Part shown: one piece after another, positions 1-64,000 of the stretch
Position numbering within the stretch: the first letter of the stretch is position 1
Layout of the letters: each line of letters opens with the position of its first letter
Origin: an uncultured virus (IMG/VR IMGVR_UViG_3300009785_000024)
Taxonomy: Duplodnaviria > Heunggongvirae > Uroviricota > Caudoviricetes
Length of the DNA: 64,000 bases
IMG/VR virus record: IMGVR_UViG_3300009785_000024
Strand: one strand, 5' to 3'
Program-made: the position numbers and the translations under genes
Notes under the pieces: generated by a model
What the model was told of the DNA's origin: nothing
The model's input: only the letters and a program-made list of their open reading frames with translations
The model's database searches: none

Positions 1-114
1 AAATCTAGGTTTTCCAGATTTATCCATACTTCCAATATTGGTTGGAAACCCAGGTTTTAACTTCTCTACTTTGCCACCTCTTTTTAAAAACTCTTCTATC
101 GTTTCTGTTTTCAT
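1..114 (-). CDS. Partial small protein with a SutA-like RNA-polymerase-binding motif (runs off the window)
   Basis: Read manually, not in the ORF track: ATG at 114 overlapping the upstream TGA gives MKTETIEEFLKRGGKVEKLKPG. EEFLxRGGKV resembles the SutA RNAP-binding motif. Confidence 0.55.
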   Translation of the reverse strand, partial: MKTETIEEFLKRGGKVEKLKPGFPTNIGSMDKSGKPRF

Positions 115-299
115 ATTAGTTTACTCAATAATTGATGAGGTGTTAAATTAGAGTTTGATGTGTAAACAATAATTTTGTTTATAAAAGCAGACAATGGTGT
201 GTCAGTTTCTTTCAACTTAGTTTTTAGAAGTTCTAATGGAATTCTATCAACCGATGTAGTTAGTTTATATTTGAGTTCGTCTTTTGTTTTTCTGTTCAT
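111..299 (-). CDS. Hypothetical protein
   Basis: Track ORF 111..320; the ATG at 299 (MNRKTK) overlaps the upstream stop (ATGA) and is the more likely start. Confidence 0.6.
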   Translation of the reverse strand: MNRKTKDELKYKLTTSVDRIPLELLKTKLKETDTPLSAFINKIIVYTSNSNLTPHQLLSKLI

Positions 300-445
300 A
301 AGTATTTCTTTTTGTACCACTCATAGAATTTCTTATCAGTAAAGTATTCTGCAATGTGATTAGCAGGGACTTGGTCACTTCTAATACAATCTGCTATATC
401 CTGATAGTCTGTTATGTCTACTTTGTGTTGTGTGTTCATTTTCAT
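296..445 (-). CDS. Small hypothetical protein
   Basis: Track ORF 296..517; likely start MKMNTQ at 445, directly after the stop of the 447..605 ORF. Confidence 0.55.
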   Translation of the reverse strand: MKMNTQHKVDITDYQDIADCIRSDQVPANHIAEYFTDKKFYEWYKKKYL

Positions 446-446
446 T

Positions 447-605
447 TTACTTAATGTTATTAGTGTTCTTCTTCTTTTTTCTTTCTCGCAGGATTCTTCC
501 ATAATTAGGCCAATCAACTTTTTCGCCTACATACCGCCAACGAATAGTATCTGTGCTTGGATTCCTTTCATATATTTTTTCTTTATTTTTATTCATAGTA
601 CTCAT
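447..605 (-). CDS. Small hypothetical protein (52 aa, MSTMNKNKEKIYERNPSTDTIRWRY...)
   Basis: Read manually, below the track cutoff; fills the gap exactly between the MTase stop (607) and the next start (445). Confidence 0.55.
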   Translation of the reverse strand: MSTMNKNKEKIYERNPSTDTIRWRYVGEKVDWPNYGRILRERKKKKNTNNIK

Positions 606-606
606 T

Positions 607-1302
607 CTACATTACTTTCCCAAACTTGTCAAGCAGGTCGAGTCGATTAAAGTATGATTTATCAAAAACCTCTTTATCCAGTTCAACTCCAATGTATTGT
701 CTTCTCATTTCTTTTGCAATCCAAGGCACAATACCACTACCAGCAAATGGGTCAAATACTATTTGATTCTCTTTTGATAGATAATCAACTATAAGTTTAA
801 TAAAATTATCGTTCCACACATATAGATTGAAAGGACCTTTGATATTACCTAGTCTCTTTGTTTCATATACTAATATGTTCTTTAACCAGTCACCACCTCG
901 TTTGATAGTACCTTTCTTTGTGAATACAAGTGTATGTTGATAATTGAAGTAATACATATCTCTCTTTTCAACAGGAGTATTTCTTACCATTATCTTATAG
1001 TCTTTTAATTTAAAACCATTTCTTATCATTGCTTGATGATATGTTATATGGTTAGGTAGTATCTCACCATTAATCTTTCTATCTGTTTGTGATATAACTA
1101 CGAAGCCTTCGTCTTTCGTAATTCTTGCCATCTGGTCGCAACTTCTATTTTGAAACTCTTGGTATTGTTCTATATCTTTACCCCACGGACCTTGTGATAT
1201 ATCAGGTAAACTAGTAAAGGTTAAATCAATACTCTTGTCTTCTACTTTAGGAAATATATCAAAAGCGTCACCGTGATGAAATTGATTAATTATGTCTTTC
1301 AT
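607..1302 (-). CDS. DNA N4/N6-methyltransferase-like protein (beta-type motif order, atypical catalytic motif)
   Basis: GDAF...SIDLTFTSLPD at motif IV position and VFDPFAGSG...YIGVELD SAM-binding motif I near the C-terminus. Confidence 0.75.
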   Translation of the reverse strand: MKDIINQFHHGDAFDIFPKVEDKSIDLTFTSLPDISQGPWGKDIEQYQEFQNRSCDQMARITKDEGFVVISQTDRKINGEILPNHITYHQAMIRNGFKLKDYKIMVRNTPVEKRDMYYFNYQHTLVFTKKGTIKRGGDWLKNILVYETKRLGNIKGPFNLYVWNDNFIKLIVDYLSKENQIVFDPFAGSGIVPWIAKEMRRQYIGVELDKEVFDKSYFNRLDLLDKFGKVM

Positions 1303-1802
1303 TTTTTTATCTCCGGTATATAATATGCAAAGTGTAATAGTCTTCTATTACCTCTACCATTGTTTGCTCTATGCTCAAATTGTGGCGATTGGTTTAACCA
1401 GACAAATTGTCCAGGGTTACAGAATATTCTACATTTATCTTCGCCTTTTATTTCAATGTAGTTTTCGTTGTCATCATTACCTTCATCTAGGTATACTAAT
1501 ATGTTTGAATTAAATTTGTCACCTGCAACAAAATCATTATGAAATTCGTTGTTATCTTTGGTTACTCCATTCCATAAACCAACTTCTTCTGTCAGTTCAA
1601 ATTTAGGATATGTTTCTGATATAACTTCTTCTAGTTGTTCTTGTACATTCTTAATCTCTTGTTTACAGATATCAGATAATATTAAGTCTTTAGCGTCATA
1701 GTCAATACTAGGAAACTTTACATCATCAAATAGTTGTACATTTAAATCTAAATGACCAGTATAAAAACCATCTTTAAAGAAAGTTGTCATATCATATTTC
1801 AT
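1299..1802 (-). CDS. 2OG-Fe(II) oxygenase
   Basis: FHND...ILVYLD...HRA...RR: HxD...H...R double-stranded beta-helix signature. Confidence 0.7.
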   Translation of the reverse strand: MKYDMTTFFKDGFYTGHLDLNVQLFDDVKFPSIDYDAKDLILSDICKQEIKNVQEQLEEVISETYPKFELTEEVGLWNGVTKDNNEFHNDFVAGDKFNSNILVYLDEGNDDNENYIEIKGEDKCRIFCNPGQFVWLNQSPQFEHRANNGRGNRRLLHFAYYIPEIKK

Positions 1803-2704
1803 TGTATACCTCCAGTAATTTCGTGTACTTCACTTTGATTTAGTCTTCTACCAACACACCAGAAGACATTAGTACCTTTAGTTGTGTCTATATTTTCGGT
1901 CATCCATTTATGAGCCTTTGCTTCGTATAAGTCATCTAACATAAATGATGGTTCTTTAGGATAGTATTCTTCTCTAGTCCACTCTGAATAGTTAGGATTT
2001 GTTATCTGTGTTTTTAGAGGAGTACTATAACTAGTTTTAGGTGTGTGAAATTCAAAAGGATAATCATTTTGTTCTATGCCAAAATAACTTCTTATATTCT
2101 TTGTTCTATCAGGTCCTACACCGACACCGATAACTCTTTTTACTTTCTTATTATACTTCTTTAAACCATACATTACTGCTGACATCTGAATACCTACACC
2201 ACAACTCATAACTAAATTGTCTATTTCGTCTGGTAGATTTTGCACTTGTTCACCATTAGTCTCTAACATCAATTCAGGTTCTTCCATAATCCATTTATCA
2301 AAAGATGTGTAGAAGTATTTTTCTTTTTCTATAATATCTTTTGTTCTCTTTGCAAGTACACTATTGATACCGTGACCTGCAACTATTCTTATCTCACCAC
2401 CATAGTATTGTGCAAGGTGCATAATATGTCGTTGTTTTAATGTTTCAGGTTTAGTTCCACCTACTGCAAATATTGATTTAAAACCAAACTCTTTTGCAAC
2501 TCTACTAATAACACTAGCCGTAGGACTATGTACTGAAACGGATTGTATAACTCCGTTGTTGTGTTCATTTCTTATCTTGTCTTTATATTTTTCAAACAAG
2601 GCAATCGTTTGTCGCATTTTGCCACCATTGACATCTCCGTAAGGTGCAAACAAATCGTCTCGTTTGTAATATATGTTATCGTATTTTTCTATGGGCGTCA
2701 GCAT
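1799..2704 (-). CDS. PLP-dependent fold-type II enzyme (ACC deaminase / D-cysteine desulfhydrase-like)
   Basis: TPIE...YYKRDDL...GGKMR (PLP lysine), LVMSCGVG phosphate-binding loop, DDLYEAKA. Confidence 0.75.
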   Translation of the reverse strand: MLTPIEKYDNIYYKRDDLFAPYGDVNGGKMRQTIALFEKYKDKIRNEHNNGVIQSVSVHSPTASVISRVAKEFGFKSIFAVGGTKPETLKQRHIMHLAQYYGGEIRIVAGHGINSVLAKRTKDIIEKEKYFYTSFDKWIMEEPELMLETNGEQVQNLPDEIDNLVMSCGVGIQMSAVMYGLKKYNKKVKRVIGVGVGPDRTKNIRSYFGIEQNDYPFEFHTPKTSYSTPLKTQITNPNYSEWTREEYYPKEPSFMLDDLYEAKAHKWMTENIDTTKGTNVFWCVGRRLNQSEVHEITGGIQ

Positions 2705-3875
2705 TAAATAATTTTCTCACTTTATCATTCGCAACAACATCAATAACTAAATGTGTTCTCCATTCGTCACCATTGTTAATTGCCATATGGGGTTTTCTAA
2801 TATCTAGGTACCAGGCACTTCCTTCTACCATGTTAGTCATAACTTTACTACCTGAAGTAGACCAACTTGTAAACTCTACATTTAGATTTGTTTTGATAGG
2901 TACATGGATTCTCATTAGTCTACCATCTGCAATTCCTAAGTCAGGGTCTACTTGGTCTGTATGTCTTTGTAATTCTCCACCACCTGGTTTCAAATTCATA
3001 AATCTTACTCTATGTATTTCTGTTTCAAATACATCTAATATCTTTTCTACTAAAGGAAACTTCTTACGCCAATCTGTATCTTGTAATTCAAATTGTACAT
3101 CTTTGTTTTCTTCTTTCCATTTCTTATTCATTTCTACAGGTTTTGTAATAAACTTATAGTCAGAAGAATAACCTCTTAATGAGATTGCACTCCAAGACTT
3201 TGCTTTGTTGTAGTTTGAATAGTGATTAGTAAACTCTACTTCCATATCGTGTAGTTGTTTTGCAAGTTGTGTTGTAATATCTTCAAACGATACATTCATA
3301 GGTTTCAATGTATACTTTTCATATACAGGTACTTGTGGGTGTTGTCTATCTTCTAATACATTACTAGCGTGTCTAAAATAAACACCTATAATATCTGCAA
3401 TTGAATTAAACTTCGTACCTACATATTCAAATCCTGTCTCACTTGCAATATGTTTATCAGGACCACTTTCTTCGTTAATAAACAACCATACATTATTATT
3501 AGTATATTGTGTATCTTCCATTAATGTTGTAATGATATTTCTTTTATCAAATTCGTCTGTATAACCTAGATGTTTAATATGAATATCGCCAGGTAGTTTA
3601 GTACCTATCAATACACCAGGAGACATAAAGATATTAGATTTAACTTTTACTTGTGAATAGTGAATAAGACCTTTACCTAATAGTTGCAACTCGCCTTTAG
3701 ATAGCGCTTCTGCAATATTATTCTTCTTAAACTTGCTCATTTCATGTTGAGCGTACTCGTTATAGGATTTAAATCTTTTTTCTAAATCTTTTAAATAGTC
3801 TATTTGGAATCCTTTTTGCCAAGGTTTACTTTCTGTGGCTGGGACTCCTTCATTGCTTTTTGGTATCGTTTCCAT
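2676..3875 (-). CDS. Fusion: putative GNAT-like N-terminal domain plus aspartyl/asparaginyl beta-hydroxylase-family domain
   Basis: C-terminal RVRFMNLKPGG..HTD..RIHVPIKTN..EGSAWYLD..KPH.A.N.G..WRTHLVID. The N-terminal VWLFINEE..GFEYVG is weakly GNAT-like. AAGGAG RBS upstream. Confidence 0.7.
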   Translation of the reverse strand: METIPKSNEGVPATESKPWQKGFQIDYLKDLEKRFKSYNEYAQHEMSKFKKNNIAEALSKGELQLLGKGLIHYSQVKVKSNIFMSPGVLIGTKLPGDIHIKHLGYTDEFDKRNIITTLMEDTQYTNNNVWLFINEESGPDKHIASETGFEYVGTKFNSIADIIGVYFRHASNVLEDRQHPQVPVYEKYTLKPMNVSFEDITTQLAKQLHDMEVEFTNHYSNYNKAKSWSAISLRGYSSDYKFITKPVEMNKKWKEENKDVQFELQDTDWRKKFPLVEKILDVFETEIHRVRFMNLKPGGGELQRHTDQVDPDLGIADGRLMRIHVPIKTNLNVEFTSWSTSGSKVMTNMVEGSAWYLDIRKPHMAINNGDEWRTHLVIDVVANDKVRKLFNADAHRKIR

Positions 3876-4645
3876 TTTTTCATCTCCTTCTCTGCTTTTC
3901 GATATGCTAAGTCTAGTTTTAGTTTGCTAACTTTCTGAACCATCAACTCACCTTTCTGGTGGTCGTATTCATGTTGGCATACTCTACTCATCATACCATC
4001 TAAATGTGCTTCTTTTAAATCTTTATTCTCATCTTCGTATTTCATAACACATTTTCTAGGTCTAGTCATACTAACAAATAAGAAAGGAAAAGTCAAGCAG
4101 CCTTCTTTCATTAGTACATCTTCACTACTGGTCTGTATAATTACTGGATTAAAAGCTGCTATCTTCAATCCTTTTTCTATTGAGTCGTGGTCTCCTGCAA
4201 CAAACATATTGAAAGGTAACCCAATCTGTATCGCACTTAAACCAATACCACCATATTTGTGCATAAGAGCAAACATACCATCTACAAGTTCTTGTCTATC
4301 TTTTAGACCATACTCTTCTAGCATTTCATCTTTGAAAACTGCTACAGGTTGTCTAACTCTTGGATCCGATGGTGGTAGTAATTCATATTGAAATGATTTA
4401 GGGTCTATACCTTTTCTAATTTCAACATCTTTATTCTTATCTGTCATGTCTTCTACAAGTGAATTCTCATCTTTTTGTTCATTCAACTTTTTCATAACAT
4501 CAGCATTATCAATCCATTGACCGTCTTCAGCTGCTTGTTCAACTTCACCTTTTTTTATTTTCTCTTCTGCCTGTCTCATCATGTCCTCTTTAAATTTCTC
4601 TTCTTCATAAACAGACATTCTTTTCTCGTCTAAATTTTTAGGCAT
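3800..4645 (-). CDS. def: Peptide deformylase with acidic N-terminal extension
   Basis: All three PDF motifs: GIGLSAIQIG, EGCLTFP, QHEYDH. Confidence 0.93.
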   Translation of the reverse strand: MPKNLDEKRMSVYEEEKFKEDMMRQAEEKIKKGEVEQAAEDGQWIDNADVMKKLNEQKDENSLVEDMTDKNKDVEIRKGIDPKSFQYELLPPSDPRVRQPVAVFKDEMLEEYGLKDRQELVDGMFALMHKYGGIGLSAIQIGLPFNMFVAGDHDSIEKGLKIAAFNPVIIQTSSEDVLMKEGCLTFPFLFVSMTRPRKCVMKYEDENKDLKEAHLDGMMSRVCQHEYDHQKGELMVQKVSKLKLDLAYRKAEKEMKKWKRYQKAMKESQPQKVNLGKKDSK

Positions 4646-6353
4646 TTTCTAACCTCGTAAAGTTTTGATACTTCTCAAATTTTAATATATTAGTAAACTT
4701 GTCAAACATAATATCTCCTTTGTGTGATATGATAAAGACATTTTCTTTTGAAAGTTGAGCAATAATCTTAAAGAAGTCGTCTGTTCCTTGACCATCTAAA
4801 CTACTATCAAATATCTCATCAAGTATTAATAAATTAGTATTGACGGAGTTCTTCATCTTCGCAATACTTCTCCAAGTGAATAGTAATGATAAATCTATTC
4901 TCATCTTCTCACCTTCACTAAAATTGTTATAGTTAAAAGAATCCATATGTCTACTCTTAACCGTTTCTTTAAACTCTTCGTCTAAATGAAAAGATATAAA
5001 GAAGTCCATTGATTGTAGATACTGATTGATAAGTGTATTCATTACTGGAATATACTTCTTAATAATTTGTGCTCTTGCACCACTATCGTCTACAATCTGT
5101 CTTAATACATCAATGTATTTTTTCTCTTCAATAACTTCGTCTCGTTCTCCCATTGTCTTAACTAGGTCTTGTTTCAACTTCAATATCTCTTCTTTGATAT
5201 TTAGGCCTGAAGCATCCTCTACTTGTAGGAGTTCAATCTCATCTTGTATTCTATCACTATGTCTTTTAATCTCATCAACACTATGATTAAGTTTTGAAAC
5301 ATTTGTTTCTATAGTTCTAATAGTTTCTGATACCTTATCAATGGTTAGTATCTTCTCTTCTGTATTAGTGATTTCAGTCAATAGTTCTTTATAACCATTA
5401 TTCAATTTATCTACAGCAGCCTTCTCTTCATTGATTTTCTCTTGTTTGAAACTAGGTTCAAGTTCTTGTGTACAAGTTGGACAATTAGTATTCTCTTCAA
5501 AGAATTTTAATGTTCTTTTATGTGTCTTTAAATTAGTATCAATCTTGGATTCTAACTTCTGCAATTGAAGAAACTTACTTTTAGTCTTATCTTTGTTTTG
5601 TAATTTTAATTTGTTTGTTTCAATTTCGTTATTGAGACTATTGATACGGACCATATAATCTCTTTTACCTTGTTGTGCTTTCTCTATGTCTTCTTTTTTT
5701 CTAGTGATAGCGTCTGTATCTCTACCTTGTAATTCTTCGTAATGTTTCTCTTGTAGATTAACTTTGTTATCAATCAAGTCTACCTGGTGTCTCATTGTGG
5801 TAATGTCTTTTGTTAAGTCTTGTTGTTTACTTCTTAACAATAAGTTCATACTTGCAAATACTTTAATGTCTAGTATCTCTTCAATTACATCTCTACGATA
5901 ACTTGCTCTCATCTTCATAAATGGTTCATAAGAAGAAGAACCTAAAATTACAACTTGACAAAATGACCTATAATTAAGTTTCATTATGTTTTGTTCAAGG
6001 TACTTTTGATAATCTATAGAAGAAGCATCCTGATTTAATAAAATGCCGTCTTGGAATATTTCAAATATGTTAGGTTTAATACCTCTTCGTATCTTGTATT
6101 TCTTTGGACCAATACTAAAGTAAACTTCAACAACGGTATCAGCATTGTTGATTGTATTAACCATCTGGTCTTTCTTAATAATTCTAAAAGGTTTGTTAAA
6201 CAATGCAAAGCATAAAGCGTCAAGTAAAGTTGATTTACCTGAACCATTAGTACCTATGATTAATGTCGTAGGTGATTCGTTTAAATTTACGCTGATTGGT
6301 GTATTGCCTGTAGAAAGAAAGTTCTTCCAGGTTATGTTATGAAATATTATCAC
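4638..6353 (-). CDS. gp46: Recombination endonuclease ATPase subunit (Rad50/SbcC-like)
   Basis: WKNFLSTGN, Walker A GTNGSGKS, CPTC zinc hook, FSEGE signature, LILDE Walker B. Confidence 0.96.
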   Translation of the reverse strand: MIIFHNITWKNFLSTGNTPISVNLNESPTTLIIGTNGSGKSTLLDALCFALFNKPFRIIKKDQMVNTINNADTVVEVYFSIGPKKYKIRRGIKPNIFEIFQDGILLNQDASSIDYQKYLEQNIMKLNYRSFCQVVILGSSSYEPFMKMRASYRRDVIEEILDIKVFASMNLLLRSKQQDLTKDITTMRHQVDLIDNKVNLQEKHYEELQGRDTDAITRKKEDIEKAQQGKRDYMVRINSLNNEIETNKLKLQNKDKTKSKFLQLQKLESKIDTNLKTHKRTLKFFEENTNCPTCTQELEPSFKQEKINEEKAAVDKLNNGYKELLTEITNTEEKILTIDKVSETIRTIETNVSKLNHSVDEIKRHSDRIQDEIELLQVEDASGLNIKEEILKLKQDLVKTMGERDEVIEEKKYIDVLRQIVDDSGARAQIIKKYIPVMNTLINQYLQSMDFFISFHLDEEFKETVKSRHMDSFNYNNFSEGEKMRIDLSLLFTWRSIAKMKNSVNTNLLILDEIFDSSLDGQGTDDFFKIIAQLSKENVFIISHKGDIMFDKFTNILKFEKYQNFTRLENA

Positions 6354-7411
6354 TTATCTTGCACCTCACTATATAAGTCTTTCACTATACTATTCATCTT
6401 ATTTTTATCTAATTCAGTATCTAAACTTTTAATATAATTTTGCAAGAAAGATAATGTATCTTCTCCTTGGTCTACGATATTAACATCAGCAGTTGAATTG
6501 ATATTATAACTATCTTCAATTACATTTACTTCATTTGTGTGTATCTCATTATGTAGTCTATCAATAAAGTCACCAAACTGGTTGACATCTGTTTTTTCTT
6601 CTACAATAACTTTAATAAAACAATTTTCATATTCACTTATATCCATAGTACTATATGAATTAACTTTATCATTATATAATATCTTCTTAAACATACTGAT
6701 AGGATTAGGAATTCTTGTTAGTTCTCTTGTATTTGTATCAAAGACATGAAAACCTTTAGGACATTGATAATCAGACCAAGTAATTTCGTATTGTGTGCCT
6801 AGATAAAAGATAGTACCATTATCTGATTTTCTATGATAGTGACCAGAATATACTTTCTCAAATCTTTTAAACAAGTCCATTTCTAAACCGTGGTCTTGGA
6901 AGTGTCCTTTGTGCATTTCAAAACCTTTAACTTCTAGGTGACCCATACATATTTGTGCTTGACTTTCTGTTATTGCCTTTAGACTTTCTTCTTCATTCTC
7001 TGGACATATCCAAGGTACGAATAGAATAGGCAAACCATCAAACTCAACCGTCTTTGGTTTCTCATATATAAATGGTTCATTTACACCATCAAAAGTTGTA
7101 ATCAGTTGTTGCATACTATTAATAGAGTTTGTGTTCTTATAGTATGTGTCATGGTTACCTAGTATGATATGTGTATCAATCTTCATCTCCCATAGTCTCT
7201 TCCAAAACTTATTTTGAAAGTTATGAGCAGTATTAAAGTTAATAAACTTTCTTCTGTCTACTACATCGCCTAAATGTATTAAGGTTGTGATGTTATTCTC
7301 TTCCAAATATGGAAAAAATATCTCATCATAAAACCTGTTAAAATATTTAATAAATGCAGGACTATCACTTCTCGCACCAAAGTGAGTGTCATTCAACAAT
7401 GCTATCTTCAT
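6350..7411 (-). CDS. gp47: Recombination endonuclease nuclease subunit (Mre11/SbcD-like)
   Basis: DTHFG, GDVVD, GNHD and SGHYH metallophosphoesterase motifs; adjacent to gp46. Confidence 0.96.
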   Translation of the reverse strand: MKIALLNDTHFGARSDSPAFIKYFNRFYDEIFFPYLEENNITTLIHLGDVVDRRKFINFNTAHNFQNKFWKRLWEMKIDTHIILGNHDTYYKNTNSINSMQQLITTFDGVNEPFIYEKPKTVEFDGLPILFVPWICPENEEESLKAITESQAQICMGHLEVKGFEMHKGHFQDHGLEMDLFKRFEKVYSGHYHRKSDNGTIFYLGTQYEITWSDYQCPKGFHVFDTNTRELTRIPNPISMFKKILYNDKVNSYSTMDISEYENCFIKVIVEEKTDVNQFGDFIDRLHNEIHTNEVNVIEDSYNINSTADVNIVDQGEDTLSFLQNYIKSLDTELDKNKMNSIVKDLYSEVQDK

Positions 7412-7420
7412 AATATACCC

Positions 7421-8050
7421 TTAAAAGTTCTCTAAATTTATCTTTGCTTTTCTTGTTCTCTTTAGTTTTGCACCTTTAGGTTTTACTTCTATAGGTTCAC
7501 TTGTAGGTTCTTGGTTTGGTAAGTTCTTTTGTAAGAATTCTGTAAATTGATTTTTAAAGTCTCTATCTTCACCAGGTTGCAATGTCATATCGTCATAGTT
7601 TGCATCCATAATAAGTTTATGTTTGATTGTTGTTTGTTTCTTTTCTTTTTGTATTCTTCTTATAAAGGCATAATAGATAATTTGTGTAAAGTATGCAAAT
7701 GGATTGTTTGACTTCTCTGGATTAAAGTTACCAAGATATTGTAAACAATTCTCAATACCATCTGAAATCATATCGTCTCTAAAAGTATAATTAATAAAGT
7801 TAGGTCTATACGATAAATGGTTTGCAATCTTTAAAAAACATTCTCCAATGTAATTAGTAACCGGAGGTTTCTTTCTGCCTCTTGCTTCTGCTTTATTACA
7901 TTTGTCTTTATACTCTACCATTGCAATTAGAAACTCTTTGTTATTAACATAGTGCTCCTTCTTCGCAGGTGTTCGTATGCGTTTCTTTTTTTCAGGCACT
8001 TCGGCCGTTTCAATTTCTTTAACTACTTTTTCTTTTTTAGTTTTCATCAT
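7421..8050 (-). CDS. gp55: Late-transcription sigma factor
   Basis: HYVNNKEF, NYIGECFLKIA, PNFINYTF, NPFAYFTQI conserved gp55 blocks. Confidence 0.95.
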   Translation of the reverse strand: MMKTKKEKVVKEIETAEVPEKKKRIRTPAKKEHYVNNKEFLIAMVEYKDKCNKAEARGRKKPPVTNYIGECFLKIANHLSYRPNFINYTFRDDMISDGIENCLQYLGNFNPEKSNNPFAYFTQIIYYAFIRRIQKEKKQTTIKHKLIMDANYDDMTLQPGEDRDFKNQFTEFLQKNLPNQEPTSEPIEVKPKGAKLKRTRKAKINLENF

Positions 8051-8056
8051 GTTCTC

Positions 8057-8085
8057 ACTATACTATATGTTGTTAAATAAGTCAA
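8057..8085 (-). promoter_or_regulatory. sigma70-type promoter for gp55
   Basis: TTGACT-N17-TATAGT on the minus strand. Confidence 0.7.
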
Positions 8086-8121
8086 GCACCTAACACATTT
8101 ATTTTTAAATGATACAGGCGC

Positions 8122-8150
8122 TTGACATATCCTGAATCGTGTGTTATTAT
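8122..8150 (+). promoter_or_regulatory. sigma70-type promoter, antisense orientation
   Basis: TTGACA-N17-TATTAT with a TG extension; no plus-strand gene downstream. Confidence 0.55.
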
Positions 8151-8191
8151 CAGCGTGTTGCTGCTGAGAGATAGAGTCTATAGAGTAGCGT

Positions 8192-8647
8192 CTAGTGAAA
8201 TGTAGTTTTCTTTTTAATGTCATTAAAGGTCTCAAATATTTCATCATACTCTTCCAGTTCCTCGTCTCGCATAATTTCTCTATCCATAAGTTTTTGAGTT
8301 AATGGATTATCTTCTCTTCTCATAACCTTGTCGTGGTTGTTGTAGTCAGTAATAACTTGCGTATAAGATTTAATCATTTGTTCACTTGCATTAGTAATAG
8401 TTAGTATCTTATCTTTAGGTATAGTAACCATATGGTCGTTTGTATATGCAGCCCACTTCACAAGTGCTATATAATCTTTGATACCAATGTTAGTAATCTG
8501 TGGCACATATTTTATTTCTAATGGTTTGTCTAATGTCAGCAACGGATTTCTTTGTTGATTTGCTACCGTAGGTATATGGCAAACAATGTCTGTGCCATTT
8601 ATAATCTTTACGATTTTGATTTCTAGTTTCGTTTCTTCTTTGTTCAT
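8192..8647 (-). CDS. Conserved T4-like hypothetical protein (Sm-like beta fold) downstream of uvsW
   Basis: IVKIINGTDIV..LTLDKPL..W..Y..IPKDKILTI pattern; position between uvsW and gp55 is typical of marine T4-like phages. Confidence 0.7.
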   Translation of the reverse strand: MNKEETKLEIKIVKIINGTDIVCHIPTVANQQRNPLLTLDKPLEIKYVPQITNIGIKDYIALVKWAAYTNDHMVTIPKDKILTITNASEQMIKSYTQVITDYNNHDKVMRREDNPLTQKLMDREIMRDEELEEYDEIFETFNDIKKKTTFH

Positions 8648-8648
8648 A

Positions 8649-10133
8649 CTACTCCTTCAGCTCCACATTATGTATTTCGTAATCAAAGTTTTCTTCGTTG
8701 TATATATTTATTCTTTCTCTAAAGTGTTGTAATGTATAATTCTCTTTTTCTCCATGTGAAACATCATCTGATATATCGTATAATGTCGCATTTACTTTAT
8801 TGTCACCAAGTCTTAAACCACGACCAATAGATTGTAAGTTTCTTATCCTAGACTTACTAGGACTAGAAAAAATAATATTATGCAAGTTTCTAATATTAAT
8901 ACCAGTAGAAAAAGTACCATAGGAAGCGACAATGATTGCATTATCACTCTTCTCTGTAATTGCTCTAATGTTTTCTCTGTCATCTGCTGACACTCCTCCG
9001 TATACGAAAAATACTTTACGACCATCATCTACTTTCTTTTCAATTTGTTCTTGTAATATCTTACCATGTTTTTCTACAAATTGAAATAACAATAGTGTAT
9101 TACCTTGAAGACCATTTGTCAAGTTAGTGATATATTTGTTTCTTGCTTTACTAGCACATAAGAAATCCATTTCTTCTTGGTAGTTCTTATCTTTTAGAAA
9201 GTCTTTACTATTCTTTCCATGCTTGAGTACTAAGCAGTGTATTTTAAAGGCTGCTAGTTGTTTCTTATCTATCAAGTCAGTTGTACTCGCAACTCTGTTT
9301 ACAGCCCCGAATAGACCCTCTAGCACGAGCTTATGCGTCTTTGAACCATCTAATGTACCAGTCATACCTATTCGATATTTACAATTAGTCATCTTCGTCA
9401 TTATACCTGTAAGGGACTGGGATTTGAATAGATGTGCTTCATCACCAATGATACAACCAAATTGTGCAAACCATGTTTTAGGTAGTTTATATATTGATTG
9501 CCAAGTAGATATAACTACTTTCTTTGTTGTGTCTTTATCGTGTCCTTGATATATTCTATGAATGTGTTTTGTGTTATATCCATATTCTGCAAAGTCTTTA
9601 TATAATTGTTCTACTAGTGATGTTGTAGGTACAATGATTAATACTTTATTTGATTTCTTTTCTTTAATTCTTAATAACTGAAATCTTAATATGAGATATG
9701 CAATAAGTGATTTACCACTAGCAGTTGGCGATAGTAATAAACATCTATCTTCTTGTATGGCATGATAGAAAGCATTGAATTGATAATCTCTAATAGTAAT
9801 CTTAGGTATCTTTAATGCTTTACAAAATCTAGCACACTCTAATTTATCTAATGGTTTTGCTTTCTCTTTTATTTTAGATACAATACTAATATTGTTATCT
9901 TCACAAAACTTTTTAATATATGGTAGTAGACCATAGTATATCTCACCACTTGCATATTTAAAAAGTCTTATCTTACCATCCCAATATCTACTTCTATATT
10001 GAGGCATGAATTTATAACCAGGAACTTCAAATGTAAAAAACTCTGATAGTTCTCTACGAATATCGCTCTCGGCTTCTATTGAAAGATAGACTTCATCTTT
10101 CTTTTCTAATATTAAATAACGATTTTCTACCAT
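8649..10133 (-). CDS. uvsW: RNA-DNA/DNA helicase UvsW
   Basis: WDGKIRLF, RDYQ, SPTASGKS, DEAH, QSIGRGLR. Confidence 0.96.
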   Translation of the reverse strand: MVENRYLILEKKDEVYLSIEAESDIRRELSEFFTFEVPGYKFMPQYRSRYWDGKIRLFKYASGEIYYGLLPYIKKFCEDNNISIVSKIKEKAKPLDKLECARFCKALKIPKITIRDYQFNAFYHAIQEDRCLLLSPTASGKSLIAYLILRFQLLRIKEKKSNKVLIIVPTTSLVEQLYKDFAEYGYNTKHIHRIYQGHDKDTTKKVVISTWQSIYKLPKTWFAQFGCIIGDEAHLFKSQSLTGIMTKMTNCKYRIGMTGTLDGSKTHKLVLEGLFGAVNRVASTTDLIDKKQLAAFKIHCLVLKHGKNSKDFLKDKNYQEEMDFLCASKARNKYITNLTNGLQGNTLLLFQFVEKHGKILQEQIEKKVDDGRKVFFVYGGVSADDRENIRAITEKSDNAIIVASYGTFSTGINIRNLHNIIFSSPSKSRIRNLQSIGRGLRLGDNKVNATLYDISDDVSHGEKENYTLQHFRERINIYNEENFDYEIHNVELKE

Positions 10134-10136
10134 TTA

Positions 10137-10565
10137 TCAAATAGCGCCAGAAGTAAACTTACGCCATTCAATAGCATCCTTGATTAGGAATCCACGATTT
10201 GATATTTGTTTGATTGTTTTGTCCAGATAATCACATATAGTTTTCAAGTAATCTACTTTTTGCTTTATTCTTATGTAATCTTCATCTGCGTCAATGTACT
10301 TATCAACATCATACTTTAAAAGTTTTAGATTGAATGGTTTAGTTTGATAAACTGCTGGGTCCGCTTTCCCTGTGTAATATTCCCATTTATGTAATTTTAT
10401 AATCTTTAGTTCATTTTCAGTTTTAGAAAGTAAAAGATTAAACTTGTTGTAATGCTTCAAAAATTCATTATGTAGTTGTGGTGTTTTAAGAGCTTCAATA
10501 TCAAGCTCGGTATCATTGATTTTTAATTTCTTATCTGAAAGTTCTTGTAATTCTTCTAATGTCAT
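10137..10565 (-). CDS. uvsY: Recombination mediator UvsY
   Basis: KWEYYTGKA, YIDADE, RGFLIKDAIEWRKF; adjacent to uvsW. Confidence 0.93.
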   Translation of the reverse strand: MTLEELQELSDKKLKINDTELDIEALKTPQLHNEFLKHYNKFNLLLSKTENELKIIKLHKWEYYTGKADPAVYQTKPFNLKLLKYDVDKYIDADEDYIRIKQKVDYLKTICDYLDKTIKQISNRGFLIKDAIEWRKFTSGAI

Positions 10566-10596
10566 AATATAGTATCTTTCTCCAGTTTTAAGTATA

Positions 10597-10625
10597 ATTA
10601 TATACTAAATCTAGTGTTTTGTCAA
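10597..10625 (-). promoter_or_regulatory. Consensus sigma70 promoter for uvsY-uvsW
   Basis: TTGACA-N17-TATAAT exact consensus. Confidence 0.85.
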
Positions 10626-10635
10626 GCTTCTATTG

Positions 10636-11250
10636 TTAATAAGTTGTAGAAGTTTTGCCAGGTTCAGCAAAAGAATAAGTTGTATATTTAAAGCTAACAC
10701 TACTAGTTAAGTATTGAACATCACCTGCTTGTTGACTATAATTTACACCGGTTAATGAAACAGGAAATATATCTCTAAATCTTACTTCTTTAATCGGATT
10801 ATTCTTTGCACTTAATATTGTTAGTGTGGCGTCAGACAAAATACCTCCTTGAGGAGTAGCAGTTCCTTCTCTACCAGCATTGGCATTTTGCACACCTTTA
10901 CCTTGTGTAGGAAATCTATCTCTTCCAGATTTTACTAAATTAGAATAATCTGAATGGTCTTCAGGAAAACCAAGACCTCTTAACCAAGCAAATACTTCTT
11001 CATAGTTTTCTAACTTTTCATCTATCATAAATGTAAGTACTAAATCTCCAAAGTCAAGTTTAGTTCCAGGCAAAGGTATATCTCTCAAAGGAGTTACCTG
11101 TGTTGCATTGGTCATCTGTAGGCTTGGGATATTAACTTCTGTACAAAAGTATTCTACCTTTGGAAGTTTTGTAATATTAAACTTAAATTGCGTTGGTGAC
11201 GCATAATCAAGTTGCGTTGGTTGTCGAGTGATTGCGTTTGTACTTGTCAT
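10636..11250 (-). CDS. gp3: Tail completion / sheath stabilizer
   Basis: SPTQFKF..KLPKVEYFC..NIP, FMIDE.L.NY, SDATLTIL, FP.SL. Confidence 0.9.
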   Translation of the reverse strand: MTSTNAITRQPTQLDYASPTQFKFNITKLPKVEYFCTEVNIPSLQMTNATQVTPLRDIPLPGTKLDFGDLVLTFMIDEKLENYEEVFAWLRGLGFPEDHSDYSNLVKSGRDRFPTQGKGVQNANAGREGTATPQGGILSDATLTILSAKNNPIKEVRFRDIFPVSLTGVNYSQQAGDVQYLTSSVSFKYTTYSFAEPGKTSTTY

Positions 11251-11255
11251 AATAC

Positions 11256-11263
11256 TATTTATA
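11256..11263 (-). promoter_or_regulatory. T4-type late promoter (gp3)
   Basis: TATAAATA 5 nt upstream of the ATG. Confidence 0.8.
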
Positions 11264-11269
11264 AGACCT

Positions 11270-11302
11270 AATAAACCCCTAGTAAAACTGAATTACTAGG
11301 GG
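11270..11302 (-). terminator. Intrinsic terminator after alkB
   Basis: CCCCTAGTAA-N7-TTACTAGGGG hairpin followed by TTTATT. Confidence 0.7.
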
Positions 11303-11308
11303 CCATAA

Positions 11309-12376
11309 TTATACTAATTTTTGTGCTATTTTAATCTCGTCAGCACTTGCATAATCACTATCCCATTTGTCTAAATGTTTTTTCATAAACTTATTAAACA
11401 ATGGTGGTATTAACGCAATAGTGAAAAGTGTAAAGTAACCAACACCAGTATTAGGAGCACCGACATCATCAAGTTCCCAGAAGTGTGTTTCACCTCTATC
11501 GTGGTGGTCTGCTTGACGACCAATTTCAATGAAGAACCAACTTGTGAATAATGTTGAGTTATCCCAGTTGTGTCGATAATCTATTGGTTGATTTTTTACT
11601 CTTATTAAACCGTAGTGTTCTAGGTAGTTCAATGCTTCTAACTCAAAGTTTGAGATAACCCACATTGTTGCTAATACAGCAACACCTGTCCAACCACCTG
11701 CCATAAAGAATAAACTTACTATAGGTACAGACATAAGATATCCTCTTATCCATCTGTTATCAAAACTGATAAAAGATTTACCTATTCTACTTAATCTTGC
11801 TTTCTCCATTTCAAAAAGAAACTTTGATTGACCAAGATAAGACAATAGATAATGTCCGTATATTGTACGACCACGAGGTGCAGTCGCTGGGTCATCTTCA
11901 CTTGCAAGTTCTAAATGATGATTGTATACATGAGCATAGCAAAAATGTGCTGACCCACTTAACGCCATCATCCATCTACTTATTACAAATGACCCACCTT
12001 TTGTATGAGATAGTTCGTGTCCATATATGATACCGATACCTAAAAAGATACCAGCAGATAATGTTGTACCAACTAACTCCATGCCACCCACTCCGTTAAA
12101 GAGTTTGTAAGCGACAACTAATTGTAGGATTAAGAAAACAGGTAACATTAAATACATAACGCTGTTTTGCAACCACGCAATACCTAATGAGTCTCCATTT
12201 CCATCAACCCCAGCACCTTTAGTTTGGTATGTGATTAATGTATCTATTATTATTCCAACACCTAATAAAGCAACACCAGTCCACGCAAATAGACCACCTA
12301 TGTGGATACCGTAAGCAGTAGTGATGATTAATATTGGTGCAATGAAATAACGAATATTTGTTAAGAGTTTTAACAT
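11309..12376 (-). CDS. alkB: Alkane 1-monooxygenase-family membrane di-iron hydroxylase
   Basis: Transmembrane N-terminus and His boxes HELSH, HVYNHH, NYLEHYG, QADHH; DPATAPRG motif. Confidence 0.88.
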   Translation of the reverse strand: MLKLLTNIRYFIAPILIITTAYGIHIGGLFAWTGVALLGVGIIIDTLITYQTKGAGVDGNGDSLGIAWLQNSVMYLMLPVFLILQLVVAYKLFNGVGGMELVGTTLSAGIFLGIGIIYGHELSHTKGGSFVISRWMMALSGSAHFCYAHVYNHHLELASEDDPATAPRGRTIYGHYLLSYLGQSKFLFEMEKARLSRIGKSFISFDNRWIRGYLMSVPIVSLFFMAGGWTGVAVLATMWVISNFELEALNYLEHYGLIRVKNQPIDYRHNWDNSTLFTSWFFIEIGRQADHHDRGETHFWELDDVGAPNTGVGYFTLFTIALIPPLFNKFMKKHLDKWDSDYASADEIKIAQKLV

Positions 12377-12439
12377 AATATCCTCCGACTATTACTAGTC
12401 ATTAATTGCATAGTGATAAGTCTTTTATCACTCTAATAT

Positions 12440-12470
12440 TATTTATAACATAAAGAAGTTTCTATGTCAA
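12440..12470 (-). promoter_or_regulatory. Composite sigma70 plus T4 late promoter for alkB
   Basis: TTGACA-N17-TATAAA with TG extension; the -10 lies within TATAAATA (12440-12447). Confidence 0.75.
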
Positions 12471-12522
12471 GTATTTGATGTATATAATAAAATCTGAATA
12501 TACTTATATTGTAATGTGGGCC

Positions 12523-12551
12523 AAAAAAAAGGCGACTTTTACATCGCCTTT
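12523..12551 (-). terminator. Intrinsic terminator after gp23
   Basis: AAAGGCGA-N8-TCGCCTTT hairpin ending in a T8 tract. Confidence 0.85.
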
Positions 12552-12589
12552 CTTCATAAGATTGTCTACTATACAATCACTATTTGCAA

Positions 12590-13921
12590 TTACGCAAGGT
12601 TAGTGATTTGTACTTTTCTGTAGTATCTGTTTGAGTTAGCAGCACCCGAACCGTTAACAACAGCATTATCACCAGAACCCGCTTCAGCAAAAGGATTTGC
12701 TTGTAAGCCGTATCTAGTTTTAAAACCGATTTTCGGTTGGAAAGTGTCTTGTCCAACTGCTCTAACCATTTGTAATGGCACATAAGGGCAATAGAACATA
12801 CCAGCGTCATAAGGTGAAGTACCTTTGTAGCCAACAACATAAAATTGTTTGCTAGAGCCGTTCGCACTATATGGATCAATGTACACTTTGAATCTGCCGT
12901 TTAAGACACCAGCAAAAGTGTTCCCTGTATCGTCAACAGCTAAGTTGTTGTTCAATGCAGGTGTATAGTCTAAAACACCAGCCATCTGTAATGCACTAGC
13001 AACATCGGAAGAACAGATAATAACATTACCTTTTCCTCTTCTTGTTCTTTGTGCGATAGCGTTAGCGTCTCTTTCTAGTTGGAACATAAGTCCTTTAAAT
13101 CTCTCTACAGACCATCTACCGTTTGAGTCAGTATCTAAATCAAAGATACCAGCAGTAGTTGTGTCAGTTTGAGCACCTTTTTCTGAATTTACATAGATAG
13201 TTCTAACAACTTCTCTGTTAATTTCAGCAAGGATTTCAGCAGAAAGAATATTCGCTAATTCAGACTCAGCGTCTAAACCGTGAATAGCTTTAAGGTCTTG
13301 TGCAAGTTCCATTGTATACTCAGCTTTAAGAGCTCTTGACTTAGCAGTTACCGTTGACTTCTCAATTGAGAATGCCATTTCAGCAAAACTATTATTAGCC
13401 GTGTCTCCTAATGCTTCTGCCGTAGCAGTAGTCATTCCACCTTCAGCAGTATATGCTCCAGGTGAAGAGTCGTTAAGTACAGCAGGATTTGTTTCTCCAG
13501 CAGATGATGTTCCAGCAGAACCAGGTACATCGGCTGTAGTTTTCGCAGCTGAGAATTGTGATTCAGCTTCGTCAAATAATGCCTCTGTTCCGTTTGAAGC
13601 CTTAAATCTGCTTCTCATAGCAAAGATAAGTCCAGTTGGACCAGACATTGGTTGTACGCCAGCGATATCGTAAGCGATAAGGTTTGGCATTGCTCGTCTT
13701 ACTAGACTAATTAGGATTGGATCCCAGTTAGCTACAGAACCAGCAGTTGAGTTAGTCGGCGCAGTTTCAGTCATAAACTGAGCGTCCTCTTTTAGTGCTC
13801 TTTCTTGGTTTTCAAGTATAACACTAGTAACAGCTCGTTTATAAGTATCCGTAATTTTTGGTAAATCTGGATGCTCTAATACTGGCTGCCACTTTTTTTG
13901 GTAGTTTTCAGATAAGTACAT
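12590..13921 (-). CDS. gp23: Major capsid protein
   Basis: KWQPVL, LISLVRRAMPNLIAYDI.GVQPM.GPTGLIFA, KSRALKAEYT.ELAQDLKAIHGLDAE, YCPYVPLQM. Confidence 0.98.
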   Translation of the reverse strand: MYLSENYQKKWQPVLEHPDLPKITDTYKRAVTSVILENQERALKEDAQFMTETAPTNSTAGSVANWDPILISLVRRAMPNLIAYDIAGVQPMSGPTGLIFAMRSRFKASNGTEALFDEAESQFSAAKTTADVPGSAGTSSAGETNPAVLNDSSPGAYTAEGGMTTATAEALGDTANNSFAEMAFSIEKSTVTAKSRALKAEYTMELAQDLKAIHGLDAESELANILSAEILAEINREVVRTIYVNSEKGAQTDTTTAGIFDLDTDSNGRWSVERFKGLMFQLERDANAIAQRTRRGKGNVIICSSDVASALQMAGVLDYTPALNNNLAVDDTGNTFAGVLNGRFKVYIDPYSANGSSKQFYVVGYKGTSPYDAGMFYCPYVPLQMVRAVGQDTFQPKIGFKTRYGLQANPFAEAGSGDNAVVNGSGAANSNRYYRKVQITNLA

Positions 13922-13963
13922 ATCTTGTTCCTCTCTCCTATTATTATTTTATTAACTTGAACA

Positions 13964-15127
13964 CTAAAGTTTCAAGTCTTTTGTTTTACTAATAGCGGTA
14001 GTATAAGCAGCCATTGCATTAGATAAATCTTGTGTAGAATCTACACCGTTATTATCAGCTACCGCATTATCTATTTCGCTGTCAGAGTTGGCTTCTTTTT
14101 TTGTTCCAAAATAACTTTCTTTAATAGTCATTACTTTGTTTCTAAAGTCTTCACCGTTTGAAAATTCAACCGCTTCAGTTAGTTTATCAAATTTCTCTTT
14201 CGATACATCTGTTAAATCCGAAGCAACATCAGCTAAAATGTCAGACTTTTCAAGTAAGTTTGTCTTACCGTTAAGTTCAACATTCTTCGCAATCTGTTCG
14301 TTAAGTTTATTTTCTAACGATTCGATTTTTGAAGCTTGGTCTTCTAACACATCATATTTTTCATCAGGTACATCTATATAGTGGTCTTCAAAAAGTTTTT
14401 TTAGACCCGAAATAAAGTCCTCAGCAATTTCGCCCTTGATACCTTTTTCAATAGCAAGTTCGTTTTCTTTCATCCATTCGTTGACAACATAGTTCAAATA
14501 ATTGTCTACCTTCTCAACTAATTCGGATTTAGCTTTAGCACTTTCTTCATCAAATTTCTTATTATAGTCTACTTCCATTTCTTCAGCAATTTCTTTTACT
14601 TTACTAGTAATTGCAGCTTCAAAAATAGTAGCAGCCTTTAATTTAAATTCTTCGGACAAGTCTGATTCACCAGAGGTCAAAGCGTCAATGTGTTCTTTTA
14701 CATCAATGTCTTTCGCTTTCTGGTCAGTAGATTCCTTAGAAGTAGATTTAGCGTCTTTGTCGTCAGCTTCAGATTCTTTTTTCATCTTGTGGCCGTCTTC
14801 ATTAGTTGCTTTATCTTTCTTCTTATCTAGGAATTTTTTCAGACCGTCAGGCATATCTCCCTCGGAAATCTTCTCGCCATCAGAATCAGTTTCTTCCTTC
14901 TTTACAGAAGGCATTGGATCCGCACTACCAGAATTTTTCTGTTGAGCGTCACCTGAAACTAGTTTAACTTTTTTGGTTGCGTCTGGATTACTATCTGTAG
15001 GTTTTACTACAGCAGCACCTAAATCTTCAGCACTATTAGATAGTGGTGAATTTTCAGCAGCTACAGCGTTCTTTTTGGGAGCGTCTGGAACCGTCATTTC
15101 TGCGACCTGTTTTTCTGTCTCGGCCAT
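13964..15127 (-). CDS. gp22: Prohead core scaffolding protein
   Basis: LSEEFK.KAATIFEAA, VD.YL.YVV.EW..EN.LA; position between gp21 and gp23. Confidence 0.93.
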   Translation of the reverse strand: MAETEKQVAEMTVPDAPKKNAVAAENSPLSNSAEDLGAAVVKPTDSNPDATKKVKLVSGDAQQKNSGSADPMPSVKKEETDSDGEKISEGDMPDGLKKFLDKKKDKATNEDGHKMKKESEADDKDAKSTSKESTDQKAKDIDVKEHIDALTSGESDLSEEFKLKAATIFEAAITSKVKEIAEEMEVDYNKKFDEESAKAKSELVEKVDNYLNYVVNEWMKENELAIEKGIKGEIAEDFISGLKKLFEDHYIDVPDEKYDVLEDQASKIESLENKLNEQIAKNVELNGKTNLLEKSDILADVASDLTDVSKEKFDKLTEAVEFSNGEDFRNKVMTIKESYFGTKKEANSDSEIDNAVADNNGVDSTQDLSNAMAAYTTAISKTKDLKL

Positions 15128-15186
15128 ATTGAAGTTCTCCTTATTTCTTTTAAAAAAAATAATTATTTTCTTGTTTTGTTATAAGA

Positions 15187-15194
15187 TATTTATA
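15187..15194 (-). promoter_or_regulatory. T4-type late promoter (gp22/gp23)
   Basis: TATAAATA in the intergenic gap. Confidence 0.8.
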
Positions 15195-15197
15195 ATA

Positions 15198-15845
15198 TTA
15201 CAAACCTTTAAGGAACTTACTAAATACCAACGCTTTCGCTTCGGCAAGTTTTAGTGATTTTGCTTCCTTAATGTATTTTTTATATTCTTCAATATCTTTT
15301 TGTTTTATTACACCATTGTCCCAAATCCATTCTTTTCCTTCCATAATGCCTTCTACGAAAGCGTCAGGAGCAGATGGGTCTGCCACAATGTCAGCTGCAG
15401 TTGCAAGGTAAAAGTCGTTTCCAACTCTTGCTTCACCACCACGACTTCTCTCTAATGAACCCATACCACGAGAAGAAACGCCTAATTTAGCGCCTTCATC
15501 TATAAGATTTTTTACAATCTTACCATATGGAGTATCCATTATCTTTGCTTCACCGATAAAGTTGTTACCGTCTGGATAGAGTTTAGTAATCATATGACTT
15601 ACTCTTTCCAAGTTAACCGTTGGTCCATCAGGATGTCCTAATTCACCAAACGCTCTTTTCTGTTCCACAAATTCTCTGTTATATCTACTAACTTCTTTTG
15701 CTAGTGTTTCTTTAGGATAGACTCTACCATTTCTGTTTTTTATTTCAGATTGTAGGAATACGCCACGAATTTTGTAATTCGTTTTACCTTTTACTTCTTC
15801 GGTGATGTATTCTACATTTTCCAAAGTTTCTGTAATTAATTTCAT
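15198..15845 (-). CDS. gp21: Prohead protease
   Basis: NRNGRVYP, GELGHP, VSSRGMGS, DIVADPSAPDA. Confidence 0.96.
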   Translation of the reverse strand: MKLITETLENVEYITEEVKGKTNYKIRGVFLQSEIKNRNGRVYPKETLAKEVSRYNREFVEQKRAFGELGHPDGPTVNLERVSHMITKLYPDGNNFIGEAKIMDTPYGKIVKNLIDEGAKLGVSSRGMGSLERSRGGEARVGNDFYLATAADIVADPSAPDAFVEGIMEGKEWIWDNGVIKQKDIEEYKKYIKEAKSLKLAEAKALVFSKFLKGL

Positions 15846-15870
15846 AATAGTTTATCTCTCTCTTTCCTAA

Positions 15871-15878
15871 TATTTATA
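15871..15878 (-). promoter_or_regulatory. T4-type late promoter (gp21)
   Basis: TATAAATA upstream of the ATG. Confidence 0.8.
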
Positions 15879-15885
15879 ATATTTA

Positions 15886-16281
15886 TTATCTAAATTCAAC
15901 AATAATCGTATAATTGTCATTTAATGCAAAGTCTTTAGTACTTAAATAGACATATCCGTTAGGCGATGTCGCATTGTTTACTATGTCATTTCCCGCAGTT
16001 CTAAAGTCTAAATGCCCTTGTCCAGATAATAATAATGATGTTGTGTTTTCAGTAGCGCCTCCCCAAGCAATCTCTACTGCTGATTTTCTATTTGCAGTAT
16101 TAACTGAATACCACACTTTCGCAATCTCTTTAGTACCATCTGCTGTCATAAAGTTAGAAGTTGTCGGGTTAGCAATCACGGTGTTTGTCTCACCAGTGCC
16201 ATCAGAATAGTTTGTTTGTTTTACAACATACTTAACACCTGCCGTGTCCGATATTATCTGTTGTGTTACCAAATCTGCCAT
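15886..16281 (-). CDS. Hypothetical, probable virion structural protein
   Basis: Beta-rich ORF (SDGTGE, LSGQG.LD) in the head operon. Confidence 0.65.
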   Translation of the reverse strand: MADLVTQQIISDTAGVKYVVKQTNYSDGTGETNTVIANPTTSNFMTADGTKEIAKVWYSVNTANRKSAVEIAWGGATENTTSLLLSGQGHLDFRTAGNDIVNNATSPNGYVYLSTKDFALNDNYTIIVEFR

Positions 16282-16282
16282 T

Positions 16283-16624
16283 TTATTTTGTCTCCGTTTC
16301 TTTCTGTACTTCTACAGCCATATTGAATTTTGACACATTAGCGTCTGTCGTAATCTCTAAAGTTGTTGCCGTATTTAATTCTTGTTCAATTACTTTACGA
16401 GCTTCACCTTCTTTTAATCCCCAATTACCAAACCCTGTTAAACTTAAAGATTGGTCTCCGAGTTTAAGAGTCGCTGTGCCTGTTCCTCTAATCTCATAAT
16501 ATACATTCGCTAAAGATACAGATTGACCAGCAGAATATAATGTTCCACTTTCATTGTCCGCACCACTAGCCGTAATAATAGCTTTAGTGGTATCGTCTAC
16601 CTTTGAGACAATACTTAATGCCAT
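16283..16624 (-). CDS. Hypothetical, probable virion structural protein (distantly similar to 15886..16281)
   Basis: Coupled ORF with similar V.Y and L.G.G.W/L patterns. Confidence 0.6.
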   Translation of the reverse strand: MALSIVSKVDDTTKAIITASGADNESGTLYSAGQSVSLANVYYEIRGTGTATLKLGDQSLSLTGFGNWGLKEGEARKVIEQELNTATTLEITTDANVSKFNMAVEVQKETETK

Positions 16625-16628
16625 CTAA

Positions 16629-16865
16629 TTACTCCGAAAAATATGTTGTCAATGCAGTCTCTACATCGCTATCGCCGGCCGCAACTTCTGTGATTTTAGT
16701 TTCAATAATATCAACTAAATCTTGTGGTTGTTTCCAATCAATTGCGTCAAGGCCACTTACTAAGGATTCTACACTTTCTTTCATCGCTGGTGATAGAGCG
16801 TTGAATCTATCATTTTTGATGTAACCAGATGTATGTCCTACAATACTTGATACCGTTAATGCCAT
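16629..16865 (-). CDS. Small acidic prohead-region protein
   Basis: Coupled ORF between gp20 and gp21. Confidence 0.55.
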   Translation of the reverse strand: MALTVSSIVGHTSGYIKNDRFNALSPAMKESVESLVSGLDAIDWKQPQDLVDIIETKITEVAAGDSDVETALTTYFSE

Positions 16866-16867
16866 TT

Positions 16868-17176
16868 TTATTCTCCTGTGTTACCAGGTGTTGCCTGGTT
16901 AAATGCTTGTTTTACTTCGTCTTCTGTAGCGTTTTGTCCAATAGGTGAAGCAATTTCAGGTTTCGGATCGGAATGGTCTTCAGCATTAACCTCTCCAGTC
17001 ATTACATTAGCTGCACTTTGAAATAGAGAAGAAGCGTATTCTTTTCTACTTGTGTCTAATGCGTCTCCGACTTTATCTCTTAAAGCACCTTTAAAAGCGT
17101 CACCGGCCTCTGCGTTATTGCCTTTTGCTAATTGGTCTACAAAAGTATCTACTTGTGTTATTTCATTATCTGCCAT
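16868..17176 (-). CDS. Prohead core protein (gp67-like position)
   Basis: Acidic helical protein (A.DAF..AL.DKV..AL) immediately after the portal. Confidence 0.6.
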   Translation of the reverse strand: MADNEITQVDTFVDQLAKGNNAEAGDAFKGALRDKVGDALDTSRKEYASSLFQSAANVMTGEVNAEDHSDPKPEIASPIGQNATEDEVKQAFNQATPGNTGE

Positions 17177-17198
17177 TTTATGTTCTCCTTATATATTT

Positions 17199-18716
17199 CT
17201 AATAACCAGTATCGTCAGGTACACTTGTTTGTGGAGCTGCGATAAGACCATCATCAATTTCTTTTTTAATTTGATTATCAATTTGTTCAATTTCTCTTTC
17301 AGATTGTTTTAAAATAGTTTGTCGTACAAATTGTACACTAAAGTATTTACCAACATAATCTCTCACATCATTCGCTAATGCTATTCTTTCTCTTAATAGT
17401 TCAGCGTCTTTCAGTTCCGAGAAATGACCATCAGCCAAAAAGTCGTATTTAATTTTTTGACTAATTGCCTCCCAGTCTTCTTCATTTATGACTGATTTTA
17501 AAACTAGTTGAGTTCTTAATAAGTCATTAAATAAATCTGTAAATTTCTTTCTTAATCTATGTACAAACTTCGTAAATTTAAGTTCGTCTCTAGTAATTTC
17601 AGTTGTTCTACCTAAATTGAAACCTTGACTTCCTTCTAATCTACTTACTGGTACATTTAAACTTCTATATAGTTTTGCTTTAAAGTATTCAATATCACCT
17701 GTCTCACCTAGGTTTTGTCCACCAGGTAATGTAGTAATATCAGTTCCTCTTCCGCCTTCTCTACTTGGTAACCAAAAGTCTTCAAGCATAGACATATAGT
17801 TTCTATCGTCTCTAATCTCTCCAGTACTTGCGTCATAGACAAGTTTGTTTCTGTATCTTGCCATAACATCACGGAGATATTGCTCTGCTTTTACTTTAGG
17901 TAAGTTACCTACATCAATCTTAAATATTCTTCTTTCAGGTGCTCTTGCAATTCTGTAAATAACAACAGCGTCTTCAATCATTCTTAATTGATTAACTGGT
18001 TTAATTGCCTTGTGCATATAACCCATAACCATATTTTTGTTCAAGTCTACTAATCCACTTGGACAAAATGCGATAGCGTCTGTAGCAATCTTAATACCAC
18101 CACTTGCCATACCAGGTCCTGCAACACCTTTTTCATTGTATAAAAAATACTCATTGTAGTCATGTACCACTTGTATGTTTGCCATATCAATTGGTCGACC
18201 TTTTTTAATCTCTCGTATTTTTTTAATCTTACGAGGATCAATATACCTTAATTCTGTTATACCTCTTACAGGCGATTCTCTATCAATAACTTTATGATAG
18301 TAAATTCTTCCATCAACATACCATCTTCTGAATATGTCGTGTCCTTTTGTACTAAAGTTCATCAACCTTAGTATCTCTTTAAATTCATCTTCAACCTTAC
18401 GCTTAACTTTATCGCTAAAGTCCGTGTCAGTTAAATCTACTCGTACTGGATCTCTATCTATCTCGTTTGCAACTATAGCCTCGTTGACAATATCTTCAAC
18501 AGCCATATCACATTCAGGATGGATTGAAATCTCTCTATACCTTCTTATTAAGTCTTGCTCTGTCTTGGCGTTACCTTCCATGTCAAGGTATTGACCAAAA
18601 TAACCACCAGCAGAGACGGTTTGTGTTCCGTCATCTGCTGAGGGTTGAGTAAAACTTTGCTTCGGGTCTGGAGTATCTTTAACTCTAGTAATTTGAAAAC
18701 CGAAAAGTTCTGCCAT
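17199..18716 (-). CDS. gp20: Portal vertex protein
   Basis: WYVDGR, YIDPRKIKK, IYRIARAPERRIF.IDVGNLPK.KAEQY, MLEDFWLP, EITRDELKF. Confidence 0.98.
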   Translation of the reverse strand: MAELFGFQITRVKDTPDPKQSFTQPSADDGTQTVSAGGYFGQYLDMEGNAKTEQDLIRRYREISIHPECDMAVEDIVNEAIVANEIDRDPVRVDLTDTDFSDKVKRKVEDEFKEILRLMNFSTKGHDIFRRWYVDGRIYYHKVIDRESPVRGITELRYIDPRKIKKIREIKKGRPIDMANIQVVHDYNEYFLYNEKGVAGPGMASGGIKIATDAIAFCPSGLVDLNKNMVMGYMHKAIKPVNQLRMIEDAVVIYRIARAPERRIFKIDVGNLPKVKAEQYLRDVMARYRNKLVYDASTGEIRDDRNYMSMLEDFWLPSREGGRGTDITTLPGGQNLGETGDIEYFKAKLYRSLNVPVSRLEGSQGFNLGRTTEITRDELKFTKFVHRLRKKFTDLFNDLLRTQLVLKSVINEEDWEAISQKIKYDFLADGHFSELKDAELLRERIALANDVRDYVGKYFSVQFVRQTILKQSEREIEQIDNQIKKEIDDGLIAAPQTSVPDDTGY

Positions 18717-18763
18717 TATATTTTCCTCACAAGTTTACTTTTTATTATATATTTATTCAACTA

Positions 18764-19291
18764 TTAAGTAGTCGTTCTTGCCTCAAAGAATAGGTATCTA
18801 AACGCCACTTCAAATGTTTCAACTGCTTCTGTTGGTTCCATATTCAAATCAATGCCACCGATAGAAGTTGGAAAACAACCTCTTAAAGTGTATGATTTAA
18901 TAGTAGAGCCATTTCTGTCTAAATGGTCAATAAATGCGTCTACTTGATAATCTACTGGATTAACTAATCCTTCGTTATCAGACATATTATTGATTCCATT
19001 TTGCCATCTTTCAAAAGCGTCTCTTAATTTGAAGTTTGTATCGTTAAGTACCGTAATACTCCAAGGTTCAAAGTTTCTATCAGCTGCAAGATATACAGGT
19101 CTTCCACGGAAGTTAACCGTAGTAGTACCAATAGACATTGCAGGTATGCTTGTCGTTTGACATAAGAACGCTAGTTCTTCTGTTTCTCCACCAACTTGTG
19201 CATAACCAGGGAAAGGCATTGTTACCTTAAATTGGTTTGCTCTAGCTCCACCGCCAGCAAGTTTAGTTTTGAAGTCATTAATGTTTGCCAT
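18764..19291 (-). CDS. gp19: Tail tube protein
   Basis: GGARANQF, FRGR...DR.F..W.ITV.ND, GCFPT. Confidence 0.95.
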   Translation of the reverse strand: MANINDFKTKLAGGGARANQFKVTMPFPGYAQVGGETEELAFLCQTTSIPAMSIGTTTVNFRGRPVYLAADRNFEPWSITVLNDTNFKLRDAFERWQNGINNMSDNEGLVNPVDYQVDAFIDHLDRNGSTIKSYTLRGCFPTSIGGIDLNMEPTEAVETFEVAFRYLFFEARTTT

Positions 19292-19310
19292 TTTTTATTT
19301 CTCCTCTTTA

Positions 19311-21245
19311 CTAACCTGCGACTTCTGAAAAAGCCACACCAGTTCTGGTTGCGACAAAAGATAATGTGATAAAGTTGATACTTCTTGCTGGTTTAATGTA
19401 AATCTCAGCAATAAACTCGTTTCTATCAATTACTTCGCCTGTGTTATTTGTTTCATCACATACTACTAAAAAGTCTGTGATACCTCGTCTACCTTGTACT
19501 TCTCTTAAAAAAGGTTCTGTTAGGTTTCTAAAGTTAGCTCTTGTAAACTCATCATTGAATTCAAAGAGTTGAAATTTAGAAGCTGTAGCAATTGCCTTTT
19601 CTAAAACAATGAACAATCTTCGTACATTTATTCTATCAAATGCAGATGGTGTTGTTAGTCCAGTCTTATCACCAAACAAGATAATACCTTGACCAGGGAA
19701 AGAAACAACTGGGTTTACTCTCGCTCTGTAAAGTTCGTCTCGTTGAGTTTTGTTTGGACTATAAGCAAGTTTAACTGCACCTCTAACAATACCTCTGTTT
19801 AATCCAGCAGGACTAAACCAAGCGTCATTAGTTAAATCAGTTCTTGCTGACAAACCAGCCATATCTCCGTTTAACGGTACATATCTATATACATCAGAAT
19901 ATCTGTCATACATATATTTGTAACCACTATCAAAGATTACATAACTAGATGATTGTACTGCATTGAAGAACGCAAGTACATTATTAGTTTGAGTTATAGC
20001 AGAAGCAATATTAACTACATCACTTCTTTGTGGACTAGCAAATACTATACAATCTTTTCTTGTTTCAGCGATTGTAATTAAATCACCAATCAAGTTCAGA
20101 CTTGCTGGACCAGCCATTATCAAACCAACATCAACGGTTTCTGAATCTTGGAACAATTCAAATGCAGACTTTCTAGCACCGTCAGTCACACTTCCATCAG
20201 CACCGTTTCCGAATGTTAATGCAATAGGTCCTGATACAGCAGTGAAAGCAGTATTTGCTTTTGCGTTACCCCAATTAGTTCCGTTTGAGTTATGGTCTCC
20301 CCAAAAGATGAAAGATGATTTCTTGTAAATAACTTCTGGATAGAAATTATTAGAACCACCAGCGTCTTTTGCGTCTTTAGCTTTTGATACTTTTTCGTAT
20401 ACTTCTAGTACTTCGCCTTTAGTTCCTGATATAGAACCGTCAGCGTCTATAACGACAACATGAATTTCATCATCACTACCACCGGCAGCTAATACATCTG
20501 GAGATGTTCCAGGTGCACCACTTACAAAATCGTAATGTGACCATCTTCGTCTAACATTAGCGCCATCTAAGATAACTCTAGTTAAACCACCTGAACCAAC
20601 TTTTTTCTTAATTGTAATGTCGTTAGTTGATACGGCTGTTACCTCGTATTCAATTCCGTCATCATAATCGTTAGTAGCGGCTGATGTTGAAAATGCAACA
20701 ATGTCACCAACATTAATGTTAGTTCCACTTGTCATTGTTATAGTTGTGTCGCCAATTGATACTGCACTATCGTTTACGGTTGTAACCGCATCCAGTGAGT
20801 ATGCAGTAGCAGAAGGACATACAGAAACAGATAAACTATTTCCATAAGCGCCAGCTGTTCTTGCGACAAACTCCCTACCAGAAATACCAGTGTAAGCACC
20901 ATCTGCTAAGTATGTTGAGTTATATTGGTCAGTATTTTTGACCAATACTGCTGAACCACCGTTGGTTACAGCGTTTAAAATTCCAGGGTTTTCAGTTCGT
21001 ACTAGCTTCAGAGCATTGGAATACTGAAGGAAAGATGAAGCAGTAAAATACTCTTCAAAGTTCGTTGCAGTAGGTTTTCCAAAGATACTAACTAATTCTT
21101 GTTCAGAAGAGATAAGCGTTACCTCTCCAACTGGACCTCTACTTGAATTTAGAGCATATGCTCCAATACTAGTAGATACAGCAGGAATTATATTAGTTAA
21201 ATCCTTTTCTTGTACGAGAACGCCTGGTGATACTTGAAATGCCAT
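19311..21245 (-). CDS. gp18: Tail sheath protein
   Basis: SPGV..QEKD, WFSPAG..RG, FDRINVRRLF, IKPARSINFI.L.FVA. Confidence 0.98.
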   Translation of the reverse strand: MAFQVSPGVLVQEKDLTNIIPAVSTSIGAYALNSSRGPVGEVTLISSEQELVSIFGKPTATNFEEYFTASSFLQYSNALKLVRTENPGILNAVTNGGSAVLVKNTDQYNSTYLADGAYTGISGREFVARTAGAYGNSLSVSVCPSATAYSLDAVTTVNDSAVSIGDTTITMTSGTNINVGDIVAFSTSAATNDYDDGIEYEVTAVSTNDITIKKKVGSGGLTRVILDGANVRRRWSHYDFVSGAPGTSPDVLAAGGSDDEIHVVVIDADGSISGTKGEVLEVYEKVSKAKDAKDAGGSNNFYPEVIYKKSSFIFWGDHNSNGTNWGNAKANTAFTAVSGPIALTFGNGADGSVTDGARKSAFELFQDSETVDVGLIMAGPASLNLIGDLITIAETRKDCIVFASPQRSDVVNIASAITQTNNVLAFFNAVQSSSYVIFDSGYKYMYDRYSDVYRYVPLNGDMAGLSARTDLTNDAWFSPAGLNRGIVRGAVKLAYSPNKTQRDELYRARVNPVVSFPGQGIILFGDKTGLTTPSAFDRINVRRLFIVLEKAIATASKFQLFEFNDEFTRANFRNLTEPFLREVQGRRGITDFLVVCDETNNTGEVIDRNEFIAEIYIKPARSINFITLSFVATRTGVAFSEVAG

Positions 21246-21380
21246 TAGGTTTTCTCCTCTATTTTATTGTTTGTATTTTTATAAAAATACATAATGTTTT
21301 CCTTTGTCAAAATTCGTATTATTCATACGCCCATATTCAAATTTCTCAATCGTTTATATTTATCAAATAGGGAAGCTTCA

Positions 21381-23012
21381 TCAACTACCTTTGCGTACAG
21401 CGGGATGCCAAATCTGTCCATATTCGTCTGAAAACGGTTGTTCTTCTTCTGTATCAATACCATTATCCACGAATCCAAACGGCGCCATATCTTGTTCTAT
21501 TAACTTTTCTTGTTCAGCATACATTTCTGCTCTGATATTTCTATCAGTCATTTCTTTGAAATACCTTTGGTTTGCAACCCAACCTAATATAGTTAGACAA
21601 GTCATATAGTCATCATTGCAACCTTCTTCAGCTTGCCAACTTTGATTTTTTCTTGTAAAGGTAGACATTTCTCCGATAATATTAAAGTCATTAAGAATTA
21701 TTTTATCAGACTCTATAATCGCTTTGATGTTTGCAGTACCTATTTTTTTAATCTGTTTAGTCATTCGTACACCTAATTGTGAACCTCTTGCACTAAACAT
21801 AGCGCCAAGTATTTGTCCAGCTCTACCTTTCTGTGTAGTCATTAACATATTGTCATACTCTAATTCATAATGTAAACCATCTGAAATCTGAGCACCAATA
21901 TCATTGACCTCTACAAGTATATGTGCTTTGTTATATTGTGTACAGACTTGAGCAATCGTATTAGGAAATAATATAGGTTTAATCTCATTGTCTCTAAATG
22001 TTGCAACCACTCTATAAGGTAAAGAGGTTACATCAAATATAATAAACGCTGAGAAATCTTTTAGTGTACCTCTGGCAACATCAACCGTACATAAGTAAGT
22101 ATTGCCTTTTACAACTTCTTCAAAGATACTCAATCGTCCATTTGTTTTAAGTGGTGTCATATACGGTGTCGCTTTGATTTTAGCAGGATTGATTAATGTA
22201 TCAATACTTCCTAAAAACTCACACTCAAACTCACTAGCAAATTGAGACTCACTAGTGTTTCTTATTGTTTCTTCTTTCCACTTAACATCTCTACCTGGTA
22301 CTTCTGACCAATGTACTTCAATAGGTATGTAATCGTTTTGTCCTGCTTCAGCGTCAACCCATAGTTTATAAAATTGATTCATTCCGTGAGGAGTTGAAAC
22401 GATAATAACTTTAGTTGACTTACCAGAAGTAATCGTAGGATAAACGGAACTAAAAAATTGTTCAGCAATAGTTGTAGGTACGAAAGCAAACTCGTCAAGG
22501 AAGATAATGTTATATGAACCTCCTCGAACAGCACTTGAAGATGTTGCAGCTGCTACTACTTTACTTCCATTCTCTAATTCTATATTACCTTTGTTCCAGT
22601 TTAACACACCTTGTTGTAACCATTTTGGTAAATTCTCATATGCAAGTTGTAGTCTTCCTAATATATCTCTTGCAGTAGATGATTTGTTTGCCAATATAGC
22701 AATATTACTATTAGGATTAAATAACGCATAATGTAATAGATATGATATAGTTGTTGTAGACTTACCTGATTGTCTAGGTAGTTTACAAATAGTAAATCTA
22801 TTCTCATGTATTGTTTTTACAATTTTTTCTTGGAAAGGATACATATCAAAAGGCACTAGTCCTTCATCAAGTGAAACAATCTGTACATATGATTTCATAA
22901 AGTACACAGGATTATTTTCACATTTTTTAAACTCCTTAATCTCCTCAGAAGTAAACTCTTGTGGTGTGTTTACTTTTTTTAGATTAGGGTTACCTAGATA
23001 TGCGTCTGTCAT
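21381..23012 (-). CDS. gp17: Terminase large subunit
   Basis: YLGNPNLK, PRQSGKST, FLDEFAF, STP.G.N.FY, C-terminal nuclease with DD. Confidence 0.98.
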   Translation of the reverse strand: MTDAYLGNPNLKKVNTPQEFTSEEIKEFKKCENNPVYFMKSYVQIVSLDEGLVPFDMYPFQEKIVKTIHENRFTICKLPRQSGKSTTTISYLLHYALFNPNSNIAILANKSSTARDILGRLQLAYENLPKWLQQGVLNWNKGNIELENGSKVVAAATSSSAVRGGSYNIIFLDEFAFVPTTIAEQFFSSVYPTITSGKSTKVIIVSTPHGMNQFYKLWVDAEAGQNDYIPIEVHWSEVPGRDVKWKEETIRNTSESQFASEFECEFLGSIDTLINPAKIKATPYMTPLKTNGRLSIFEEVVKGNTYLCTVDVARGTLKDFSAFIIFDVTSLPYRVVATFRDNEIKPILFPNTIAQVCTQYNKAHILVEVNDIGAQISDGLHYELEYDNMLMTTQKGRAGQILGAMFSARGSQLGVRMTKQIKKIGTANIKAIIESDKIILNDFNIIGEMSTFTRKNQSWQAEEGCNDDYMTCLTILGWVANQRYFKEMTDRNIRAEMYAEQEKLIEQDMAPFGFVDNGIDTEEEQPFSDEYGQIWHPAVRKGS

Positions 23013-23015
23013 AAC

Positions 23016-23504
23016 TTAATCTTTTCCTTCAATTGATGTATCTTTAAAGGGGTCGTTTGATATGTCTCTTGGTTGTTCATCAAACTTTTTGTCCTTTAAA
23101 TGTTTTTGTAGTTCAGCAGTTGAACCTACAAACAAAGCATTCTTAATGTTATTAGTTGTCTTATTCGGTACATCTTTTAGTTTAGATAATTTACTTTGTA
23201 AGTCTTGTAATTTATCAACGGTGTCGGCTACATTTTTAATTAATGCACCTGCGACTTCATATGCTCTTGGGTGTTGCCCTTCTTTTGCAACATCTAAAAT
23301 GCCTTGTATTGCGTCTTGTCCTCGTTCAATTAAATTATAGTAATTTTCTCTACTATATTTGTAATCGTTTTCTATATCGTCTTTCTTTGGGTCTTCAACT
23401 CTAGGTACAGGTACAGACTTCTCTTGCAACATTAATTCTGCTACAGGAGTACTCTCTTCTTTGATACCTAAAATATCATTTACTTTGTCTTCTAGTTTAC
23501 CCAT
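23016..23504 (-). CDS. gp16: Terminase small subunit
   Basis: DY.YSRENYY.LIE.G, HPRAYEV, NALFVGSTAELQK. Confidence 0.93.
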   Translation of the reverse strand: MGKLEDKVNDILGIKEESTPVAELMLQEKSVPVPRVEDPKKDDIENDYKYSRENYYNLIERGQDAIQGILDVAKEGQHPRAYEVAGALIKNVADTVDKLQDLQSKLSKLKDVPNKTTNNIKNALFVGSTAELQKHLKDKKFDEQPRDISNDPFKDTSIEGKD

Positions 23505-24129
23505 TGTTTACGACCTTGAAGTTTGTATTTAAAACTATTCTACTATTAGATTTAACTGGATTACTACTTGCGTGAAATCTCCAACCATGAAATATTACGC
23601 AACGATTTGCTTTTGGTTTAACTCTCTTAGCAATACTTAGTGTTTCTGGTTTCTTATCTTTACTAAAAAACTCATTAAACAATATAGTATCACCATCTGT
23701 ATCTGTTGGATAGTAAATGCAAACCATATGTTCTTCGTCTTCATCATCAACATGAGCCATATTATATTTACCATCTTTGAAATCAGGATGTGGAAACATT
23801 AAATTAAATTTTGCTCTTAACATTTCTACCTTATCAAACTCTTTTGTAAGTAGTCCTGCTTTGCCAACCATTTCAGATAATGAATGTCTTATAGGTTCAA
23901 TGGCAGGATTTTGAGGTCCTCTTTGAGGTTGATTGTGTAAAAAAACTCTGTGTACCATTTGTGTAGACGAAAATGTATTATCATCTTTTACAATGCCTTT
24001 ATTGTCTACTTGATTTGGTAGGATATCCATAGATAGGATATATGCTAGTCTTGTAATGTTTTGTTGAAAGCTGTTATTTACGACTTCTGGTAAAACATTG
24101 TCTAATACTATTATTTCTTCTTTGTTCAT
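23497..24129 (-). CDS. 2OG-Fe(II) oxygenase
   Basis: AHVD..CIYY...DGDT.LF..PKANR.VIF.G..FHASS.P...RIVLN. Confidence 0.8.
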   Translation of the reverse strand: MNKEEIIVLDNVLPEVVNNSFQQNITRLAYILSMDILPNQVDNKGIVKDDNTFSSTQMVHRVFLHNQPQRGPQNPAIEPIRHSLSEMVGKAGLLTKEFDKVEMLRAKFNLMFPHPDFKDGKYNMAHVDDEDEEHMVCIYYPTDTDGDTILFNEFFSKDKKPETLSIAKRVKPKANRCVIFHGWRFHASSNPVKSNSRIVLNTNFKVVNNG

Positions 24130-24141
24130 TTATACCTCTCA

Positions 24142-24954
24142 TTATGTATCACTTCCAGTTGATGGGTCAAATTTCTTTCCATCGTTAAAGAATGATATAT
24201 TTGTTGTAAATCCGAAATCGTCACCAGGTGTTGCTGATGATGGATTTGGTGTTATCACTATTCTCTCTTCTCTTGCTTTATTTATTGTATCTGTACCAAG
24301 GTCTGTTTGTACTTTTCTAACAACACCTTGACTAGTTGACGGTCCATATAGATAGGTTTTTGCAGTAAAGTTAATTGTATAAATTACTGCTCTTCTTGTA
24401 CTAAAGTCTCCGTCATAATTATCTTCGTATGCAATGTCGCCTATGATAATAGGTACATCACGCTTAATGTTCATGTCTGGTATCATATTTATAGTCACCG
24501 TATAATCGGGTTGAAAATACGGAACTATCTGTTCCATAATCTGTAATCCATTTTCTGCTGTTGCAGTAAAGATATACAAAGAGTAAGTTATGTTATACGG
24601 AACAGGTGTATAATTAAACTTCATATTTTGTTGTTGAGCAGTAGTAGAACCTTCTGTTGATGGAGTTCTAGTTTTTGTCAACTTATTTAATTTTCTACTA
24701 GGGTCATATTGTAGACCACTAATTTGAAAACCTATACGAGGTAGAATAGTTGAAAATTGTGTATCTTGTAAATCAGGTTGTTGTGTTAATCTTGTAATAA
24801 ACTTTTCTTTAGGTGCATATGCTAAAGGCACCGTATATCGTTTTACAACTGAACCGTTTGCGTCTTTTGTTTGTACAATAATCTTATTAAAAATCTGTCC
24901 AAACGCAATAGTTAGTTTTCTTAATCCTTCGTTATAAAAATGTGTTCCGAACAT
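24142..24954 (-). CDS. gp15: Tail sheath stabilizer/terminator
   Basis: FG..FN, VPLAYAPKEKF, LPRI.F, PVPYN, EQI.P.FQP. Confidence 0.95.
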   Translation of the reverse strand: MFGTHFYNEGLRKLTIAFGQIFNKIIVQTKDANGSVVKRYTVPLAYAPKEKFITRLTQQPDLQDTQFSTILPRIGFQISGLQYDPSRKLNKLTKTRTPSTEGSTTAQQQNMKFNYTPVPYNITYSLYIFTATAENGLQIMEQIVPYFQPDYTVTINMIPDMNIKRDVPIIIGDIAYEDNYDGDFSTRRAVIYTINFTAKTYLYGPSTSQGVVRKVQTDLGTDTINKAREERIVITPNPSSATPGDDFGFTTNISFFNDGKKFDPSTGSDT

Positions 24955-25793
24955 TACTTAACATCTCCAAATGGGTTGCTTTCTGTAAAGTCTAATATGT
25001 CATCTGAAACCGTTGCAGTATCAAAACCTGCTTCAGTATCTAAATCTAAATTATCAGCGTAAACAGACCTTGTTTGTATACTTGTAGCGGCGTCTCCGTC
25101 TGTAGTAATATCATCAAATTCTTCTTGTATTACATACTGAGGATTACCATTTGCGTCACCTTGTTCTAGTTGTAAGAAACCAGAATAAGAAGACTGATTT
25201 AGTGTACCGTCTTCAAGTCTAAATTGGTATTGTAAACTTGTATCTAATGATAGTCTATCATCTGCTGAATCTATTGCACCAACTCCTGTGTTAAACTCTT
25301 CACTTGAATATTCAAAAGTTTTACATCTTAATTTGTAAACAGGTAAAGCACCTAATTGAAAGAACGGCTCTTGGTCTTCGACAAATGCAACTTCAAAAAA
25401 CTTGTTCATTAAAGGATAGTATATTACATCACCTTCGTTAGGTCGACCATCTACTACTAAGTTTGCAGTATCATCAACTTGTTCTTGGAATCTTCTCTTT
25501 GCGATTACAAAAGTTGTATCGTCTCTTATTTCTAAACCAAACTTACTAATTATTTCTTGTTCGCCTTGGAATCCTTCTACCGTTTCAAAGTACATTTCAA
25601 CCATATACGAGTCGTCAAACCTAGACGCAGAGTCTTCGCCAAGAATTAAATCTCTATTGACAAGAGTTCTTGGTAAATAATAAACAGCGTGACCATAGAT
25701 TTTTAAATTTTCAACGATTAAATCTTCTATTAACCTTTTTTCATTTTGACTACCTATGCCATCGCCGCCTTGAAAGTAATGATTAACGGCCAT
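24954..25793 (-). CDS. gp14: Neck protein
   Basis: YYLPR, SKFGLEIRD, RPNEGD.IY.P, PFFQLG, F.YSSE. Confidence 0.95.
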   Translation of the reverse strand: MAVNHYFQGGDGIGSQNEKRLIEDLIVENLKIYGHAVYYLPRTLVNRDLILGEDSASRFDDSYMVEMYFETVEGFQGEQEIISKFGLEIRDDTTFVIAKRRFQEQVDDTANLVVDGRPNEGDVIYYPLMNKFFEVAFVEDQEPFFQLGALPVYKLRCKTFEYSSEEFNTGVGAIDSADDRLSLDTSLQYQFRLEDGTLNQSSYSGFLQLEQGDANGNPQYVIQEEFDDITTDGDAATSIQTRSVYADNLDLDTEAGFDTATVSDDILDFTESNPFGDVK

Positions 25794-25800
25794 TGTATTT

Positions 25801-26607
25801 TTATCCTATTAACATTGCTGGGTTTAGTTCAAACGAGTTTCTAATTTCTGTTTCTAATTTTTCTACATCTTGTAGTGCTTCAGAATAGATTTGTTGTCCG
25901 TTTAATGTAACCCCACCAATCATTGCTACTCCATTAAATTTAGAGAGGTTGGCACCCCATTGTTTTTTTACTAATGCAGTTGTGTATCTCTTTAACCAAA
26001 TGTCATCATATACATCTGTATAAGTGTCTGGGTCTAGTTTTCTGTATGCGTCAATAACTAGATACTCACCAACTTGCAAGTCGCTTCCCCAATCCATATC
26101 AATGTGTAATTTATTGTCATGTTGATTAAACCTTAATGGTTTTTCACCAACTAATATGTGGTCTAGGAAATCTAATTGTCTCATTACAATGTCATAGTTG
26201 ACAACACTTGTAGATGAGAAATCGTAAAGGTCATTTAGTCTTAACTGATATCTAACATCAAATAAGTTTAGACTACCTTTACTAGAAAAAGGAAATATGT
26301 TTTGTACTCCAACAATTGAATCAGGAACAATGATATAACCGTTTCCTGTTTTCCAAGTTGTGGTTACAGAATTTTTTGTGACACCTTCAGAAGTATCTGA
26401 TAGTATTCTAGTTTTGTCTGCCTGTGTGTATTGGTATTTTAAGTATACTCTTTTGATACCGTCATAATGATATTGTTGATAGTATTGTATTGCTTCATCA
26501 ACTCTATCATCTACTTGGTCATCATCAACATTAATTTCAATTACAGGATGTCCCAAGGCTCTCTTAGCATATGAGATAAGCGTCTGTCTAGTGTTAGGTA
26601 TGGCCAT
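25801..26607 (-). CDS. gp13: Neck protein
   Basis: RALG.PVIEINV...Q, WLK.Y.TAL.K.QWG.NLSKF, GGVTLNG. Confidence 0.95.
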   Translation of the reverse strand: MAIPNTRQTLISYAKRALGHPVIEINVDDDQVDDRVDEAIQYYQQYHYDGIKRVYLKYQYTQADKTRILSDTSEGVTKNSVTTTWKTGNGYIIVPDSIVGVQNIFPFSSKGSLNLFDVRYQLRLNDLYDFSSTSVVNYDIVMRQLDFLDHILVGEKPLRFNQHDNKLHIDMDWGSDLQVGEYLVIDAYRKLDPDTYTDVYDDIWLKRYTTALVKKQWGANLSKFNGVAMIGGVTLNGQQIYSEALQDVEKLETEIRNSFELNPAMLIG

Positions 26608-26632
26608 AGTTTTATTCCTTTGTCTTTAGCAA

Positions 26633-26640
26633 TATTTATA
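26633..26640 (-). promoter_or_regulatory. T4-type late promoter (gp13)
   Basis: TATAAATA upstream of gp13. Confidence 0.8.
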
Positions 26641-26641
26641 A

Positions 26642-26836
26642 TTATCCATGAGGGTCGATGTCCCATTTCGTGTCTTTATCGTCTTTTTTATCAAAATACC
26701 AACATACTAGTACAAATAACACCCCTATACCTATCAAACTTTGTATAGTTGTGTCGTATCGTAATAGAAACAATAAGATTTCTAAACCATTTGCACCATC
26801 ACTTATTAACCAATCAAGTTCTTCTTTTACATTCAT
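26642..26836 (-). CDS. Small membrane protein
   Basis: Hydrophobic segment IQSLIGIGVLFVLVCWYF; start overlaps the hemA stop. Confidence 0.6.
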   Translation of the reverse strand: MNVKEELDWLISDGANGLEILLFLLRYDTTIQSLIGIGVLFVLVCWYFDKKDDKDTKWDIDPHG

Positions 26837-28026
26837 TTAGTTTTACCACATCTTCGCATAGCAGATTTAACTTTAACTACCATATCAAATATCATCATAT
26901 CTGTATGAAATGGTGTAGGTGTAAATCTTAGTCTTTCAGTACCAACAGCAACCGTAGGATAGTTAATAGGTTGTACATAGATACCATCTTTGTAAAGTAA
27001 TTCATCTGAAACTGCTTTACATTTTTTAGCGTCACCTATAATTACTGGTACGATATGACTATCGTTTTGTAATACTTCTATACCTTGTCTTGTTAATTCT
27101 TCTTTTGTTTTTTGAGCTCGTTCTTGTAGTTGTTCTCTTAATTCTGGATGGTCTTTAACATACTTAATACTTGTTAAAGCACCGGCACATAGTACAGGCG
27201 ATAAACTAGTTGTAAATATAAACGCACTTGCCATACTTCTAATTGCGTCTATAAACTCTCTCTTTCCACAAATGTAACCTCCCTGTACACCATAGGCCTT
27301 TGCTAATGTTCCATTAATAATATCAACATCAACATTATCTCGTTCACAAATACCAGCACCTTTTGGTCCGTATAAACCAACTCCGTGTACTTCATCAATG
27401 TACGATATAGCTTTATACTTTTTACATAAATCAGCAATCTCTTTTACAGGTGCAATATCTCCGTCCATACTATAGACACTTTCAAATACTACACATTTAG
27501 GACCAGGGTTAGACTTTAAGATACTTTCTAAATCGTCTAAATCATTATGTTTAAATATTTCTTTTTTACATTTACTATGTCTTAATCCTTGTATGATAGA
27601 AGAATGATTTTCGGCGTCTGAAATAAATAAAATTTCAGGCATAATCTTGCCCATAGTTTCTAAAGTTGTTTGATTAGCGTTGTATGCTGAAGTGAATAAT
27701 AACGCACTTTCTTTGTCGTGTAATTGAGTTAATTCGTGTTCTAATGCAATGTGATAGTGAGTTGTACCGGAGATGTTTCTCGTCCCTCCAGCACCCGCTC
27801 CGCTCGTCTCCAGTGCTGTTTTCATGCTATCTATAACATAAGAATGTTGGCCCATGCCTAGATAATCATTTGAACACCAGTTGACTATTTTTTTGATTGA
27901 GTATTTTGAATACCAGATTGCGTTAGGATAACTACCTCTGGTTCGTAAGATATCATTGAATACACGGTATCTACCGTCAGCTTTTAATTCTGTTATTATT
28001 TTTTTAAATTTATCTAAATGTTCCAT
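26833..28026 (-). CDS. hemA: 5-aminolevulinate synthase (Shemin/C4 pathway)
   Basis: GRYRVF, WCSNDYLGMG, GAGGTRNISGT, FESVYSMDGD, DEVH, GTLAKAYG, YVQPINYPTV..G.ERLR.TP. Likely start MEHLDK (TAATG overlap). Confidence 0.95.
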   Translation of the reverse strand: MEHLDKFKKIITELKADGRYRVFNDILRTRGSYPNAIWYSKYSIKKIVNWCSNDYLGMGQHSYVIDSMKTALETSGAGAGGTRNISGTTHYHIALEHELTQLHDKESALLFTSAYNANQTTLETMGKIMPEILFISDAENHSSIIQGLRHSKCKKEIFKHNDLDDLESILKSNPGPKCVVFESVYSMDGDIAPVKEIADLCKKYKAISYIDEVHGVGLYGPKGAGICERDNVDVDIINGTLAKAYGVQGGYICGKREFIDAIRSMASAFIFTTSLSPVLCAGALTSIKYVKDHPELREQLQERAQKTKEELTRQGIEVLQNDSHIVPVIIGDAKKCKAVSDELLYKDGIYVQPINYPTVAVGTERLRFTPTPFHTDMMIFDMVVKVKSAMRRCGKTK

Positions 28027-28727
28027 TATTCCACATAAGGAAATAAAGCGTCTGTACAAAATTCTTTTACATCATCTTCAGGTAAACCTAAACTTAACAT
28101 AACTCTAGGAGTATGTGGATTCTCTCTTTGATGTTTTGCGTATCTGTTTTGTGCGTCTTTGATTTCCTGTAAGTCTCCTACTTCGTTGTTTCTTCTTAGT
28201 AGTGTAAAGTATACTTGTAAATTTGCTTGTGCCATACTTAACGCTTGTGTTAATTCTTTTTCAGTATTAATATTACCAGCCGCAATCATACCTGGACTAA
28301 AGATTTTCATAGCCCAATCAGGTAATGGTCTTGCTTTTGATGGTGTATAATTACTTGCTTCTTTTACAAACCAATCTACCATTGAATGGTCTCTCTTTGC
28401 AAGAGGAGAAAAGTCGTGGAAGAAACCTGTAACCTTTTTTGCACCTGCGATTACATCTAATCCAAATATAGGTGCTTCACTTGTTAGATTAGGAAACACA
28501 CAGCAATGAAACATAAACAAACCTTTTTCGTCTCTAGCGTCAACTACATCTAAATGACATCTTCTTGCTTCAGGTGTTTTCCATACTCTATTAACCCAAC
28601 CTTCTTCAGGTCTATTAAACTTTTTCATTGCAGGTTCAAATATCTCTTCACCTTCTCTTTCAAAATTTGCGATAATACTTTGAGTGTGTTGCTCAAGCAT
28701 TTCCCATATTCTACTTCTTCGTTCCAT
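28026..28727 (-). CDS. pcyX: Ferredoxin-dependent bilin reductase (PcyX/PcyA-like)
   Basis: RRCHLDV, HCCVFP....PIFG.D, DFSP, R.LP.WA..IFS, Q..Y...Q..NPHT. The subfamily call is from context and less certain than the family call. Confidence 0.85.
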   Translation of the reverse strand: MERRSRIWEMLEQHTQSIIANFEREGEEIFEPAMKKFNRPEEGWVNRVWKTPEARRCHLDVVDARDEKGLFMFHCCVFPNLTSEAPIFGLDVIAGAKKVTGFFHDFSPLAKRDHSMVDWFVKEASNYTPSKARPLPDWAMKIFSPGMIAAGNINTEKELTQALSMAQANLQVYFTLLRRNNEVGDLQEIKDAQNRYAKHQRENPHTPRVMLSLGLPEDDVKEFCTDALFPYVE

Positions 28728-29367
28728 CACCAAACCTCTTTTCATTGTTATTAATAAATGTCATCATTTCTTTAAATAGTTCCGTTGCAAAACTAAAACA
28801 AACTCTTGCTTCGTATACAACATTATTTACATTTTCTGTAAGTGTACTTGCGTCTGAATACTTTTGATAACTATCCACTTTTAATCTTAATGCGTCTTTT
28901 AATTCTTGTACACTTTTATATTTCTGTACACCGTCATCAACTTTTTTAAAATTGAAATCATAATAATAATTACGACCTGGTGTCTTTCTTCTAATCATCT
29001 GCCCACCTGATAAATCACCCATATGTCTTACATATATATGTGCAGCTATTTTCTCTGGAGAATCCATTAATGTTTGACAATGGTCTATGTACTTTTTAGT
29101 ACTCTCACATAACCAAGGTTTATGGTCCCAAGTCCATAGTTCATTAAAATCTTTTAAGATTTCTGGCGCTCTTCTTAATTGTGGCATATCATCAAAGAAA
29201 CCTTCCGACATTGCGACTGCTTCTAATATATTATATGCTTGATGTTGATTGTAAAGATAAACAGCGTAAACTTCTTCTAATATCTTTCCAGACATTAATA
29301 CTTTTACAAATTGTTGTCTTTCTGCTTCTTTATGATGTTCCCAAGTTAATTCTTTTAATGTCTTCAT
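28711..29367 (-). CDS. hemO: Heme oxygenase
   Basis: LKELT...H..AE (proximal His), AHIYVRHMGDLSGGQ distal helix, EA..F. Confidence 0.93.
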   Translation of the reverse strand: MKTLKELTWEHHKEAERQQFVKVLMSGKILEEVYAVYLYNQHQAYNILEAVAMSEGFFDDMPQLRRAPEILKDFNELWTWDHKPWLCESTKKYIDHCQTLMDSPEKIAAHIYVRHMGDLSGGQMIRRKTPGRNYYYDFNFKKVDDGVQKYKSVQELKDALRLKVDSYQKYSDASTLTENVNNVVYEARVCFSFATELFKEMMTFINNNEKRFGDGTKK

Positions 29368-30179
29368 CTTTTAGGAGCTTCTTCAAATGTTTTTTCAGTC
29401 TCTTTTTTCTTTTGTTCAAGTTGATGTAAGTCTTCTTTTACAAAACTTTGATAATCTTCTGGCACTTCATCTAAATTCATTTCACCTACAAAGACTGAAT
29501 TTGCCATTAATTCTGCTCTTATTTTTTGGTCTTCTGTTTCGTCTCTTTCACCACCAGACATATCATTTAAACCTGACCTGTCTTCACTTATTTCTTTGGC
29601 GGCAACTTTGAATAAAGAAATTCTAGGTAAGACTTCTTCTAAATGTTCGGTGTGTGCTTCTAAATCGCCAGACATACCAATTTTAAAGTCCCAACTTAAT
29701 TTTATAATATTAAGTATTTCGTCTGGTCTACGATTGTAGGCTTCTGTAAATTTTTCTGTAAGTCTATCTTTGAGAATTGAAGTACCTTGATTAGTCATTA
29801 TCTCACTATGAGAGGCGTAAAGGTGTGCGAGTAATAAATCTTTATCTTCTTTAACATCTATAATAGAAGTACACCAATTTTGCGTTGCATACATTACAGA
29901 TGGTTCTATCCAAGTTTTTGATATATCATCAGCGTCATAAGGCCATTCTGCTTTCCACGCTTCTAGTAGATTTTCTTTAATACAAATTTCTTCAATACCG
30001 TCAAGTACACCTGCGTCTTTGCAATGTCCTTCTATTTGACATACATAGACCCATTGATTGTACAAATAAGTACCAACAGATTCTTTGTATTTAAGTTTCT
30101 TGTTTAGATAGTCGTTAACGAACGGTTGTGATTCAAACTTTTTACGAGCCTGTTCAACAAATTCTTCTATTCTCTTCAT
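29364..30179 (-). CDS. Degenerate heme-oxygenase-like protein with acidic C-terminal extension
   Basis: Shares FV, YLYNQ and AH.Y..H blocks with the neighbouring HO but lacks the proximal His and GDLSGG. Confidence 0.6.
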   Translation of the reverse strand: MKRIEEFVEQARKKFESQPFVNDYLNKKLKYKESVGTYLYNQWVYVCQIEGHCKDAGVLDGIEEICIKENLLEAWKAEWPYDADDISKTWIEPSVMYATQNWCTSIIDVKEDKDLLLAHLYASHSEIMTNQGTSILKDRLTEKFTEAYNRRPDEILNIIKLSWDFKIGMSGDLEAHTEHLEEVLPRISLFKVAAKEISEDRSGLNDMSGGERDETEDQKIRAELMANSVFVGEMNLDEVPEDYQSFVKEDLHQLEQKKKETEKTFEEAPKR

Positions 30180-30230
30180 TATTCACCTCAATTGTTTAAT
30201 GTAAAAGACCTTACGGTCTTAATATATAAT

Positions 30231-30238
30231 TATTTATA
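30231..30238 (-). promoter_or_regulatory. T4-type late promoter for the heme/bilin cassette
   Basis: TATAAATA followed by an AAGACC-GTAA-GGTCTT hairpin and a GAGGTG RBS. Confidence 0.75.
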
Positions 30239-32434
30239 CTAGTCTCTAGGACCCAAATGGAAGAAGTGTGAAGTCTGGTTGCCATTAGCACCTTCAGAAT
30301 AGTAATCATAGTTCATAGTTACCGAAGCACCGCCATCATAACCAGTCCAATATATTTGACCTCGTTGATTAATAGCTCTCGGACAATTTGAAGAACCAGT
30401 TCCTGAATAGAATAAGTCTGTCCATCTATGTCCACCAGCAGGTTGAAATACGATTTTCTTTCTTGTTCTAAACATTTCATTGTCTTCCATACCTTGACCG
30501 GTATCGTTTCTACCACCATTTTCCCATTGGTCATCAGAACCACTATCTCCACCAAGACCTTGTTCGTCATTTCCATAAGGAGCACCGCCCCATATCAAAC
30601 CTTCGTCATCAAGTATCATTGGGAAAGAGTACATATAAGTACCATCAGCTCTACTCATACCTACATCACATACATTAACTGCCCATTTAGGACCTTTCAT
30701 ATGTATGAAACTTCCTGGGTGACCACCTGAAACATACCAGTAGGCATTACTTTCAACTGATTGTCCACGACCACCGTATGTACCATAGTTACCATCATGT
30801 ACCCATAGCATACCAGTAGTTTTCTGTCTGATATATAACCATTTGTTCTCATCTCCACCACACCAGAAGAAGTCAATATCTCCATTTAAGTGGTGACCTT
30901 CTCTTCTGAATGAACCAATATGATGTGTTCCTGTATAACCAGGAGAACCAATTGGCCAAGCGCCTGAGGTTGTGTAACCTGTAAACCACATATAGCCTTC
31001 GCCGTCTAATATGTGAGTACAAGAGTGTCCACCGTTTGAGTGAGTTGTCTTGTACATTTTAATTCCACCGTATCTGTTCCAGTTGATACCAACTCTTTGT
31101 GGGTGTGTATAGTAGTAAGAGCCATTTCTGTTTCCTACTCCTAATTCACCGTGTTGGTTATGTCCCCAAGCCCATAGTTGACCTTGTTCGTCTAATGCGT
31201 GAAACCATGCCTCTTCTGAACCTGAAGTCCACATATCAACGATTTGTCTTCCATCAAAGTATGATTGAGGTAATCTAACTGGTCTGGTCACATTGGCACT
31301 ATAGAAAGCAGTATTTGTTGGTCCACCAGATGTGTCTGCTGAATTGTTTATTGTTGGATTACCTAGCCCTAATTGACCGTTGTTATTGTAACCCCAAACC
31401 CATACTGAACCGTCATCACCTAGTGAGAAACAAGATGATGTTCCTGCGTCATGTCCGGCGTCGGACATACCGACTTTAACCATTTTAGTTTGATTGAATG
31501 TTTTGCCTATAGTGTTACCTTGCCAATCTGTTGTATCATTAGCAGTAACCCTTACACTATAATTTCTATCTGTAGTTTCTGAATTTCCTAAACCGTAGTT
31601 TCCATTTTCACCAGCAGCGTAAACTTCACCATTGTTCATTAACCAGAAAGTTCTATTTTGATTTTTTCTAACTTGTATTACTCTTGGTGCTTTTCCATCA
31701 GGTGTAGTCATTCTACCTGTAGCATTAATATTCCAAGATTGGTTGTCTGTAGAAGCCATCCAATCAGTAAATGTAAATCCTGTAGAAAAGTGTTTTCCAG
31801 GTTCGTCATTTCCAGCAACACCGTCACCTAATCCAGATGAAGAAGTTCCTTCAGAAGAACCTACCCACATATCAGAACCATCTGAGCATAGTGTACAACT
31901 TCTATATGTTTGGTCAGCACTATCAGAAGTGTCAACACCCATATTATATTTCCAACCTAACGGAGCTCGGTTGTTAAATGAAACTACTTCGTTTCTTGTA
32001 CTCCACTTGTTTTCGTTAACATAAACAAGTACCCAATATTTTGATGGATTACCATCGTGTTCTTCTACCCAAGTATTACAATATCTTGTTTTTCTTAAAC
32101 AAAGATAAATCTTGTCAGCTACTTTACACATTTCTCCTCTTTCGTATTGTCTCCAATACTGCCAAGTTTCAATGTTGTCGTTACCTGCTAGCAATAATGC
32201 CCAATATCTATTGTTGTCAGGTCTGTATGACCGTCTAACAACCGTAGGGCTGTACTGGCCGTAAGAGTTAGTATTAATCATAGCTTCACTTGAAATTGTA
32301 AAACTATCAGGTGTCTCTTCTGTACATCTGTATGATTTACCTCTCCAGTAAACTATATCATTCTTGTAATACTTCTCTTTATCTTTCCAGTTTCCTTTCC
32401 AGGATACTTTAAAGTTTTGTATATCTAGTGCCAT
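30239..32434 (-). CDS. RCC1-repeat (beta-propeller) virion structural protein
   Basis: Repeats VWVWGYNNNGQLGLG and LWAWGHNQHGELG; N-terminal WKG.W....Y..NDIV module. Confidence 0.8.
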   Translation of the reverse strand: MALDIQNFKVSWKGNWKDKEKYYKNDIVYWRGKSYRCTEETPDSFTISSEAMINTNSYGQYSPTVVRRSYRPDNNRYWALLLAGNDNIETWQYWRQYERGEMCKVADKIYLCLRKTRYCNTWVEEHDGNPSKYWVLVYVNENKWSTRNEVVSFNNRAPLGWKYNMGVDTSDSADQTYRSCTLCSDGSDMWVGSSEGTSSSGLGDGVAGNDEPGKHFSTGFTFTDWMASTDNQSWNINATGRMTTPDGKAPRVIQVRKNQNRTFWLMNNGEVYAAGENGNYGLGNSETTDRNYSVRVTANDTTDWQGNTIGKTFNQTKMVKVGMSDAGHDAGTSSCFSLGDDGSVWVWGYNNNGQLGLGNPTINNSADTSGGPTNTAFYSANVTRPVRLPQSYFDGRQIVDMWTSGSEEAWFHALDEQGQLWAWGHNQHGELGVGNRNGSYYYTHPQRVGINWNRYGGIKMYKTTHSNGGHSCTHILDGEGYMWFTGYTTSGAWPIGSPGYTGTHHIGSFRREGHHLNGDIDFFWCGGDENKWLYIRQKTTGMLWVHDGNYGTYGGRGQSVESNAYWYVSGGHPGSFIHMKGPKWAVNVCDVGMSRADGTYMYSFPMILDDEGLIWGGAPYGNDEQGLGGDSGSDDQWENGGRNDTGQGMEDNEMFRTRKKIVFQPAGGHRWTDLFYSGTGSSNCPRAINQRGQIYWTGYDGGASVTMNYDYYSEGANGNQTSHFFHLGPRD

Positions 32435-32467
32435 ATTGCTATTACCTTCTTTTTAATTAATCTGTCT

Positions 32468-32857
32468 TTAGAATCCTAAGTTTGATAAAAATGAAGCCTT
32501 AGCCGCTTTGTGAGTTGCTATTGCAGTTTTTGTTGCTGAAGTGTCATCAGCTACATCTGCTAATAGGTCAATCATTGATTTACCATTCATAAATTCGTTA
32601 TCTAAGTTAGACAAGCCTTGCTCAACATGAGCTGAAGCAGCTTGAATACTTGCCTTTTCGTCAGCGTCGGTTACAATCGCTACACCGTATACAGAAAGAT
32701 TTTCGCCATCAGTTGTGATAGTAGTATTACCATCATCAATTGAAAAATAAGTTTTTCCACTTAATTCTCCTAAACTGATTGGCGTATCTCCTGTAGGAGC
32801 AGTATAGTTGTCACCTTGACCGATTCCAGCAGTCATTGAATAAATTACTTTTGCCAT
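32468..32857 (-). CDS. Hypothetical protein (possible fibre assembly/chaperone)
   Basis: ORF with GGAG RBS between RCC1-repeat genes. Confidence 0.55.
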   Translation of the reverse strand: MAKVIYSMTAGIGQGDNYTAPTGDTPISLGELSGKTYFSIDDGNTTITTDGENLSVYGVAIVTDADEKASIQAASAHVEQGLSNLDNEFMNGKSMIDLLADVADDTSATKTAIATHKAAKASFLSNLGF

Positions 32858-32902
32858 TTTGTTTTTTCTCCGTTTTCTTTATTTGTTATACTTCTATTTA
32901 TG

Positions 32903-35900
32903 TTATCTACCTATACCAGCATTCCACATTTGTGAACGACCCGTATTTGAGTAAGTTGCACTAGCGTGGTGTCCTAGGTTATTGTTTGAAGAATAGCCCC
33001 AAAGTAAAACTTGGCCATCTTCTGTTCCAACCATTGGTTGAAGTCCGTAGTAGCTTGTTGATTGGTCAATACCTTGAATACACATAGTTCTAATTCTAGT
33101 TCCTGCAGGTACAAAAGCGTGGAAAGGTTTGTATGTTCCATCTTCACCAGTCCAGTTATCTCCGGCAACACTATTTGGCATAGAACCGTATACATCACGG
33201 CCTTGACTAAAGAATTCACCATTATCTGTTAACCAATAACTTCTACCTTGGTCTGAATATGTATTACATATACAAACTTCTTTTAGATTAGTTATCTTAT
33301 CTACTTGTACAGGTGCCTGGTTTGTTCCAGTTCCACCATCACCAGAGTTGTAGTATCCACCACTATGTCCAGCAGTCCAAGTTTCACCATTTTTCAATCT
33401 CATAAATGTTGTATGATATCCATTCCAGAATAATGTCCAGAAGTCTGCAATGTCTCCATTAGGAGCAGCAGTTGATTTAGTTAATGTAGCTTTGTTAGCT
33501 GTTGTATTGTCAACAAAGTTACCATAACCGTTGTAACCTGTTGCCCATATAAATCCGTTTCCGTCTAGTATTGAGAAATTTGAGTTTGATGAGTGAGCAT
33601 TACCTTGCCATACAGCGATACCACCATTGTCTGAAGCAACAAATCCAGTCATTAATACTGGTCTGTATTTGTCAGTTGTTGTTGTATCTCCTAATTGGCC
33701 GATGTTGTTTCTTCCCCAAGCGTAAATGTTGTCTTGTGATGTTCTAGCATAGAATGAAGTACTATCTCCACCGGTTGCTAAAATATCAATAATTTTTTCG
33801 TCATTAAAGAATTCTCTTGGTATTCTCTTCGGACCGTATGCGTTTTGTGTTCTACCGTCTCCGACTTCACCATAACCATTGTAACCCCAAACATATACAT
33901 CTCCATCATCTGTTAATCCGCAAGGAGTATGAATTGAATCTTCGTTATTAGTTTTCATTGCGATTTTGATAAAGTGTACATCTTCTAATCCGTCAGGTGA
34001 CATTGCAGAACCAGGAGCACCGTCATAACCAGTACCTTGTTGACCATGTGAACCGTAACCTCCGTGGAAGATTTGTCCATTGTCAAACAAAATCATTGTT
34101 CCGTCATAAGACATTTCAATTTGAATAGCTCTAGGAGTTCTCATTCTGTCATAACGAGTCCACTTACTACTTCTTCTTTCGTTGTAACCGCCTTCGTTTC
34201 TGTTTTCAGAATTGTAGAAATCTCTCCATCTAAAGGTTACTTCTCTAAAGTATGAAGAAGAACGACCTTGTTCCATATTGTGTGATGAAGTACCGTTTCC
34301 GATAACCCATACAGCACCATTCTTATCAATGTACATATGACATCTGTAGATGTTTGCACCAGTTGAAGAACCGTGTTTGTATGGCCATGCCATTGGTCCT
34401 TTGTTCGGGAACCAAACACCAGCACCTTGTTCTTGGTTGTTCATTCCAGCCCAAGATTCCCAGCAGTTGTGATACGATTGAATATGTGCAGGATAATTCT
34501 TACCTGTCTCATTGTTTTGTTCGTGTTCACTTCTTCCAGTTAATCTTCCAGAAGTAACCGTTGAAGCAGTCATCAATGGAGACCTTGTAGGTTCTTGGAA
34601 TCCGTGTTGAGGTGGTCTTCCTCTATTGTCTCTTAAACATCTGTATAAACCAGTACCGTGTTTATAAAATTTCTCTCCAGTAGAAAGTCTTTTATAAGGT
34701 TTGTATGAAATAATATCATTGTAGTTGTATTGTGTATTAGGACTAAACTCTCCTCTAAATCTCATAGAAGATTGTACTTTATCCCAATGTCTATGACCTC
34801 TCCAAGACTTCTCAATGTCCCAACCGAATGTGTTATACATTCCAGAAGTTTGTCTAGCAGCCGTTGTAGGTTCTAAACAGAATGGATATATTTTTGTACT
34901 TTCAGCGTCTGATTGTGTTGCTTGATAAGGAATAGTTATCTCAACATATCTTCCTGCCATATGTTCAAAAGTATATTTGTTTCCACCTTTAACTTTATTA
35001 TTAGGCATAGTCTTAGGATAGTTTCTATCTTTTACTACATTATCATTGAAAAATGTTTCAATGTAAGTGTTTTCGTCAACTTGTGTGCCGTTTAAGTAAT
35101 ACTTAACAACACCGTTTTTGTTGTAACCTTGCCACTTTTTAATGTTACCAGGAGCGTATGTTTTTCCAAGATTTGTTGAAACATCAAATGTTTCAGCAGC
35201 TTGACCCATACCCGAATGAGCATTACAATATAAGTAAAGTTTTGCTACTCCAGTTCTTAATTTAATTTCTGTGTATGCACCTCTGTTTCCAGGAGTACCT
35301 ACTATTTTAACACCAGCAGTATATTCAGCACCGCCACCGTGTGTTCCGTCAGAAGTAGTTGATAGTTTTAATAAATGCGTAGCATTTGTACTATCAGATT
35401 GGTCAAACTTATAAGTTTTTCCTTCTTCTAACATAATTGAAGTTGCAGTTGGTAAACTACCATCAATGTAGAATTTGTTTCCTGAACCAGGATTAGCAAC
35501 TGAAACTTGCATTGTTCTTTCAACATTTGCTGTTGGGTCTGTAAGTTTCGGCATATACAAGTCTACTAAACCTTCGTTTGAAGCAGCACTTGCACCTAGA
35601 GTAGTAGTTGTTCCTGTACCGGCATTTGTAAGTGCTTGATAAGCACCAGAGATACCACCAACCGTTGAAGAAGAAGCTTCACCAACTAGTTGATAAACAG
35701 GATGACCATTTACTAATAATATTTTTCTTCCGGCACTATCGTTTGCAGTTGTTGTATCGTCTCTTTGTTGAGTGATTACAGCAGAAACATTAGAACCAAC
35801 TTTTAATGCACCTTGAACATACACATATGAGTGTGTACTTCCAGTGATTGAATGATATTCAGTTGAGTCACCTGTGTTAAGATAAATTGTTTTTCTTGCG

Positions 35901-37006
35901 TGTGCAGAAACACCACCTGATGTTTGTCCTGCCCAAGCATTTGATACTTGTAAGTATGTGTTATTACTAGCGTCTGTCAATACAGATACAACCGTATCTT
36001 TTAATTGAGTTCCGTCTGAATGTAAATGTCCTTTTAATGAGGAACTTGCTTCTGTTTCCCAACCAGGTACATCACCTTCGTTGAAAGAAAGTTTATGAGC
36101 AACACCAGCACCACCTCTTCTTGTATCTTCAGCAATCGCAGTCGCTTCATTTTTATACATAGGTGAAAAGAATCCACTATCACCATTTGAAGCAGTACCT
36201 TTAACATAGTAAGGTCCATCAGGATCTTGTCCTAATGACTTACCAGTATCGCCGGCGTTGTGTATTCCGTCAGAAGTGTAAGAGAAACCTAATGGATAAT
36301 ATTTGTTATTAGGTTTGTCTTGTGAAAATCTGTATGTGTGTCCTTCTTTGAAGTTTTCCCAGTTTCTATATCCTTCAAATTGTCTACCTTTAGTATCGTT
36401 ACCAAGTCTGTTATCAATTTTAAAATCTGGAACACCACCTGATACATTAACCTCTACAACAAATGTATTGTGTGCAGGTGTATAATGATATCTAAAGTAA
36501 TTTTGTTCGTAATGATTATATGTATCTAATTGGTCGTAATCGTCTTCTGTTTGTTGAAACATAGCGTCATACTCACCCATTAAGTTTTGTTGATGGCGTA
36601 CAACCGTTCCTAATGATGAATCAATATAATCGTGTCTAATTTCTCTTGCACCGTCTTCGTTAGAGCCGTAAGTAGAGTTTTTTGTGATAGGATTACCGTC
36701 TTGGTCAGTTCTACTTGTTTCGCCTCTTCTTTCGTTTTCAGTCCAGTATTGGTTATGCTTGAAGGTGCTATCTTCACCATTGAAGTTCGGGTCGTTTGAC
36801 CAGAAGTCACCAGTGATATCTTTTGGATTATATCCAAAGATTTTAGTACCAGGAGCATACGCAGAAGAACCATCAGCAAAGTATTCTTGTTTCATAATCC
36901 ACATTGCGTTATTATGATAAACAATATCGTCTCGTCTGTATTGTTGGTCCTTATTGAACTCTCCTTGGAATTGTAATTTAATTCTTCCGAGATTAATTTT
37001 TGCCAT
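32903..37006 (-). CDS. Large RCC1-repeat virion structural protein
   Basis: C-terminal WGYNGYGEVGDG and WGRNNIGQLGD repeats; internal YLYCNAHSGMG module. Confidence 0.8.
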   Translation of the reverse strand: MAKINLGRIKLQFQGEFNKDQQYRRDDIVYHNNAMWIMKQEYFADGSSAYAPGTKIFGYNPKDITGDFWSNDPNFNGEDSTFKHNQYWTENERRGETSRTDQDGNPITKNSTYGSNEDGAREIRHDYIDSSLGTVVRHQQNLMGEYDAMFQQTEDDYDQLDTYNHYEQNYFRYHYTPAHNTFVVEVNVSGGVPDFKIDNRLGNDTKGRQFEGYRNWENFKEGHTYRFSQDKPNNKYYPLGFSYTSDGIHNAGDTGKSLGQDPDGPYYVKGTASNGDSGFFSPMYKNEATAIAEDTRRGGAGVAHKLSFNEGDVPGWETEASSSLKGHLHSDGTQLKDTVVSVLTDASNNTYLQVSNAWAGQTSGGVSAHARKTIYLNTGDSTEYHSITGSTHSYVYVQGALKVGSNVSAVITQQRDDTTTANDSAGRKILLVNGHPVYQLVGEASSSTVGGISGAYQALTNAGTGTTTTLGASAASNEGLVDLYMPKLTDPTANVERTMQVSVANPGSGNKFYIDGSLPTATSIMLEEGKTYKFDQSDSTNATHLLKLSTTSDGTHGGGAEYTAGVKIVGTPGNRGAYTEIKLRTGVAKLYLYCNAHSGMGQAAETFDVSTNLGKTYAPGNIKKWQGYNKNGVVKYYLNGTQVDENTYIETFFNDNVVKDRNYPKTMPNNKVKGGNKYTFEHMAGRYVEITIPYQATQSDAESTKIYPFCLEPTTAARQTSGMYNTFGWDIEKSWRGHRHWDKVQSSMRFRGEFSPNTQYNYNDIISYKPYKRLSTGEKFYKHGTGLYRCLRDNRGRPPQHGFQEPTRSPLMTASTVTSGRLTGRSEHEQNNETGKNYPAHIQSYHNCWESWAGMNNQEQGAGVWFPNKGPMAWPYKHGSSTGANIYRCHMYIDKNGAVWVIGNGTSSHNMEQGRSSSYFREVTFRWRDFYNSENRNEGGYNERRSSKWTRYDRMRTPRAIQIEMSYDGTMILFDNGQIFHGGYGSHGQQGTGYDGAPGSAMSPDGLEDVHFIKIAMKTNNEDSIHTPCGLTDDGDVYVWGYNGYGEVGDGRTQNAYGPKRIPREFFNDEKIIDILATGGDSTSFYARTSQDNIYAWGRNNIGQLGDTTTTDKYRPVLMTGFVASDNGGIAVWQGNAHSSNSNFSILDGNGFIWATGYNGYGNFVDNTTANKATLTKSTAAPNGDIADFWTLFWNGYHTTFMRLKNGETWTAGHSGGYYNSGDGGTGTNQAPVQVDKITNLKEVCICNTYSDQGRSYWLTDNGEFFSQGRDVYGSMPNSVAGDNWTGEDGTYKPFHAFVPAGTRIRTMCIQGIDQSTSYYGLQPMVGTEDGQVLLWGYSSNNNLGHHASATYSNTGRSQMWNAGIGR

Positions 37007-37035
37007 TTTTATTTTCCTATCTTAATTGTTCTTTA

Positions 37036-37043
37036 TATTTATA
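37036..37043 (-). promoter_or_regulatory. T4-type late promoter
   Basis: TATAAATA upstream of 32903..37006. Confidence 0.75.
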
Positions 37044-40000
37044 CTATCCTAAAACAGCGGGTTGTGGCATAGAGCTATAATTACCGTCATTTTGACCTTG
37101 TATATGGTCTCCACCGTAACCCCAAATTAGGTATCTGTTATCAAAAGTTCTAATTTCTCTAAAGTGATATCTATTACCGTCTGTAGAGTAGTAACCTCGT
37201 CCTCTTACATCTTCAACTCTTCCGTGAGCGTAATTAGGCATTCTTTGCATTTGGAAATAATAATCATCTGTTTCTTCAATACCATTAGTTGATTGTCTGC
37301 TGGTATAATCACTACTATATCCTTGAGCACCGATTCCGTAATTATTTCTTCCTACATTAAACATAAATCCGTCATATGTTAATACCCATACATTACACAT
37401 CCATTGGTTACCATATTCACTATTACAACCGATGTCTTTAATGTTATGTAAGTCAGAAGTTGTAGTTCCATTAATCTGCCATTTTGGTGAAATAGCAGCA
37501 GTTTGGTTTGTTGAGTTACCAATACCTAGTTCATAGTTACCATTGTAACCACAGCACTTAATAGAGTCTGTACTATCTTTAGTCCAGAAACTTGCGTATC
37601 TTCCGTTACCTGTAAACCACATATTTTGACAATCAGAATATGTTCCACTTCCTGGACCATTAGACATAATTGTAAATGTACTTACATCTGTAGTATTGCC
37701 CATCATAGCCCAACCGTATTCATTCCTTCCACACCAATATATCTTACCTTTTTCAGTAAGAATGGCACATCTTTGATATGATTGTTGCGAGTCTACTAAT
37801 AATTTTTTAATCTTACCAGGATTAGCAGCACCGTTATCCCAAACGATAGTTGGAATTTGAGTTGGTACTGATAAGTTAGTGGTGTTACCTTGTCCTAAAA
37901 CACCGTAACCATTATAACCCCAAGTATATAATTTACCGGTTACATCTAAAGCAAAACAGAAAGCGTATCCTGCACCAGCAGTCCAGAAAGCGTCAATCTT
38001 ATTACCATTGAAGTAAGTAGTCTTATTAATTTTTGTAGGTCTATTTAAATTAGTTGTATTGTTTTGTCCTAATTGACCGTATCCATTGTAACCCCAAGCC
38101 CATAGTTCACCGTTAGTATCTAACGCATAAACAGAGTGTGTATTTGTGTTATTGTCTCCGCCCCAATTAGTAATGTAAATTCTTTTAATTCTTGTATCTT
38201 TCAATGTATGCGTTGAAGTGTTAGAAGCTTGATAAATTTCTTGGTATGTTCCACCAGGTCTTGTCGGATATCCTCTGTTTGAAGTAGAAGCGTCACCATT
38301 TTGTCCGTGACCTCCGTAACCCCAATGGTATATTTCACCATTATTAAATAGTGCCATACCAACTTCATATCCAGATAATAGTTGAATTGCTTTTGGTGGT
38401 TCTCCATCAGGAGTAGTATGAATACCACTACCACCGTTATCTGTACTTCTGTACCAGTCAAGGAATGGAAATACCATACCAACACCAGTCATAACAGAAC
38501 CAGTTTCTAATCCGTTTTGACCGTTAGAGTTTGAACCCCAACTTGTAATTGAACCTCTACCGTTAATGAAACAAGGCCAGTTATAACAATTCGCTTGTTG
38601 AAATTGTCCAGGCAATCTGTATAACGGATGGTCATCACCGATAGGTCCGTTTTCATTACATAATGCCATTGCTTCTAATCTGTTTCCACTAAAGAAGTTT
38701 TGATAACCTCTTGCTTTTTTCTGTGTAGTTACCACAGAGAATTGTACAGCTGCACTAGAATATAATACTTGTGCGTCAACAGCTAATACATCAGCAGCAG
38801 CGTTGTTTTCTCCACCAAGTAATTCAGGTTCGTTATTATTTTCCCATTGTGCGTTTTGCATTCCTCTTTTTTGGTCTCTAGCGATTTCTATTTGAAGAGC
38901 TCCCCAAGTACCAATTGCTGTCACATCAAAAGTAAAGTCAGGTGCACCACCAGCTCCTATAAGTGCGTCAGCCAAAGTAATTGTTTCGTTAACAGCATAT
39001 CCTAAACCTCCCATTTGACCACCAAGTGATTTCTTGGTAACAGCGACTGAAATTACAGCACCGTTGTTGTCTACTTCTACATCAAATGTTGCGTTTGAAC
39101 CAGCACCTGAAGTTGAAGTTGGAGTTAAGTTTCTGTAAATACCAGGTTTTCTTTTGTAATGTGCAGTAGAGAAGTTGCCAACCGTTTTAGCAGATTGGTA
39201 ACCTTCGACCGTTATGTTAACCTGTGGTGTATTATAACCGTTCGTTCTTCCTGCACCACTATTTTCAGCAGCGGCAGTAATATTTGTAGTATTTACGAAA
39301 GGATAAAATCCTGCTTGTCTAGCAGGAGAAGCAGAAGTAGATGAAGTGTCTATTGTTGCAACAGCACCACTATCTGTAATTGTTTCGTCATCAAATTGAT
39401 GTTCTTCTGAAATTCTTTCCCAATACTTATTTGCGTCTGTATCAGTATCTTGGTCCCAAGGTAAAGTACCTGCAACACCAGATGTGTGTTCTCTCAAACA
39501 GACATAAGTTGCTCTAATATTTTGTATTTGGTCTCCAGAATATTGATTGTTTGTAGAAAAGTCATTATCTACAGGAACATTAATATGTACTAAGTCATTT
39601 GGATTGTAAACTATAGAAGCTTCACTATGGTCACCTCTCCATTTAAATGATTGTCTGATTTCTTTCCATACTTGGTTTTCGGCAACGACCATTTTAGGTC
39701 CCCAAGTAGCAGAAGGATTATCAAAGTTGAAGATATAGATTTCTTTTGGAGTTTCAGCAGTAATCTCTATTCTAATTTCTCTTTTAGTAGCATTGTTAAA
39801 TGTACCAGAGTTAAAGTAGTTACCACTTGCAGTTCCACCACCAACAGACTTACCGTCTAGCATATAGGTTACATCTGTGTGGAATAAATTTGTTTCTTTT
39901 GATGTAGCAGAGTTAGAAAATGCAATCTTATTATCATCAAAGTCATTACCGTCTTGGTATAATACTAATGTATCACCAATTTTGTATTGTACTTCTGTTT

Positions 40001-40262
40001 GAGGCCAAGTAGATTCACCGTCCCATTTATAAGCATTACCACCAGTAGTTGCTGATGTAGCAATTGTTACCCTTGCATATCTTTTTTGTTGAGCTTCTGT
40101 TCCAGTATCAGGTGCTACTCCTGTAGTAGACGAGTTTTTAACGCAAATATAATCAGAATTGTTGTGTAATACAACATCATCTTTTATATAAGCCTTCGTA
40201 CTCGAATAATCACCCTGGTAATTGAAGAACAGATTACCAATTCTAGTTTTTGTTGTTGCCAT
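37044..40262 (-). CDS. RCC1-repeat virion structural protein
   Basis: LWAWGYNGYGQLG and LYTWGYNGYGVLG repeats; G.GY..NETIT beta module. Confidence 0.8.
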   Translation of the reverse strand: MATTKTRIGNLFFNYQGDYSSTKAYIKDDVVLHNNSDYICVKNSSTTGVAPDTGTEAQQKRYARVTIATSATTGGNAYKWDGESTWPQTEVQYKIGDTLVLYQDGNDFDDNKIAFSNSATSKETNLFHTDVTYMLDGKSVGGGTASGNYFNSGTFNNATKREIRIEITAETPKEIYIFNFDNPSATWGPKMVVAENQVWKEIRQSFKWRGDHSEASIVYNPNDLVHINVPVDNDFSTNNQYSGDQIQNIRATYVCLREHTSGVAGTLPWDQDTDTDANKYWERISEEHQFDDETITDSGAVATIDTSSTSASPARQAGFYPFVNTTNITAAAENSGAGRTNGYNTPQVNITVEGYQSAKTVGNFSTAHYKRKPGIYRNLTPTSTSGAGSNATFDVEVDNNGAVISVAVTKKSLGGQMGGLGYAVNETITLADALIGAGGAPDFTFDVTAIGTWGALQIEIARDQKRGMQNAQWENNNEPELLGGENNAAADVLAVDAQVLYSSAAVQFSVVTTQKKARGYQNFFSGNRLEAMALCNENGPIGDDHPLYRLPGQFQQANCYNWPCFINGRGSITSWGSNSNGQNGLETGSVMTGVGMVFPFLDWYRSTDNGGSGIHTTPDGEPPKAIQLLSGYEVGMALFNNGEIYHWGYGGHGQNGDASTSNRGYPTRPGGTYQEIYQASNTSTHTLKDTRIKRIYITNWGGDNNTNTHSVYALDTNGELWAWGYNGYGQLGQNNTTNLNRPTKINKTTYFNGNKIDAFWTAGAGYAFCFALDVTGKLYTWGYNGYGVLGQGNTTNLSVPTQIPTIVWDNGAANPGKIKKLLVDSQQSYQRCAILTEKGKIYWCGRNEYGWAMMGNTTDVSTFTIMSNGPGSGTYSDCQNMWFTGNGRYASFWTKDSTDSIKCCGYNGNYELGIGNSTNQTAAISPKWQINGTTTSDLHNIKDIGCNSEYGNQWMCNVWVLTYDGFMFNVGRNNYGIGAQGYSSDYTSRQSTNGIEETDDYYFQMQRMPNYAHGRVEDVRGRGYYSTDGNRYHFREIRTFDNRYLIWGYGGDHIQGQNDGNYSSMPQPAVLG

Positions 40263-40286
40263 TTTTATATCTTCCTATTTAACTAT

Positions 40287-40294
40287 TATTTATA
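40287..40294 (-). promoter_or_regulatory. T4-type late promoter
   Basis: TATAAATA overlapping the upstream stop. Confidence 0.65.
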
Positions 40295-43200
40295 TTGTTT
40301 CTATTACCAAGTCTCCAGATTTATCAATGTTTATTTGCATACTTCCATTGATAAATTCAAATCCTTCAGTTGCGTCCGTACCATCAAAGTAAGCACTCTC
40401 TTTTTGTATTAACTCATTTGCATTTGTTATTACTCTTCTTTTTAATGATAAATCATTATCATCAATTGAAAGTGTTTGTAATGTAGGAGTTCCTTGTGCG
40501 TCAACATATGACTTATTAACTAAATCATTAGCCGCAGTTGGAGTAATAGCAGTTTGTGCCTGTGCAGAAAGAGTAATTATACCATTGTTTTGTGTTCCAA
40601 TAGATAAGTTAACATCTGTTCCACTTGTACCTGTTGTAGAGATATTACTTCCAGAGGCAGTAATTGAACCAGCAGTTAATGAGTTAACTGATAAATCGTT
40701 TTGTCCTCCACCAAGTTGACCATCTACATAGGTCTTAATCGCTCTTTCGGTAACTAGAGCAGTATCAGAATTATCTGCTAATGTTCCGTCAGTACTAAAT
40801 TCATTAATCGTAGCACCGAAGTTACCTTGTGCGTTTGAGCCTAAACTCAATTCTTGTAATCCAGAAAGGTCAAATGCTTCAGCGTTCAATGTCGCCTTAC
40901 CAGTTGCTTGTTCGATTTGGAATAAGTTACCAACTCTAAAGTTACCGTCTTGGTCAGTAGATGAGTAGAATACTCTTCCTCTATCTGCCTCAAAGACTTC
41001 ATCATTTGCGTCAGGTAATTGTGTTGGTGTGTTAGGATAATTTGTTGATACAATATCACCAGTACCTACATCTAAGAAGTCATGTCCAGTCAATCTAATG
41101 TTTGAGTAATTACTTCTTAATGTTGCAGTTTCAGCATGAGTTGGAGCGTTAGAAGTTGTAAATTTAGGATTTACTCTAACAAGTCCAGCGCCACCAGCGT
41201 AACCGGTTACACTAACAACATAATATGCTTGACCGGATATTCCAGCAAATTCAATAATGTCACCACCAGTTGGTGATTTAGATAATCCTGTTAGTCTAAC
41301 AAAGGCAGTACCTTCACTAGAGATTTCAGCATAACCGTCACCAGTAATAGTTGCAGTTGTTGTTTCTGTTTTATATCCAGAGCCACTTGTTGTTACCGTA
41401 GTCTGTGAAATTACACCGTCACTAATGTGTGATGTTGCAGTTGCTACCGTACTTGCGTTAGGGTCTGTAATTGTTACCGTTGGTGCACTAGAATAACCGG
41501 CACCTCCGTCTAATATAAGAATTTTTGAAATTTGTTGATTTTCTACAACTGCTCTTGCGAGTGCGTTTCTACTAGGAGAACCACCACCACTTAAAGCAAC
41601 TCTTGGTTCAATTTCATATCCTGAAGTTGTATCAAATGCAGTAGCAGGAGATAATCCAGAGTTTACGAATACATCAAAACCGGCAGAGCCTGCTTCTTTT
41701 TGTATCGTTGCAGTTTTTGTAGAAGCAACATAGTCAGCGATAACTCCTGTGTTACCATAACCAGTTCCTGTATATACCGTAATTCTCATACCATTGTAGA
41801 AGTCATCAGGTTGTGAATCAGAAGCAGCAAGTTTAATTGTACTTGCAGTTCCTGCTTGTGCATAACCTGTTGTAGTAAAGTGTGTTGAACCGGTAGTGTT
41901 AATCTTTATAAAGTTTACAGCACCGTCAGCATGAGTTGTTGATACAGCACCAGAGGCACCGGATCCAGCAATTGAGACAGCAGAAGATGAGTAAGCTTGT
42001 CCAGCATATTGTAATTCTAATCTTCCAATACCTGAACCGGATACTAATACTCTTCCTACTTGTGCTTCATTATTTCTTAAATCTACAACAGCAGTATATG
42101 GTGTTTCTGTTGAGTCAATACCAGCAGCTGTTGAACCGTATTCACCGTAAGAGTTGTTTGAGTTCAAACTTCTCATAACAGCACCACTATCACATAAGTA
42201 ACCGTGATGTGCGTAATATGTAAATACAGATACTAATTCTGATTTAGCATTATTCAATGCCCAAACTCCAACACCGTCAGAAGAGACTTGTGTAAAGTCG
42301 TTTGCAAGTATACTTCTGTTTCCAGAGTTGTGTAATGAACCGTCAATCTTAATACCAACAGAACCGAATCCAAAGTGAGTACAATTCTGAATAAATGGTG
42401 ATTTAGTTGAAATGTGTGTAGTCGTATCAGAAACTCCAGTTCCTGGGTCTAATGCAAATACAACACCACTTCGTGTTGCACCGTCAGCTATATTAGGTCT
42501 TGCAACTCCGTAAGAGTCAGCACTTCCCATAGTTCCAACCATTCCAGTAAATGTAAATCCTGTAACCGTTGTACCGTTATGTACTCTAAACATATCAGCA
42601 CGATTGTTTGGAGTGTTTGTTAATCCAGTAGCTGTTGAGTTACCAGCAGCAGGTTTAATTCTTGTACTTCTAACACCGTCTCCAACTACTTGTGTATTAG
42701 CAGATAAGATGATAGGTAATGCTTCTTCGTATTCTCCAGTTTTAACATAAACCGTTTTGAATACACTAGTAGCAACATTGCTATTAATCCAAGTTGTTGC
42801 ATATTGCAAAGTTAACCAAGGTTTGTCTAATGAAGTTCCTCTTCCTGTATCAGAAGAAGGATCACTATCTGTACCATGTTTTGCAACATAATAAACACTA
42901 AAACTAACCCCAGGTATTGTCCAACTAACATCTGTTCCATTTGATGAAACAACTGAACCAGCTGTACCGATTGGCAATCTAATATTTTGTGTAGCGTTTC
43001 TTGTTAATATGTCACCTCTTACCGTGGTAACAAAGTTTGAATCTCCTTCAGCAAGTAGGTCCCAATAAACTCCGCCTGTATCATAATCAGGTCGTAATGC
43101 GTCTCCTACAACAGCAGTAGCTGTGTGAGCAAGTTTACATCTATAAGATGATGAACCGTAACCAATTGTGTCGCCAGGTGCATAAGCAGTTCCGTCTGTC

Positions 43201-44006
43201 CAATTGTTTCTCCAGTTAAATCCTTCGTTTAATAAATCCCAAGTCGCAGTAGTTGTTGGTACAACTCCAGTTGCGTCTTGTTTTGCAACATAAGTGTGAC
43301 CACCATATTTTACTACATTACCAGTTTTGTATGCAGTACCACCAGCATATGTACCTAGCATTTTGAAACCAGTTGTTAAAACCGTCCAATATGAAGCGTT
43401 GTTATATGGTGTTTGACCTGTTGATTGTTGTTCGGCAACATAGTTGTAACCACCGTAGGTTACAATGTCACCTGCTTGATATGCAGTACCCGAAGCATAT
43501 GAATCTTCAAATTCTAGTCCTGAAACGAATAAAGTAAATTTAGAAGTATCAATAGTTGAAGCGGCAGTATGTTCAACCGTACAAATGTAAACATTCGCAC
43601 CGTACTTTGCTAAATCGTTAACTTTATATGCAGTCGCAGAAGCATATGTTCCTGTCCATTTAAATCCTGGAACAAATGATGTCCACTTTGAAGTGTCATC
43701 ATATAAATCTGTTTGTGAAGCGTGAGCAGTATTACATACAAATGTAGAACCACCCCATTGGACAACATCATCTACTTTATAGTTAGTAGAACCTGCCCAA
43801 GCACCTTTCCATTCTTGTCCAGCAACCATCTTTTTCCATTTAGTCGCTGTTAAATCTGTTTCAAACGCTGATGAACCTGTATGGTTCGCCATCGCCACGA
43901 AGCTATTTCCTCCGTATCTTACAACATCATCTTTGATGTATGCCGTTCCTGTAACCCAATCTCCTTTGAAGTGAAATTTAAGTCTACCTAGAATAAAATC
44001 TGCCAT
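40290..44006 (-). CDS. Tail fibre / structural protein with tandem ~50-aa W/Y-rich repeats and a beta-helix region
   Basis: About 6 repeats of G.W...TAY...DVV.YGG..YV, then YYVAKHG.D...G.S...PW.T beta-helix lead-in and GGAGYSSAPTV repeats. Confidence 0.8.
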   Translation of the reverse strand: MADFILGRLKFHFKGDWVTGTAYIKDDVVRYGGNSFVAMANHTGSSAFETDLTATKWKKMVAGQEWKGAWAGSTNYKVDDVVQWGGSTFVCNTAHASQTDLYDDTSKWTSFVPGFKWTGTYASATAYKVNDLAKYGANVYICTVEHTAASTIDTSKFTLFVSGLEFEDSYASGTAYQAGDIVTYGGYNYVAEQQSTGQTPYNNASYWTVLTTGFKMLGTYAGGTAYKTGNVVKYGGHTYVAKQDATGVVPTTTATWDLLNEGFNWRNNWTDGTAYAPGDTIGYGSSSYRCKLAHTATAVVGDALRPDYDTGGVYWDLLAEGDSNFVTTVRGDILTRNATQNIRLPIGTAGSVVSSNGTDVSWTIPGVSFSVYYVAKHGTDSDPSSDTGRGTSLDKPWLTLQYATTWINSNVATSVFKTVYVKTGEYEEALPIILSANTQVVGDGVRSTRIKPAAGNSTATGLTNTPNNRADMFRVHNGTTVTGFTFTGMVGTMGSADSYGVARPNIADGATRSGVVFALDPGTGVSDTTTHISTKSPFIQNCTHFGFGSVGIKIDGSLHNSGNRSILANDFTQVSSDGVGVWALNNAKSELVSVFTYYAHHGYLCDSGAVMRSLNSNNSYGEYGSTAAGIDSTETPYTAVVDLRNNEAQVGRVLVSGSGIGRLELQYAGQAYSSSAVSIAGSGASGAVSTTHADGAVNFIKINTTGSTHFTTTGYAQAGTASTIKLAASDSQPDDFYNGMRITVYTGTGYGNTGVIADYVASTKTATIQKEAGSAGFDVFVNSGLSPATAFDTTSGYEIEPRVALSGGGSPSRNALARAVVENQQISKILILDGGAGYSSAPTVTITDPNASTVATATSHISDGVISQTTVTTSGSGYKTETTTATITGDGYAEISSEGTAFVRLTGLSKSPTGGDIIEFAGISGQAYYVVSVTGYAGGAGLVRVNPKFTTSNAPTHAETATLRSNYSNIRLTGHDFLDVGTGDIVSTNYPNTPTQLPDANDEVFEADRGRVFYSSTDQDGNFRVGNLFQIEQATGKATLNAEAFDLSGLQELSLGSNAQGNFGATINEFSTDGTLADNSDTALVTERAIKTYVDGQLGGGQNDLSVNSLTAGSITASGSNISTTGTSGTDVNLSIGTQNNGIITLSAQAQTAITPTAANDLVNKSYVDAQGTPTLQTLSIDDNDLSLKRRVITNANELIQKESAYFDGTDATEGFEFINGSMQINIDKSGDLVIETI

Positions 44007-44029
44007 TTTTATCTCTCTCTATTTAATTT

Positions 44030-44527
44030 TTACAAATACCTGTTAATATTGTTTTGGGTATAATAATTTCCTCCACTAGGTGTCCAGTTGCTTCCAGTAG
44101 AAGCAGTCGCTGTTTCGCTAGCGGCGTATGTATAGTCTTGCTGATACCTTGCAACAAGATTACCGTCATCATTTATGAAATAAAAAAGTTTCAACGGATC
44201 AAATCTCGTTTGTTGATACTTCCTAAACTGAGCATTCGTTTGATAGTGTGCGTCTGTACTTTCGTCAAAATCACTTTGTAGTGAATTTTGAACGGTACTT
44301 CCATCACTTGCTTTACCAAGTGCCATACCTTCAAAACCATTAAACCCAAATCCTTCACCAGAGTTAACTTCAATTGTCTCATTACTATCTAATTTTACTT
44401 TAGTATAGATTAAAAGACCGTTAACATCACGGTTAAGGGAGTGCATTGCATATTCGTTAGAGATTTGAAAACCAGCAGCGTCTGTTGCTACTGCTTGTGA
44501 AGCTCCTGTTGGTAATGCTAATGCCAT
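44030..44527 (-). CDS. Hypothetical virion-region protein
   Basis: ORF with late promoter; LFYFINDDGNLV motif. Confidence 0.6.
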   Translation of the reverse strand: MALALPTGASQAVATDAAGFQISNEYAMHSLNRDVNGLLIYTKVKLDSNETIEVNSGEGFGFNGFEGMALGKASDGSTVQNSLQSDFDESTDAHYQTNAQFRKYQQTRFDPLKLFYFINDDGNLVARYQQDYTYAASETATASTGSNWTPSGGNYYTQNNINRYL

Positions 44528-44552
44528 TTAATTATTCCTCTTCGTTTCTTTA

Positions 44553-44560
44553 TATTTATA
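44553..44560 (-). promoter_or_regulatory. T4-type late promoter
   Basis: TATAAATA. Confidence 0.75.
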
Positions 44561-44583
44561 CAATAACCAGCGTCTAAAAACTA

Positions 44584-44913
44584 TTAAGTGTTTTCTAATA
44601 CCGACATTACCGTATCTGTATTTCCATGAGACGCAATAACTCGTATAATGTCATTTGCCTCAAGGTTTACTGGTTTATCTAATATAAATGTGTTGTTTTG
44701 TGGAATGATGATATTAGACATCATAGTCTTAAAAGTTGTTCCACCGTCTATCGTTATTTTCACATCAACTTCTGCTGGAGTATCAGTTGAAGTATTTGAA
44801 ATGTAAATAGCGTGTAATACAGCAGTACCATTTGATGGCGCTGTATAAACATTTGAAGTTGAGTCATCAACTTGCGAGTTTGTCATTCCTGCGTTTTTAA
44901 AAGCACTAGCCAT
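44584..44913 (-). CDS. Small beta-sandwich virion protein
   Basis: MASAFKNAG, VYTAP, IP.N....DKP.NLE..D pattern common in phage tail regions. Confidence 0.65.
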   Translation of the reverse strand: MASAFKNAGMTNSQVDDSTSNVYTAPSNGTAVLHAIYISNTSTDTPAEVDVKITIDGGTTFKTMMSNIIIPQNNTFILDKPVNLEANDIIRVIASHGNTDTVMSVLENT

Positions 44914-44916
44914 TTA

Positions 44917-45300
44917 TTATCCTCCAAACACAACAGCAAAGGCGAGAATATCTCCGGTCAATGCTAATGTTCCACTAGAATTTGGTAGTTTAATCGTTCT
45001 ATCAGCTGTTGGATTTTCTACCGTTAATGTTGTTTCAAAGGCGTCAGCTGTGTTACCTTCAAAAATAATGTTTGCATTATTAAAAGTTAAGTCAGTAGTT
45101 GCAATAGCACCTGCTGTTAATACTGATTGAATATCAACCGCAGAAGCACCACCTACTTCTTTAATAGTACTTGAATTTTGTTTAGTATAAAACTTACCAT
45201 CAGCAATGTTCATTGCCAATTCACCAATTTCTAAATCAGATAATTGAGGAACAGCAGAAGCTGTAAAACTTCTTTTTGGTTTTAGGACTTGGTCTGCCAT
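44917..45300 (-). CDS. Short tail-fibre-related protein
   Basis: KRS....P..L..GELA.N..DGK N-terminal module; FEG.T...FETTL.V..P..D..I.LP..SGTL module shared with 58410..59711. Confidence 0.7.
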   Translation of the reverse strand: MADQVLKPKRSFTASAVPQLSDLEIGELAMNIADGKFYTKQNSSTIKEVGGASAVDIQSVLTAGAIATTDLTFNNANIIFEGNTADAFETTLTVENPTADRTIKLPNSSGTLALTGDILAFAVVFGG

Positions 45301-47036
45301 TAGAACAATCCACCGTCAATAGTATTCAATTCAACAGCACCACTTGTTACCGTAAATTGTGTACTATGAAATGACGCAACTCCTTTATTACTTGTACTTG
45401 CGTCTTCGCCAGCAATTGTAATTGAAGAACCTGAAGCAGAAGTATCAATTCCTTCTCCAGCAGAAATAGTTAATGTATTTCCTAATCCAACCGTACCAGT
45501 TCCAGTCTCACCAGCAAGTAAAAGATTTGGATCCGCAAGTTTAGAGTTTGCAATACTTCCTGCTAACATAGCACTTGTAATTCCAAGCGCCTTAACTTGT
45601 AGTTTGTCTGATACTACTTCTATTGTCTGGTTATCTACATTAACATCTAAAGTGTTTCCTGATTTTACCATAGCTGCACCGGCAACTACTTGACCAGCAC
45701 CAGAGAATTGTGATACAGGTAATTCAGTATTGTTTGAAAGTGTATTATCGTTTAATGTTGGTGTACCGTTGTGAGTGAATACATAACCGTTATCACTATT
45801 AGCAGTACCTTCTTCTACGAAAGTAAATGTACCACCAGTTAAGTCAGTACCTAAATTTGCGTCTAATGCTCTTGTTAATCTCCAGTTAGAAGAACCGTCA
45901 CCAACGATTTCTACAAAGTAAATACCGTTTTGTCTAGCTTCTGTTTGGTCTTTAACTACAACTCTGTCATTTACTAGCAATGAAATACCGTCAATTGTTA
46001 AAGCGGCTTGAGTTGCGTTGTTGTCTAATCTTCCATTTGATTGGTCATATGTTGCAGATAAGTTTGCTGTGGTAGCAACTCTACAACTATCTTTTACATC
46101 TAAACCACTTGAAGCACTATCAACATATTCTTTTGTTGCAAGTGAGTCAGCAGCGAAACCTGCTCTATCTTTATAACCACTAGGTACGGTAACCGTTCCA
46201 GTTCCGTGTGGTGTGAAAGTAATATTTCTATTTGCAGCTGATGTAGCAATGTCTTGTCCATCTATTGTTAAATGGTCAACAACTATATTTGTTAATCCAG
46301 CAATGTCAGTTGCAGTAGCACCGAGAGTTAATGCAGTAGTACCTAAGGTTACACCGTCATTTGCAAGTTTAATATTTGATACGGCACCGTCAGCAAGTTT
46401 TGCTGTGCTAATTCCACCGTCTTGTACATTTATAGTAACCGTATTACCGGAAACTGCTGTATCAATCGTTCCATCACCTGTAAGTAATAGAGTCGAGTTA
46501 GTTGAGTAATCTGTTGTTGCACCGGCACTATCTTCAATTGTAAGTGTAGTATCTACAGCGTCAAATCCTAATTGAGCTTCTGTACCAGAGGCAGAGATTA
46601 CTTTTAGAAATTGTCCTTGAGAACCTGCACCGTCAGGTAGTAATAGTGTTGATGAATTTGTTAGTGATAATGGAGCCTTTAAAACAACATTGTTTGAACC
46701 GTTGTTTGTAGCCTCATTAAAAGTTATACGACCAGAGTTAGTGGTTTCGTTACCAATTATAATCTCGTCTATTCTTTTATTTGAATCTGTTGTTATTAGT
46801 TTTTCAGCAGCGACAGCACCGTTCGTTGTTGGAAATAAACTAGTGAAATACTTACCACCAATTACATCAAGGTCGTTTGCGTTTCCTGAACCGTCTACGC
46901 CACCTGCACCTACGAATAGTCTATCACCATTGTTGCCAGCGGTACCTGTACCATATGTAAATGCTAATTCACCAAGTTTTAATGATAGTGGGGCAGCGAC
47001 ATTGGAACTTCTTTTTATTCTGATTATTGTTGACAT
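45300..47036 (-). CDS. Tail fibre protein
   Basis: IKRSS...L..GELA N-terminus, ATKEYVD..GLDVK.S..VATT, DRV.VKDQT...QNGIY, VEEGT blocks. Confidence 0.85.
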
Positions 47037-47066
47037 ATCTTAACTCTCTCTTTTGTTACCTTAAAC

Positions 47067-47324
47067 TTAAAATGAACCACCGTTCAATGTTATTGAACCA
47101 GTAGTAGTCGAAATCTCGTCTCTCACAACAAACTTATCACTTGTTGCAGAGTACTGAATCATACTACCATCTGCTAAGGTTGAAGCGTCTACATCTGCCA
47201 TTAATCTAAATTTCAAAGTAGAGTTGGTTACAGCGGTTTGAGCGGCTGCACCTGCAGGCATAGTAACCGACACTTGTTGCGGTCTACTTATCGTTGAATC
47301 TATTCTTGCTTTAATTTGCGACAC
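47067..47324 (-). CDS. Small virion/tail protein
   Basis: DVDA..L.DGS..QY....KF; ends in GGSF. Confidence 0.6.
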   Translation of the reverse strand: MSQIKARIDSTISRPQQVSVTMPAGAAAQTAVTNSTLKFRLMADVDASTLADGSMIQYSATSDKFVVRDEISTTTGSITLNGGSF

Positions 47325-47347
47325 TTTTAGTCTCCCTTAATTGTTAA

Positions 47348-47355
47348 TATTTATA
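47348..47355 (-). promoter_or_regulatory. T4-type late promoter
   Basis: TATAAATA. Confidence 0.75.
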
Positions 47356-47392
47356 ACCGAAGGGTATTCAAAAACTAATAGTATTAAAATAA

Positions 47393-47734
47393 TTAAACGG
47401 TCACATTAGGACGGACGGTTATTATACCTTCAATAACCCTGGTTACTACACTATCACTAGTTCTCGTAACCTCTACATCATAAACATATCTTGCTGGAGC
47501 ATCCAAGGCACTAGATTGAGCAGAAGTCAAAGATAGTGTTATAATGCCTGTAGCAGGGTTTGCTACGGTCGTAGACATCGCTATCCTAGTCTTTGTACTC
47601 TCATACCCCTTTGCCATTTTAGCGTCAACGGTATGTCCTGTTAGGTCCCAAGCGGCACCATCATTTCCTGCAAGTGTTATATTTGAGGAAAATGTAGTTC
47701 CTTGGTCTATTCTTAGATTTGCTATTGCAGCCAT
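47393..47734 (-). CDS. Baseplate/fibre-attachment beta-sandwich protein
   Basis: NL.IDQG.TF, DLTG.T, G.I.LSLT..Q, RYVYDVE, RVIEG...V.P.V. Confidence 0.75.
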   Translation of the reverse strand: MAAIANLRIDQGTTFSSNITLAGNDGAAWDLTGHTVDAKMAKGYESTKTRIAMSTTVANPATGIITLSLTSAQSSALDAPARYVYDVEVTRTSDSVVTRVIEGIITVRPNVTV

Positions 47735-47738
47735 TTAT

Positions 47739-47975
47739 TTAATCTTTTTTCGGTTCTTCTGTTTGAGTTTCTTCTTCTTTTGGAGCAGTTGGATCAATAC
47801 CTAGAAATTCACAAATCTTAGCATTGTAGTATCTAACTAACACATCAATTTTTTCAAGTTCAACTTCAACTCTCGCTTTATTCTGTACTAACTCTTGTCT
47901 AGCGATAACATAATTTTTAGTTCTATCGTCAAACTTCTCTTCATCATAATCTTTACCATTTATCTTAATTGCCAT
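47739..47975 (-). CDS. Small hypothetical protein (coiled-coil)
   Basis: I.INGK.YD pattern; GGAG RBS and late promoter upstream. Confidence 0.6.
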   Translation of the reverse strand: MAIKINGKDYDEEKFDDRTKNYVIARQELVQNKARVEVELEKIDVLVRYYNAKICEFLGIDPTAPKEEETQTEEPKKD

Positions 47976-47994
47976 AATTATCTCCTTGTATTAT

Positions 47995-48002
47995 TATTTA
48001 TA
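47995..48002 (-). promoter_or_regulatory. T4-type late promoter
   Basis: TATAAATA; marks the downstream boundary of the radical SAM cluster. Confidence 0.75.
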
Positions 48003-48014
48003 AGCGTTCTTATA

Positions 48015-48425
48015 TCAGATTTTGCCATCATATCTAATTTCTTTTTCATAATAGTCTCTAATATCAGGTATCATTCCCATTTGTTCATCTTTAGGAAACG
48101 CTTTTATGATTGGGTCATAAATGTGTTCCTTTCCTTTATATACTTCAAAGTATGGGTCATTGCCAAATAACAAGTCCTTGTCGTTTAACAAATCGTAAAA
48201 CTTATCACCATAATCTCTCTCTATCCACTTTGCATAACATATCGCCACACAATAACTCTTTGCTGGATAGATAAATCTTTCGACTTGTTCTACCCAATGT
48301 CTTTTCGCATTAAGAATAATATCATTATCTTCCCATATAAGATATATCTCCTTATCATTCAATGTATCTTTATGAGTAGGATTTAATCTATGATATACTT
48401 CTTGTTTGAGTTTCCATTCTCTCAT
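48015..48425 (-). CDS. Hypothetical protein, last gene of the radical SAM cluster
   Basis: Overlapping-coupled ORF; YPAKSY and DPYF motifs of unknown function. Confidence 0.65.
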   Translation of the reverse strand: MREWKLKQEVYHRLNPTHKDTLNDKEIYLIWEDNDIILNAKRHWVEQVERFIYPAKSYCVAICYAKWIERDYGDKFYDLLNDKDLLFGNDPYFEVYKGKEHIYDPIIKAFPKDEQMGMIPDIRDYYEKEIRYDGKI

Positions 48426-49182
48426 AACTTATATACTCCACATTCTTACATTCATTCCATTCCGGAATATTAACATTTAACATATTCTGTCTATTTACTT
48501 TATAAAACTTTACCGAATGATACGACTTGAAGAGTTGACGCCATTGTAATATCCAATTTTGTAAGTAATATTGACTAGGGTGTTTATCAGACTTGTAATA
48601 AGGTTGTCCAGCATATATGTTATTAAATTTATTTGACATACTATATATGTCGTGTCCTATTAGGTAAACTTCTTTCAATTCTGCTACTTCTTTACAAGCA
48701 ACAAAACCACTTGCAGGACCTGTTGCCCAAGTTAACTCGTCACCACCGTCAACTAAATCTGTAAAACTTTTTACTTTATCACCTGTCAACCAACTAATGT
48801 TGACCATATTCTTTCCTGTTTCTTTATCATTGTATCCGTGCAAAACAAAACTATTAGAACCTACTCTTTGATTTTCTACAAGTAAACCTGAATTCCTAAT
48901 TGCTCTTATATGTCTATACCCAGGAAAGAAACCATTTACCATATTCTCGTAATGTTCGTGTGGTACAGGATTCCAATCTCTAAAATAACATTTAGCCGTA
49001 TAACTATAACCTGAATGATAAATGCTGTGCATAACAGGATGGTCCATTGCAACTAAAATGTCAGGTGCAAAATCTTTGTACAGATTATTACAACCTAAGA
49101 TAACACCTCGTCCTTGAATAGTAGAAAATTTAAAACCTTTTCTACTTTGACCATTGCCTATAAGAAACGCTCTATTTGCCAT
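48388..49182 (-). CDS. DUF115/MptE-like (sialyltransferase-like Rossmann fold) protein
   Basis: AFLIGNG.SR, GCN.LY....PD.LVA.D, TG..S, VYLIGHD. Confidence 0.6.
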   Translation of the reverse strand: MANRAFLIGNGQSRKGFKFSTIQGRGVILGCNNLYKDFAPDILVAMDHPVMHSIYHSGYSYTAKCYFRDWNPVPHEHYENMVNGFFPGYRHIRAIRNSGLLVENQRVGSNSFVLHGYNDKETGKNMVNISWLTGDKVKSFTDLVDGGDELTWATGPASGFVACKEVAELKEVYLIGHDIYSMSNKFNNIYAGQPYYKSDKHPSQYYLQNWILQWRQLFKSYHSVKFYKVNRQNMLNVNIPEWNECKNVEYISYERMETQTRSIS

Positions 49183-50143
49183 ATCTAAAACTATAAGTAT
49201 CTAACAGATACCTATATCCATTGCAACCATCTTTTAGAGTTTTAACATATCTATAGTGTTCAGTTAAACATCTACCTAAATATTCACACTTACGACATAT
49301 ATCAGAAATATCTTGTTCTTTCTCTTTTTGACACCATACTTCGTAATCAGCAAAACTATCAAGTTCTAAAAAATACTCATTATCATCTTTATCAAAATCT
49401 AATACAGCAAATTTACCATTAGGTGTAATATATAAGTGGTCATCACTATATGCGTTGTATTGATGATTAAGAGAATCTTTTATGTTCTCTTCATTAATAA
49501 ATGCAAATTTATTTTGCTGATATCCTTCTCTTGTTTTTACACTTTTAAATTCTTCTATCATCTTTATTATAAAGTCTTCAAAGTCAGCGTGTGTCGCACC
49601 TAATTGATTTGCTTGATTTGTACTATAAGGTTTAATTTCAAATCCTTTAAAGTTTTTATTATCTACACCTAATTTAATCATCTTTGACCAAATACTTTGT
49701 GTTGATATTTTCATAACTTCTGGTGTTGCCAACATTAAAACAGAAAACTCAACAGGCAAAGTTCTCATATTATCATAAACTTGTTCGTGTTTCTCTCTGG
49801 TCTCCATATCATAACTAACACTTATAAAATAATCAGGATTCATAAACTCACTTCTTACCATAGATAAGTTTGTGTTTATATTAATCTTGTCTTTGTAATA
49901 TATCTTAATTGCGTTAGTAATCTTTTCTAGGTTGTCTTCTTTTAATACACCTATCTCACCACCATATAAATCAATGTGTTCTATGTCTCTATGAGTTTGT
50001 ACTTCATTTAATAGTTCACTTAATTTAAAGTGGTCAATACATTTATTATCACCTAATTGGTCAGGCGTAAGATAACACCAATTACATCTAAAATTACAAA
50101 AATAAGATGGATTGATTGATAGATTAATTTTCCGCTTCGTCAT
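49172..50143 (-). CDS. Radical SAM protein with reduced SPASM-like C-terminus
   Basis: CNFRCNWC, YGGE, NTNLS; C-terminal CRKC-x5-C-x3-H...C. Confidence 0.9.
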   Translation of the reverse strand: MTKRKINLSINPSYFCNFRCNWCYLTPDQLGDNKCIDHFKLSELLNEVQTHRDIEHIDLYGGEIGVLKEDNLEKITNAIKIYYKDKININTNLSMVRSEFMNPDYFISVSYDMETREKHEQVYDNMRTLPVEFSVLMLATPEVMKISTQSIWSKMIKLGVDNKNFKGFEIKPYSTNQANQLGATHADFEDFIIKMIEEFKSVKTREGYQQNKFAFINEENIKDSLNHQYNAYSDDHLYITPNGKFAVLDFDKDDNEYFLELDSFADYEVWCQKEKEQDISDICRKCEYLGRCLTEHYRYVKTLKDGCNGYRYLLDTYSFRYGK

Positions 50144-50684
50144 AATTCAATTCCTCAATAGACTTTAATAACATTCTTTTACTTCTACTAAACAAAATAT
50201 TTCTTAAAATTGTTTCTTTTTCAAATAGTCCTATCCATAGATAATGATAGTCAATATGATTTCTCATAAACAATCTATTCAGTTCAGCATACTCTTGTTC
50301 TTTATCTAAAGTGTAATCTACTCGTTCTAATAGTTCACCCTTTACATTTGCTTGTTGTTCTTTTATTTTATATGATATACCAGATATATGTTTTGTTTTA
50401 TTAATGATATCTGTTATTCTATCTAATTTGTTTTTACCACCTAACGCCAACATTATATAAAATGGCATATGGTGTTTCTTTGTAAAATGTCCTTCGCAAC
50501 TTGATATTGGAAGAAAACCTTTTCTAATAAATTCATGGCAATGAGGTAATACACCTTTCTCAACTTCAATGTCAAAGTCTTTGTCAAATGGACTTACTGA
50601 TAGAGCTAGATACCCATTTGAATAATCTAAATCTTGTTCTTGTGAGGCGTGTATTCTGCCGTTTTCAAATTTTTTATTTTTCAT
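50124..50684 (-). CDS. Hypothetical protein with SSCEGH motif
   Basis: G..PISSCEGH, weakly reminiscent of the TYW3-like SSC.G motif. Confidence 0.55.
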   Translation of the reverse strand: MKNKKFENGRIHASQEQDLDYSNGYLALSVSPFDKDFDIEVEKGVLPHCHEFIRKGFLPISSCEGHFTKKHHMPFYIMLALGGKNKLDRITDIINKTKHISGISYKIKEQQANVKGELLERVDYTLDKEQEYAELNRLFMRNHIDYHYLWIGLFEKETILRNILFSRSKRMLLKSIEELNYDEAEN

Positions 50685-51226
50685 ATATTATAATTAAAAC
50701 ATCCTACAATTCGTTCATTGTTAATTAATTTAAATTTACCAACTTTGTGTTCCCATACTTTACTATGATTTAAAAATATTAAATCGTTCTTACCTGGATA
50801 TAACCAACAAGACAATGACTTTGTTTGTTTATGTCTTACTGATAAAGAACCACCTTGTTCTTCATTACAGGCATTTGTAAAGTACATTAGTATAGCAATG
50901 TTAGCTCCTTCTTTCAAGTCATTGTGCCATAGTGTACTTTCATAGTCTACACCATTGACAATGTTTGGTCGTCCGTGTAATTCGTATTTACTAGACACCT
51001 TACTAATATATTTATCACCCAAATATTTGTGGGTTGTGGCGAGTGCGTGTGCTACCTTTTCAGTATGTACAGCAATCGTATACTCTTTATCTGTTTCTAC
51101 AAAAGGTATTTGTATACCTTCAAAGAATTTAAATGGTGCAAGGTCTTTATGTGGCCACACTCCATTTATTACCAGATTTGATAAATCGTGTTCACCCCTC
51201 ACTTGTCCATCTCCATTTAATTGCAA
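50681..51226 (-). CDS. 2OG-Fe(II) oxygenase
   Basis: WHND..ILMY..GG.L..HKV..ER; the true start may be GTG at 51202. Confidence 0.75.
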   Translation of the reverse strand: MQLNGDGQVRGEHDLSNLVINGVWPHKDLAPFKFFEGIQIPFVETDKEYTIAVHTEKVAHALATTHKYLGDKYISKVSSKYELHGRPNIVNGVDYESTLWHNDLKEGANIAILMYFTNACNEEQGGSLSVRHKQTKSLSCWLYPGKNDLIFLNHSKVWEHKVGKFKLINNERIVGCFNYNI

Positions 51227-51656
51227 GTCTTGTCTTTTCTCCCCAATAAGGCATTGCCCTATGTACTAAATGAGAGTCCATAATAAACATTGCGTTTTGT
51301 CTAAAGTCATATGTCTTATCTTCAACTTGTATTTGTCCACCTTTATTTAAATCACCTTGTAGATATAATATAATAGTCTTCTCTCCTTTTACATCGCTGT
51401 CTGTATGAAAACCTATAATATTCTTTTCTTCGTTTTTACTATTTACAGAAATAACATATCTAACAATACAATGTTTTATGTCAGGTACATTTAATTTACA
51501 AATACTATCTACCCAATCCCAGTCGTCTGGTAATTTCTTGTGAACATTCTTCTCATAGATAGGATATTCTTTACCTAGATTACCTAGTTCAGCAATCATA
51601 TGATTGAGTTCTAAACTTGTCATTACATTATTCTTAACTAACATATTCTCTCTCAT
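51192..51656 (-). CDS. 2OG-Fe(II) oxygenase
   Basis: FHTD..TIILYL..GG..HRA..R. Confidence 0.78.
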   Translation of the reverse strand: MRENMLVKNNVMTSLELNHMIAELGNLGKEYPIYEKNVHKKLPDDWDWVDSICKLNVPDIKHCIVRYVISVNSKNEEKNIIGFHTDSDVKGEKTIILYLQGDLNKGGQIQVEDKTYDFRQNAMFIMDSHLVHRAMPYWGEKTRLAIKWRWTSEG

Positions 51657-52728
51657 AAGGTGTCATTTCTATATGTGATTTATTATTTGCAATCAAAATA
51701 TCTTTTCCAATTCTTTTCATCTTCTCACAATGTTTCTCTACAACTCCTGCCTCTTTATAATCTTTCACGGTCTTTCTACAACCATTACATATGTTAAACA
51801 TAGGACAACTATAGCAACTTTTCTTCATTGTAGATAAATTTAAGTCATCTTGTAAAGGTGTAAAAAACTTACCTTTCATTTCTTCTTCAAAGTCTATCGC
51901 TTTGTCTTTATCATCACCAAATGCACCACAACTATAGTAGTCACCATCTGGTTGTAAACATCTTATACCTTCATCACATTTTCTACTTAACGGACAACTT
52001 GTAGCAGTATCATTTATTGCTAACATCATCTGTCTAGTATTAAACTCCCAAGGTGCTAGACCTGCCTTATAAATCTCTACATACTTCTCATATATATCTG
52101 ATAACAAAAACGGCTCTTTTTGTTCGCCACTTGCCATTGCATAATTCAATTTACATTCTACACCTGTCTTCTCTTCTCTCCAGAAGTTATGTAATGTGCC
52201 TTCAGGTATTTTCTGTTCAGACATCTTCTTTGCAAGTTCAACATTCTTTATTGCGTTGTGTTCATTCTCTCTTGTAATAACGGATATAAAGTCTGGTCTA
52301 TAACCACAATGTTCTAACATTGCGTCTGAACACTTATAAAAGTCCTCTTCTGTAAATTCAGAATAGTCACCTTTTAATCTACCACCACCATATTGAAAAG
52401 AAGTTGTGATACCAACTCTTTCGTTATTAAATAAGTCAACCCACTTACTAGGTTTCTTATAGAACGGCCATAAGTTTGTCGTTAATGCAAGTGAAGTAGT
52501 ATATTCTCTTTCGTCTAACCAATCAATAATCTTCCAATAGTAATTAGGTTCCATCATTAATGGGTCACCACCATTTACTATGATTGTTTTTGTTTCTGGG
52601 AATCTTTCTAAAAAACGAAATATCTGGTCATGTTTTAACCAGTTCTTTTTCTCATCTGTAAGCTGCGTACTAGAACAAAATGAGCATTTGAAATTACAAA
52701 GTTCAGTAGGTTTAATTATTAAATCCAT
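51634..52728 (-). CDS. Radical SAM/SPASM protein
   Basis: IKPTELCNFKCSFC, GGDPL; C..C..PDG.YYSC and CYSC-x5-C-x2-C...C. Confidence 0.92.
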   Translation of the reverse strand: MDLIIKPTELCNFKCSFCSSTQLTDEKKNWLKHDQIFRFLERFPETKTIIVNGGDPLMMEPNYYWKIIDWLDEREYTTSLALTTNLWPFYKKPSKWVDLFNNERVGITTSFQYGGGRLKGDYSEFTEEDFYKCSDAMLEHCGYRPDFISVITRENEHNAIKNVELAKKMSEQKIPEGTLHNFWREEKTGVECKLNYAMASGEQKEPFLLSDIYEKYVEIYKAGLAPWEFNTRQMMLAINDTATSCPLSRKCDEGIRCLQPDGDYYSCGAFGDDKDKAIDFEEEMKGKFFTPLQDDLNLSTMKKSCYSCPMFNICNGCRKTVKDYKEAGVVEKHCEKMKRIGKDILIANNKSHIEMTPYEREYVS

Positions 52729-53378
52729 TTTCCTATCCAGTTCAATCCTGTAGTAGATTCTTTATTTCTAATCCAGTAATCTTTTAGTTTACCTTCTTTA
52801 ACTTTGTCAAAACCAAACTGCCACATTATTTCTCTATGATATGGTTCTTTCTGTGCTCTCATTTGATTCATTGTCAGGTGTAACCAATCAAAGTAAGTAC
52901 CAGACGGACATAATATATCTCTACCTTTAAATATGTTTATCGTATCACACCACATTTGTCTAATTAGTTTTCTGTTTTCTGTTGGAGGTCTGTTCTTCAT
53001 GTATCCTGCATATTTTAAAGAACCGACTATAACATACTCATTATAGATATGAAACATACCTACGCCCTTAATATAAGTGCTAGGCGTACCATTTTGAACC
53101 CATTGTCTCTCGCCTTTTGTTTTTTGTGCAATCTCGTATAGTTCAGGATCCTCTTCTTTCTTGCCTAACCATAAAAACATATGTGCTCGTCTACCATCTA
53201 TTCTAGGAAGATATGGTTTCTCAACAGGAAAGTAATCTAGTTGTACTTCGATATGTTTAGGAAAATTATAGCCTAATTTAGTTTGCGATATAGTTTCGCT
53301 GTACTCGTACATCTTCGATATATCGGTGCGTAAGCTTGTAAACACATTCATCCAACTCCTCCTTGTATCTATAATCAT
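52719..53378 (-). CDS. Hypothetical protein (start possibly 53312)
   Basis: Long ORF coupled to flanking radical SAM genes; no recognisable motif. Confidence 0.6.
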   Translation of the reverse strand: MIIDTRRSWMNVFTSLRTDISKMYEYSETISQTKLGYNFPKHIEVQLDYFPVEKPYLPRIDGRRAHMFLWLGKKEEDPELYEIAQKTKGERQWVQNGTPSTYIKGVGMFHIYNEYVIVGSLKYAGYMKNRPPTENRKLIRQMWCDTINIFKGRDILCPSGTYFDWLHLTMNQMRAQKEPYHREIMWQFGFDKVKEGKLKDYWIRNKESTTGLNWIGKWI

Positions 53379-54330
53379 GGTTCATAAAACAGCCAAGTGT
53401 ACATCTATCTAAAAATTCACAACTACTACAATTATACTTCTCTAGGAAAGAGTTTTCTATTATACTATTGTCTCTTGGTTTAATGGGCGACTTGTATTGA
53501 CTTATATCTTGTTCTTCTTGTACAAGGTTACCACATTGACATAATGTACCATCTGCTAATACAAGTTTTGAAACTCTACAACTTGCATAATTCTTTTTGT
53601 TAAATATCCAATCTCTAACAGGATGAACATTAGGATATTTGTCAACACAATGTTTAAAAAACTTTAATAATAGTTCATCGCCAGGCATATTAAACTTTGC
53701 GTGTTCATCTGGCATATAATAATCAAAGTAAATATACTTACCTTGTTTATACAGATAGTCAAAGTATTCATCACCTTCATTTAAATAAAAGTTAATATTA
53801 GGCTTTGTAAGTAAACAAGAAAAACAGGTTACTTCATCACCCCAAAATTCTACATTAGATTTAAATATCTCAAAGTCTTTTTTATTAAATCTACCTCGTG
53901 GGTCATAACTTGTTGTAAGTCTACTAGGTATATCTTCTTCTCTGGACCAAGTGAGTAAGTCCATAATAAGTTCATTACCTTCATCTGAGGTAACCAAGTT
54001 AGACACCCAATTGATTGAAAATTCTTTATTGTGTTTTTGACATATCTTTTTTATGCCTTTTACTAGAAGTTTATATCCGTCATTTAAATCTTTGTTATAG
54101 ATTGCAGGTGCAAAGACTTCGCCACCCATAATATTAAAGGTGACCTTCATATACATTTCTTTTGAGATAAATTTTTCTATAGAAGGAAGTTTGTCAACCA
54201 CATTATCAACACCGATTTTATTGTCGTGGTTCTGCCAACAGAAATTACAACGCAAATTACAAAATTCAAATAAATGAATAGTGTACTCTTGCTCTGGGTC
54301 TCTTTTGGGGTCTATTAAAAACTCTCGCAT
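53278..54330 (-). CDS. Radical SAM/SPASM protein
   Basis: CNLRCNFC, MGGE; ASC..DG..CQC and CSSC-x5-C-x3-C...C. Confidence 0.92.
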   Translation of the reverse strand: MREFLIDPKRDPEQEYTIHLFEFCNLRCNFCWQNHDNKIGVDNVVDKLPSIEKFISKEMYMKVTFNIMGGEVFAPAIYNKDLNDGYKLLVKGIKKICQKHNKEFSINWVSNLVTSDEGNELIMDLLTWSREEDIPSRLTTSYDPRGRFNKKDFEIFKSNVEFWGDEVTCFSCLLTKPNINFYLNEGDEYFDYLYKQGKYIYFDYYMPDEHAKFNMPGDELLLKFFKHCVDKYPNVHPVRDWIFNKKNYASCRVSKLVLADGTLCQCGNLVQEEQDISQYKSPIKPRDNSIIENSFLEKYNCSSCEFLDRCTLGCFMNHDYRYKEELDECVYKLTHRYIEDVRVQRNYIAN

Positions 54331-54338
54331 TTAAACTC

Positions 54339-55454
54339 CTATGAGTTTGCGAATAGTCTGTATTTTCCTAGTTTGTCTGTATCGTTAGATTTCTTTAATG
54401 AGAAGAGATATTGTAAAAATGTATAATTAATATTTCCAATATCAAATCTAGGAATAAAAGATAGACTAGATGGACTATTCACGGTTTCAGTTATAATTGT
54501 ATCAAAGTCAGTAGAAGATAAACTTGAAGCACAAGCTTTATCTAAATGGTTCATAAAGTAATCAGGATCCGGAGAGTTTTGGAAATCATATAGGTCTTTA
54601 ATTAATGCTTTCAATGCAGTTTGTTTGTCTGTTGAAAGACCGTCAATGTTTGCAATATTTACAGCACCTACATTTGCAGTAGGTTTTTGCGTAAATACAT
54701 CTTCGTCAGCAAATGGTGCTAATGGTGTAATACCTGAAAATGGATTGTCATTATTTAAATCAACATCATCACTAGTATAACCTAATGCAGTTTGTTGATT
54801 AGTATTCAAAAGATTTAGAGCAGCACCTTCTCTACTATCTGTTAATACTTCTTTATAAAATCTTTTTAAGAATAAATGCCAAGTAGACAATAAGTTTGCT
54901 TGGTGAGTATCAGCACCTGCAAAGTATTCGCCTAATAATAATTCAATTGAGAAATTTAAATTAAGAGCTTTAATTCTATCTAAATCAAGTGTAGGTAATA
55001 CATTAAAATATCCTGCAACATCTCCTAGACCAGCATTAATTTTTGTTAGCGCTAGCGTGTGAGTAGGTTGCAATTGTGTATTTGCAATAATTTTTTCGTG
55101 GTGTAAATTAATATCTAAAAACTTCTGTACTGCTGTTTGGTCAACAAATGGTAACATAGTTTTTAACCAGGTTACTGATAAGTTTAAGTATGCTTCACTA
55201 TCGCAGTAAATAATAACTTTGGTACCTAGAGTACTTTGTTTTAATTTTACATCTTCAAAGAAACCAGTTAAGTCAGTATACTTACCTGCCATTGCATTAA
55301 CATTGTGTGAATAGTTAATTAAAGTTCCTCTGTATGTAGTTTGCAGTTCCTGGTGCATTTCATTACCAGTTTCTGCTGATATTACATATCTGTTTGTATG
55401 ACAATCAATTGAATCGTCAAACGCTAAATAGACTTTATTAAATAAGTGTAGCAT
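54339..55454 (-). CDS. Hypothetical protein of the radical SAM cluster
   Basis: 371-aa ORF in operon order; no confident motif (KVIIYCD). Confidence 0.65.
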   Translation of the reverse strand: MLHLFNKVYLAFDDSIDCHTNRYVISAETGNEMHQELQTTYRGTLINYSHNVNAMAGKYTDLTGFFEDVKLKQSTLGTKVIIYCDSEAYLNLSVTWLKTMLPFVDQTAVQKFLDINLHHEKIIANTQLQPTHTLALTKINAGLGDVAGYFNVLPTLDLDRIKALNLNFSIELLLGEYFAGADTHQANLLSTWHLFLKRFYKEVLTDSREGAALNLLNTNQQTALGYTSDDVDLNNDNPFSGITPLAPFADEDVFTQKPTANVGAVNIANIDGLSTDKQTALKALIKDLYDFQNSPDPDYFMNHLDKACASSLSSTDFDTIITETVNSPSSLSFIPRFDIGNINYTFLQYLFSLKKSNDTDKLGKYRLFANS

Positions 55455-55455
55455 A

Positions 55456-56121
55456 TTAGTTTTTCTCTTTACCTTTTAAATATTCTTTTGTATCAAATTT
55501 ACCTTCGGCAATTGCCCAAGTCATTAAGAATAGTGGATTACTTTCTGTCGCCCAATATTCAAATAAAGATTTACCTTTAAACATATAATCTTTAAAGTAC
55601 TTCGTATAGTTCTTAACAATACCTTCTTTTTGTATTTGATAATAACTATAAAATTCTTTGTGTTTTAATAATGAAACAAAGTTAATACCTCTAACATCTT
55701 CTGTCTCGTCTTTAGGATAACTCTCAACAAATTCATTAAAAGCACCTTCACCAACGATTGACATATTATACAATGGTAGACTTTCTAATTTGCCTTCCCA
55801 CTTGTCAAGTATTTCTTTGTTCTTTTCTATAACACTCTTATATTTATCTGTCTTTGACAACCCCTTGTGTTCAAATAATACAGCGATTATTTCTTTTTCT
55901 AATTTAGGTATATTTACTAACATTTGTGTGTTAAGATATTCACTAATTAGTTCTTCGTCCATATTTAATATATCACAAGGTATATCTAAATTACTTAAAT
56001 AGGTTAGAAACTGAGCACCTTTTAATGTGCTGTTTTCGTAATCAATAAGATAACTTTCTGTCTTATCTTCAAAGTATTTTTTTAAGTCTTTCAATTCAAT
56101 CGGTACAATAGTATTAATCAT
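55456..56121 (-). CDS. Hypothetical protein of the radical SAM cluster
   Basis: Start overlaps the stop of the candidate precursor gene (TAATG). Confidence 0.65.
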   Translation of the reverse strand: MINTIVPIELKDLKKYFEDKTESYLIDYENSTLKGAQFLTYLSNLDIPCDILNMDEELISEYLNTQMLVNIPKLEKEIIAVLFEHKGLSKTDKYKSVIEKNKEILDKWEGKLESLPLYNMSIVGEGAFNEFVESYPKDETEDVRGINFVSLLKHKEFYSYYQIQKEGIVKNYTKYFKDYMFKGKSLFEYWATESNPLFLMTWAIAEGKFDTKEYLKGKEKN

Positions 56122-56894
56122 TATCTTCTTCCTCTACTTCCGTGACAACTACTATGACAGCTACTATGACATATAGTTTTTGTTAATGTATAAGTGTTAC
56201 CTCTTTCAGTAGAATATGCGTTTGCAAGGCTCGACATAAACGATTCTAAATTTGTATCGTCAATTGTTTGACCAGATTGTAAACTACTAGGTTGTGATGG
56301 ATTTAATGTTGTTCTTTGTGCAGTTGTTAAGTGTGCAATTTGTGTATCCGAATATTGTGTTCCTGCACCTGTCATACTAACTATAGCGTATGTATTTTTG
56401 ATATTAGTATAATTATTCATTTCTGCTTTTAGTGTACCGTAAATATTGTTTGCAGTAATTACTGAACCTGCATTACCGATATTAGAACCTGTGATACCAA
56501 TTGATACAGCACTTATTACTGCTAAAGTATTAACCGTACCTACAGCACCTGAAGAAGTGCCTGATATAATATCGTTTTGTAAGAATCCTGTTTGACCAGC
56601 ACCTGGATTAATTGTTCTTAATTTTAATACATTGCTAGAATAACTAACTACGATACCAGTTGTTGCAGTTATCGTAGAGTTAACCGTTTCACCTGCTGTA
56701 TAAGTTCCAGTCACACCTGTTAGTGTTAATTCAAATCCGTCAACAACACCACCAAAATCAGCAGAAGTAAATGAAGAGTGTCCTGGTAGATTATCAGTAC
56801 CCCATACAATATGGTGGTCTGCTACATCTGTTACCAGTTCTTCAAATCTATCAACTATATTTTGACTTGTTATCGGGTTGTTTAAAGTTACCAT
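56121..56894 (-). CDS. Virion-like protein with C-terminal (CHxS)3-RGRR tail; candidate radical SAM substrate
   Basis: T/S/G-rich body with a tail-type module (YTAGETV...ATTG.V; F...D.I.G.SSGA.GTV); ends TKTICHSSCHSSCHGSRGRR. Confidence 0.8.
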   Translation of the reverse strand: MVTLNNPITSQNIVDRFEELVTDVADHHIVWGTDNLPGHSSFTSADFGGVVDGFELTLTGVTGTYTAGETVNSTITATTGIVVSYSSNVLKLRTINPGAGQTGFLQNDIISGTSSGAVGTVNTLAVISAVSIGITGSNIGNAGSVITANNIYGTLKAEMNNYTNIKNTYAIVSMTGAGTQYSDTQIAHLTTAQRTTLNPSQPSSLQSGQTIDDTNLESFMSSLANAYSTERGNTYTLTKTICHSSCHSSCHGSRGRR

Positions 56895-57919
56895 TTCGCC
56901 TCACTTTGTTTTTTTAAGTGTTTCATAAGAGATTTAGGAGCGCCACATATGTCGTCTTGCCATGCTAATTGGTGACAATCGCCACCACAATACTTAAATA
57001 CTTCACACTCAAAGCATTTAGGATTTCTTGCTACTTCACAAGCAACATTTTCTAATCTCTTAGGACTATTTATAAGTTCTACTAGAGGGTCATCTATAGT
57101 TCCAAAATTAAACTCGGGAGCTGCATTAGGACAACCACCTATTGTGCCAGTTGCGTTAAGTGTAAATAGTTTTTGTTCACAATCTCGGCAGAAAGTGCCT
57201 TCTTTTGTTGAACCAGTATCAAATTTTGAGTAAATTGTTTCAAAAAACTCATTATCAAACCAATCTCTTGTGTTATACTGAATAGATTGCTCGTGCATTT
57301 TTAAAAACCACTTATCTTGTTCTATATTTCTAGGAAATATTTCTGGATGCAAGTTTGCATTACCATTTCCAGTCAATCTTTCAAGTGCCATTTCTTTTAC
57401 ACCTAAATCTTTGACCCATTTAAGTAATTCAATAGGTTCAATTCTAATTGTGTCTTTGGTTACTGATATGAAGAGTTTAATATCAACACCTTCACTAATT
57501 AAAGTCTCTACATTCTTACGCCATAAGTTTGCTTGTTTCTCATTTGCAAATCTTATGTTAGGATCCCAACTAGTTCCACATCTATTTTTAAGTGGACCTT
57601 TAATGAAGTCAATGTGTTCTTGTTTTAGTTTAAATGTTAAGTTAGAAGTTATGCCCATTGATTGTTGAATCCACAAATCTTTTGTGTTCTCATAGACATA
57701 TTGCATTTCAGACACAGGAACTAAAAACGGTTCGCCACCGTGTAGTTCTAAATGTGCTGTATCGTGTTTGTGAAAATTGTATTTTCTGAAATCTTGTAAC
57801 CACTTAATGGTTTTATCTGGATTCCAATAGACTTTAGGACCATTTGAACCTGAAGTAAAACAATGTTTACAATTCAAGTTGCAGGTTTCGGTTGTTTTTA
57901 AATAAAACATCCAATTCAT
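56888..57919 (-). CDS. Radical SAM/SPASM protein
   Basis: KTTETCNLNCKHC, HGGEPFL; CRDC..G.IGGC and CFEC-x5-C-x3-C...C. Likely start MNWMFY (TAATG overlap). Confidence 0.93.
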   Translation of the reverse strand: MNWMFYLKTTETCNLNCKHCFTSGSNGPKVYWNPDKTIKWLQDFRKYNFHKHDTAHLELHGGEPFLVPVSEMQYVYENTKDLWIQQSMGITSNLTFKLKQEHIDFIKGPLKNRCGTSWDPNIRFANEKQANLWRKNVETLISEGVDIKLFISVTKDTIRIEPIELLKWVKDLGVKEMALERLTGNGNANLHPEIFPRNIEQDKWFLKMHEQSIQYNTRDWFDNEFFETIYSKFDTGSTKEGTFCRDCEQKLFTLNATGTIGGCPNAAPEFNFGTIDDPLVELINSPKRLENVACEVARNPKCFECEVFKYCGGDCHQLAWQDDICGAPKSLMKHLKKQSEAKW

Positions 57920-58398
57920 TATATAACTCCTATACTTAACCCCCAAGTATCTGCTTCGTTTTCAACATAATGTTTTACACCTTGTTCTATGAATATTCCT
58001 TCATCATCATATACTGGTTTAATAACACCATCTAAAGATACTTTCTTTTTGCCTTTGACAACATATAAGTAAACATCTTTATCATCTTTATGTTCTTTAA
58101 AACTAATACCTGGTTTCTGATTTACAAATAAATGAATATCTTGTCTTTTCTTTCCTGTGATATTCAATACTACTTCGTCTAAAACTTCTTTTAACCAGGC
58201 TACATCTTCTAAGCCTTCCACCTTAATAGTTTTAAATCTATCGTACTCTCTTATCCATTCTCCATAAGACATATGGTCTTTAACCTCACGGTCAAGTCCT
58301 TCTTCGTCTATGTAAAATAGTTGTCTTGCTTCGTATCTAGTGTGTGATTGGATTTCTTCTTTTAATCTGGAAATCCATAAGATTGTTTGTTCGTCCAT
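57919..58398 (-). CDS. JmjC/cupin-type oxygenase
   Basis: SF.EHKD..DV....V.G.K...IFI..GVKH (HxD...H). Confidence 0.72.
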   Translation of the reverse strand: MDEQTILWISRLKEEIQSHTRYEARQLFYIDEEGLDREVKDHMSYGEWIREYDRFKTIKVEGLEDVAWLKEVLDEVVLNITGKKRQDIHLFVNQKPGISFKEHKDDKDVYLYVVKGKKKVSLDGVIKPVYDDEGIFIEQGVKHYVENEADTWGLSIGVI

Positions 58399-58409
58399 AA
58401 TATATCTCC

Positions 58410-59711
58410 TTATTTACCAACAACAGCTTCTATAACTCTCTCTTCGTTAGAATCGTCATTGACTAAACTTTTTCCAATTAATGCACCGTTTCTTGGTTCT
58501 GCTTCAGCTCTAGCACATCCTGCAATACTACAAGATACTAACATATCGCCTTTTCTTACAGGACCACATACTCTTACTGGTACTCTTCCTGTCATTGCTA
58601 CCGTAGCGGTAACACCTTCTAAACTGCCATTCATAATAAAGGCAGGTTTTTCTGATTGAACACCAATAACTTTTGTGCAATGGTTTTCTGTACATATAGT
58701 TACCTCAGCTGTGCCACCTATACATAAGACGGTACCTACTGGATATTCTCTATCAGATTTATACTTTTCTGCCAAGTCAGCATATCTTGCTGATGTAGCA
58801 GTTGTTGTTAAAATATTTGTTGATGGATTGTAATATAATCCTGAATCTGCTTTTAGAACATTTGAACCTGAAGTACTATCAGCAAAAGTTAAATATCTTG
58901 TTGCGTTTTGAGTATTTTCAGTAGTTAAATCTACGGCACTTGATAATGAAGCAGTACCTGTAATAGTATTTGCAACTAAAGTGTCAACCGTTAATGTTGC
59001 AGAATTAAATCCTGATAGTTTTGCAATCGTAACCGAGTTATCAGCAATTTGTGAAGTACTTACAGCATTATCTGCTATCATAGTTTGTGTAACCGTATTC
59101 GTATCACCAGAAGTAATAAGAGTACCACTAGCGTCAGGTAGTGTAATTACATTATCTTGTGATGGGTCGTCTACTCGTAATGTAGTTTCAAAACTATTAG
59201 GAGTAGCACCTTCAAATTGCATTGAAGCACCATTGATTGTTAATCCAGCACCAACAAGTGTACCACCGGCAGATATACCACCTGTTGTGTTTAATTGTTC
59301 GTTACCAAAATCAATTGTACCACTTGCAGAAGTAATTGAAGAAGTACCAATCTGTATGTTCGCAATCTCAGCTGTTGTTGCAACATCAATTGTTGATAGA
59401 CCAGTTAAGTTTGTATTTAATCCGATTGTTAATGTATCTGGATTTGATACCGTTGCAGTAAGACCTGTACCACTCGCTACGGTTAATGTGTTACCAGAGG
59501 CAATACCTTGTACATTCGTTCCATCTGTTAATGTGAAACCAGCAGCTGCAATTGCAATACCATTGATTTCGTTAACAGCACCAATTACAGAAGTAGCAGA
59601 TAAAGTAGCATCCAGAGTGGCAATATCACCAAAATCTGAGGACGCTAATGCGTTAAATTCTATTCGTAATTTATCTAAACTATCTGTTTCTGTTACCTGT
59701 CTTACAGCCAT
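58410..59711 (-). CDS. Tail fibre protein with C-terminal ADLAE-type (autoproteolytic chaperone-like) domain
   Basis: T/S/G-rich body; YADLAEKY..G.V..IGG..EV, VA..GRVPV.V.G.V.KGD.LV. Confidence 0.8.
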   Translation of the reverse strand: MAVRQVTETDSLDKLRIEFNALASSDFGDIATLDATLSATSVIGAVNEINGIAIAAAGFTLTDGTNVQGIASGNTLTVASGTGLTATVSNPDTLTIGLNTNLTGLSTIDVATTAEIANIQIGTSSITSASGTIDFGNEQLNTTGGISAGGTLVGAGLTINGASMQFEGATPNSFETTLRVDDPSQDNVITLPDASGTLITSGDTNTVTQTMIADNAVSTSQIADNSVTIAKLSGFNSATLTVDTLVANTITGTASLSSAVDLTTENTQNATRYLTFADSTSGSNVLKADSGLYYNPSTNILTTTATSARYADLAEKYKSDREYPVGTVLCIGGTAEVTICTENHCTKVIGVQSEKPAFIMNGSLEGVTATVAMTGRVPVRVCGPVRKGDMLVSCSIAGCARAEAEPRNGALIGKSLVNDDSNEERVIEAVVGK

Positions 59712-59713
59712 TT

Positions 59714-59941
59714 TTATTTATCCTTACACATATTTTTTATTAAATCTTTTATTTCAAACAACTCTTGCTTTAAACTATTTATCTCTCTACACATTGACTT
59801 CATTTGGTTAAGATTACCTTTTCGCATTTGTATTCTTTTCATATACAACTCATATTCGCTTGAGTTTGTATTAATGATACCACCTGATTCCGTATCTCTT
59901 ATTAAAAATTCTTGTTGTTCAACTTTCAGAAATCTTGTCAT
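59714..59941 (-). CDS. Conserved small T4-like protein
   Basis: L.RD..SG.IINT...Y and EIN.LK.EL.EIK.L, typically found after VrlC-like genes. Confidence 0.7.
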   Translation of the reverse strand: MTRFLKVEQQEFLIRDTESGGIINTNSSEYELYMKRIQMRKGNLNQMKSMCREINSLKQELFEIKDLIKNMCKDK

Positions 59942-59945
59942 AATT

Positions 59946-62900
59946 TTAAATCGCTAATGCGATACCTCTCATGTCTCGTAAGATTGGTGGGTAACTAGTA
60001 TTAGTTCCTTTTAGTACAATCTTAATCTGAAACGCAGTAAAGGCGTTCAATTGTTCTTGTGAATATTGATATTCTTTAAAATCAAAATCATCTTTAGATT
60101 TTGAAACTGAATTATCTTCAACACCACCAGCATTGAAAGGTGTCCAGTCAATGTCTCCGATAGTTCTAACTTCATCAGCACTTGTTGTTCTAAAGTAAAC
60201 TTCAACTTTAGAAGTATCTCTAATAACTTGTGTTAATCTAATATCTAATGCAGTTGAGTTATTAATAAGTGTAACCGGTTTCGTAATATATTGAGACGCA
60301 GTTGATGAACCTTTTGCAGTAGTTTCAGGAACATAGTTAGGTGTATTACCACTAGTTGGATTATTTAATCTATTTGCAACACAGAAAGCACTACTTCTAT
60401 CTAAATCAATTACTGGAGACAACTTATTATTTGTCGTTGATAATTTCATAATAGTATAGAAAGATTTTTGTCCTGCCATTCTAGTTGTTTCATTTGGTCC
60501 AGACATAACAGCCTGTGGCGCAGTAAAGTAAATATCGTCTACTAATGTAACCGATTGTCTATTACTTTCAGAAACTAATGAATATGGTGTTTGAGCACCG
60601 TGAAGTGACTTACTAGATGTTGTTCTAATAAACGGTTCAATGTTTGTACCAGGAACGGTCATAGTTTGTAGACCACCTAGATTTAATACATCAAATTGTT
60701 TATTACCGGTAACAAGTATTGTTGTGCCTCCGATATCACCATCAGTATTTGCAGTTCCTGATGTTGTAATATCAAAACTATCTAATGTAATATTAGAAAT
60801 AGAAGTATATGTTCCGTTTATATCTGTCGAAGCAATACCGTTAAGAGTTCCTGAAGGAACACCAGATATAGTAACCACAGAATTAGTATCGTGCATATTG
60901 TGATTTGAATAGAAAACTCTAATTACACCTGAACCGTTTGTAGTTCTTAATCCGTTTTGTTTAATATTTTGTGCCGGTAGTTCTTTACTTCCTAAGTGAA
61001 CCGTACCTACGACATTACTAAACTCACATCTTTTCATTGTGAATTTCATATCTTCGTTTTGTTCAGCAGTCCAAGTTGAACCGTTTTGAGATTTGAACAT
61101 AACACCAGCATATGGTTGTTTAGATATTGTTCTATTAGAACCAATATTTGTTTCTCCTAATCTACCCACATACATATTGTAATCATTTGAGTTAGACAAT
61201 ACCGTCATTGCATATTCAACTTTATCTTGTATGTATATTGGTGCAGGGAATGTAAATGTTGTTTTAACTGAACCGTCTGTACTTGTATTTACAGCAGTTG
61301 GATTTAATGAAACTTCACCAAATGGTAATAATTTACTTCCAGGATAACCATTAACCGTATTTCTAATTTGAACGGTTACAGGAATGTTTGCGTCTTTTGT
61401 TGAAAAGAATAAATCAACAGAAGATATGAATACTCCACCAGGTTCATCTGTCATAAATGTTTGAGATAATGGATCAACCCAACCAACAATTTGCGTACCT
61501 GCTCTTGTAGATGTTTGTAAAATGGTTTGTGAATCTGTAACCGTTTGTTGTACACCTCTAAATTCTCTTGTAGAAACAATTGTGTCTCTAACGGTATTTA
61601 ATAATCCTCTTGCAATATATTCAGCATTAGCCGCAGTAGCAACAGCAGCTGCGTCTTGCGAGTTAGTAGAAGAAGAAGTTAATCTAAATGTTCTTTCTCC
61701 AGTTCTCCATCTAGGATTTGTATTTACTTTAGGATCCGGTATTGTGAATACTCCTTCAACAGCACCAGCACCGTCAGTAATTAAGTTACCACCAACTGAA
61801 CCACCGTCTGGTGTACAATAAGTAGCAATATTTACATTATCAAAGAATGGAAATACTCTTGTATTTGGTTTTAATCTTGTAGCTTTAAATGCAACATCAC
61901 GGCTTCTGATAAATGGTACAAATGCAACACTAACAACTCTATCTCCCATAGATGTTCTTATCGTTTGAGGTACGGCAGTTGTTGTAATACCTGACCTACT
62001 TTGGTTAACTTGGTTGATAGAAGTAGTTTCTGTTCTTTGTACAATAGCACGACCACGCATAAATCTTCCACCTGAAGCTGTAGTTGAAGATGTTAATGCT
62101 CTTCCAGTCCAGTTAGTTTGCCATTCATTCCATACCGTTCCAAGTGAGATTTCATCTTGGTCTGTAATACCACTTTGTCTTTGTAATTGGTCCCACGCAC
62201 CTGTAGTTGAGTTAACTACTAAATCAGGAGTTCTTTGTGTTTCTCTCCATTCATCACTTGATGGTGTTAAATCTATTGTTCCCATCCAACTGAAAATTGC
62301 AAATGGGTTAACATTAATTGCTTTAGAAGCAAAAGGTTGATTTATTAAATCTATTTCTGTAAATGGTAATGTTAGTACATCACCAGACTTTTGATAGTTT
62401 GCAGCCGCTCTGTCAGTAGCAACTAATGTTGTACCGTCTTCGTCAATCTCTTCTAGTTTTACAGCGTCTTGGTTAAACAAAGGTCTTAATTCGCCTTTTG
62501 CATAATCAATCGAACATCTGTATGAACCGTTGGTTACTTCACCGATACCGTGACCGTTAAAGTTGTCTACAACAAATCCATTTTTAAATCTATCGAAACC
62601 ATCAGCGTCTTGTATCTGTAAAGATTGAGCCGCAGTTTCTAATAGAGACAATTGAGTGTAATATTCAATTCTATCAATCTTCTTATCAATAGCACCAATA
62701 TCTCTCATTGTATATCTTCTATTTTCTACCGTCTCGTATGATACATCATCTGGTGACAATGTGTACGGTGGTAAAGAAAGAGTGTATAGGTGCATTGCGT
62801 TATCAATAGAACCTGGCTCTTGTGGTACATTTGCTTCAGCACCTTTAAGTACTTCAAAGGCACCTTCTTTATTTAAGAATAGTTTATCAACTCTTCCTTT

Positions 62901-64000
62901 GTAAAATTCGTGGTCTGTGGTCACATTTGTTTTAAACTTAACAACTTCAATTGAAGCTGTTGCAGGATAAGTTCTATCTTGTGTACCAGAGTTAATTGTA
63001 CTTGCGTCATCTACTCTAGGTCTAAAGTCTAATGTGTCTCTTAATTGATAAGTTTCTCCTGAAGTATCAGAAGTATAACTAGGTATTGCTGTGTAATCAA
63101 TAATACCAGAATAACTATCTACACTAAAGAAGTCACCAGAACCGTGTGTGAAATAATTAAATGTAATTAATAATTGTCCACTTGGTGCCAAGCTACCTTC
63201 TTTTCTTACTAGTCTAGCAATATCATAGAAGTTATCTCTTTGTCCACTATCAAGTGTAAATCTTGTTGTGATGTCTGTATCACTTGCAGTTGGTGTTGTA
63301 CTAAAGTCAGCCGCCATTTTAACAGATACTAATTGATATCCGTCAGCAACACCTAATGAAATATGATTTGCAGTTGCAGCTGCTGAAGTTGTAATAGTTG
63401 CTGTCGAGTTTGATACTAAATTTTTTGATTTTTCGTTTTGTGCAGATTTAGATATAGTCGCAATAATTTTTACTTCGTGGTCAGAGTGATTAGCACCAAA
63501 ATCTAAAGTTAATGAACGACCTACTGGAGAACCACCTAATGTGAAACAAGCATTACCTTCATGGTTATTACCTGTTGTAGATATCTTGTCACCAGCTGTA
63601 CCAGCAGAAGATGAACCACCTGCTGACATAATAGTTACCGAATAATCTTGTTCTTGTTGTGCAACAAAAGTTTCGCCTGTGTTTGCAGTAATTGTAATAT
63701 CACCAGTTGAAGATAAAGAACCTACAAATGTTTTTCTTACAATAAATGATGTATCAGAAATACCAGAGTTGTTTGCTGTTTTTAATGTTTTAATTGTTGT
63801 GTAAGGTAAAGAGAACAACGAAATGTTTTTACTTGCGTCTTGTAATTTTCCTCTTCTTCTTATAATCAATGAGTTTGAAACGGCAGTTGTTGAAATTGCA
63901 CTATCAAGTCTGATTGAAGATGAATTGACAATGTTAATTACCGTTCTAGTTAAAATAGTACCAGTCGTTGTTGCAAACTGAACACTATCTCCTACTTTTA
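59946..64000 (-). CDS. Large VrlC/DUF4815-like virion structural protein (5' end outside the window)
   Basis: LDFRP, NRRYTMRDIG..RIEYYTQLSLLE, RFKNGFVVDNF, NVNPF, DPLSQTF, FKSQNGSTW. The frame stays open to the window edge. Confidence 0.88.
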   Translation of the reverse strand, partial: KVGDSVQFATTTGTILTRTVINIVNSSSIRLDSAISTTAVSNSLIIRRRGKLQDASKNISLFSLPYTTIKTLKTANNSGISDTSFIVRKTFVGSLSSTGDITITANTGETFVAQQEQDYSVTIMSAGGSSSAGTAGDKISTTGNNHEGNACFTLGGSPVGRSLTLDFGANHSDHEVKIIATISKSAQNEKSKNLVSNSTATITTSAAATANHISLGVADGYQLVSVKMAADFSTTPTASDTDITTRFTLDSGQRDNFYDIARLVRKEGSLAPSGQLLITFNYFTHGSGDFFSVDSYSGIIDYTAIPSYTSDTSGETYQLRDTLDFRPRVDDASTINSGTQDRTYPATASIEVVKFKTNVTTDHEFYKGRVDKLFLNKEGAFEVLKGAEANVPQEPGSIDNAMHLYTLSLPPYTLSPDDVSYETVENRRYTMRDIGAIDKKIDRIEYYTQLSLLETAAQSLQIQDADGFDRFKNGFVVDNFNGHGIGEVTNGSYRCSIDYAKGELRPLFNQDAVKLEEIDEDGTTLVATDRAAANYQKSGDVLTLPFTEIDLINQPFASKAINVNPFAIFSWMGTIDLTPSSDEWRETQRTPDLVVNSTTGAWDQLQRQSGITDQDEISLGTVWNEWQTNWTGRALTSSTTASGGRFMRGRAIVQRTETTSINQVNQSRSGITTTAVPQTIRTSMGDRVVSVAFVPFIRSRDVAFKATRLKPNTRVFPFFDNVNIATYCTPDGGSVGGNLITDGAGAVEGVFTIPDPKVNTNPRWRTGERTFRLTSSSTNSQDAAAVATAANAEYIARGLLNTVRDTIVSTREFRGVQQTVTDSQTILQTSTRAGTQIVGWVDPLSQTFMTDEPGGVFISSVDLFFSTKDANIPVTVQIRNTVNGYPGSKLLPFGEVSLNPTAVNTSTDGSVKTTFTFPAPIYIQDKVEYAMTVLSNSNDYNMYVGRLGETNIGSNRTISKQPYAGVMFKSQNGSTWTAEQNEDMKFTMKRCEFSNVVGTVHLGSKELPAQNIKQNGLRTTNGSGVIRVFYSNHNMHDTNSVVTISGVPSGTLNGIASTDINGTYTSISNITLDSFDITTSGTANTDGDIGGTTILVTGNKQFDVLNLGGLQTMTVPGTNIEPFIRTTSSKSLHGAQTPYSLVSESNRQSVTLVDDIYFTAPQAVMSGPNETTRMAGQKSFYTIMKLSTTNNKLSPVIDLDRSSAFCVANRLNNPTSGNTPNYVPETTAKGSSTASQYITKPVTLINNSTALDIRLTQVIRDTSKVEVYFRTTSADEVRTIGDIDWTPFNAGGVEDNSVSKSKDDFDFKEYQYSQEQLNAFTAFQIKIVLKGTNTSYPPILRDMRGIALAI

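Follow-up and report, generated by a model that had tools for sequence, protein, structure and literature searches.

The closest known system to the locus described here is the HXS antiphage system, made up of the effector HxsA, the radical SAM enzymes HxsB and HxsC, and HxsD (Li et al., Nat Commun 2026, PMC13128918). HXS is bacterial, and a whole protein, HxsA, rather than a short peptide bears His-x-Ser repeats rich in basic residues; HxsB and HxsC mature it together with a small partner that has no known fold. HxsA depends on its repeats, and a mass change of +8 Da was localised to one of them, on SHRSS. In Methanococcus voltae, the SPASM radical SAM enzyme CrpC puts thioether (ranthionine) links on the adjacently encoded Cys-rich protein CrpA, an example of RiPP chemistry acting on a full-size protein (PMC13692751). 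Triceptide synthases (HtkB, HaaB, XyeB, YhhB, FxsB) are SPASM-type radical SAM enzymes that connect aromatic side chains, His through its C2 among them, with the C-beta two residues further on in repeated three-residue motifs of short leader-bearing precursor peptides; HtkB is reported to form a His-C2 to Lys-C-beta link (PMC11499958). Lastly, sactipeptide and ranthipeptide maturases and anSME (CteB, 5wgg; PapB; anSME, 4k36-39) act on Cys or Ser in peptides or proteins.

Here we analyzed a 64,000-nt stretch of DNA (the window) from an uncultured virus of the Caudoviricetes, a marine T4-like phage (IMG/VR record IMGVR_UViG_3300009785_000024), for which the first-pass annotation had proposed a dedicated pathway that modifies a virion protein. 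Our results support this interpretation, and we consider that the locus is probably a RiPP-like maturation cassette for a virion protein of the fibre module. We found no published description of the cassette in the literature.

A 14-gene cassette among fibre-like genes

The claimed gene cluster exists as 14 tightly packed co-directional ORFs on the minus strand (48015-58398), in which neighbors are at most 39 nt apart or overlap by up to 38 nt, except for the pair 53278/52719, which shares 101 nt when both are taken as longest ORFs. Besides the four radical SAM enzymes, its products include a 257-aa protein with a Cys-His tail (hereafter the tail protein), a small JmjC-like cupin and two proteins with a weak resemblance to 2OG oxygenases. 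The genes flanking the cassette on both sides are fibre-like, consistent with the reported setting among tail genes. Immediately upstream lies fib433 (58410..59711, minus strand), a fibre-like protein of 433 aa with a conserved C-terminal domain (motifs ADLAExY...GVxSxxPxxMN...GRxP), whose residues 301-394 match phrog_22593 and phrog_19602 (tail fibre). Of 104 related loci, 58 gave a fib433 homologue as their top match; the Cys residues of fib433 are not conserved (13-25 of 43 sequences).

Four distinct radical SAM orthogroups

Exactly four ORFs in the whole window carry CxxxCxxC, as had been claimed, and every one lies inside the cassette on the minus strand: the radical SAM/SPASM enzyme A (rSAM-A; 56888..57946, 352 aa, CNLNCKHC), the radical SAM/SPASM-like enzyme B (53278..54330, 350 aa, CNLRCNFC), the radical SAM/SPASM enzyme C (rSAM-C; 51634..52728, 364 aa, CNFKCSFC) and the radical SAM enzyme D (49172..50143, 323 aa, CNFRCNWC). 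All four match phrog_1802 ‘radical SAM’ (E 2.5e-30 to 1.2e-65) and score 23.0-29.6 bits against Pfam Radical_SAM, the cut-off of which (29.5) is passed only by rSAM-C (29.6). The Cys-rich C-termini that had been ascribed to all of them are present as a SPASM-type set, CX2CX5CX3C plus upstream Cys, in enzymes A, B and C, the set of B lining up with that of A, and are shortened to CX2CX5C in D. Against the SPASM model TIGR04085 (cut-off 27), rSAM-A, which has the full Cys set, scores 33.1 bits, rSAM-C 24.5 bits and enzyme B 19.8 bits.

Over their full length, rSAM-A and rSAM-C match the NCBIfam models for DynA, anaerobic sulfatase maturase and PapB (E about 1e-11), all enzymes scoring far under the curated family cut-offs; rSAM-C has a DynA-like match across its full length (7.4e-11), and the best full-length family matches to the phage enzymes, PapB (9.6e-11) and anSME (7e-11), reach about a tenth of the respective cut-offs. 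Matches to MoaA, QueE, NrdG and viperin are weaker or confined to the N-terminal cluster-binding part. The full-length matches are thus to peptide and protein maturases, and not to the cofactor- or nucleotide-modifying families that the first-pass annotation had named as the counter-case. The closest solved structures by profile are 8vpo, the sactisynthase-type 5wgg and anSME, and CteB (5wgg) and anSME are among the closest solved sequences for rSAM-A. The sulfatase maturation motif is (C/S)xPxR, which is absent from the phage tail.

Each enzyme belongs to its own orthogroup: A (21 representatives, support 96), B (29, support 100), C (8, support 100) and D (21, support 99). Each of these old orthogroups unites the enzyme of the window with members from RSL2/RSF1-like jumbo phages and Bdellovibrionota MAGs, a pattern that argues for four separate enzymatic steps. 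An Atu_ph07-like member is counted in A, B and D and is absent from the eight-member C clade. At the protein level, rSAM-A is 41-51% identical to proteins in 15 jumbo-phage records.

The tail protein and its Cys-His repeats

The presumed substrate (56121..56894, minus strand, 257 aa) is the protein to which a Cys/His/Ser repeat tail had been assigned, and this tail is present. Its C-terminus is CHSSCHSSCHGSRGRR, and it terminates in TICHSSCHSSCHGSRGRR directly before the stop codon, a motif that is unique in the six frames of the window; the Cys-His tail itself, CHSS CHSS CHGS RGRR then stop codon, lies at 56124..56171 on the minus strand. The AF2 model of the protein is confident (pLDDT 89) and contains a beta-barrel, inserted at residues 52-129, with structural similarity (Z 7.7 to 9f4a) to the barrels found in baseplate and fibre proteins of phages. 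The tail has a low pLDDT (51-63) and follows the final beta-strand of the fold; in the model it should therefore be flexible and exposed.

The Cys, the His and three Arg residues are kept in all 81 tails taken from loci that had been identified without use of the tail, and repeat position four is Ser in 67-78 of the 81 and otherwise Asn or Ala. The tails are encoded by 65 distinct 48-nt DNAs that give 29 distinct peptides, every Cys and His uses both of its codons, and Ser uses AGY and TCN, suggesting that selection acts on the tail at the peptide level. Without the tail, the N-domains fall into seven families that are mutually unrelated by BLAST, and tandem duplicates of the gene occur among relatives. 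The tolerance of Asn and Ala at position four would fit chemistry at C-beta or C-alpha and not at a hydroxyl. A Pfam search of the 14 proteins revealed no RRE/PqqD-type recognition domain, a point against a maturation role for the cassette.

The H-x-S/N/A pattern of the tail matches the triceptide format. The invariant Cys ahead of each His, in contrast, has no counterpart in triceptides, and the phage enzymes score 15-32 bits against the NCBIfam models of XyeB, YhhB, FxsB and AmcB, compared with cut-offs of 370-450. The CrpA/CrpC pair differs as well, being archaeal, with a single enzyme, many Cys residues throughout the protein and neither a His/Ser repeat nor a virion context.

Co-conservation of the cassette

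To gather related loci, the u221 protein encoded next to the tail protein (55456..56121, minus strand, 221 aa; phrog_20767) was used as a profile against IMG/VR, with the tail not used as a criterion. All 80 of the viral loci obtained contain an ORF ending in CHxxCHxxCHxxRxRR-stop, and in 79 this ORF ends at the u221 start. The cassette is likewise carried by 6 of 6 cultured jumbo-phage lineages found via rSAM-A or u221, with the tail gene directly after rSAM-A in all six, so that the co-conservation of enzymes and CHxS protein sought by the earlier annotation is strict. The number of radical SAM genes varies from the four seen here up to about nine. The cassette is chromosomal in Bdellovibrionota MAGs, where it adjoins fibre-like S74-chaperone proteins; among the 401 genomes sampled, 17 carry u221.

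u221 has 157 relatives in IMG/VR, and the 15 phage records that contain it are those that contain rSAM-A. Its AF2 model (pLDDT 90) matched no known fold (best Z 4.2). The last gene of the cassette encodes the conserved u136 (48015..48425; phrog_20737), for which ESM Atlas yielded only sub-threshold leads. A u136 homologue was the top match in 56 of 104 loci, among them contigs of jumbo-phage size and loci from Bdellovibrionota. The remaining proteins without known family, all on the minus strand like u136, are u371 (54339..55454; best hit in 36 of 104 loci, frequent among marine T4-like members), u219 (52719..53378; 24 of 104), u186 (50124..50684; 16 of 104) and u264 (48388..49182, phrog_30607; 15 of 104), the last three being accessory. 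Searches of Pfam, PHROG and NCBIfam gave no family match for u371 and u219 and no meaningful one for u186, and ESM Atlas gave no usable match for u371.

Cupin and oxygenase-like proteins

The first-pass annotation also listed a JmjC-type and two 2OG-Fe(II) oxygenases, and here the support is uneven. An HxD...H pattern is visible in all three proteins, which are encoded on the minus strand. The small JmjC-like cupin (57919..58398, 159 aa) passes Pfam Cupin_2 (30.9 bits, cut-off 27.2), its iron triad H103, D105 and H143 is invariant across 22 orthologues, and the orthologue in the related locus L114 passes JmjC_2 (32.3 versus 22); weak profile matches are to MINA53 (3.3e-4) and YxbC (3.5e-3). 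Neither of the other two reaches a 2OG Pfam cut-off. The probable 2OG/Fe(II) oxygenase of 181 aa (50681..51226, HND...H) scores 25.8 bits against 2OG-FeII_Oxy_3, slightly under the cut-off of 27, while the probable 2OG/Fe(II) oxygenase-like protein of 154 aa (51192..51656, HTD...H) matches phrog_274 (8.9e-12) and the PADLOC ‘2OG’ model (21.4 bits) and gave no match in Pfam. Both are accessory, with homologues as best hit in 33 and 11 of 104 loci, respectively.

A late-promoter-like motif ahead of the tail-protein gene

The T4-type late-promoter-like motif TATAAATA occurs 13 times in the window, each time on the coding strand. Contrary to the statement that the cluster holds no exact copy, one lies at 57067..57074 (minus strand) within the 3’ part of the rSAM-A gene, 173 nt upstream of the tail-protein start. 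In relatives, the motif precedes the tail-protein gene by 176-197 nt or 33-42 nt; of 106 tail-protein genes, 38 have it within the preceding 400 nt. The suggestion that the cassette is read through from the upstream structural genes needs to be amended, given this late-promoter-like motif ahead of the substrate gene. As a whole, the earlier observations hold for the cluster, the radical SAM set and the Cys/His tail, less firmly for the oxygenases, and fail for the promoter motif.

A homologue of the tail protein in virions

The view that the tail protein is a virion protein gains outside support from phage Atu_ph07, for which the molecular weights of the proteins that we identified match the published list. 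The published virion proteome, tabulated per protein without a peptide list, includes the tail-protein homologue Gp170 (31.9 kDa; 8 unique peptides, 35% coverage) and the fib433 homologue Gp176. The list lacks Gp165-169, 171 and 172, and thus the u221 homologue Gp169, and lacks the cassette enzymes. Gp170 is most abundant in band 1, the top gel band, where proteins of 87-139 kDa peak, while other proteins of roughly 30 kDa peak in bands 7-8; at least one other 36-kDa protein likewise peaks in band 1. Since the loading buffer listed in the paper contains no reducing agent, this position could reflect disulfides or an SDS-stable fibre oligomer. The N-domains of Gp170 and the window protein belong to different BLAST families, so the virion location of the latter is an extrapolation from a homologue. 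In the RefSeq record of RSL2, the homologue is annotated as ‘hypothetical protein’ and a neighbor as ‘virion structural protein’.

Alternative explanations

Three Cys and three His residues at fixed spacing are classic metal ligands, and the tail might be an unmodified metal or iron-sulfur site, either a cluster carrier that supplies the radical SAM enzymes of the phage or a metal-binding position in a trimeric fibre; the enzymes would then have other targets, such as a small molecule, the host envelope or the fibre proteins. In keeping with this, marine T4-like genomes rich in radical SAM genes are reported to have iron-sulfur assembly genes as well (PMC5332604), and tail modification is itself something that we infer. 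We regard the explanation as unlikely: if the protein were only a carrier, its presence in a virion proteome that lacks the enzymes would be surprising, as would its seven unrelated N-domains, its tandem duplicates, the insertion of a baseplate-like barrel and a late promoter of its own. This explanation also does not account for the three invariant C-terminal Arg residues or for the constant spacing between tail and stop codon.

It is quite unlikely that the cassette is a phage-borne HXS-like conflict system, encoding a DNA-binding effector for superinfection exclusion or a counter to host HXS-type defence. The phage tail does have three HxS triads and an RxRR end, and HxsA function depends on its HxS repeats and basic residues as well as on a pair of radical SAM enzymes and one small partner protein (PMC13128918). 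Tests for membership in the HXS system failed, however, with no HxsA or HxsD match in NCBIfam at E <= 0.01, HxsB and HxsC at 31.7 and 29.0 bits versus cut-offs of 370 and 267.9, and only generic radical SAM matches in PADLOC. Furthermore, the Pfam matches include no peptidoglycan-binding domain, the N-terminus does not resemble a signal peptide as judged by eye, and the gene sits among fibre genes behind a late-promoter-like motif and has one homologue in virions. The cassette is also found in Bdellovibrionota chromosomes, beside fibre-like S74-chaperone proteins. Compared with the bacterial system, the cassette is phage-encoded, has CHxS three times at the extreme C-terminus followed by RxRR, and uses four or more radical SAM enzymes plus a cupin. 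HXS is nevertheless a characterised bacterial analogue, which qualifies the earlier statement that no characterised example is known, although it is not part of a virion.

Peptide-derived cofactors have C-terminal cores processed by SPASM enzymes and oxygenases, and the cluster holds several oxygenases, but that the tail is the cleaved core of a small molecule or cofactor (PQQ or mycofactocin style), with the N-domain as leader or scaffold, is highly improbable, as Pfam, PHROG and NCBIfam searches of the 14 genes identified neither a protease nor an exporter, the N-domain has a confident fold of phage-structural type that persists in Atu_ph07 virions, and the non-cupin oxygenases are accessory.

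Proposed maturation of a fibre-module protein

The reading as a RiPP-like maturation cassette starts from what the data show, namely the gene content, the co-conservation, the enzyme orthology, the substrate fold and the virion location of one homologue; we infer that the tail is modified at all, by which bonds and for what purpose. The product of 56121-56894 would be a folded, late-expressed fibre-module protein whose flexible tail, (Cys-His-x-Ser)x3-Arg-x-Arg-Arg, serves as the substrate of four non-redundant radical SAM enzymes, helped by the small JmjC-like Fe(II) cupin and by the two 2OG-oxygenase-like proteins that this lineage has, with u221 and u136 as putative obligatory helpers. Each radical SAM enzyme may take hydrogen from a defined tail carbon, leading to a cross-link; the likeliest links per CHxS unit would be a Cys-S thioether and/or a cyclophane from His-C2 to C-beta(i+2), and the cupin or the oxygenases may hydroxylate His or Arg side chains. 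The matured protein would then be assembled into the particle, probably in the fibre or baseplate, where a rigid, cross-linked and possibly metal-binding basic tail may anchor the protein or touch the host envelope.

A compact cassette encodes four divergent radical SAM enzymes

The cassette occupies 48015-58398 on the minus strand and comprises 14 ORFs. Neighbors are separated by at most 39 nt or overlap by up to 38 nt, with the exception of 53278-54330 and 52719-53378, which overlap by 101 nt when the longest ORF is taken. The genes on both flanks are fibre-like. The G+C content of the cassette is 0.30-0.34 versus 0.36-0.39 in the downstream fibre genes, and the GC skew at 48-52 kb is more strongly negative than in the neighboring fibre genes (40000-48000); the lower G+C and the stronger skew may reflect a different history of the insert.

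A six-frame scan of the 64-kb window revealed exactly four CxxxCxxC ORFs, every one in the cassette, and phrog_1802 ('radical SAM') matches all four (E 2.5e-30 to 1.2e-65), bearing out the four radical SAM proteins proposed in the first-pass annotation. In these enzymes, rSAM-A (56888-57946), rSAM-B (53278-54330), rSAM-C (51634-52728) and rSAM-D (49172-50143), the motif lies at residues 16-26; with PF04055 (Radical_SAM) they score 23.0-29.6 bits, rSAM-C alone passing the cut-off of 29.5; the motif near the N-terminus and the PF04055 match place them in the radical SAM superfamily. Their pairwise identity is only 17-22%. The C-terminal SPASM-type set of seven Cys (CX2CX5CX3C with further Cys upstream) is present in rSAM-A, rSAM-B and rSAM-C, and rSAM-D has CX2CX5C only. 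With TIGR04085 (cut-off 27 bits), rSAM-A passes at 33.1 bits, rSAM-B (19.8) and rSAM-C (24.5) stay below, and rSAM-D has no match, so that rSAM-A belongs to the SPASM subfamily by both its full Cys set and its model score. It does not belong to the anaerobic sulfatase maturases of TIGR03942 (41.8 bits versus an equivalog cut-off of 349). With phmmer, rSAM-A matched no PDB sequence at E <= 0.01, and a profile search from rSAM-A found similarity limited to the N-terminal part.

The orthology of the enzymes was assessed with a FastTree tree of 107 representatives at 60% identity from 339 unique radical SAM-like ORFs plus the four of the window; since the tree was quick and midpoint-rooted, it was used for orthogroups only. 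Four clades, A (21 members), B (29), C (8) and D (21), were recovered with support of 96-100, each joining one enzyme of the window with members from RSL2/RSF1-like jumbo phages and bacterial MAGs. An Atu_ph07-like member was counted in clades A, B and D, and none in the 8-member clade C. A fifth clade (28 members, support 99) consists of the extra enzymes of loci having 6-9 radical SAM genes.

The same annotation had listed a JmjC-type and two 2OG-Fe(II) oxygenases. The HxD...H pattern is indeed visible in all three proteins (57919-58398, 50681-51226 and 51192-51656), but the family scores are weak and only 57919-58398, the cupin, passes a model, which is Pfam Cupin_2 and in the window not any JmjC model. 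Its triad H103/D105/H143 is invariant in 22 orthologues, one of which (in locus L114) passes JmjC_2. The cupin shows a faint likeness to enzymes that hydroxylate His, Arg or Asn in proteins, MINA53 and YxbC among them, its profile matches to MINA53 (3.3e-4) and NO66 (0.06) both being weak. The 50681-51226 product scores 25.8 bits with 2OG-FeII_Oxy_3, just under the cut-off of 27, and 51192-51656 has no Pfam match, only a PHROG match and a weak PADLOC '2OG' match.

Among the remaining proteins, a fold search with u221 (55456-56121) found no match, the best Z being 4.2 over residues 1-54, and a complex prediction for the tail protein with u221 scored 0.00, which is uninformative either way. In the ESM Atlas, u136 (48015-48425) gave only leads below 0.9 (YunG-like) and u371 (54339-55454) no usable match. 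No PqqD-like RRE domain was matched by Pfam at E <= 0.01 in any of the 14 proteins, a check made with Pfam models, with fold comparison confined to u221 among the unknown proteins. The N-terminus of u264 (48388-49182; phrog_30607) opens with a LIGNGQS motif, which may resemble GNGPS, a motif found in sialyltransferase and DUF115-type enzymes; its homologues are restricted to close relatives of the window (15/104 loci).

The tail protein combines a variable body with one fixed tail

A six-frame scan of the window for the (CHxS) repeat returned exactly one instance, the end of 56121-56894, which encodes the 257-aa tail protein, the presumed substrate, with three C-terminal CHxS units followed by RxRR and the stop codon. 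The AlphaFold2 model (33-row alignment, pLDDT 89) consists of a helix/sheet core with a β-barrel inserted at residues 52-129, and the last 16 residues are of low confidence (pLDDT 63 falling to 51). The barrel, an insertion of ~85 aa that is absent from shorter homologues of 170-210 aa, alone has clear structural counterparts. It resembles barrels of phage baseplate, tail-tip and fibre proteins, with the best match to a baseplate chain of Klebsiella phage KP1 (Z 7.7, rmsd 2.1 over 70 residues) and matches to cyanophage structural proteins in BFVD (E about 1e-5); since translation-factor barrels also resemble it, the barrel is a weak pointer only. Foldseek with the tail protein against PDB gave no match at E <= 0.001, and in VIA-wide and BFVD the barrel alone was matched, the whole protein resembling only uncharacterized viral proteins including that of Atu_ph07. 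The protein contains no Pfam domain of any kind, and its N-terminus, MVTLNNPITSQNIVDRFEE, does not appear hydrophobic by eye, judged without a signal-peptide predictor.

To survey the tail, we searched IMG/VR with a degenerate DNA pattern, which matched 102 stretches; these loci together with L001 and L002 contain 126 tail-bearing ORFs, with N-terminal parts of 124 to 318 aa, and in every one the stop codon directly follows R-x-R-R. Many loci carry two short tandem copies of the tail gene, and in a few tails (L090, L098, L117, L120) the CHxS unit is repeated four or five times rather than three. Once the last 20 residues are removed, BLAST shows no similarity between the 7 groups into which 85 unique full-length proteins sort. 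In the 81 tails from loci fetched with a u221 profile (see below), 65 distinct 48-nt sequences encode 29 peptides, and both codons are used at every Cys and His, as are both Ser codon families. Judged from these sequences, the tail protein is a variable folded body bearing one fixed tail.

The tail travels with the cassette in phages and in predatory bacteria

Because the degenerate pattern itself demanded conserved residues, co-conservation was examined with u221 and without the tail. Of 157 relatives confirmed in IMG/VR with a u221 profile, the best 80 were fetched as loci, and an ORF ending in CHxxCHxxCHxxRxRR-stop was present in 80/80, abutting the u221 start in 79/80. In these loci the fourth position of units 1, 2 and 3 is Ser in 78, 67 and 73 of 81 tails and otherwise Asn or Ala, and the residue before the first Cys is V, I or L in all 81. 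Among cultured phages, tblastn with rSAM-A matched 15 GenBank/RefSeq records representing 12 distinct jumbo phages of Agrobacterium, Sinorhizobium, Ralstonia, Burkholderia and Pseudomonas (41-51% identity), and tblastn with u221 matched the identical 15 records. The gene right after rSAM-A has the same tail end in 6/6 lineages opened (Atu_ph07, RSL2, Phosso, pPa_SNUABM_DT01, SURPRISE13 and RsoM3USA), the third unit of pPa_SNUABM_DT01 being CHSA. The neighborhoods of both sets thus confirm the expectation that the cassette is co-conserved with a CHxS-tail protein. In the phage collection, which possibly lacks close relatives of the window, neither the cluster (megablast) nor the tail protein (tblastn) had any match.

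Loci with long flanks repeatedly show the order fibre-like gene, cupin, rSAM-A, tail protein, u221, (u371), rSAM-B, rSAM-C, rSAM-D and u136, which is seen in marine T4-like contigs, in contigs of 270-480 kb and in phages of the Atu_ph07 and RSL2 types. All four enzymes are also encoded in the virus record nearest to the window (G001; 119,869 bases, CheckV 82%). The two 2OG-like genes, u186 (50124-50684), u219 (52719-53378) and u264 are accessory, with best matches in 11-33 of 104 loci. Jumbo phages of the RSL2 type, namely RSL2 (L002), SURPRISE13 (L215) and RsoM3USA (L216), have one or two genes annotated as dihydrofolate reductase between the radical SAM genes of the cassette. The last 130 residues of the fibre-like protein next to the cupin, fib433 (58410-59711), are highly conserved, with ADLAExY, GVxSxxPxxMN, GRxPxK and KG invariant in 43 sequences; this domain is common to marine phages through Atu_ph07 and has no Pfam match. 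It is Cys-rich in the phage of the window, but the Cys residues are present in only 13-25 of the 43 sequences, ruling out a conserved Cys partner in this domain.

The tail pattern also occurs in bacteria: a search of 185,579 species, one genome each, found 16 stretches, nine with Bdellovibrionota-type record titles. Part of the other matches are phage contigs binned into MAGs, including L110, which has the gene order of the window. In two Halobacteriovoraceae MAGs the kit is located on contigs of 1.29 Mb and 382 kb, flanked by genes for serine dehydratase, an Mrp/NUBPL-type ATPase and acyl-CoA and 3-hydroxyacyl-CoA dehydrogenases, a setting of ordinary housekeeping genes and not a recognizable prophage. 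There it adjoins proteins with a Peptidase_S74 fibre-chaperone domain (L114, 2169-3410; L118, 6263-7300), an intramolecular chaperone domain typical of trimeric fibres. A survey of Bdellovibrionota with the u221 profile matched 17 of 401 sampled genomes (~4%; E 1e-26 to 1e-62), the other 384 having no match. One Bdellovibrionota kit additionally contains a B12-binding radical SAM protein (L118, 17180-18919; 579 aa), whose presence hints at a methylation step in that lineage.

A late-promoter-like motif precedes the tail-protein gene

The first-pass annotation had noticed no TATAAATA late-promoter motif inside the cluster, which proved wrong: one copy lies at 57067-57074 on the coding (minus) strand, inside rSAM-A and 173 nt before the tail-protein start. 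All 13 exact copies in the window are on the coding strand and none on the plus strand, a total not above chance (10.3 expected; 22 of 100 shuffles reach 13). Most are located a short way upstream of an ORF start, such as those at 47995-48002, 47348-47355 and 44553-44560. In relatives the motif is found 176-197 nt before the tail-protein gene, where it falls in conserved LINS codons, so that conservation of the protein sequence may play a part; in another group the distance is 33-42 nt. It occurs within 400 nt of 38 of 106 tail-protein genes, counts that are not independent since the sequences are related. The copy in rSAM-A suggests extra late transcription of the presumed substrate relative to the enzymes. 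Scans for sigma-70 promoters (86 versus 81.5 expected) and terminators (10 versus 6.4 expected) were at chance.

Metatranscriptomic libraries from three studies contain contigs that cover the cluster. In a marine library (X1), the stretch 47000-60000 lies on a single 18,072-nt contig (depth 131), the two differing 41 times in 13,001 nt (99.7% identity); contigs of X5, X7 and X8 cover 29, 19 and 12 of 30 bins, respectively, gaps carrying no meaning. Since contigs reveal neither transcription nor its level, strand or starts, and may stem from carried-over DNA, they were not counted as evidence of expression; the X1 contig could represent either a long late transcript or carried-over phage DNA.

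The tail-protein homologue is a virion component of Atu_ph07

Supplementary Table S5 of the Atu_ph07 study (PMC6102473) lists the tail-protein homologue Gp170 (31.89 kDa) with 8 unique peptides and 35.16% coverage. The computed masses of the Atu_ph07 tail protein, Gp176 (the fib433 homologue) and Gp177 match this table exactly; therefore, the gene numbering is identical. The enzymes, cupin and u221 (Gp165-169, 171 and 172) are absent from the virion list in that source. Gp170 was seen in gel bands 1-9 and was most abundant in band 1, where the table has proteins of 87-139 kDa peaking, other proteins of roughly 30 kDa peaking in bands 7-8 (PMC6102473). As caveats, the listed loading buffer has no reductant, a 36-kDa protein also peaks in band 1 and the table carries no peptide list (PMC6102473).

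Proposed modification of the tail

By analogy with SPASM peptide and protein maturases, each of the four enzymes would remove a hydrogen from one particular carbon of the tail, and a cross-link would result. The CHxS unit fits two formats. First, a Cys thioether could be formed as by sactipeptide and ranthipeptide enzymes; CrpC is described to make a thioether on a whole protein (PMC13692751). Second, a His-C2 to C-beta(i+2) cyclophane could be formed, as described for HtkB (PMC11499958). The replacement of Ser by Asn or Ala in the unit fits carbon-centred chemistry. The likeness of the cupin to MINA53/YxbC-type enzymes suggests that it may hydroxylate His or Arg. On these analogies, the cassette probably works by modifying the tail.

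Three other readings were weighed. An unmodified metal site would account for a tail of repeated Cys and His, and is less likely. A conflict effector like that of HXS is also less likely. HXS is the closest characterized system. Its components are HxsA, in which an HxS repeat occurs five times, HxsB and HxsC, both radical SAM enzymes, and HxsD, with a +8 Da change mapped to SHRSS and a periplasmic block of phage DNA entry as its mode (PMC13128918). The repeat type of the phage kit is similar, yet it failed every test for HXS membership (TIGR03976-03979): the scores were 31.7 bits versus 370 for HxsB and 29.0 versus 267.9 for HxsC, and the HxsA and HxsD models had no match at E <= 0.01 among the 14 proteins. 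The HXS effector has a peptidoglycan-binding domain and is exported to the periplasm (PMC13128918), features that are not apparent in the tail protein, which matches no Pfam domain. Finally, a cofactor precursor cleaved from the protein is less likely; Gp170 is listed among virion proteins (PMC6102473).

Other known families were compared as well. The triceptide/cyclophane synthase equivalogs XyeB, YhhB, FxsB and AmcB scored 15-32 bits versus 370-450; triceptide substrates contain repeated aromatic-x-X triads and the tail contains three H-x-(S/N/A) triads, a likeness of format only. In PADLOC-DB, no specific model beyond the generic radical SAM core was matched, the matches being N-terminal ones to pVip (19-33 bits) and the generic '2OG'.

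Discussion

Marine T4-like phages have been noted to carry many radical SAM genes, with up to a dozen iron-sulfur enzymes in the 'host recognition' region, as does the pelagimyophage 'host recognition cluster', and the accounts consulted assign them no function (PMC5332604, PMC7029224); jumbo-phage genome papers class such genes as miscellaneous (PMC5468394, PMC8066314). A term search of a comparative jumbo-phage review (PMC7824862) returned 0 mentions of radical SAM, rSAM, JmjC or SPASM. Literature searches on the tail motif found no relevant paper, and those on radical SAM, RiPP or triceptide chemistry in phages or virions found no description of the tail or cassette.

We raise, as a doubtful but possible proposal, that virion assembly includes a step not seen before, in which radical SAM enzymes cross-link a C-terminal Cys-His repeat. 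Once matured, the tail might be covalently cyclized, might carry metal, and might act as a 'warhead' or lock on a small adhesin or adaptor belonging to the fibres that attack the host. The anomalous migration of Atu_ph07 Gp170 to the top of the gel might then stem from a covalent bond, made by an enzyme, that joins it to itself or to a fibre protein. Large phages (marine T4-like, Atu_ph07-like and RSL2-like) and predatory Bdellovibrionota might have exchanged the device as shared cell-attack hardware.

The question is directly testable, since cultured carriers and a published virion proteome exist, and if the tail is modified, the cassette would provide four new enzyme families with one short, fixed and easily assayed substrate. 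It would then also be, to judge from the literature searched, the first RiPP-type radical SAM chemistry finishing a protein of a phage particle. Such chemistry would be widespread, extending over no fewer than 157 IMG/VR contigs, 12 distinct jumbo phages in culture and about 4% of sampled Bdellovibrionota genomes. It would explain the abundance of iron-sulfur enzymes in the 'host recognition' region of marine T4-like phages, and would be a phage-side counterpart of the bacterial HXS defence.

Follow-up and report, generated by a model that had tools for sequence, protein, structure and literature searches.

Introduction

The known targets of maturation by radical-SAM enzymes are peptides, cofactors and sulfatases, joined in 2026 by one bacterial anti-phage effector. 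For anSME, the sulfatase consensus motif is C/S-x-P/A-x-R. In the QhpD/QhpC system, a radical-SAM enzyme forms thioethers from Cys to Asp/Glu within a quinohemoprotein amine dehydrogenase subunit, and in triceptides (XyeB, YhhB, FxsB and HaaB/HtkB type) an aromatic residue, His included, is followed by any residue and then by the residue linked through its beta-carbon. In the HXS anti-phage system, HxsA is described as matured by the radical-SAM enzymes HxsB and HxsC with HxsD (PMC13128918). The modified unit of HxsA is given as S-H-R-S-S, in which the flanking Ser on both sides and the His are all reported to be required (PMC13128918).

We found no report in the literature of radical-SAM maturation of a virus-particle protein. 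Here we analyse a window of 64,000 nucleotides from an uncultured virus (IMG/VR IMGVR_UViG_3300009785_000024), a T4-like marine myovirus. It encodes a protein ending in three Cys-His-x-Ser units. Judged from sequence comparisons, this tail hardly changes across hundreds of phages and predatory bacteria and is always found next to the same set of radical-SAM enzymes, which suggests an enzymatic finishing step not yet described. Our literature search found no description of the tail and no function for the accompanying genes (the kit); in the relevant passages of papers on RSL2-type phages, SURPRISE13 and FLC6, radical-SAM and cupin genes are merely listed.

Results

A Cys-His-x-Ser tail conserved at the amino-acid level

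The features of the locus are collected in Table 1. The reverse complement of positions 56121-56171 reads TGTCATAGTAGC TGTCATAGTAGT TGTCACGGAAGT AGAGGAAGAAGA TAA and translates as C-H-S-S-C-H-S-S-C-H-G-S-R-G-R-R-stop; it therefore corresponds to the last 16 codons and the stop of the 257-aa ORF. The three tandem units, the RGRR end and the 12-bp repeat noted in the first-pass annotation were confirmed by translation and by Tandem Repeats Finder (56143-56171, period 12, 2.4 copies, 94% matches), as was the statement that the Cys of the tail (242, 246 and 250) are the only ones of the protein. A search for TGYCAY-N6-TGYCAY-N6-TGYCAY gave one match in the window, matches in 0 of 100 dinucleotide-preserving shuffles, and one match in the nearest virus record, G001.

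Among 100 distinct tails taken from other loci, the codon counts are TGT 56/TGC 44 for Cys and CAT 63/CAC 37 for His; Ser is encoded by AGY and TCN, and Arg by six kinds of codon. Such a synonymous mix indicates that conservation acts on the amino acids and not on the 12-bp DNA repeat. Ser occupies the fourth position of units 1-3 in 91, 83 and 86 per 100 distinct tails, respectively, and the third unit position varies (G 67, S 22, others 11 in 100 distinct tails), with no conserved P/A.

Table 1. Genes and protein segments of the tail locus, with their positions in the window
Feature	Position	Strand	Description and evidence
Tail CHSSCHSSCHGSRGRR and TAA stop	56121..56171	-	Invariant element of the family
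Tail-protein gene, 257 aa	56121..56894	-	Conserved alpha/beta body and flexible tail; ORF, homologues, AF2 model
Insertion, residues 52-129	56508..56741	-	Small beta-barrel, phage baseplate/fibre type
rSAM1, SPASM radical-SAM enzyme, 343 aa from conserved ATG	56888..57919	-	Proposed tail maturase
Cupin_2 protein	57919..58398	-	PF07883 30.9 bits vs 27.2; 61/76 viral tail loci; RSL2 ORF066, Atu_ph07 gp172
221-aa partner, phrog_20767	55456..56121	-	Orthologues Atu_ph07 gp169, RSL2 ORF070
371-aa conserved kit protein	54339..55454	-	No family match; 68/76 viral tail loci
rSAM2, SPASM-type radical-SAM enzyme	53278..54330	-	71/76 viral tail loci; RSL2 ORF072, Atu_ph07 gp168
219-aa protein	52719..53378	-	Variably present; 34/76 viral tail loci
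rSAM3, SPASM-type radical-SAM enzyme	51634..52728	-	PF04055 29.6 bits vs 29.5
154-aa protein	51192..51656	-	phrog_274 match; variably present; 13/76 viral tail loci
2OG-Fe(II) oxygenase-like protein	50681..51226	-	PF13640 25.8 bits, under gathering score 27; 49/76
186-aa protein	50124..50684	-	19/76 viral tail loci
rSAM4, radical-SAM enzyme	49172..50143	-	Reduced C-terminal Cys set; 60/76; RSL2 ORF077, Atu_ph07 gp164
Kit gene, 264 aa	48388..49182	-	PHROG match, phrog_30607
Kit gene g48015, 136 aa, phrog_20737	48015..48425	-	40/76 viral, 10/39 bacterial tail loci
DUF4815/VrlC-like baseplate protein	59946..63869	-	PF16075 1.7e-23
Small virion protein	59714..59941	-	Upstream structural gene
Fibre-like protein	58410..59711	-	Homologue Atu_ph07 gp176

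The 257-aa protein has 292 homologues. A search with a tail-less profile matched 304 cluster representatives (50% identity) at E<=0.001; among the best 150 of these 304, 129 end in CHxxCHxxCHxxRxRR and 9 further members carry at least three CHxx units in variant tails. The tail is thus retained in matches found without its help, and it is the conserved element of the family, in agreement with its earlier description as a core. In 88 aligned members, C242, H243, C246, H247, C250, H251, R254, R256 and R257 are invariant columns, for a mean column identity of 44%. Endings with fewer Cys exist elsewhere in the family, such as C-H-x-x-x-x-H-x-x-H-S-N-R-G-R-R (P0261, P0267); these variants keep one or two Cys, and His is retained where Cys is lost. 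R-x-R-R is missing in L079, P0237, P0248 and P0260. Given both kinds of variant, no residue set is absolutely required.

The tail protein body and its insertion

With the tails removed, 3 of 43 bacterial or jumbo-phage bodies reach BLASTP E<=1e-5 against the window body, and hhalign aligns the window body with the bacterial versions at 98.9% (E 3.3e-17). By this profile comparison, the bodies are diverged past the range of BLASTP yet homologous. The proposal that a core had been fused to a foreign structural body does not hold, since the entire body is one family in which the insertion of residues 52-129 is the sole baseplate/fibre-type part. Megablast of 55400-58400 against a phage collection gave no match, nor did tblastn with the tail protein and P0117 as queries; the tblastn blanks are false negatives, since that collection contains tail-bearing orthologues, which were missed because their bodies have diverged too far and the tail has low complexity.

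The AF2 model of the 257-aa protein has a mean pLDDT of 88.3, with values of 63 and 54 for the final two 10-residue blocks; as modelled, the tail is the exposed, low-confidence end of an otherwise confident structure. The insertion is missing from the common 177-199-aa form, the short forms showing a gap in the alignment. Its model matches 9f4a_AY (Z 7.6, rmsd 2.3, 69 aligned; VIA), and the matches of a wide VIA search with the full model are confined to it. In BFVD, cyanophage structural proteins are matched over about 70-90 columns. Foldseek of the conserved body against the PDB gave no match at E<=0.001, comparison of the tail protein with NCBIfam gave no family at E<=0.01, and no sulfatase domain was found in it. 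The unannotated phrog_35144 matches the C-terminal region (E 2.7e-6), residues 211-257 aligning with profile positions 141-186 of 186.

The tail gene and the radical-SAM kit

The kit consists of the cupin, rSAM1, the tail protein, the 221-aa partner and three more radical-SAM enzymes. Its first genes overlap at their junctions (TAATG for cupin/rSAM1, the 7-nt ATGGTAA for rSAM1/tail gene and TAATG for tail gene/partner). From this arrangement, the tail gene is predicted to be translationally coupled to rSAM1, and the observation that it directly follows a SPASM enzyme gene is upheld by the 7-nt overlap and by a TIGR04085 score above cut-off. The 221-aa partner, modelled with a pLDDT of 93.5, has no family match and no Foldseek match in the PDB at E<=0.001; its best VIA match has a Z of 4.2 over residues 1-54, with no PqqD- or RRE-like match among the results, and the ESM Atlas gave no usable match for it or for the 371-aa protein. 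The gene g48015 adjoins rSAM1 in the bacterial loci L096, L102, L120 and L124. The upstream structural genes (58410..63869 on the minus strand) match phrog_473 and phrog_19602 (tail fibre), and VrlC is the described start marker of the pelagimyophage host recognition cluster (PMC7029224).

The kit recurs at 76 IMG/VR loci, in 6/6 cultured jumbo phages checked and on Bdellovibrionota chromosomes. rSAM1 lies directly upstream of the tail gene in 66 of the 70 viral loci with room; in the remaining four, the tail gene is split and rSAM1 stands ahead of the first piece. The partner gene is directly downstream in 69/71 viral loci with room. Orthologues of all four radical-SAM enzymes, of the cupin and of the partner are present in both RSL2 and the Agrobacterium phage Atu_ph07. 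On the bacterial side, 32 of 39 tail loci have an rSAM1-like gene at most 6 kb away, in shuffled gene order. The tail itself was among the search patterns for the 76-locus set and its pattern was used for the bacterial genome scan, so both are biased towards tail-bearing genes. Free of this bias are the tail-less profile and the cultured phages reached via rSAM1 similarity alone, in which the tail is found in the next gene in 6/6. Radical-SAM neighbours thus accompany the homologues, as had been supposed from the window.

Eight of the 47 genome pattern matches (L083-L085, L087, L088, L105, L113 and L116) were discarded as chance, having neither an ORF ending in the motif nor kit genes. Separately, three contigs of a Rhodobacteraceae bin (L099, L109 and L126) carry two tail-bearing paralogues right after a 1,877-aa fibre-like gene.

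Genes after fibre genes often encode chaperones or adhesins. Here a fibre gene stands a short way upstream of the tail gene, and the paralogue pairs of L099, L109 and L126 follow a fibre-like gene, so that the protein could be a fibre assembly factor or adaptor, with the tail as a mere docking or sorting signal and the radical-SAM neighbours as a coincidence of a variable host recognition cluster. Such a coincidence fails to explain the 6/6 cultured jumbo phages and the 32/39 bacterial loci. Moreover, the pelagimyophage cluster is termed hypervariable (PMC7029224), yet kit synteny persists to 30% identity. We consider this explanation very unlikely.

Kit enzymes and characterised maturase families

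The rSAM1 ORF extends over 56888..57946 (minus strand), and its true ATG is likely at 57919, judged from homologues with the conserved start MNWMFY. The protein matches Radical_SAM and phrog_1802 and belongs to the SPASM group (TIGR04085, 33.1 bits vs a cut-off of 27); with PF04055 it scores 23 bits, under the gathering score of 29.5. It contains the motifs CX3CX2C (CNLNCKHC, ORF residues 22-29), CX9-15GX4C and CX2CX5CX3C. C13, C17 and C20 are invariant in 40 homologues, and the Cys of all three clusters are invariant in the homologue alignment. rSAM1 begins at the radical-SAM cluster, without an N-terminal peptide-recognition domain. Its nearest solved chains are 8vpo and the anSME 4k37, the latter being the sole end-to-end solved match of the rSAM1 profile (11-317 vs 13-333, E 2.9e-6), a match that we read as shared architecture only. 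A predicted complex of rSAM1 (with three 4Fe-4S clusters and SAM) and the tail protein scored 0.02, a value on which we base no conclusion. Of the four enzymes, rSAM3 is the best conserved (51-57% identity with Bdellovibrionota loci, 62% with Atu_ph07 gp165), and rSAM4 has CX3CX2C but lacks the complete SPASM pattern.

The first-pass annotation had invoked HxsB/HxsC or triceptide enzymes. rSAM1 reaches 31.7 bits vs 370 for HxsB (TIGR03978) and rSAM3 29 bits vs 267.9 for HxsC (TIGR03977), with alignments limited to the N-terminal core. The triceptide models give 32.1 vs 445 (YhhB), 25.2 vs 370 (FxsB), 21 vs 425 (AmcB) and, for rSAM3, 21.2 vs 450 (XyeB). The score is 41.8 bits vs 349.45 for anSME (TIGR03942) and 25.5 vs 425 for SCIFF (TIGR03974). 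PapB (NF047865), at 41.5 bits vs 340, aligns end to end and ranks with the three best NCBIfam matches for rSAM1. All kit enzymes stay below the curated NCBIfam cut-offs of the characterised maturase families. Membership in the HxsB/HxsC, triceptide, anSME and SCIFF families was rejected, all scores lying far under the curated cut-offs, and the enzyme families first named are abandoned (21-42 bits vs 268-450).

The tail protein in virions

The tail-protein orthologue of Atu_ph07, Gp170, is present in virions (31.89 kDa, 8 peptides, 35% coverage; PMC6102473, Supplementary Table S5), and its listed mass is that of the translated gene. The body, first placed in the virion from the window alone, is thus particle-associated in one cultured relative. 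The fibre homologue gp176 is also present in these virions, and gp164, 165, 168, 169, 171 and 172, which include the enzymes of the kit, are absent from the virion list (PMC6102473). Gp170 is spread over gel slices 1-9 with a maximum in slice 1, whereas Atu_ph07 proteins of about 30 kDa otherwise peak in slice 8 and those of 75-139 kDa in slices 1-2 (PMC6102473). The gel samples are described as treated at 95 °C with SDS and EDTA (PMC6102473). The migration of Gp170 in the top slice is anomalous; an SDS-stable oligomer would also account for it.

The main rival to a modified tail is an unmodified, metal-binding one. The 3 Cys and 3 His of each chain would coordinate Zn or Fe, thereby stapling an oligomer or a fibre or spike tip, R-G-R-R would contact the envelope, and the enzymes would have their targets elsewhere, in sugars, a small molecule or further structural proteins; the conserved 371-aa and 219-aa kit proteins could be their real substrates. 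Regular Cys-His pairs are classic metal ligands, His-x-His metal sites lie on the three-fold axis of T4 gp37, P2 gpV and phi92 gp138, and His survives in the Cys-losing variants. A very stable metal-stapled oligomer could give the top-slice migration of gp170, but 95 °C with SDS and EDTA should strip most metal-dependent oligomers. Metal binding also leaves unexplained the translational coupling to rSAM1 and the joint travel of tail and enzymes through shuffled orders in phages and bacteria, and it makes the Ser at position four (83-91% of distinct tails) superfluous. On balance, we find it rather doubtful.

PQQ and mycofactocin are small products cut from a precursor, and cofactor precursors, unlike variable-core antibiotics, combine an invariant core with a body that diverges. 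The tail core stays constant while the body diverges, and several redox enzymes (four radical-SAM enzymes, cupin and 2OG oxygenase) surround one short motif, so the C-terminal residues could be rebuilt into a small cleaved product of a cofactor- or RiPP-like pathway, with the body as a large leader or scaffold. However, virions contain the orthologue (35% peptide coverage), and the body, a conserved folded domain, is 10 to 20 times as large as known leaders. The kit showed no conserved peptidase (Pfam, PHROG, viral tail loci), and the baseplate-type beta-barrel acquired by the window version is in keeping with a structural role. A precursor or carrier is therefore clearly improbable.

Discussion

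Taking together the gene neighbourhood, the conservation and the gel anomaly, we lean towards a tail that serves the neighbouring radical-SAM enzyme(s) as substrate and is carried by a baseplate- or fibre-region protein; the role as substrate, the enzyme that acts and every chemical detail are what we infer. That the tail protein is particle-associated, in the baseplate or fibre region, is the best explanation of its context. A folded body bears the flexible, invariant C-terminal (Cys-His-x-Ser)x3 followed by Arg-x-Arg-Arg, on which the translationally coupled rSAM1 would act; rSAM2-4, the cupin, the 2OG oxygenase and the 221-aa partner would probably contribute too. Side chains of Cys, His or Ser would be changed in the infected cell, ahead of particle assembly. 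The product would be a fixed chemical device, whether a covalent crosslink, a metal site or oxidation at Cys or Ser, and would not be a host-specific ligand. The invariance of the tail among phages that infect SAR11-type hosts, Ralstonia, Agrobacterium and Pseudomonas, as well as among predatory bacteria, speaks against a host-specific form of the receptor ligand first suggested. From the initial interpretation, we thus keep the core-like tail, its tie to radical-SAM enzymes and the particle-associated body, and drop the named enzyme families, the foreign body and a host-specific receptor ligand.

Four radical-SAM enzymes for one short tail are, to our knowledge, beyond the need of any single-substrate precedent, and therefore some may act on other targets. 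A bolder version, in our view rather unlikely, is that the four enzymes turn the tail into an inter-chain crosslink (to itself, a fibre or a baseplate partner) or a redox/metal centre, the same 'warhead' serving T4-like phages, jumbo phages and Bdellovibrio-like predators alike in their attack on a Gram-negative envelope. If so, radical-SAM maturation would be seen for the first time in a virion protein, and phages and predators would have a cell-attack chemistry in common.

The same kit and 16-residue tail occur in abundant marine myoviruses, in cultured jumbo phages of plant-associated bacteria and, among bacterial predators, on the chromosome; a single cultured system could thus account for several hundred protein clusters (304 representatives). 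The kit may reveal new protein chemistry, and the substrate reading, if true, would assign a function to the 'radical SAM cassettes' listed without explanation in pelagimyophage host recognition clusters.

Among known systems, HXS shares with the kit a substrate that is a protein of about 200 aa and not a short peptide, repeated His-Xaa-Ser units rich in basic residues, and the requirement for more than one radical-SAM enzyme and a small partner, as described in PMC13128918. The tail unit C-H-x-S has Cys where the HxsA unit has its first Ser. The tail differs from HxsA in its period of 4, in the invariant Cys before each His-x-Ser and in its place at the extreme C-terminus, and the protein is not recognised as an HxsA-family substrate; the kit has four enzymes, none at the HxsB/HxsC cut-off. 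Furthermore, HXS is presented as a bacterial defence with a periplasmic effector, whereas the kit is encoded by phages (and predatory bacteria) and its protein is virion-bound.

Like rSAM1, anSME is a SPASM enzyme of about 350-370 aa without a leader-recognition domain, and it acts on Cys/Ser of a full-size protein. The last tail unit, C-H-G-S-R, has Cys 1, Ser 4 and Arg 5 as in C-x-P-S-R, but its third position is not P/A and the substrate is not a sulfatase, so that the motif is not matched; there are also three units and four enzymes. QhpD is likewise a SPASM enzyme that makes several intra-chain crosslinks from regular Cys in a protein that joins a larger assembly. The tail, set beside it by description only, has no Asp/Glu acceptors, and its context is a virion instead of a redox enzyme.

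With triceptides, the tail shares the His-x-Ser kept in three units. Triceptide precursors, however, are short peptides with leaders, and the invariant Cys plays no part in their chemistry. The maturases of ranthipeptides/SCIFF and sactipeptides (PapB, SCIFF maturase) are SPASM enzymes, as in the kit, acting where regular Cys are thioether donors; their substrates are peptides of 40-50 aa, whereas the tail family includes variants with one or two Cys.

The tail motif and its gene

Translated, the tail-coding DNA (TGTCATAGTAGC / TGTCATAGTAGT / TGTCACGGAAGT / AGAGGAAGAAGA / TAA) reads C-H-S-S-C-H-S-S-C-H-G-S-R-G-R-R, with the three Cys-His-x-Ser units and the RGRR end described in the first-pass annotation; as it also proposed, Cys 242, 246 and 250 are the only cysteines of the protein. 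Tandem Repeats Finder reports a DNA repeat of period 12 with 2.4 copies, and codon usage shows that selection acts on the tail residues, not on this repeat. A degenerate pattern of three Cys-His pairs at the tail spacing matched once in the window and in none of 100 shuffles.

The window corresponds to the late/structural part of a T4-like myovirus genome, with genes for terminase, sheath, portal, scaffold, major head protein and tail fibres; its G+C content is about 31-38%, and all genes are on a single strand. The tail gene lies just downstream of genes for a DUF4815/VrlC-like baseplate protein, a small virion protein and a fibre-like protein, within a translationally coupled quartet (cupin, rSAM1, tail protein, 221-aa partner) whose junctions are, in order, TAATG, ATGGTAA and TAATG. 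The radical-SAM enzyme rSAM1 carries a CX3CX2C motif and a complete SPASM cysteine pattern and passes the curated SPASM cut-off (33.1 bits vs 27), confirming that a SPASM enzyme gene directly precedes the tail gene. From the conserved start, its radical-SAM cluster is reached at residue 13, so that the enzyme is without an N-terminal recognition domain. SPASM-type patterns are found in rSAM2 and rSAM3 too, and a reduced cysteine set in rSAM4. For the 264-aa protein encoded after rSAM4, no family was matched at E<=0.01; its start presumably resembles that of DUF115/MAF-type sugar transferases.

Features of the window in the kit neighbourhood
Feature	Coordinates	Strand	Remarks
Cupin	57919..58398		coupled to rSAM1
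rSAM1	56888..57919		directly before the tail gene
Tail and TAA stop	56121-56171	-	last 16 codons and stop of ORF 56121..56894, 257 aa
221-aa partner	55456..56121		directly after the tail gene
371-aa unknown protein, rSAM2, 219-aa unknown protein, rSAM3			downstream of the partner, in this order
154-aa protein, 2OG-Fe(II)-oxygenase-like protein, 186-aa protein, rSAM4, two more small genes			then, in this order
264-aa protein (phrog_30607)	48388-49182		after rSAM4; F-L-I-G-N-G-Q-S-type start
Three proteins of 731, 1,367 and 1,072 aa	30239-40262		phrog 'regulator of chromosome condensation' matches; beside tail fibre genes

A frozen tail on a fast-diverging body

A word-indexed search with the tail protein returned 292 proteins at E<=0.001. 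Among the 120 C-termini listed out of these matches and inspected by eye, 112 end in CHxxCHxxCHxxRxRR, the remaining eight being truncated or chimeric records (P0018, P0027, P0029-P0032, P0064, P0105). An alignment of 88 sequences (mean column identity 44%) has C242, H243, C246, H247, C250, H251, R254, R256 and R257 as invariant positions. Since word-indexed searches could be seeded by the tail, we prepared a profile from 23 sequences after removing their tails and searched it against 1.84 billion representatives, obtaining 304 matches at E<=0.001. The homologues do carry the tail: of the best 150 of these 304, 129 have it in strict form, 9 keep at least three CHxx units with a different ending and 12 are without the strict tail. 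These 12 comprise four plainly truncated proteins (three of 75-91 aa, and P0157, which stops mid-motif), the chimera P0027, six variants with fewer Cys that still have C-H at the start and R-x-R-R at the end, and P0249 (228 aa) with an unrelated Gly-rich end. Judged from these sequences, variants losing Cys and keeping His tip the balance slightly to a role centred on His or on metal; the retained His likewise favours, slightly, a tail that binds metal unmodified, a reading we consider unlikely. The viral locus L079 (4961-5491) ends in C-H-S-N-C-H-G-S-C-H-G-S-L-stop, without R-x-R-R, and the next gene is still overlapped in TAATG; such endings (…CHGSI, …CHGSL) also occur in P0237, P0248 and P0260.

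The AF2 model of the tail protein has a mean pLDDT of 88.3, the last two blocks, which are the tail, scoring 63 and 54. Residues 52-129 of the window's protein form an insertion relative to the common 177-199-aa form. This insertion is a small beta-barrel similar to domains in the baseplate and fibre proteins of phages (9f4a_AY: Z 7.6, rmsd 2.3, 69 aligned), and it has BFVD matches to cyanophage structural proteins. Outside this insertion, the body gave no match in PDB structure searches, and in BFVD it matched models predicted for viral members of this family, among them gp170 of the Agrobacterium jumbo phage Atu_ph07 (E 1.1e-4). With tails removed, BLASTP at E<=1e-5 linked the window's body to 3 of 43 bacterial or jumbo-phage members, whereas profile-profile comparison of tail-less marine and bacterial alignments gave 98.9% probability (E 3.3e-17, 165 columns). 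Because tail-less profiles still match while BLASTP mostly does not, the tail proteins are a single family in which the body diverges fast and the tail is frozen, and not a core grafted onto an unrelated structural protein.

Linkage of the tail gene to radical-SAM genes in phages

A motif-ending ORF is present in 76 of 79 IMG/VR loci, a set biased by the use of the tail as one of two search patterns; two of the others are cut by contig ends and the third, L079, ends in C-H-G-S-L. Where there is room, rSAM1 lies immediately upstream of the tail gene (66/70); in the other four, the tail gene consists of two ORFs and rSAM1 precedes the first of them. The partner is immediately downstream in 69 of 71 loci, and kit synteny is kept down to about 30% tail-protein identity. 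In the related loci L024, L025, L026 and L060 (about 7052-8420 in each), two tail-gene ORFs 19 nt apart encode a 308-aa N-terminal piece with a larger insertion and a 140-aa piece with the tail, an arrangement that a frameshift, a misassembly or a genuine split could explain.

As an independent test of linkage, tblastn with rSAM1 alone gave 15 records from 12 cultured phages (41-51% identity), jumbo phages of Ralstonia, Burkholderia, Agrobacterium, Sinorhizobium and Pseudomonas. All six examined of the 12 have the tail in the gene right after the rSAM1 orthologue, and in RSL2 and Atu_ph07 the cupin, the partner and each of the four rSAMs have orthologues, with gene order conserved. Radical-SAM neighbours are thus found in viral loci and cultured phages alike; that the tail protein is a mere assembly factor with coincidental neighbours appears very improbable.

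The kit in bacterial genomes

A search for the tail pattern in one genome from each prokaryote species returned 47 stretches, 39 of which have a motif-ending ORF; the other eight lacked both such an ORF and all kit genes and were therefore treated as chance. Among the 39, three (L090, L091, L128) appear to be phage contigs placed in MAGs by binning, and most other tail-bearing loci belong to Bdellovibrionota or Bacteriovoracaceae, some of them on contigs of 1.3, 2.4 and 2.8 Mb. An rSAM1-like gene lies within 6 kb in 32 of 39, and rSAM2-4, the partner and a 136-aa gene are often there too, in shuffled orders. The 6-kb flanks of two chromosomal loci contain no recognisable phage structural genes; they encode signal peptidase II, a matrixin-type peptidase, a phosphoesterase, a transposase and a protein of >1,659 aa with RCC1 and Big_2 repeats. 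RCC1-repeat giants stand near the kit in both settings, in the window and on a Bacteriovoracaceae chromosome (L104:1-4978; RCC1_2 and Big_2, >1,659 aa).

Bacterial tails include four CHxS units (L111, L119) and tandem paralogues (L089, L097, L099, L109, L126). On a contig labelled Dysosmobacter (Firmicutes), L110:3907-4266 has a doubled motif of six CHxS units, with 15 Cys in the 119 residues covered, and adjoins the partner, rSAM2 and rSAM3. Three contigs of one Rhodobacteraceae bin (L099:3-6455, L109:3-6434, L126:1846-8316) carry a fibre-like gene of about 1,880 aa, homologous to window 58410..59711, directly followed by two short tail-bearing paralogues (125-140 aa); in L099 and L109, rSAM1 comes about 5 kb later. 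L094, L095, L098, L103, L106, L114, L117 and other Bdellovibrionota loci have a fifth radical-SAM gene directly upstream of the partner; it shares 25-29% identity with rSAM1 and is additional to a closer rSAM1 orthologue (41-46%).

The tail protein in the virion and its possible modification

The virion list of Atu_ph07 (PMC6102473, Supplementary Table S5) includes Gp170 (31.89 kDa, 8 unique peptides, 35.16% coverage) and the fibre homologue gp176; its entries do not include gp164, 165, 168, 169, 171 and 172, the orthologues of rSAM4, rSAM3, rSAM2, partner, rSAM1 and cupin. The translated tail gene is also 31.89 kDa, so the gp numbering matches. The tail protein is therefore part of the particle, from which the enzymes are absent. 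Gp170 migrates far above its own mass after treatment at 95 C in SDS (PMC6102473): in Table S5 it is spread over gel slices 1-9 with a maximum in slice 1, 29-30 kDa proteins peaking in slice 8 and 75-139 kDa proteins in slices 1-2. As gp321 and gp616 (single peptide), of 32-36 kDa, are also most abundant in the top slice of that table, the anomaly is rare, not unique.

We somewhat favour the tail as a radical-SAM substrate. In the simplest account, rSAM1, perhaps with other kit enzymes, would modify the tail inside the infected cell, and the modified protein would then become part of the baseplate or fibre region. That the product is cleaved off as a cofactor- or RiPP-like compound seems improbable. 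The tail is invariant across SAR11-type, Ralstonia, Agrobacterium and Pseudomonas hosts and predatory bacteria, which argues for a fixed chemical function (it may be a crosslink, an oxidised residue or a metal centre) and against a host-specific ligand. Each unit being a Cys followed by His-x-Ser, several chemistries are possible: thioether formation from Cys, oxidation of Cys or Ser as by anaerobic sulfatase-maturating enzymes (anSME), or His-centred crosslinks of triceptide or HXS type.

Comparison with known systems

Our literature search found no paper describing the tail or giving the kit a function, and the tail protein matched no NCBIfam model. By NCBIfam cut-offs, the kit enzymes fall outside anSME, triceptide enzymes and SCIFF/PapB, and far below HxsB (31.7 vs 370) and HxsC (29 vs 267.9), so that the maturase families invoked in the first-pass annotation do not apply and the kit would represent a variant of radical-SAM protein maturation outside every named family. 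Among solved chains, anSME alone aligns with the rSAM1 profile from end to end, and the last tail unit, C-H-G-S-R, loosely resembles the anSME-type C-x-P-S-R. By analogy of logic and motif, the nearest known system is the bacterial HXS defence system, in which, according to its description in PMC13128918, maturation of HxsA, a protein of roughly 214 aa, takes two radical-SAM enzymes plus HxsD, with a +8 Da change mapped to S-H-R-S-S that requires the His and the Ser residues before and after it.
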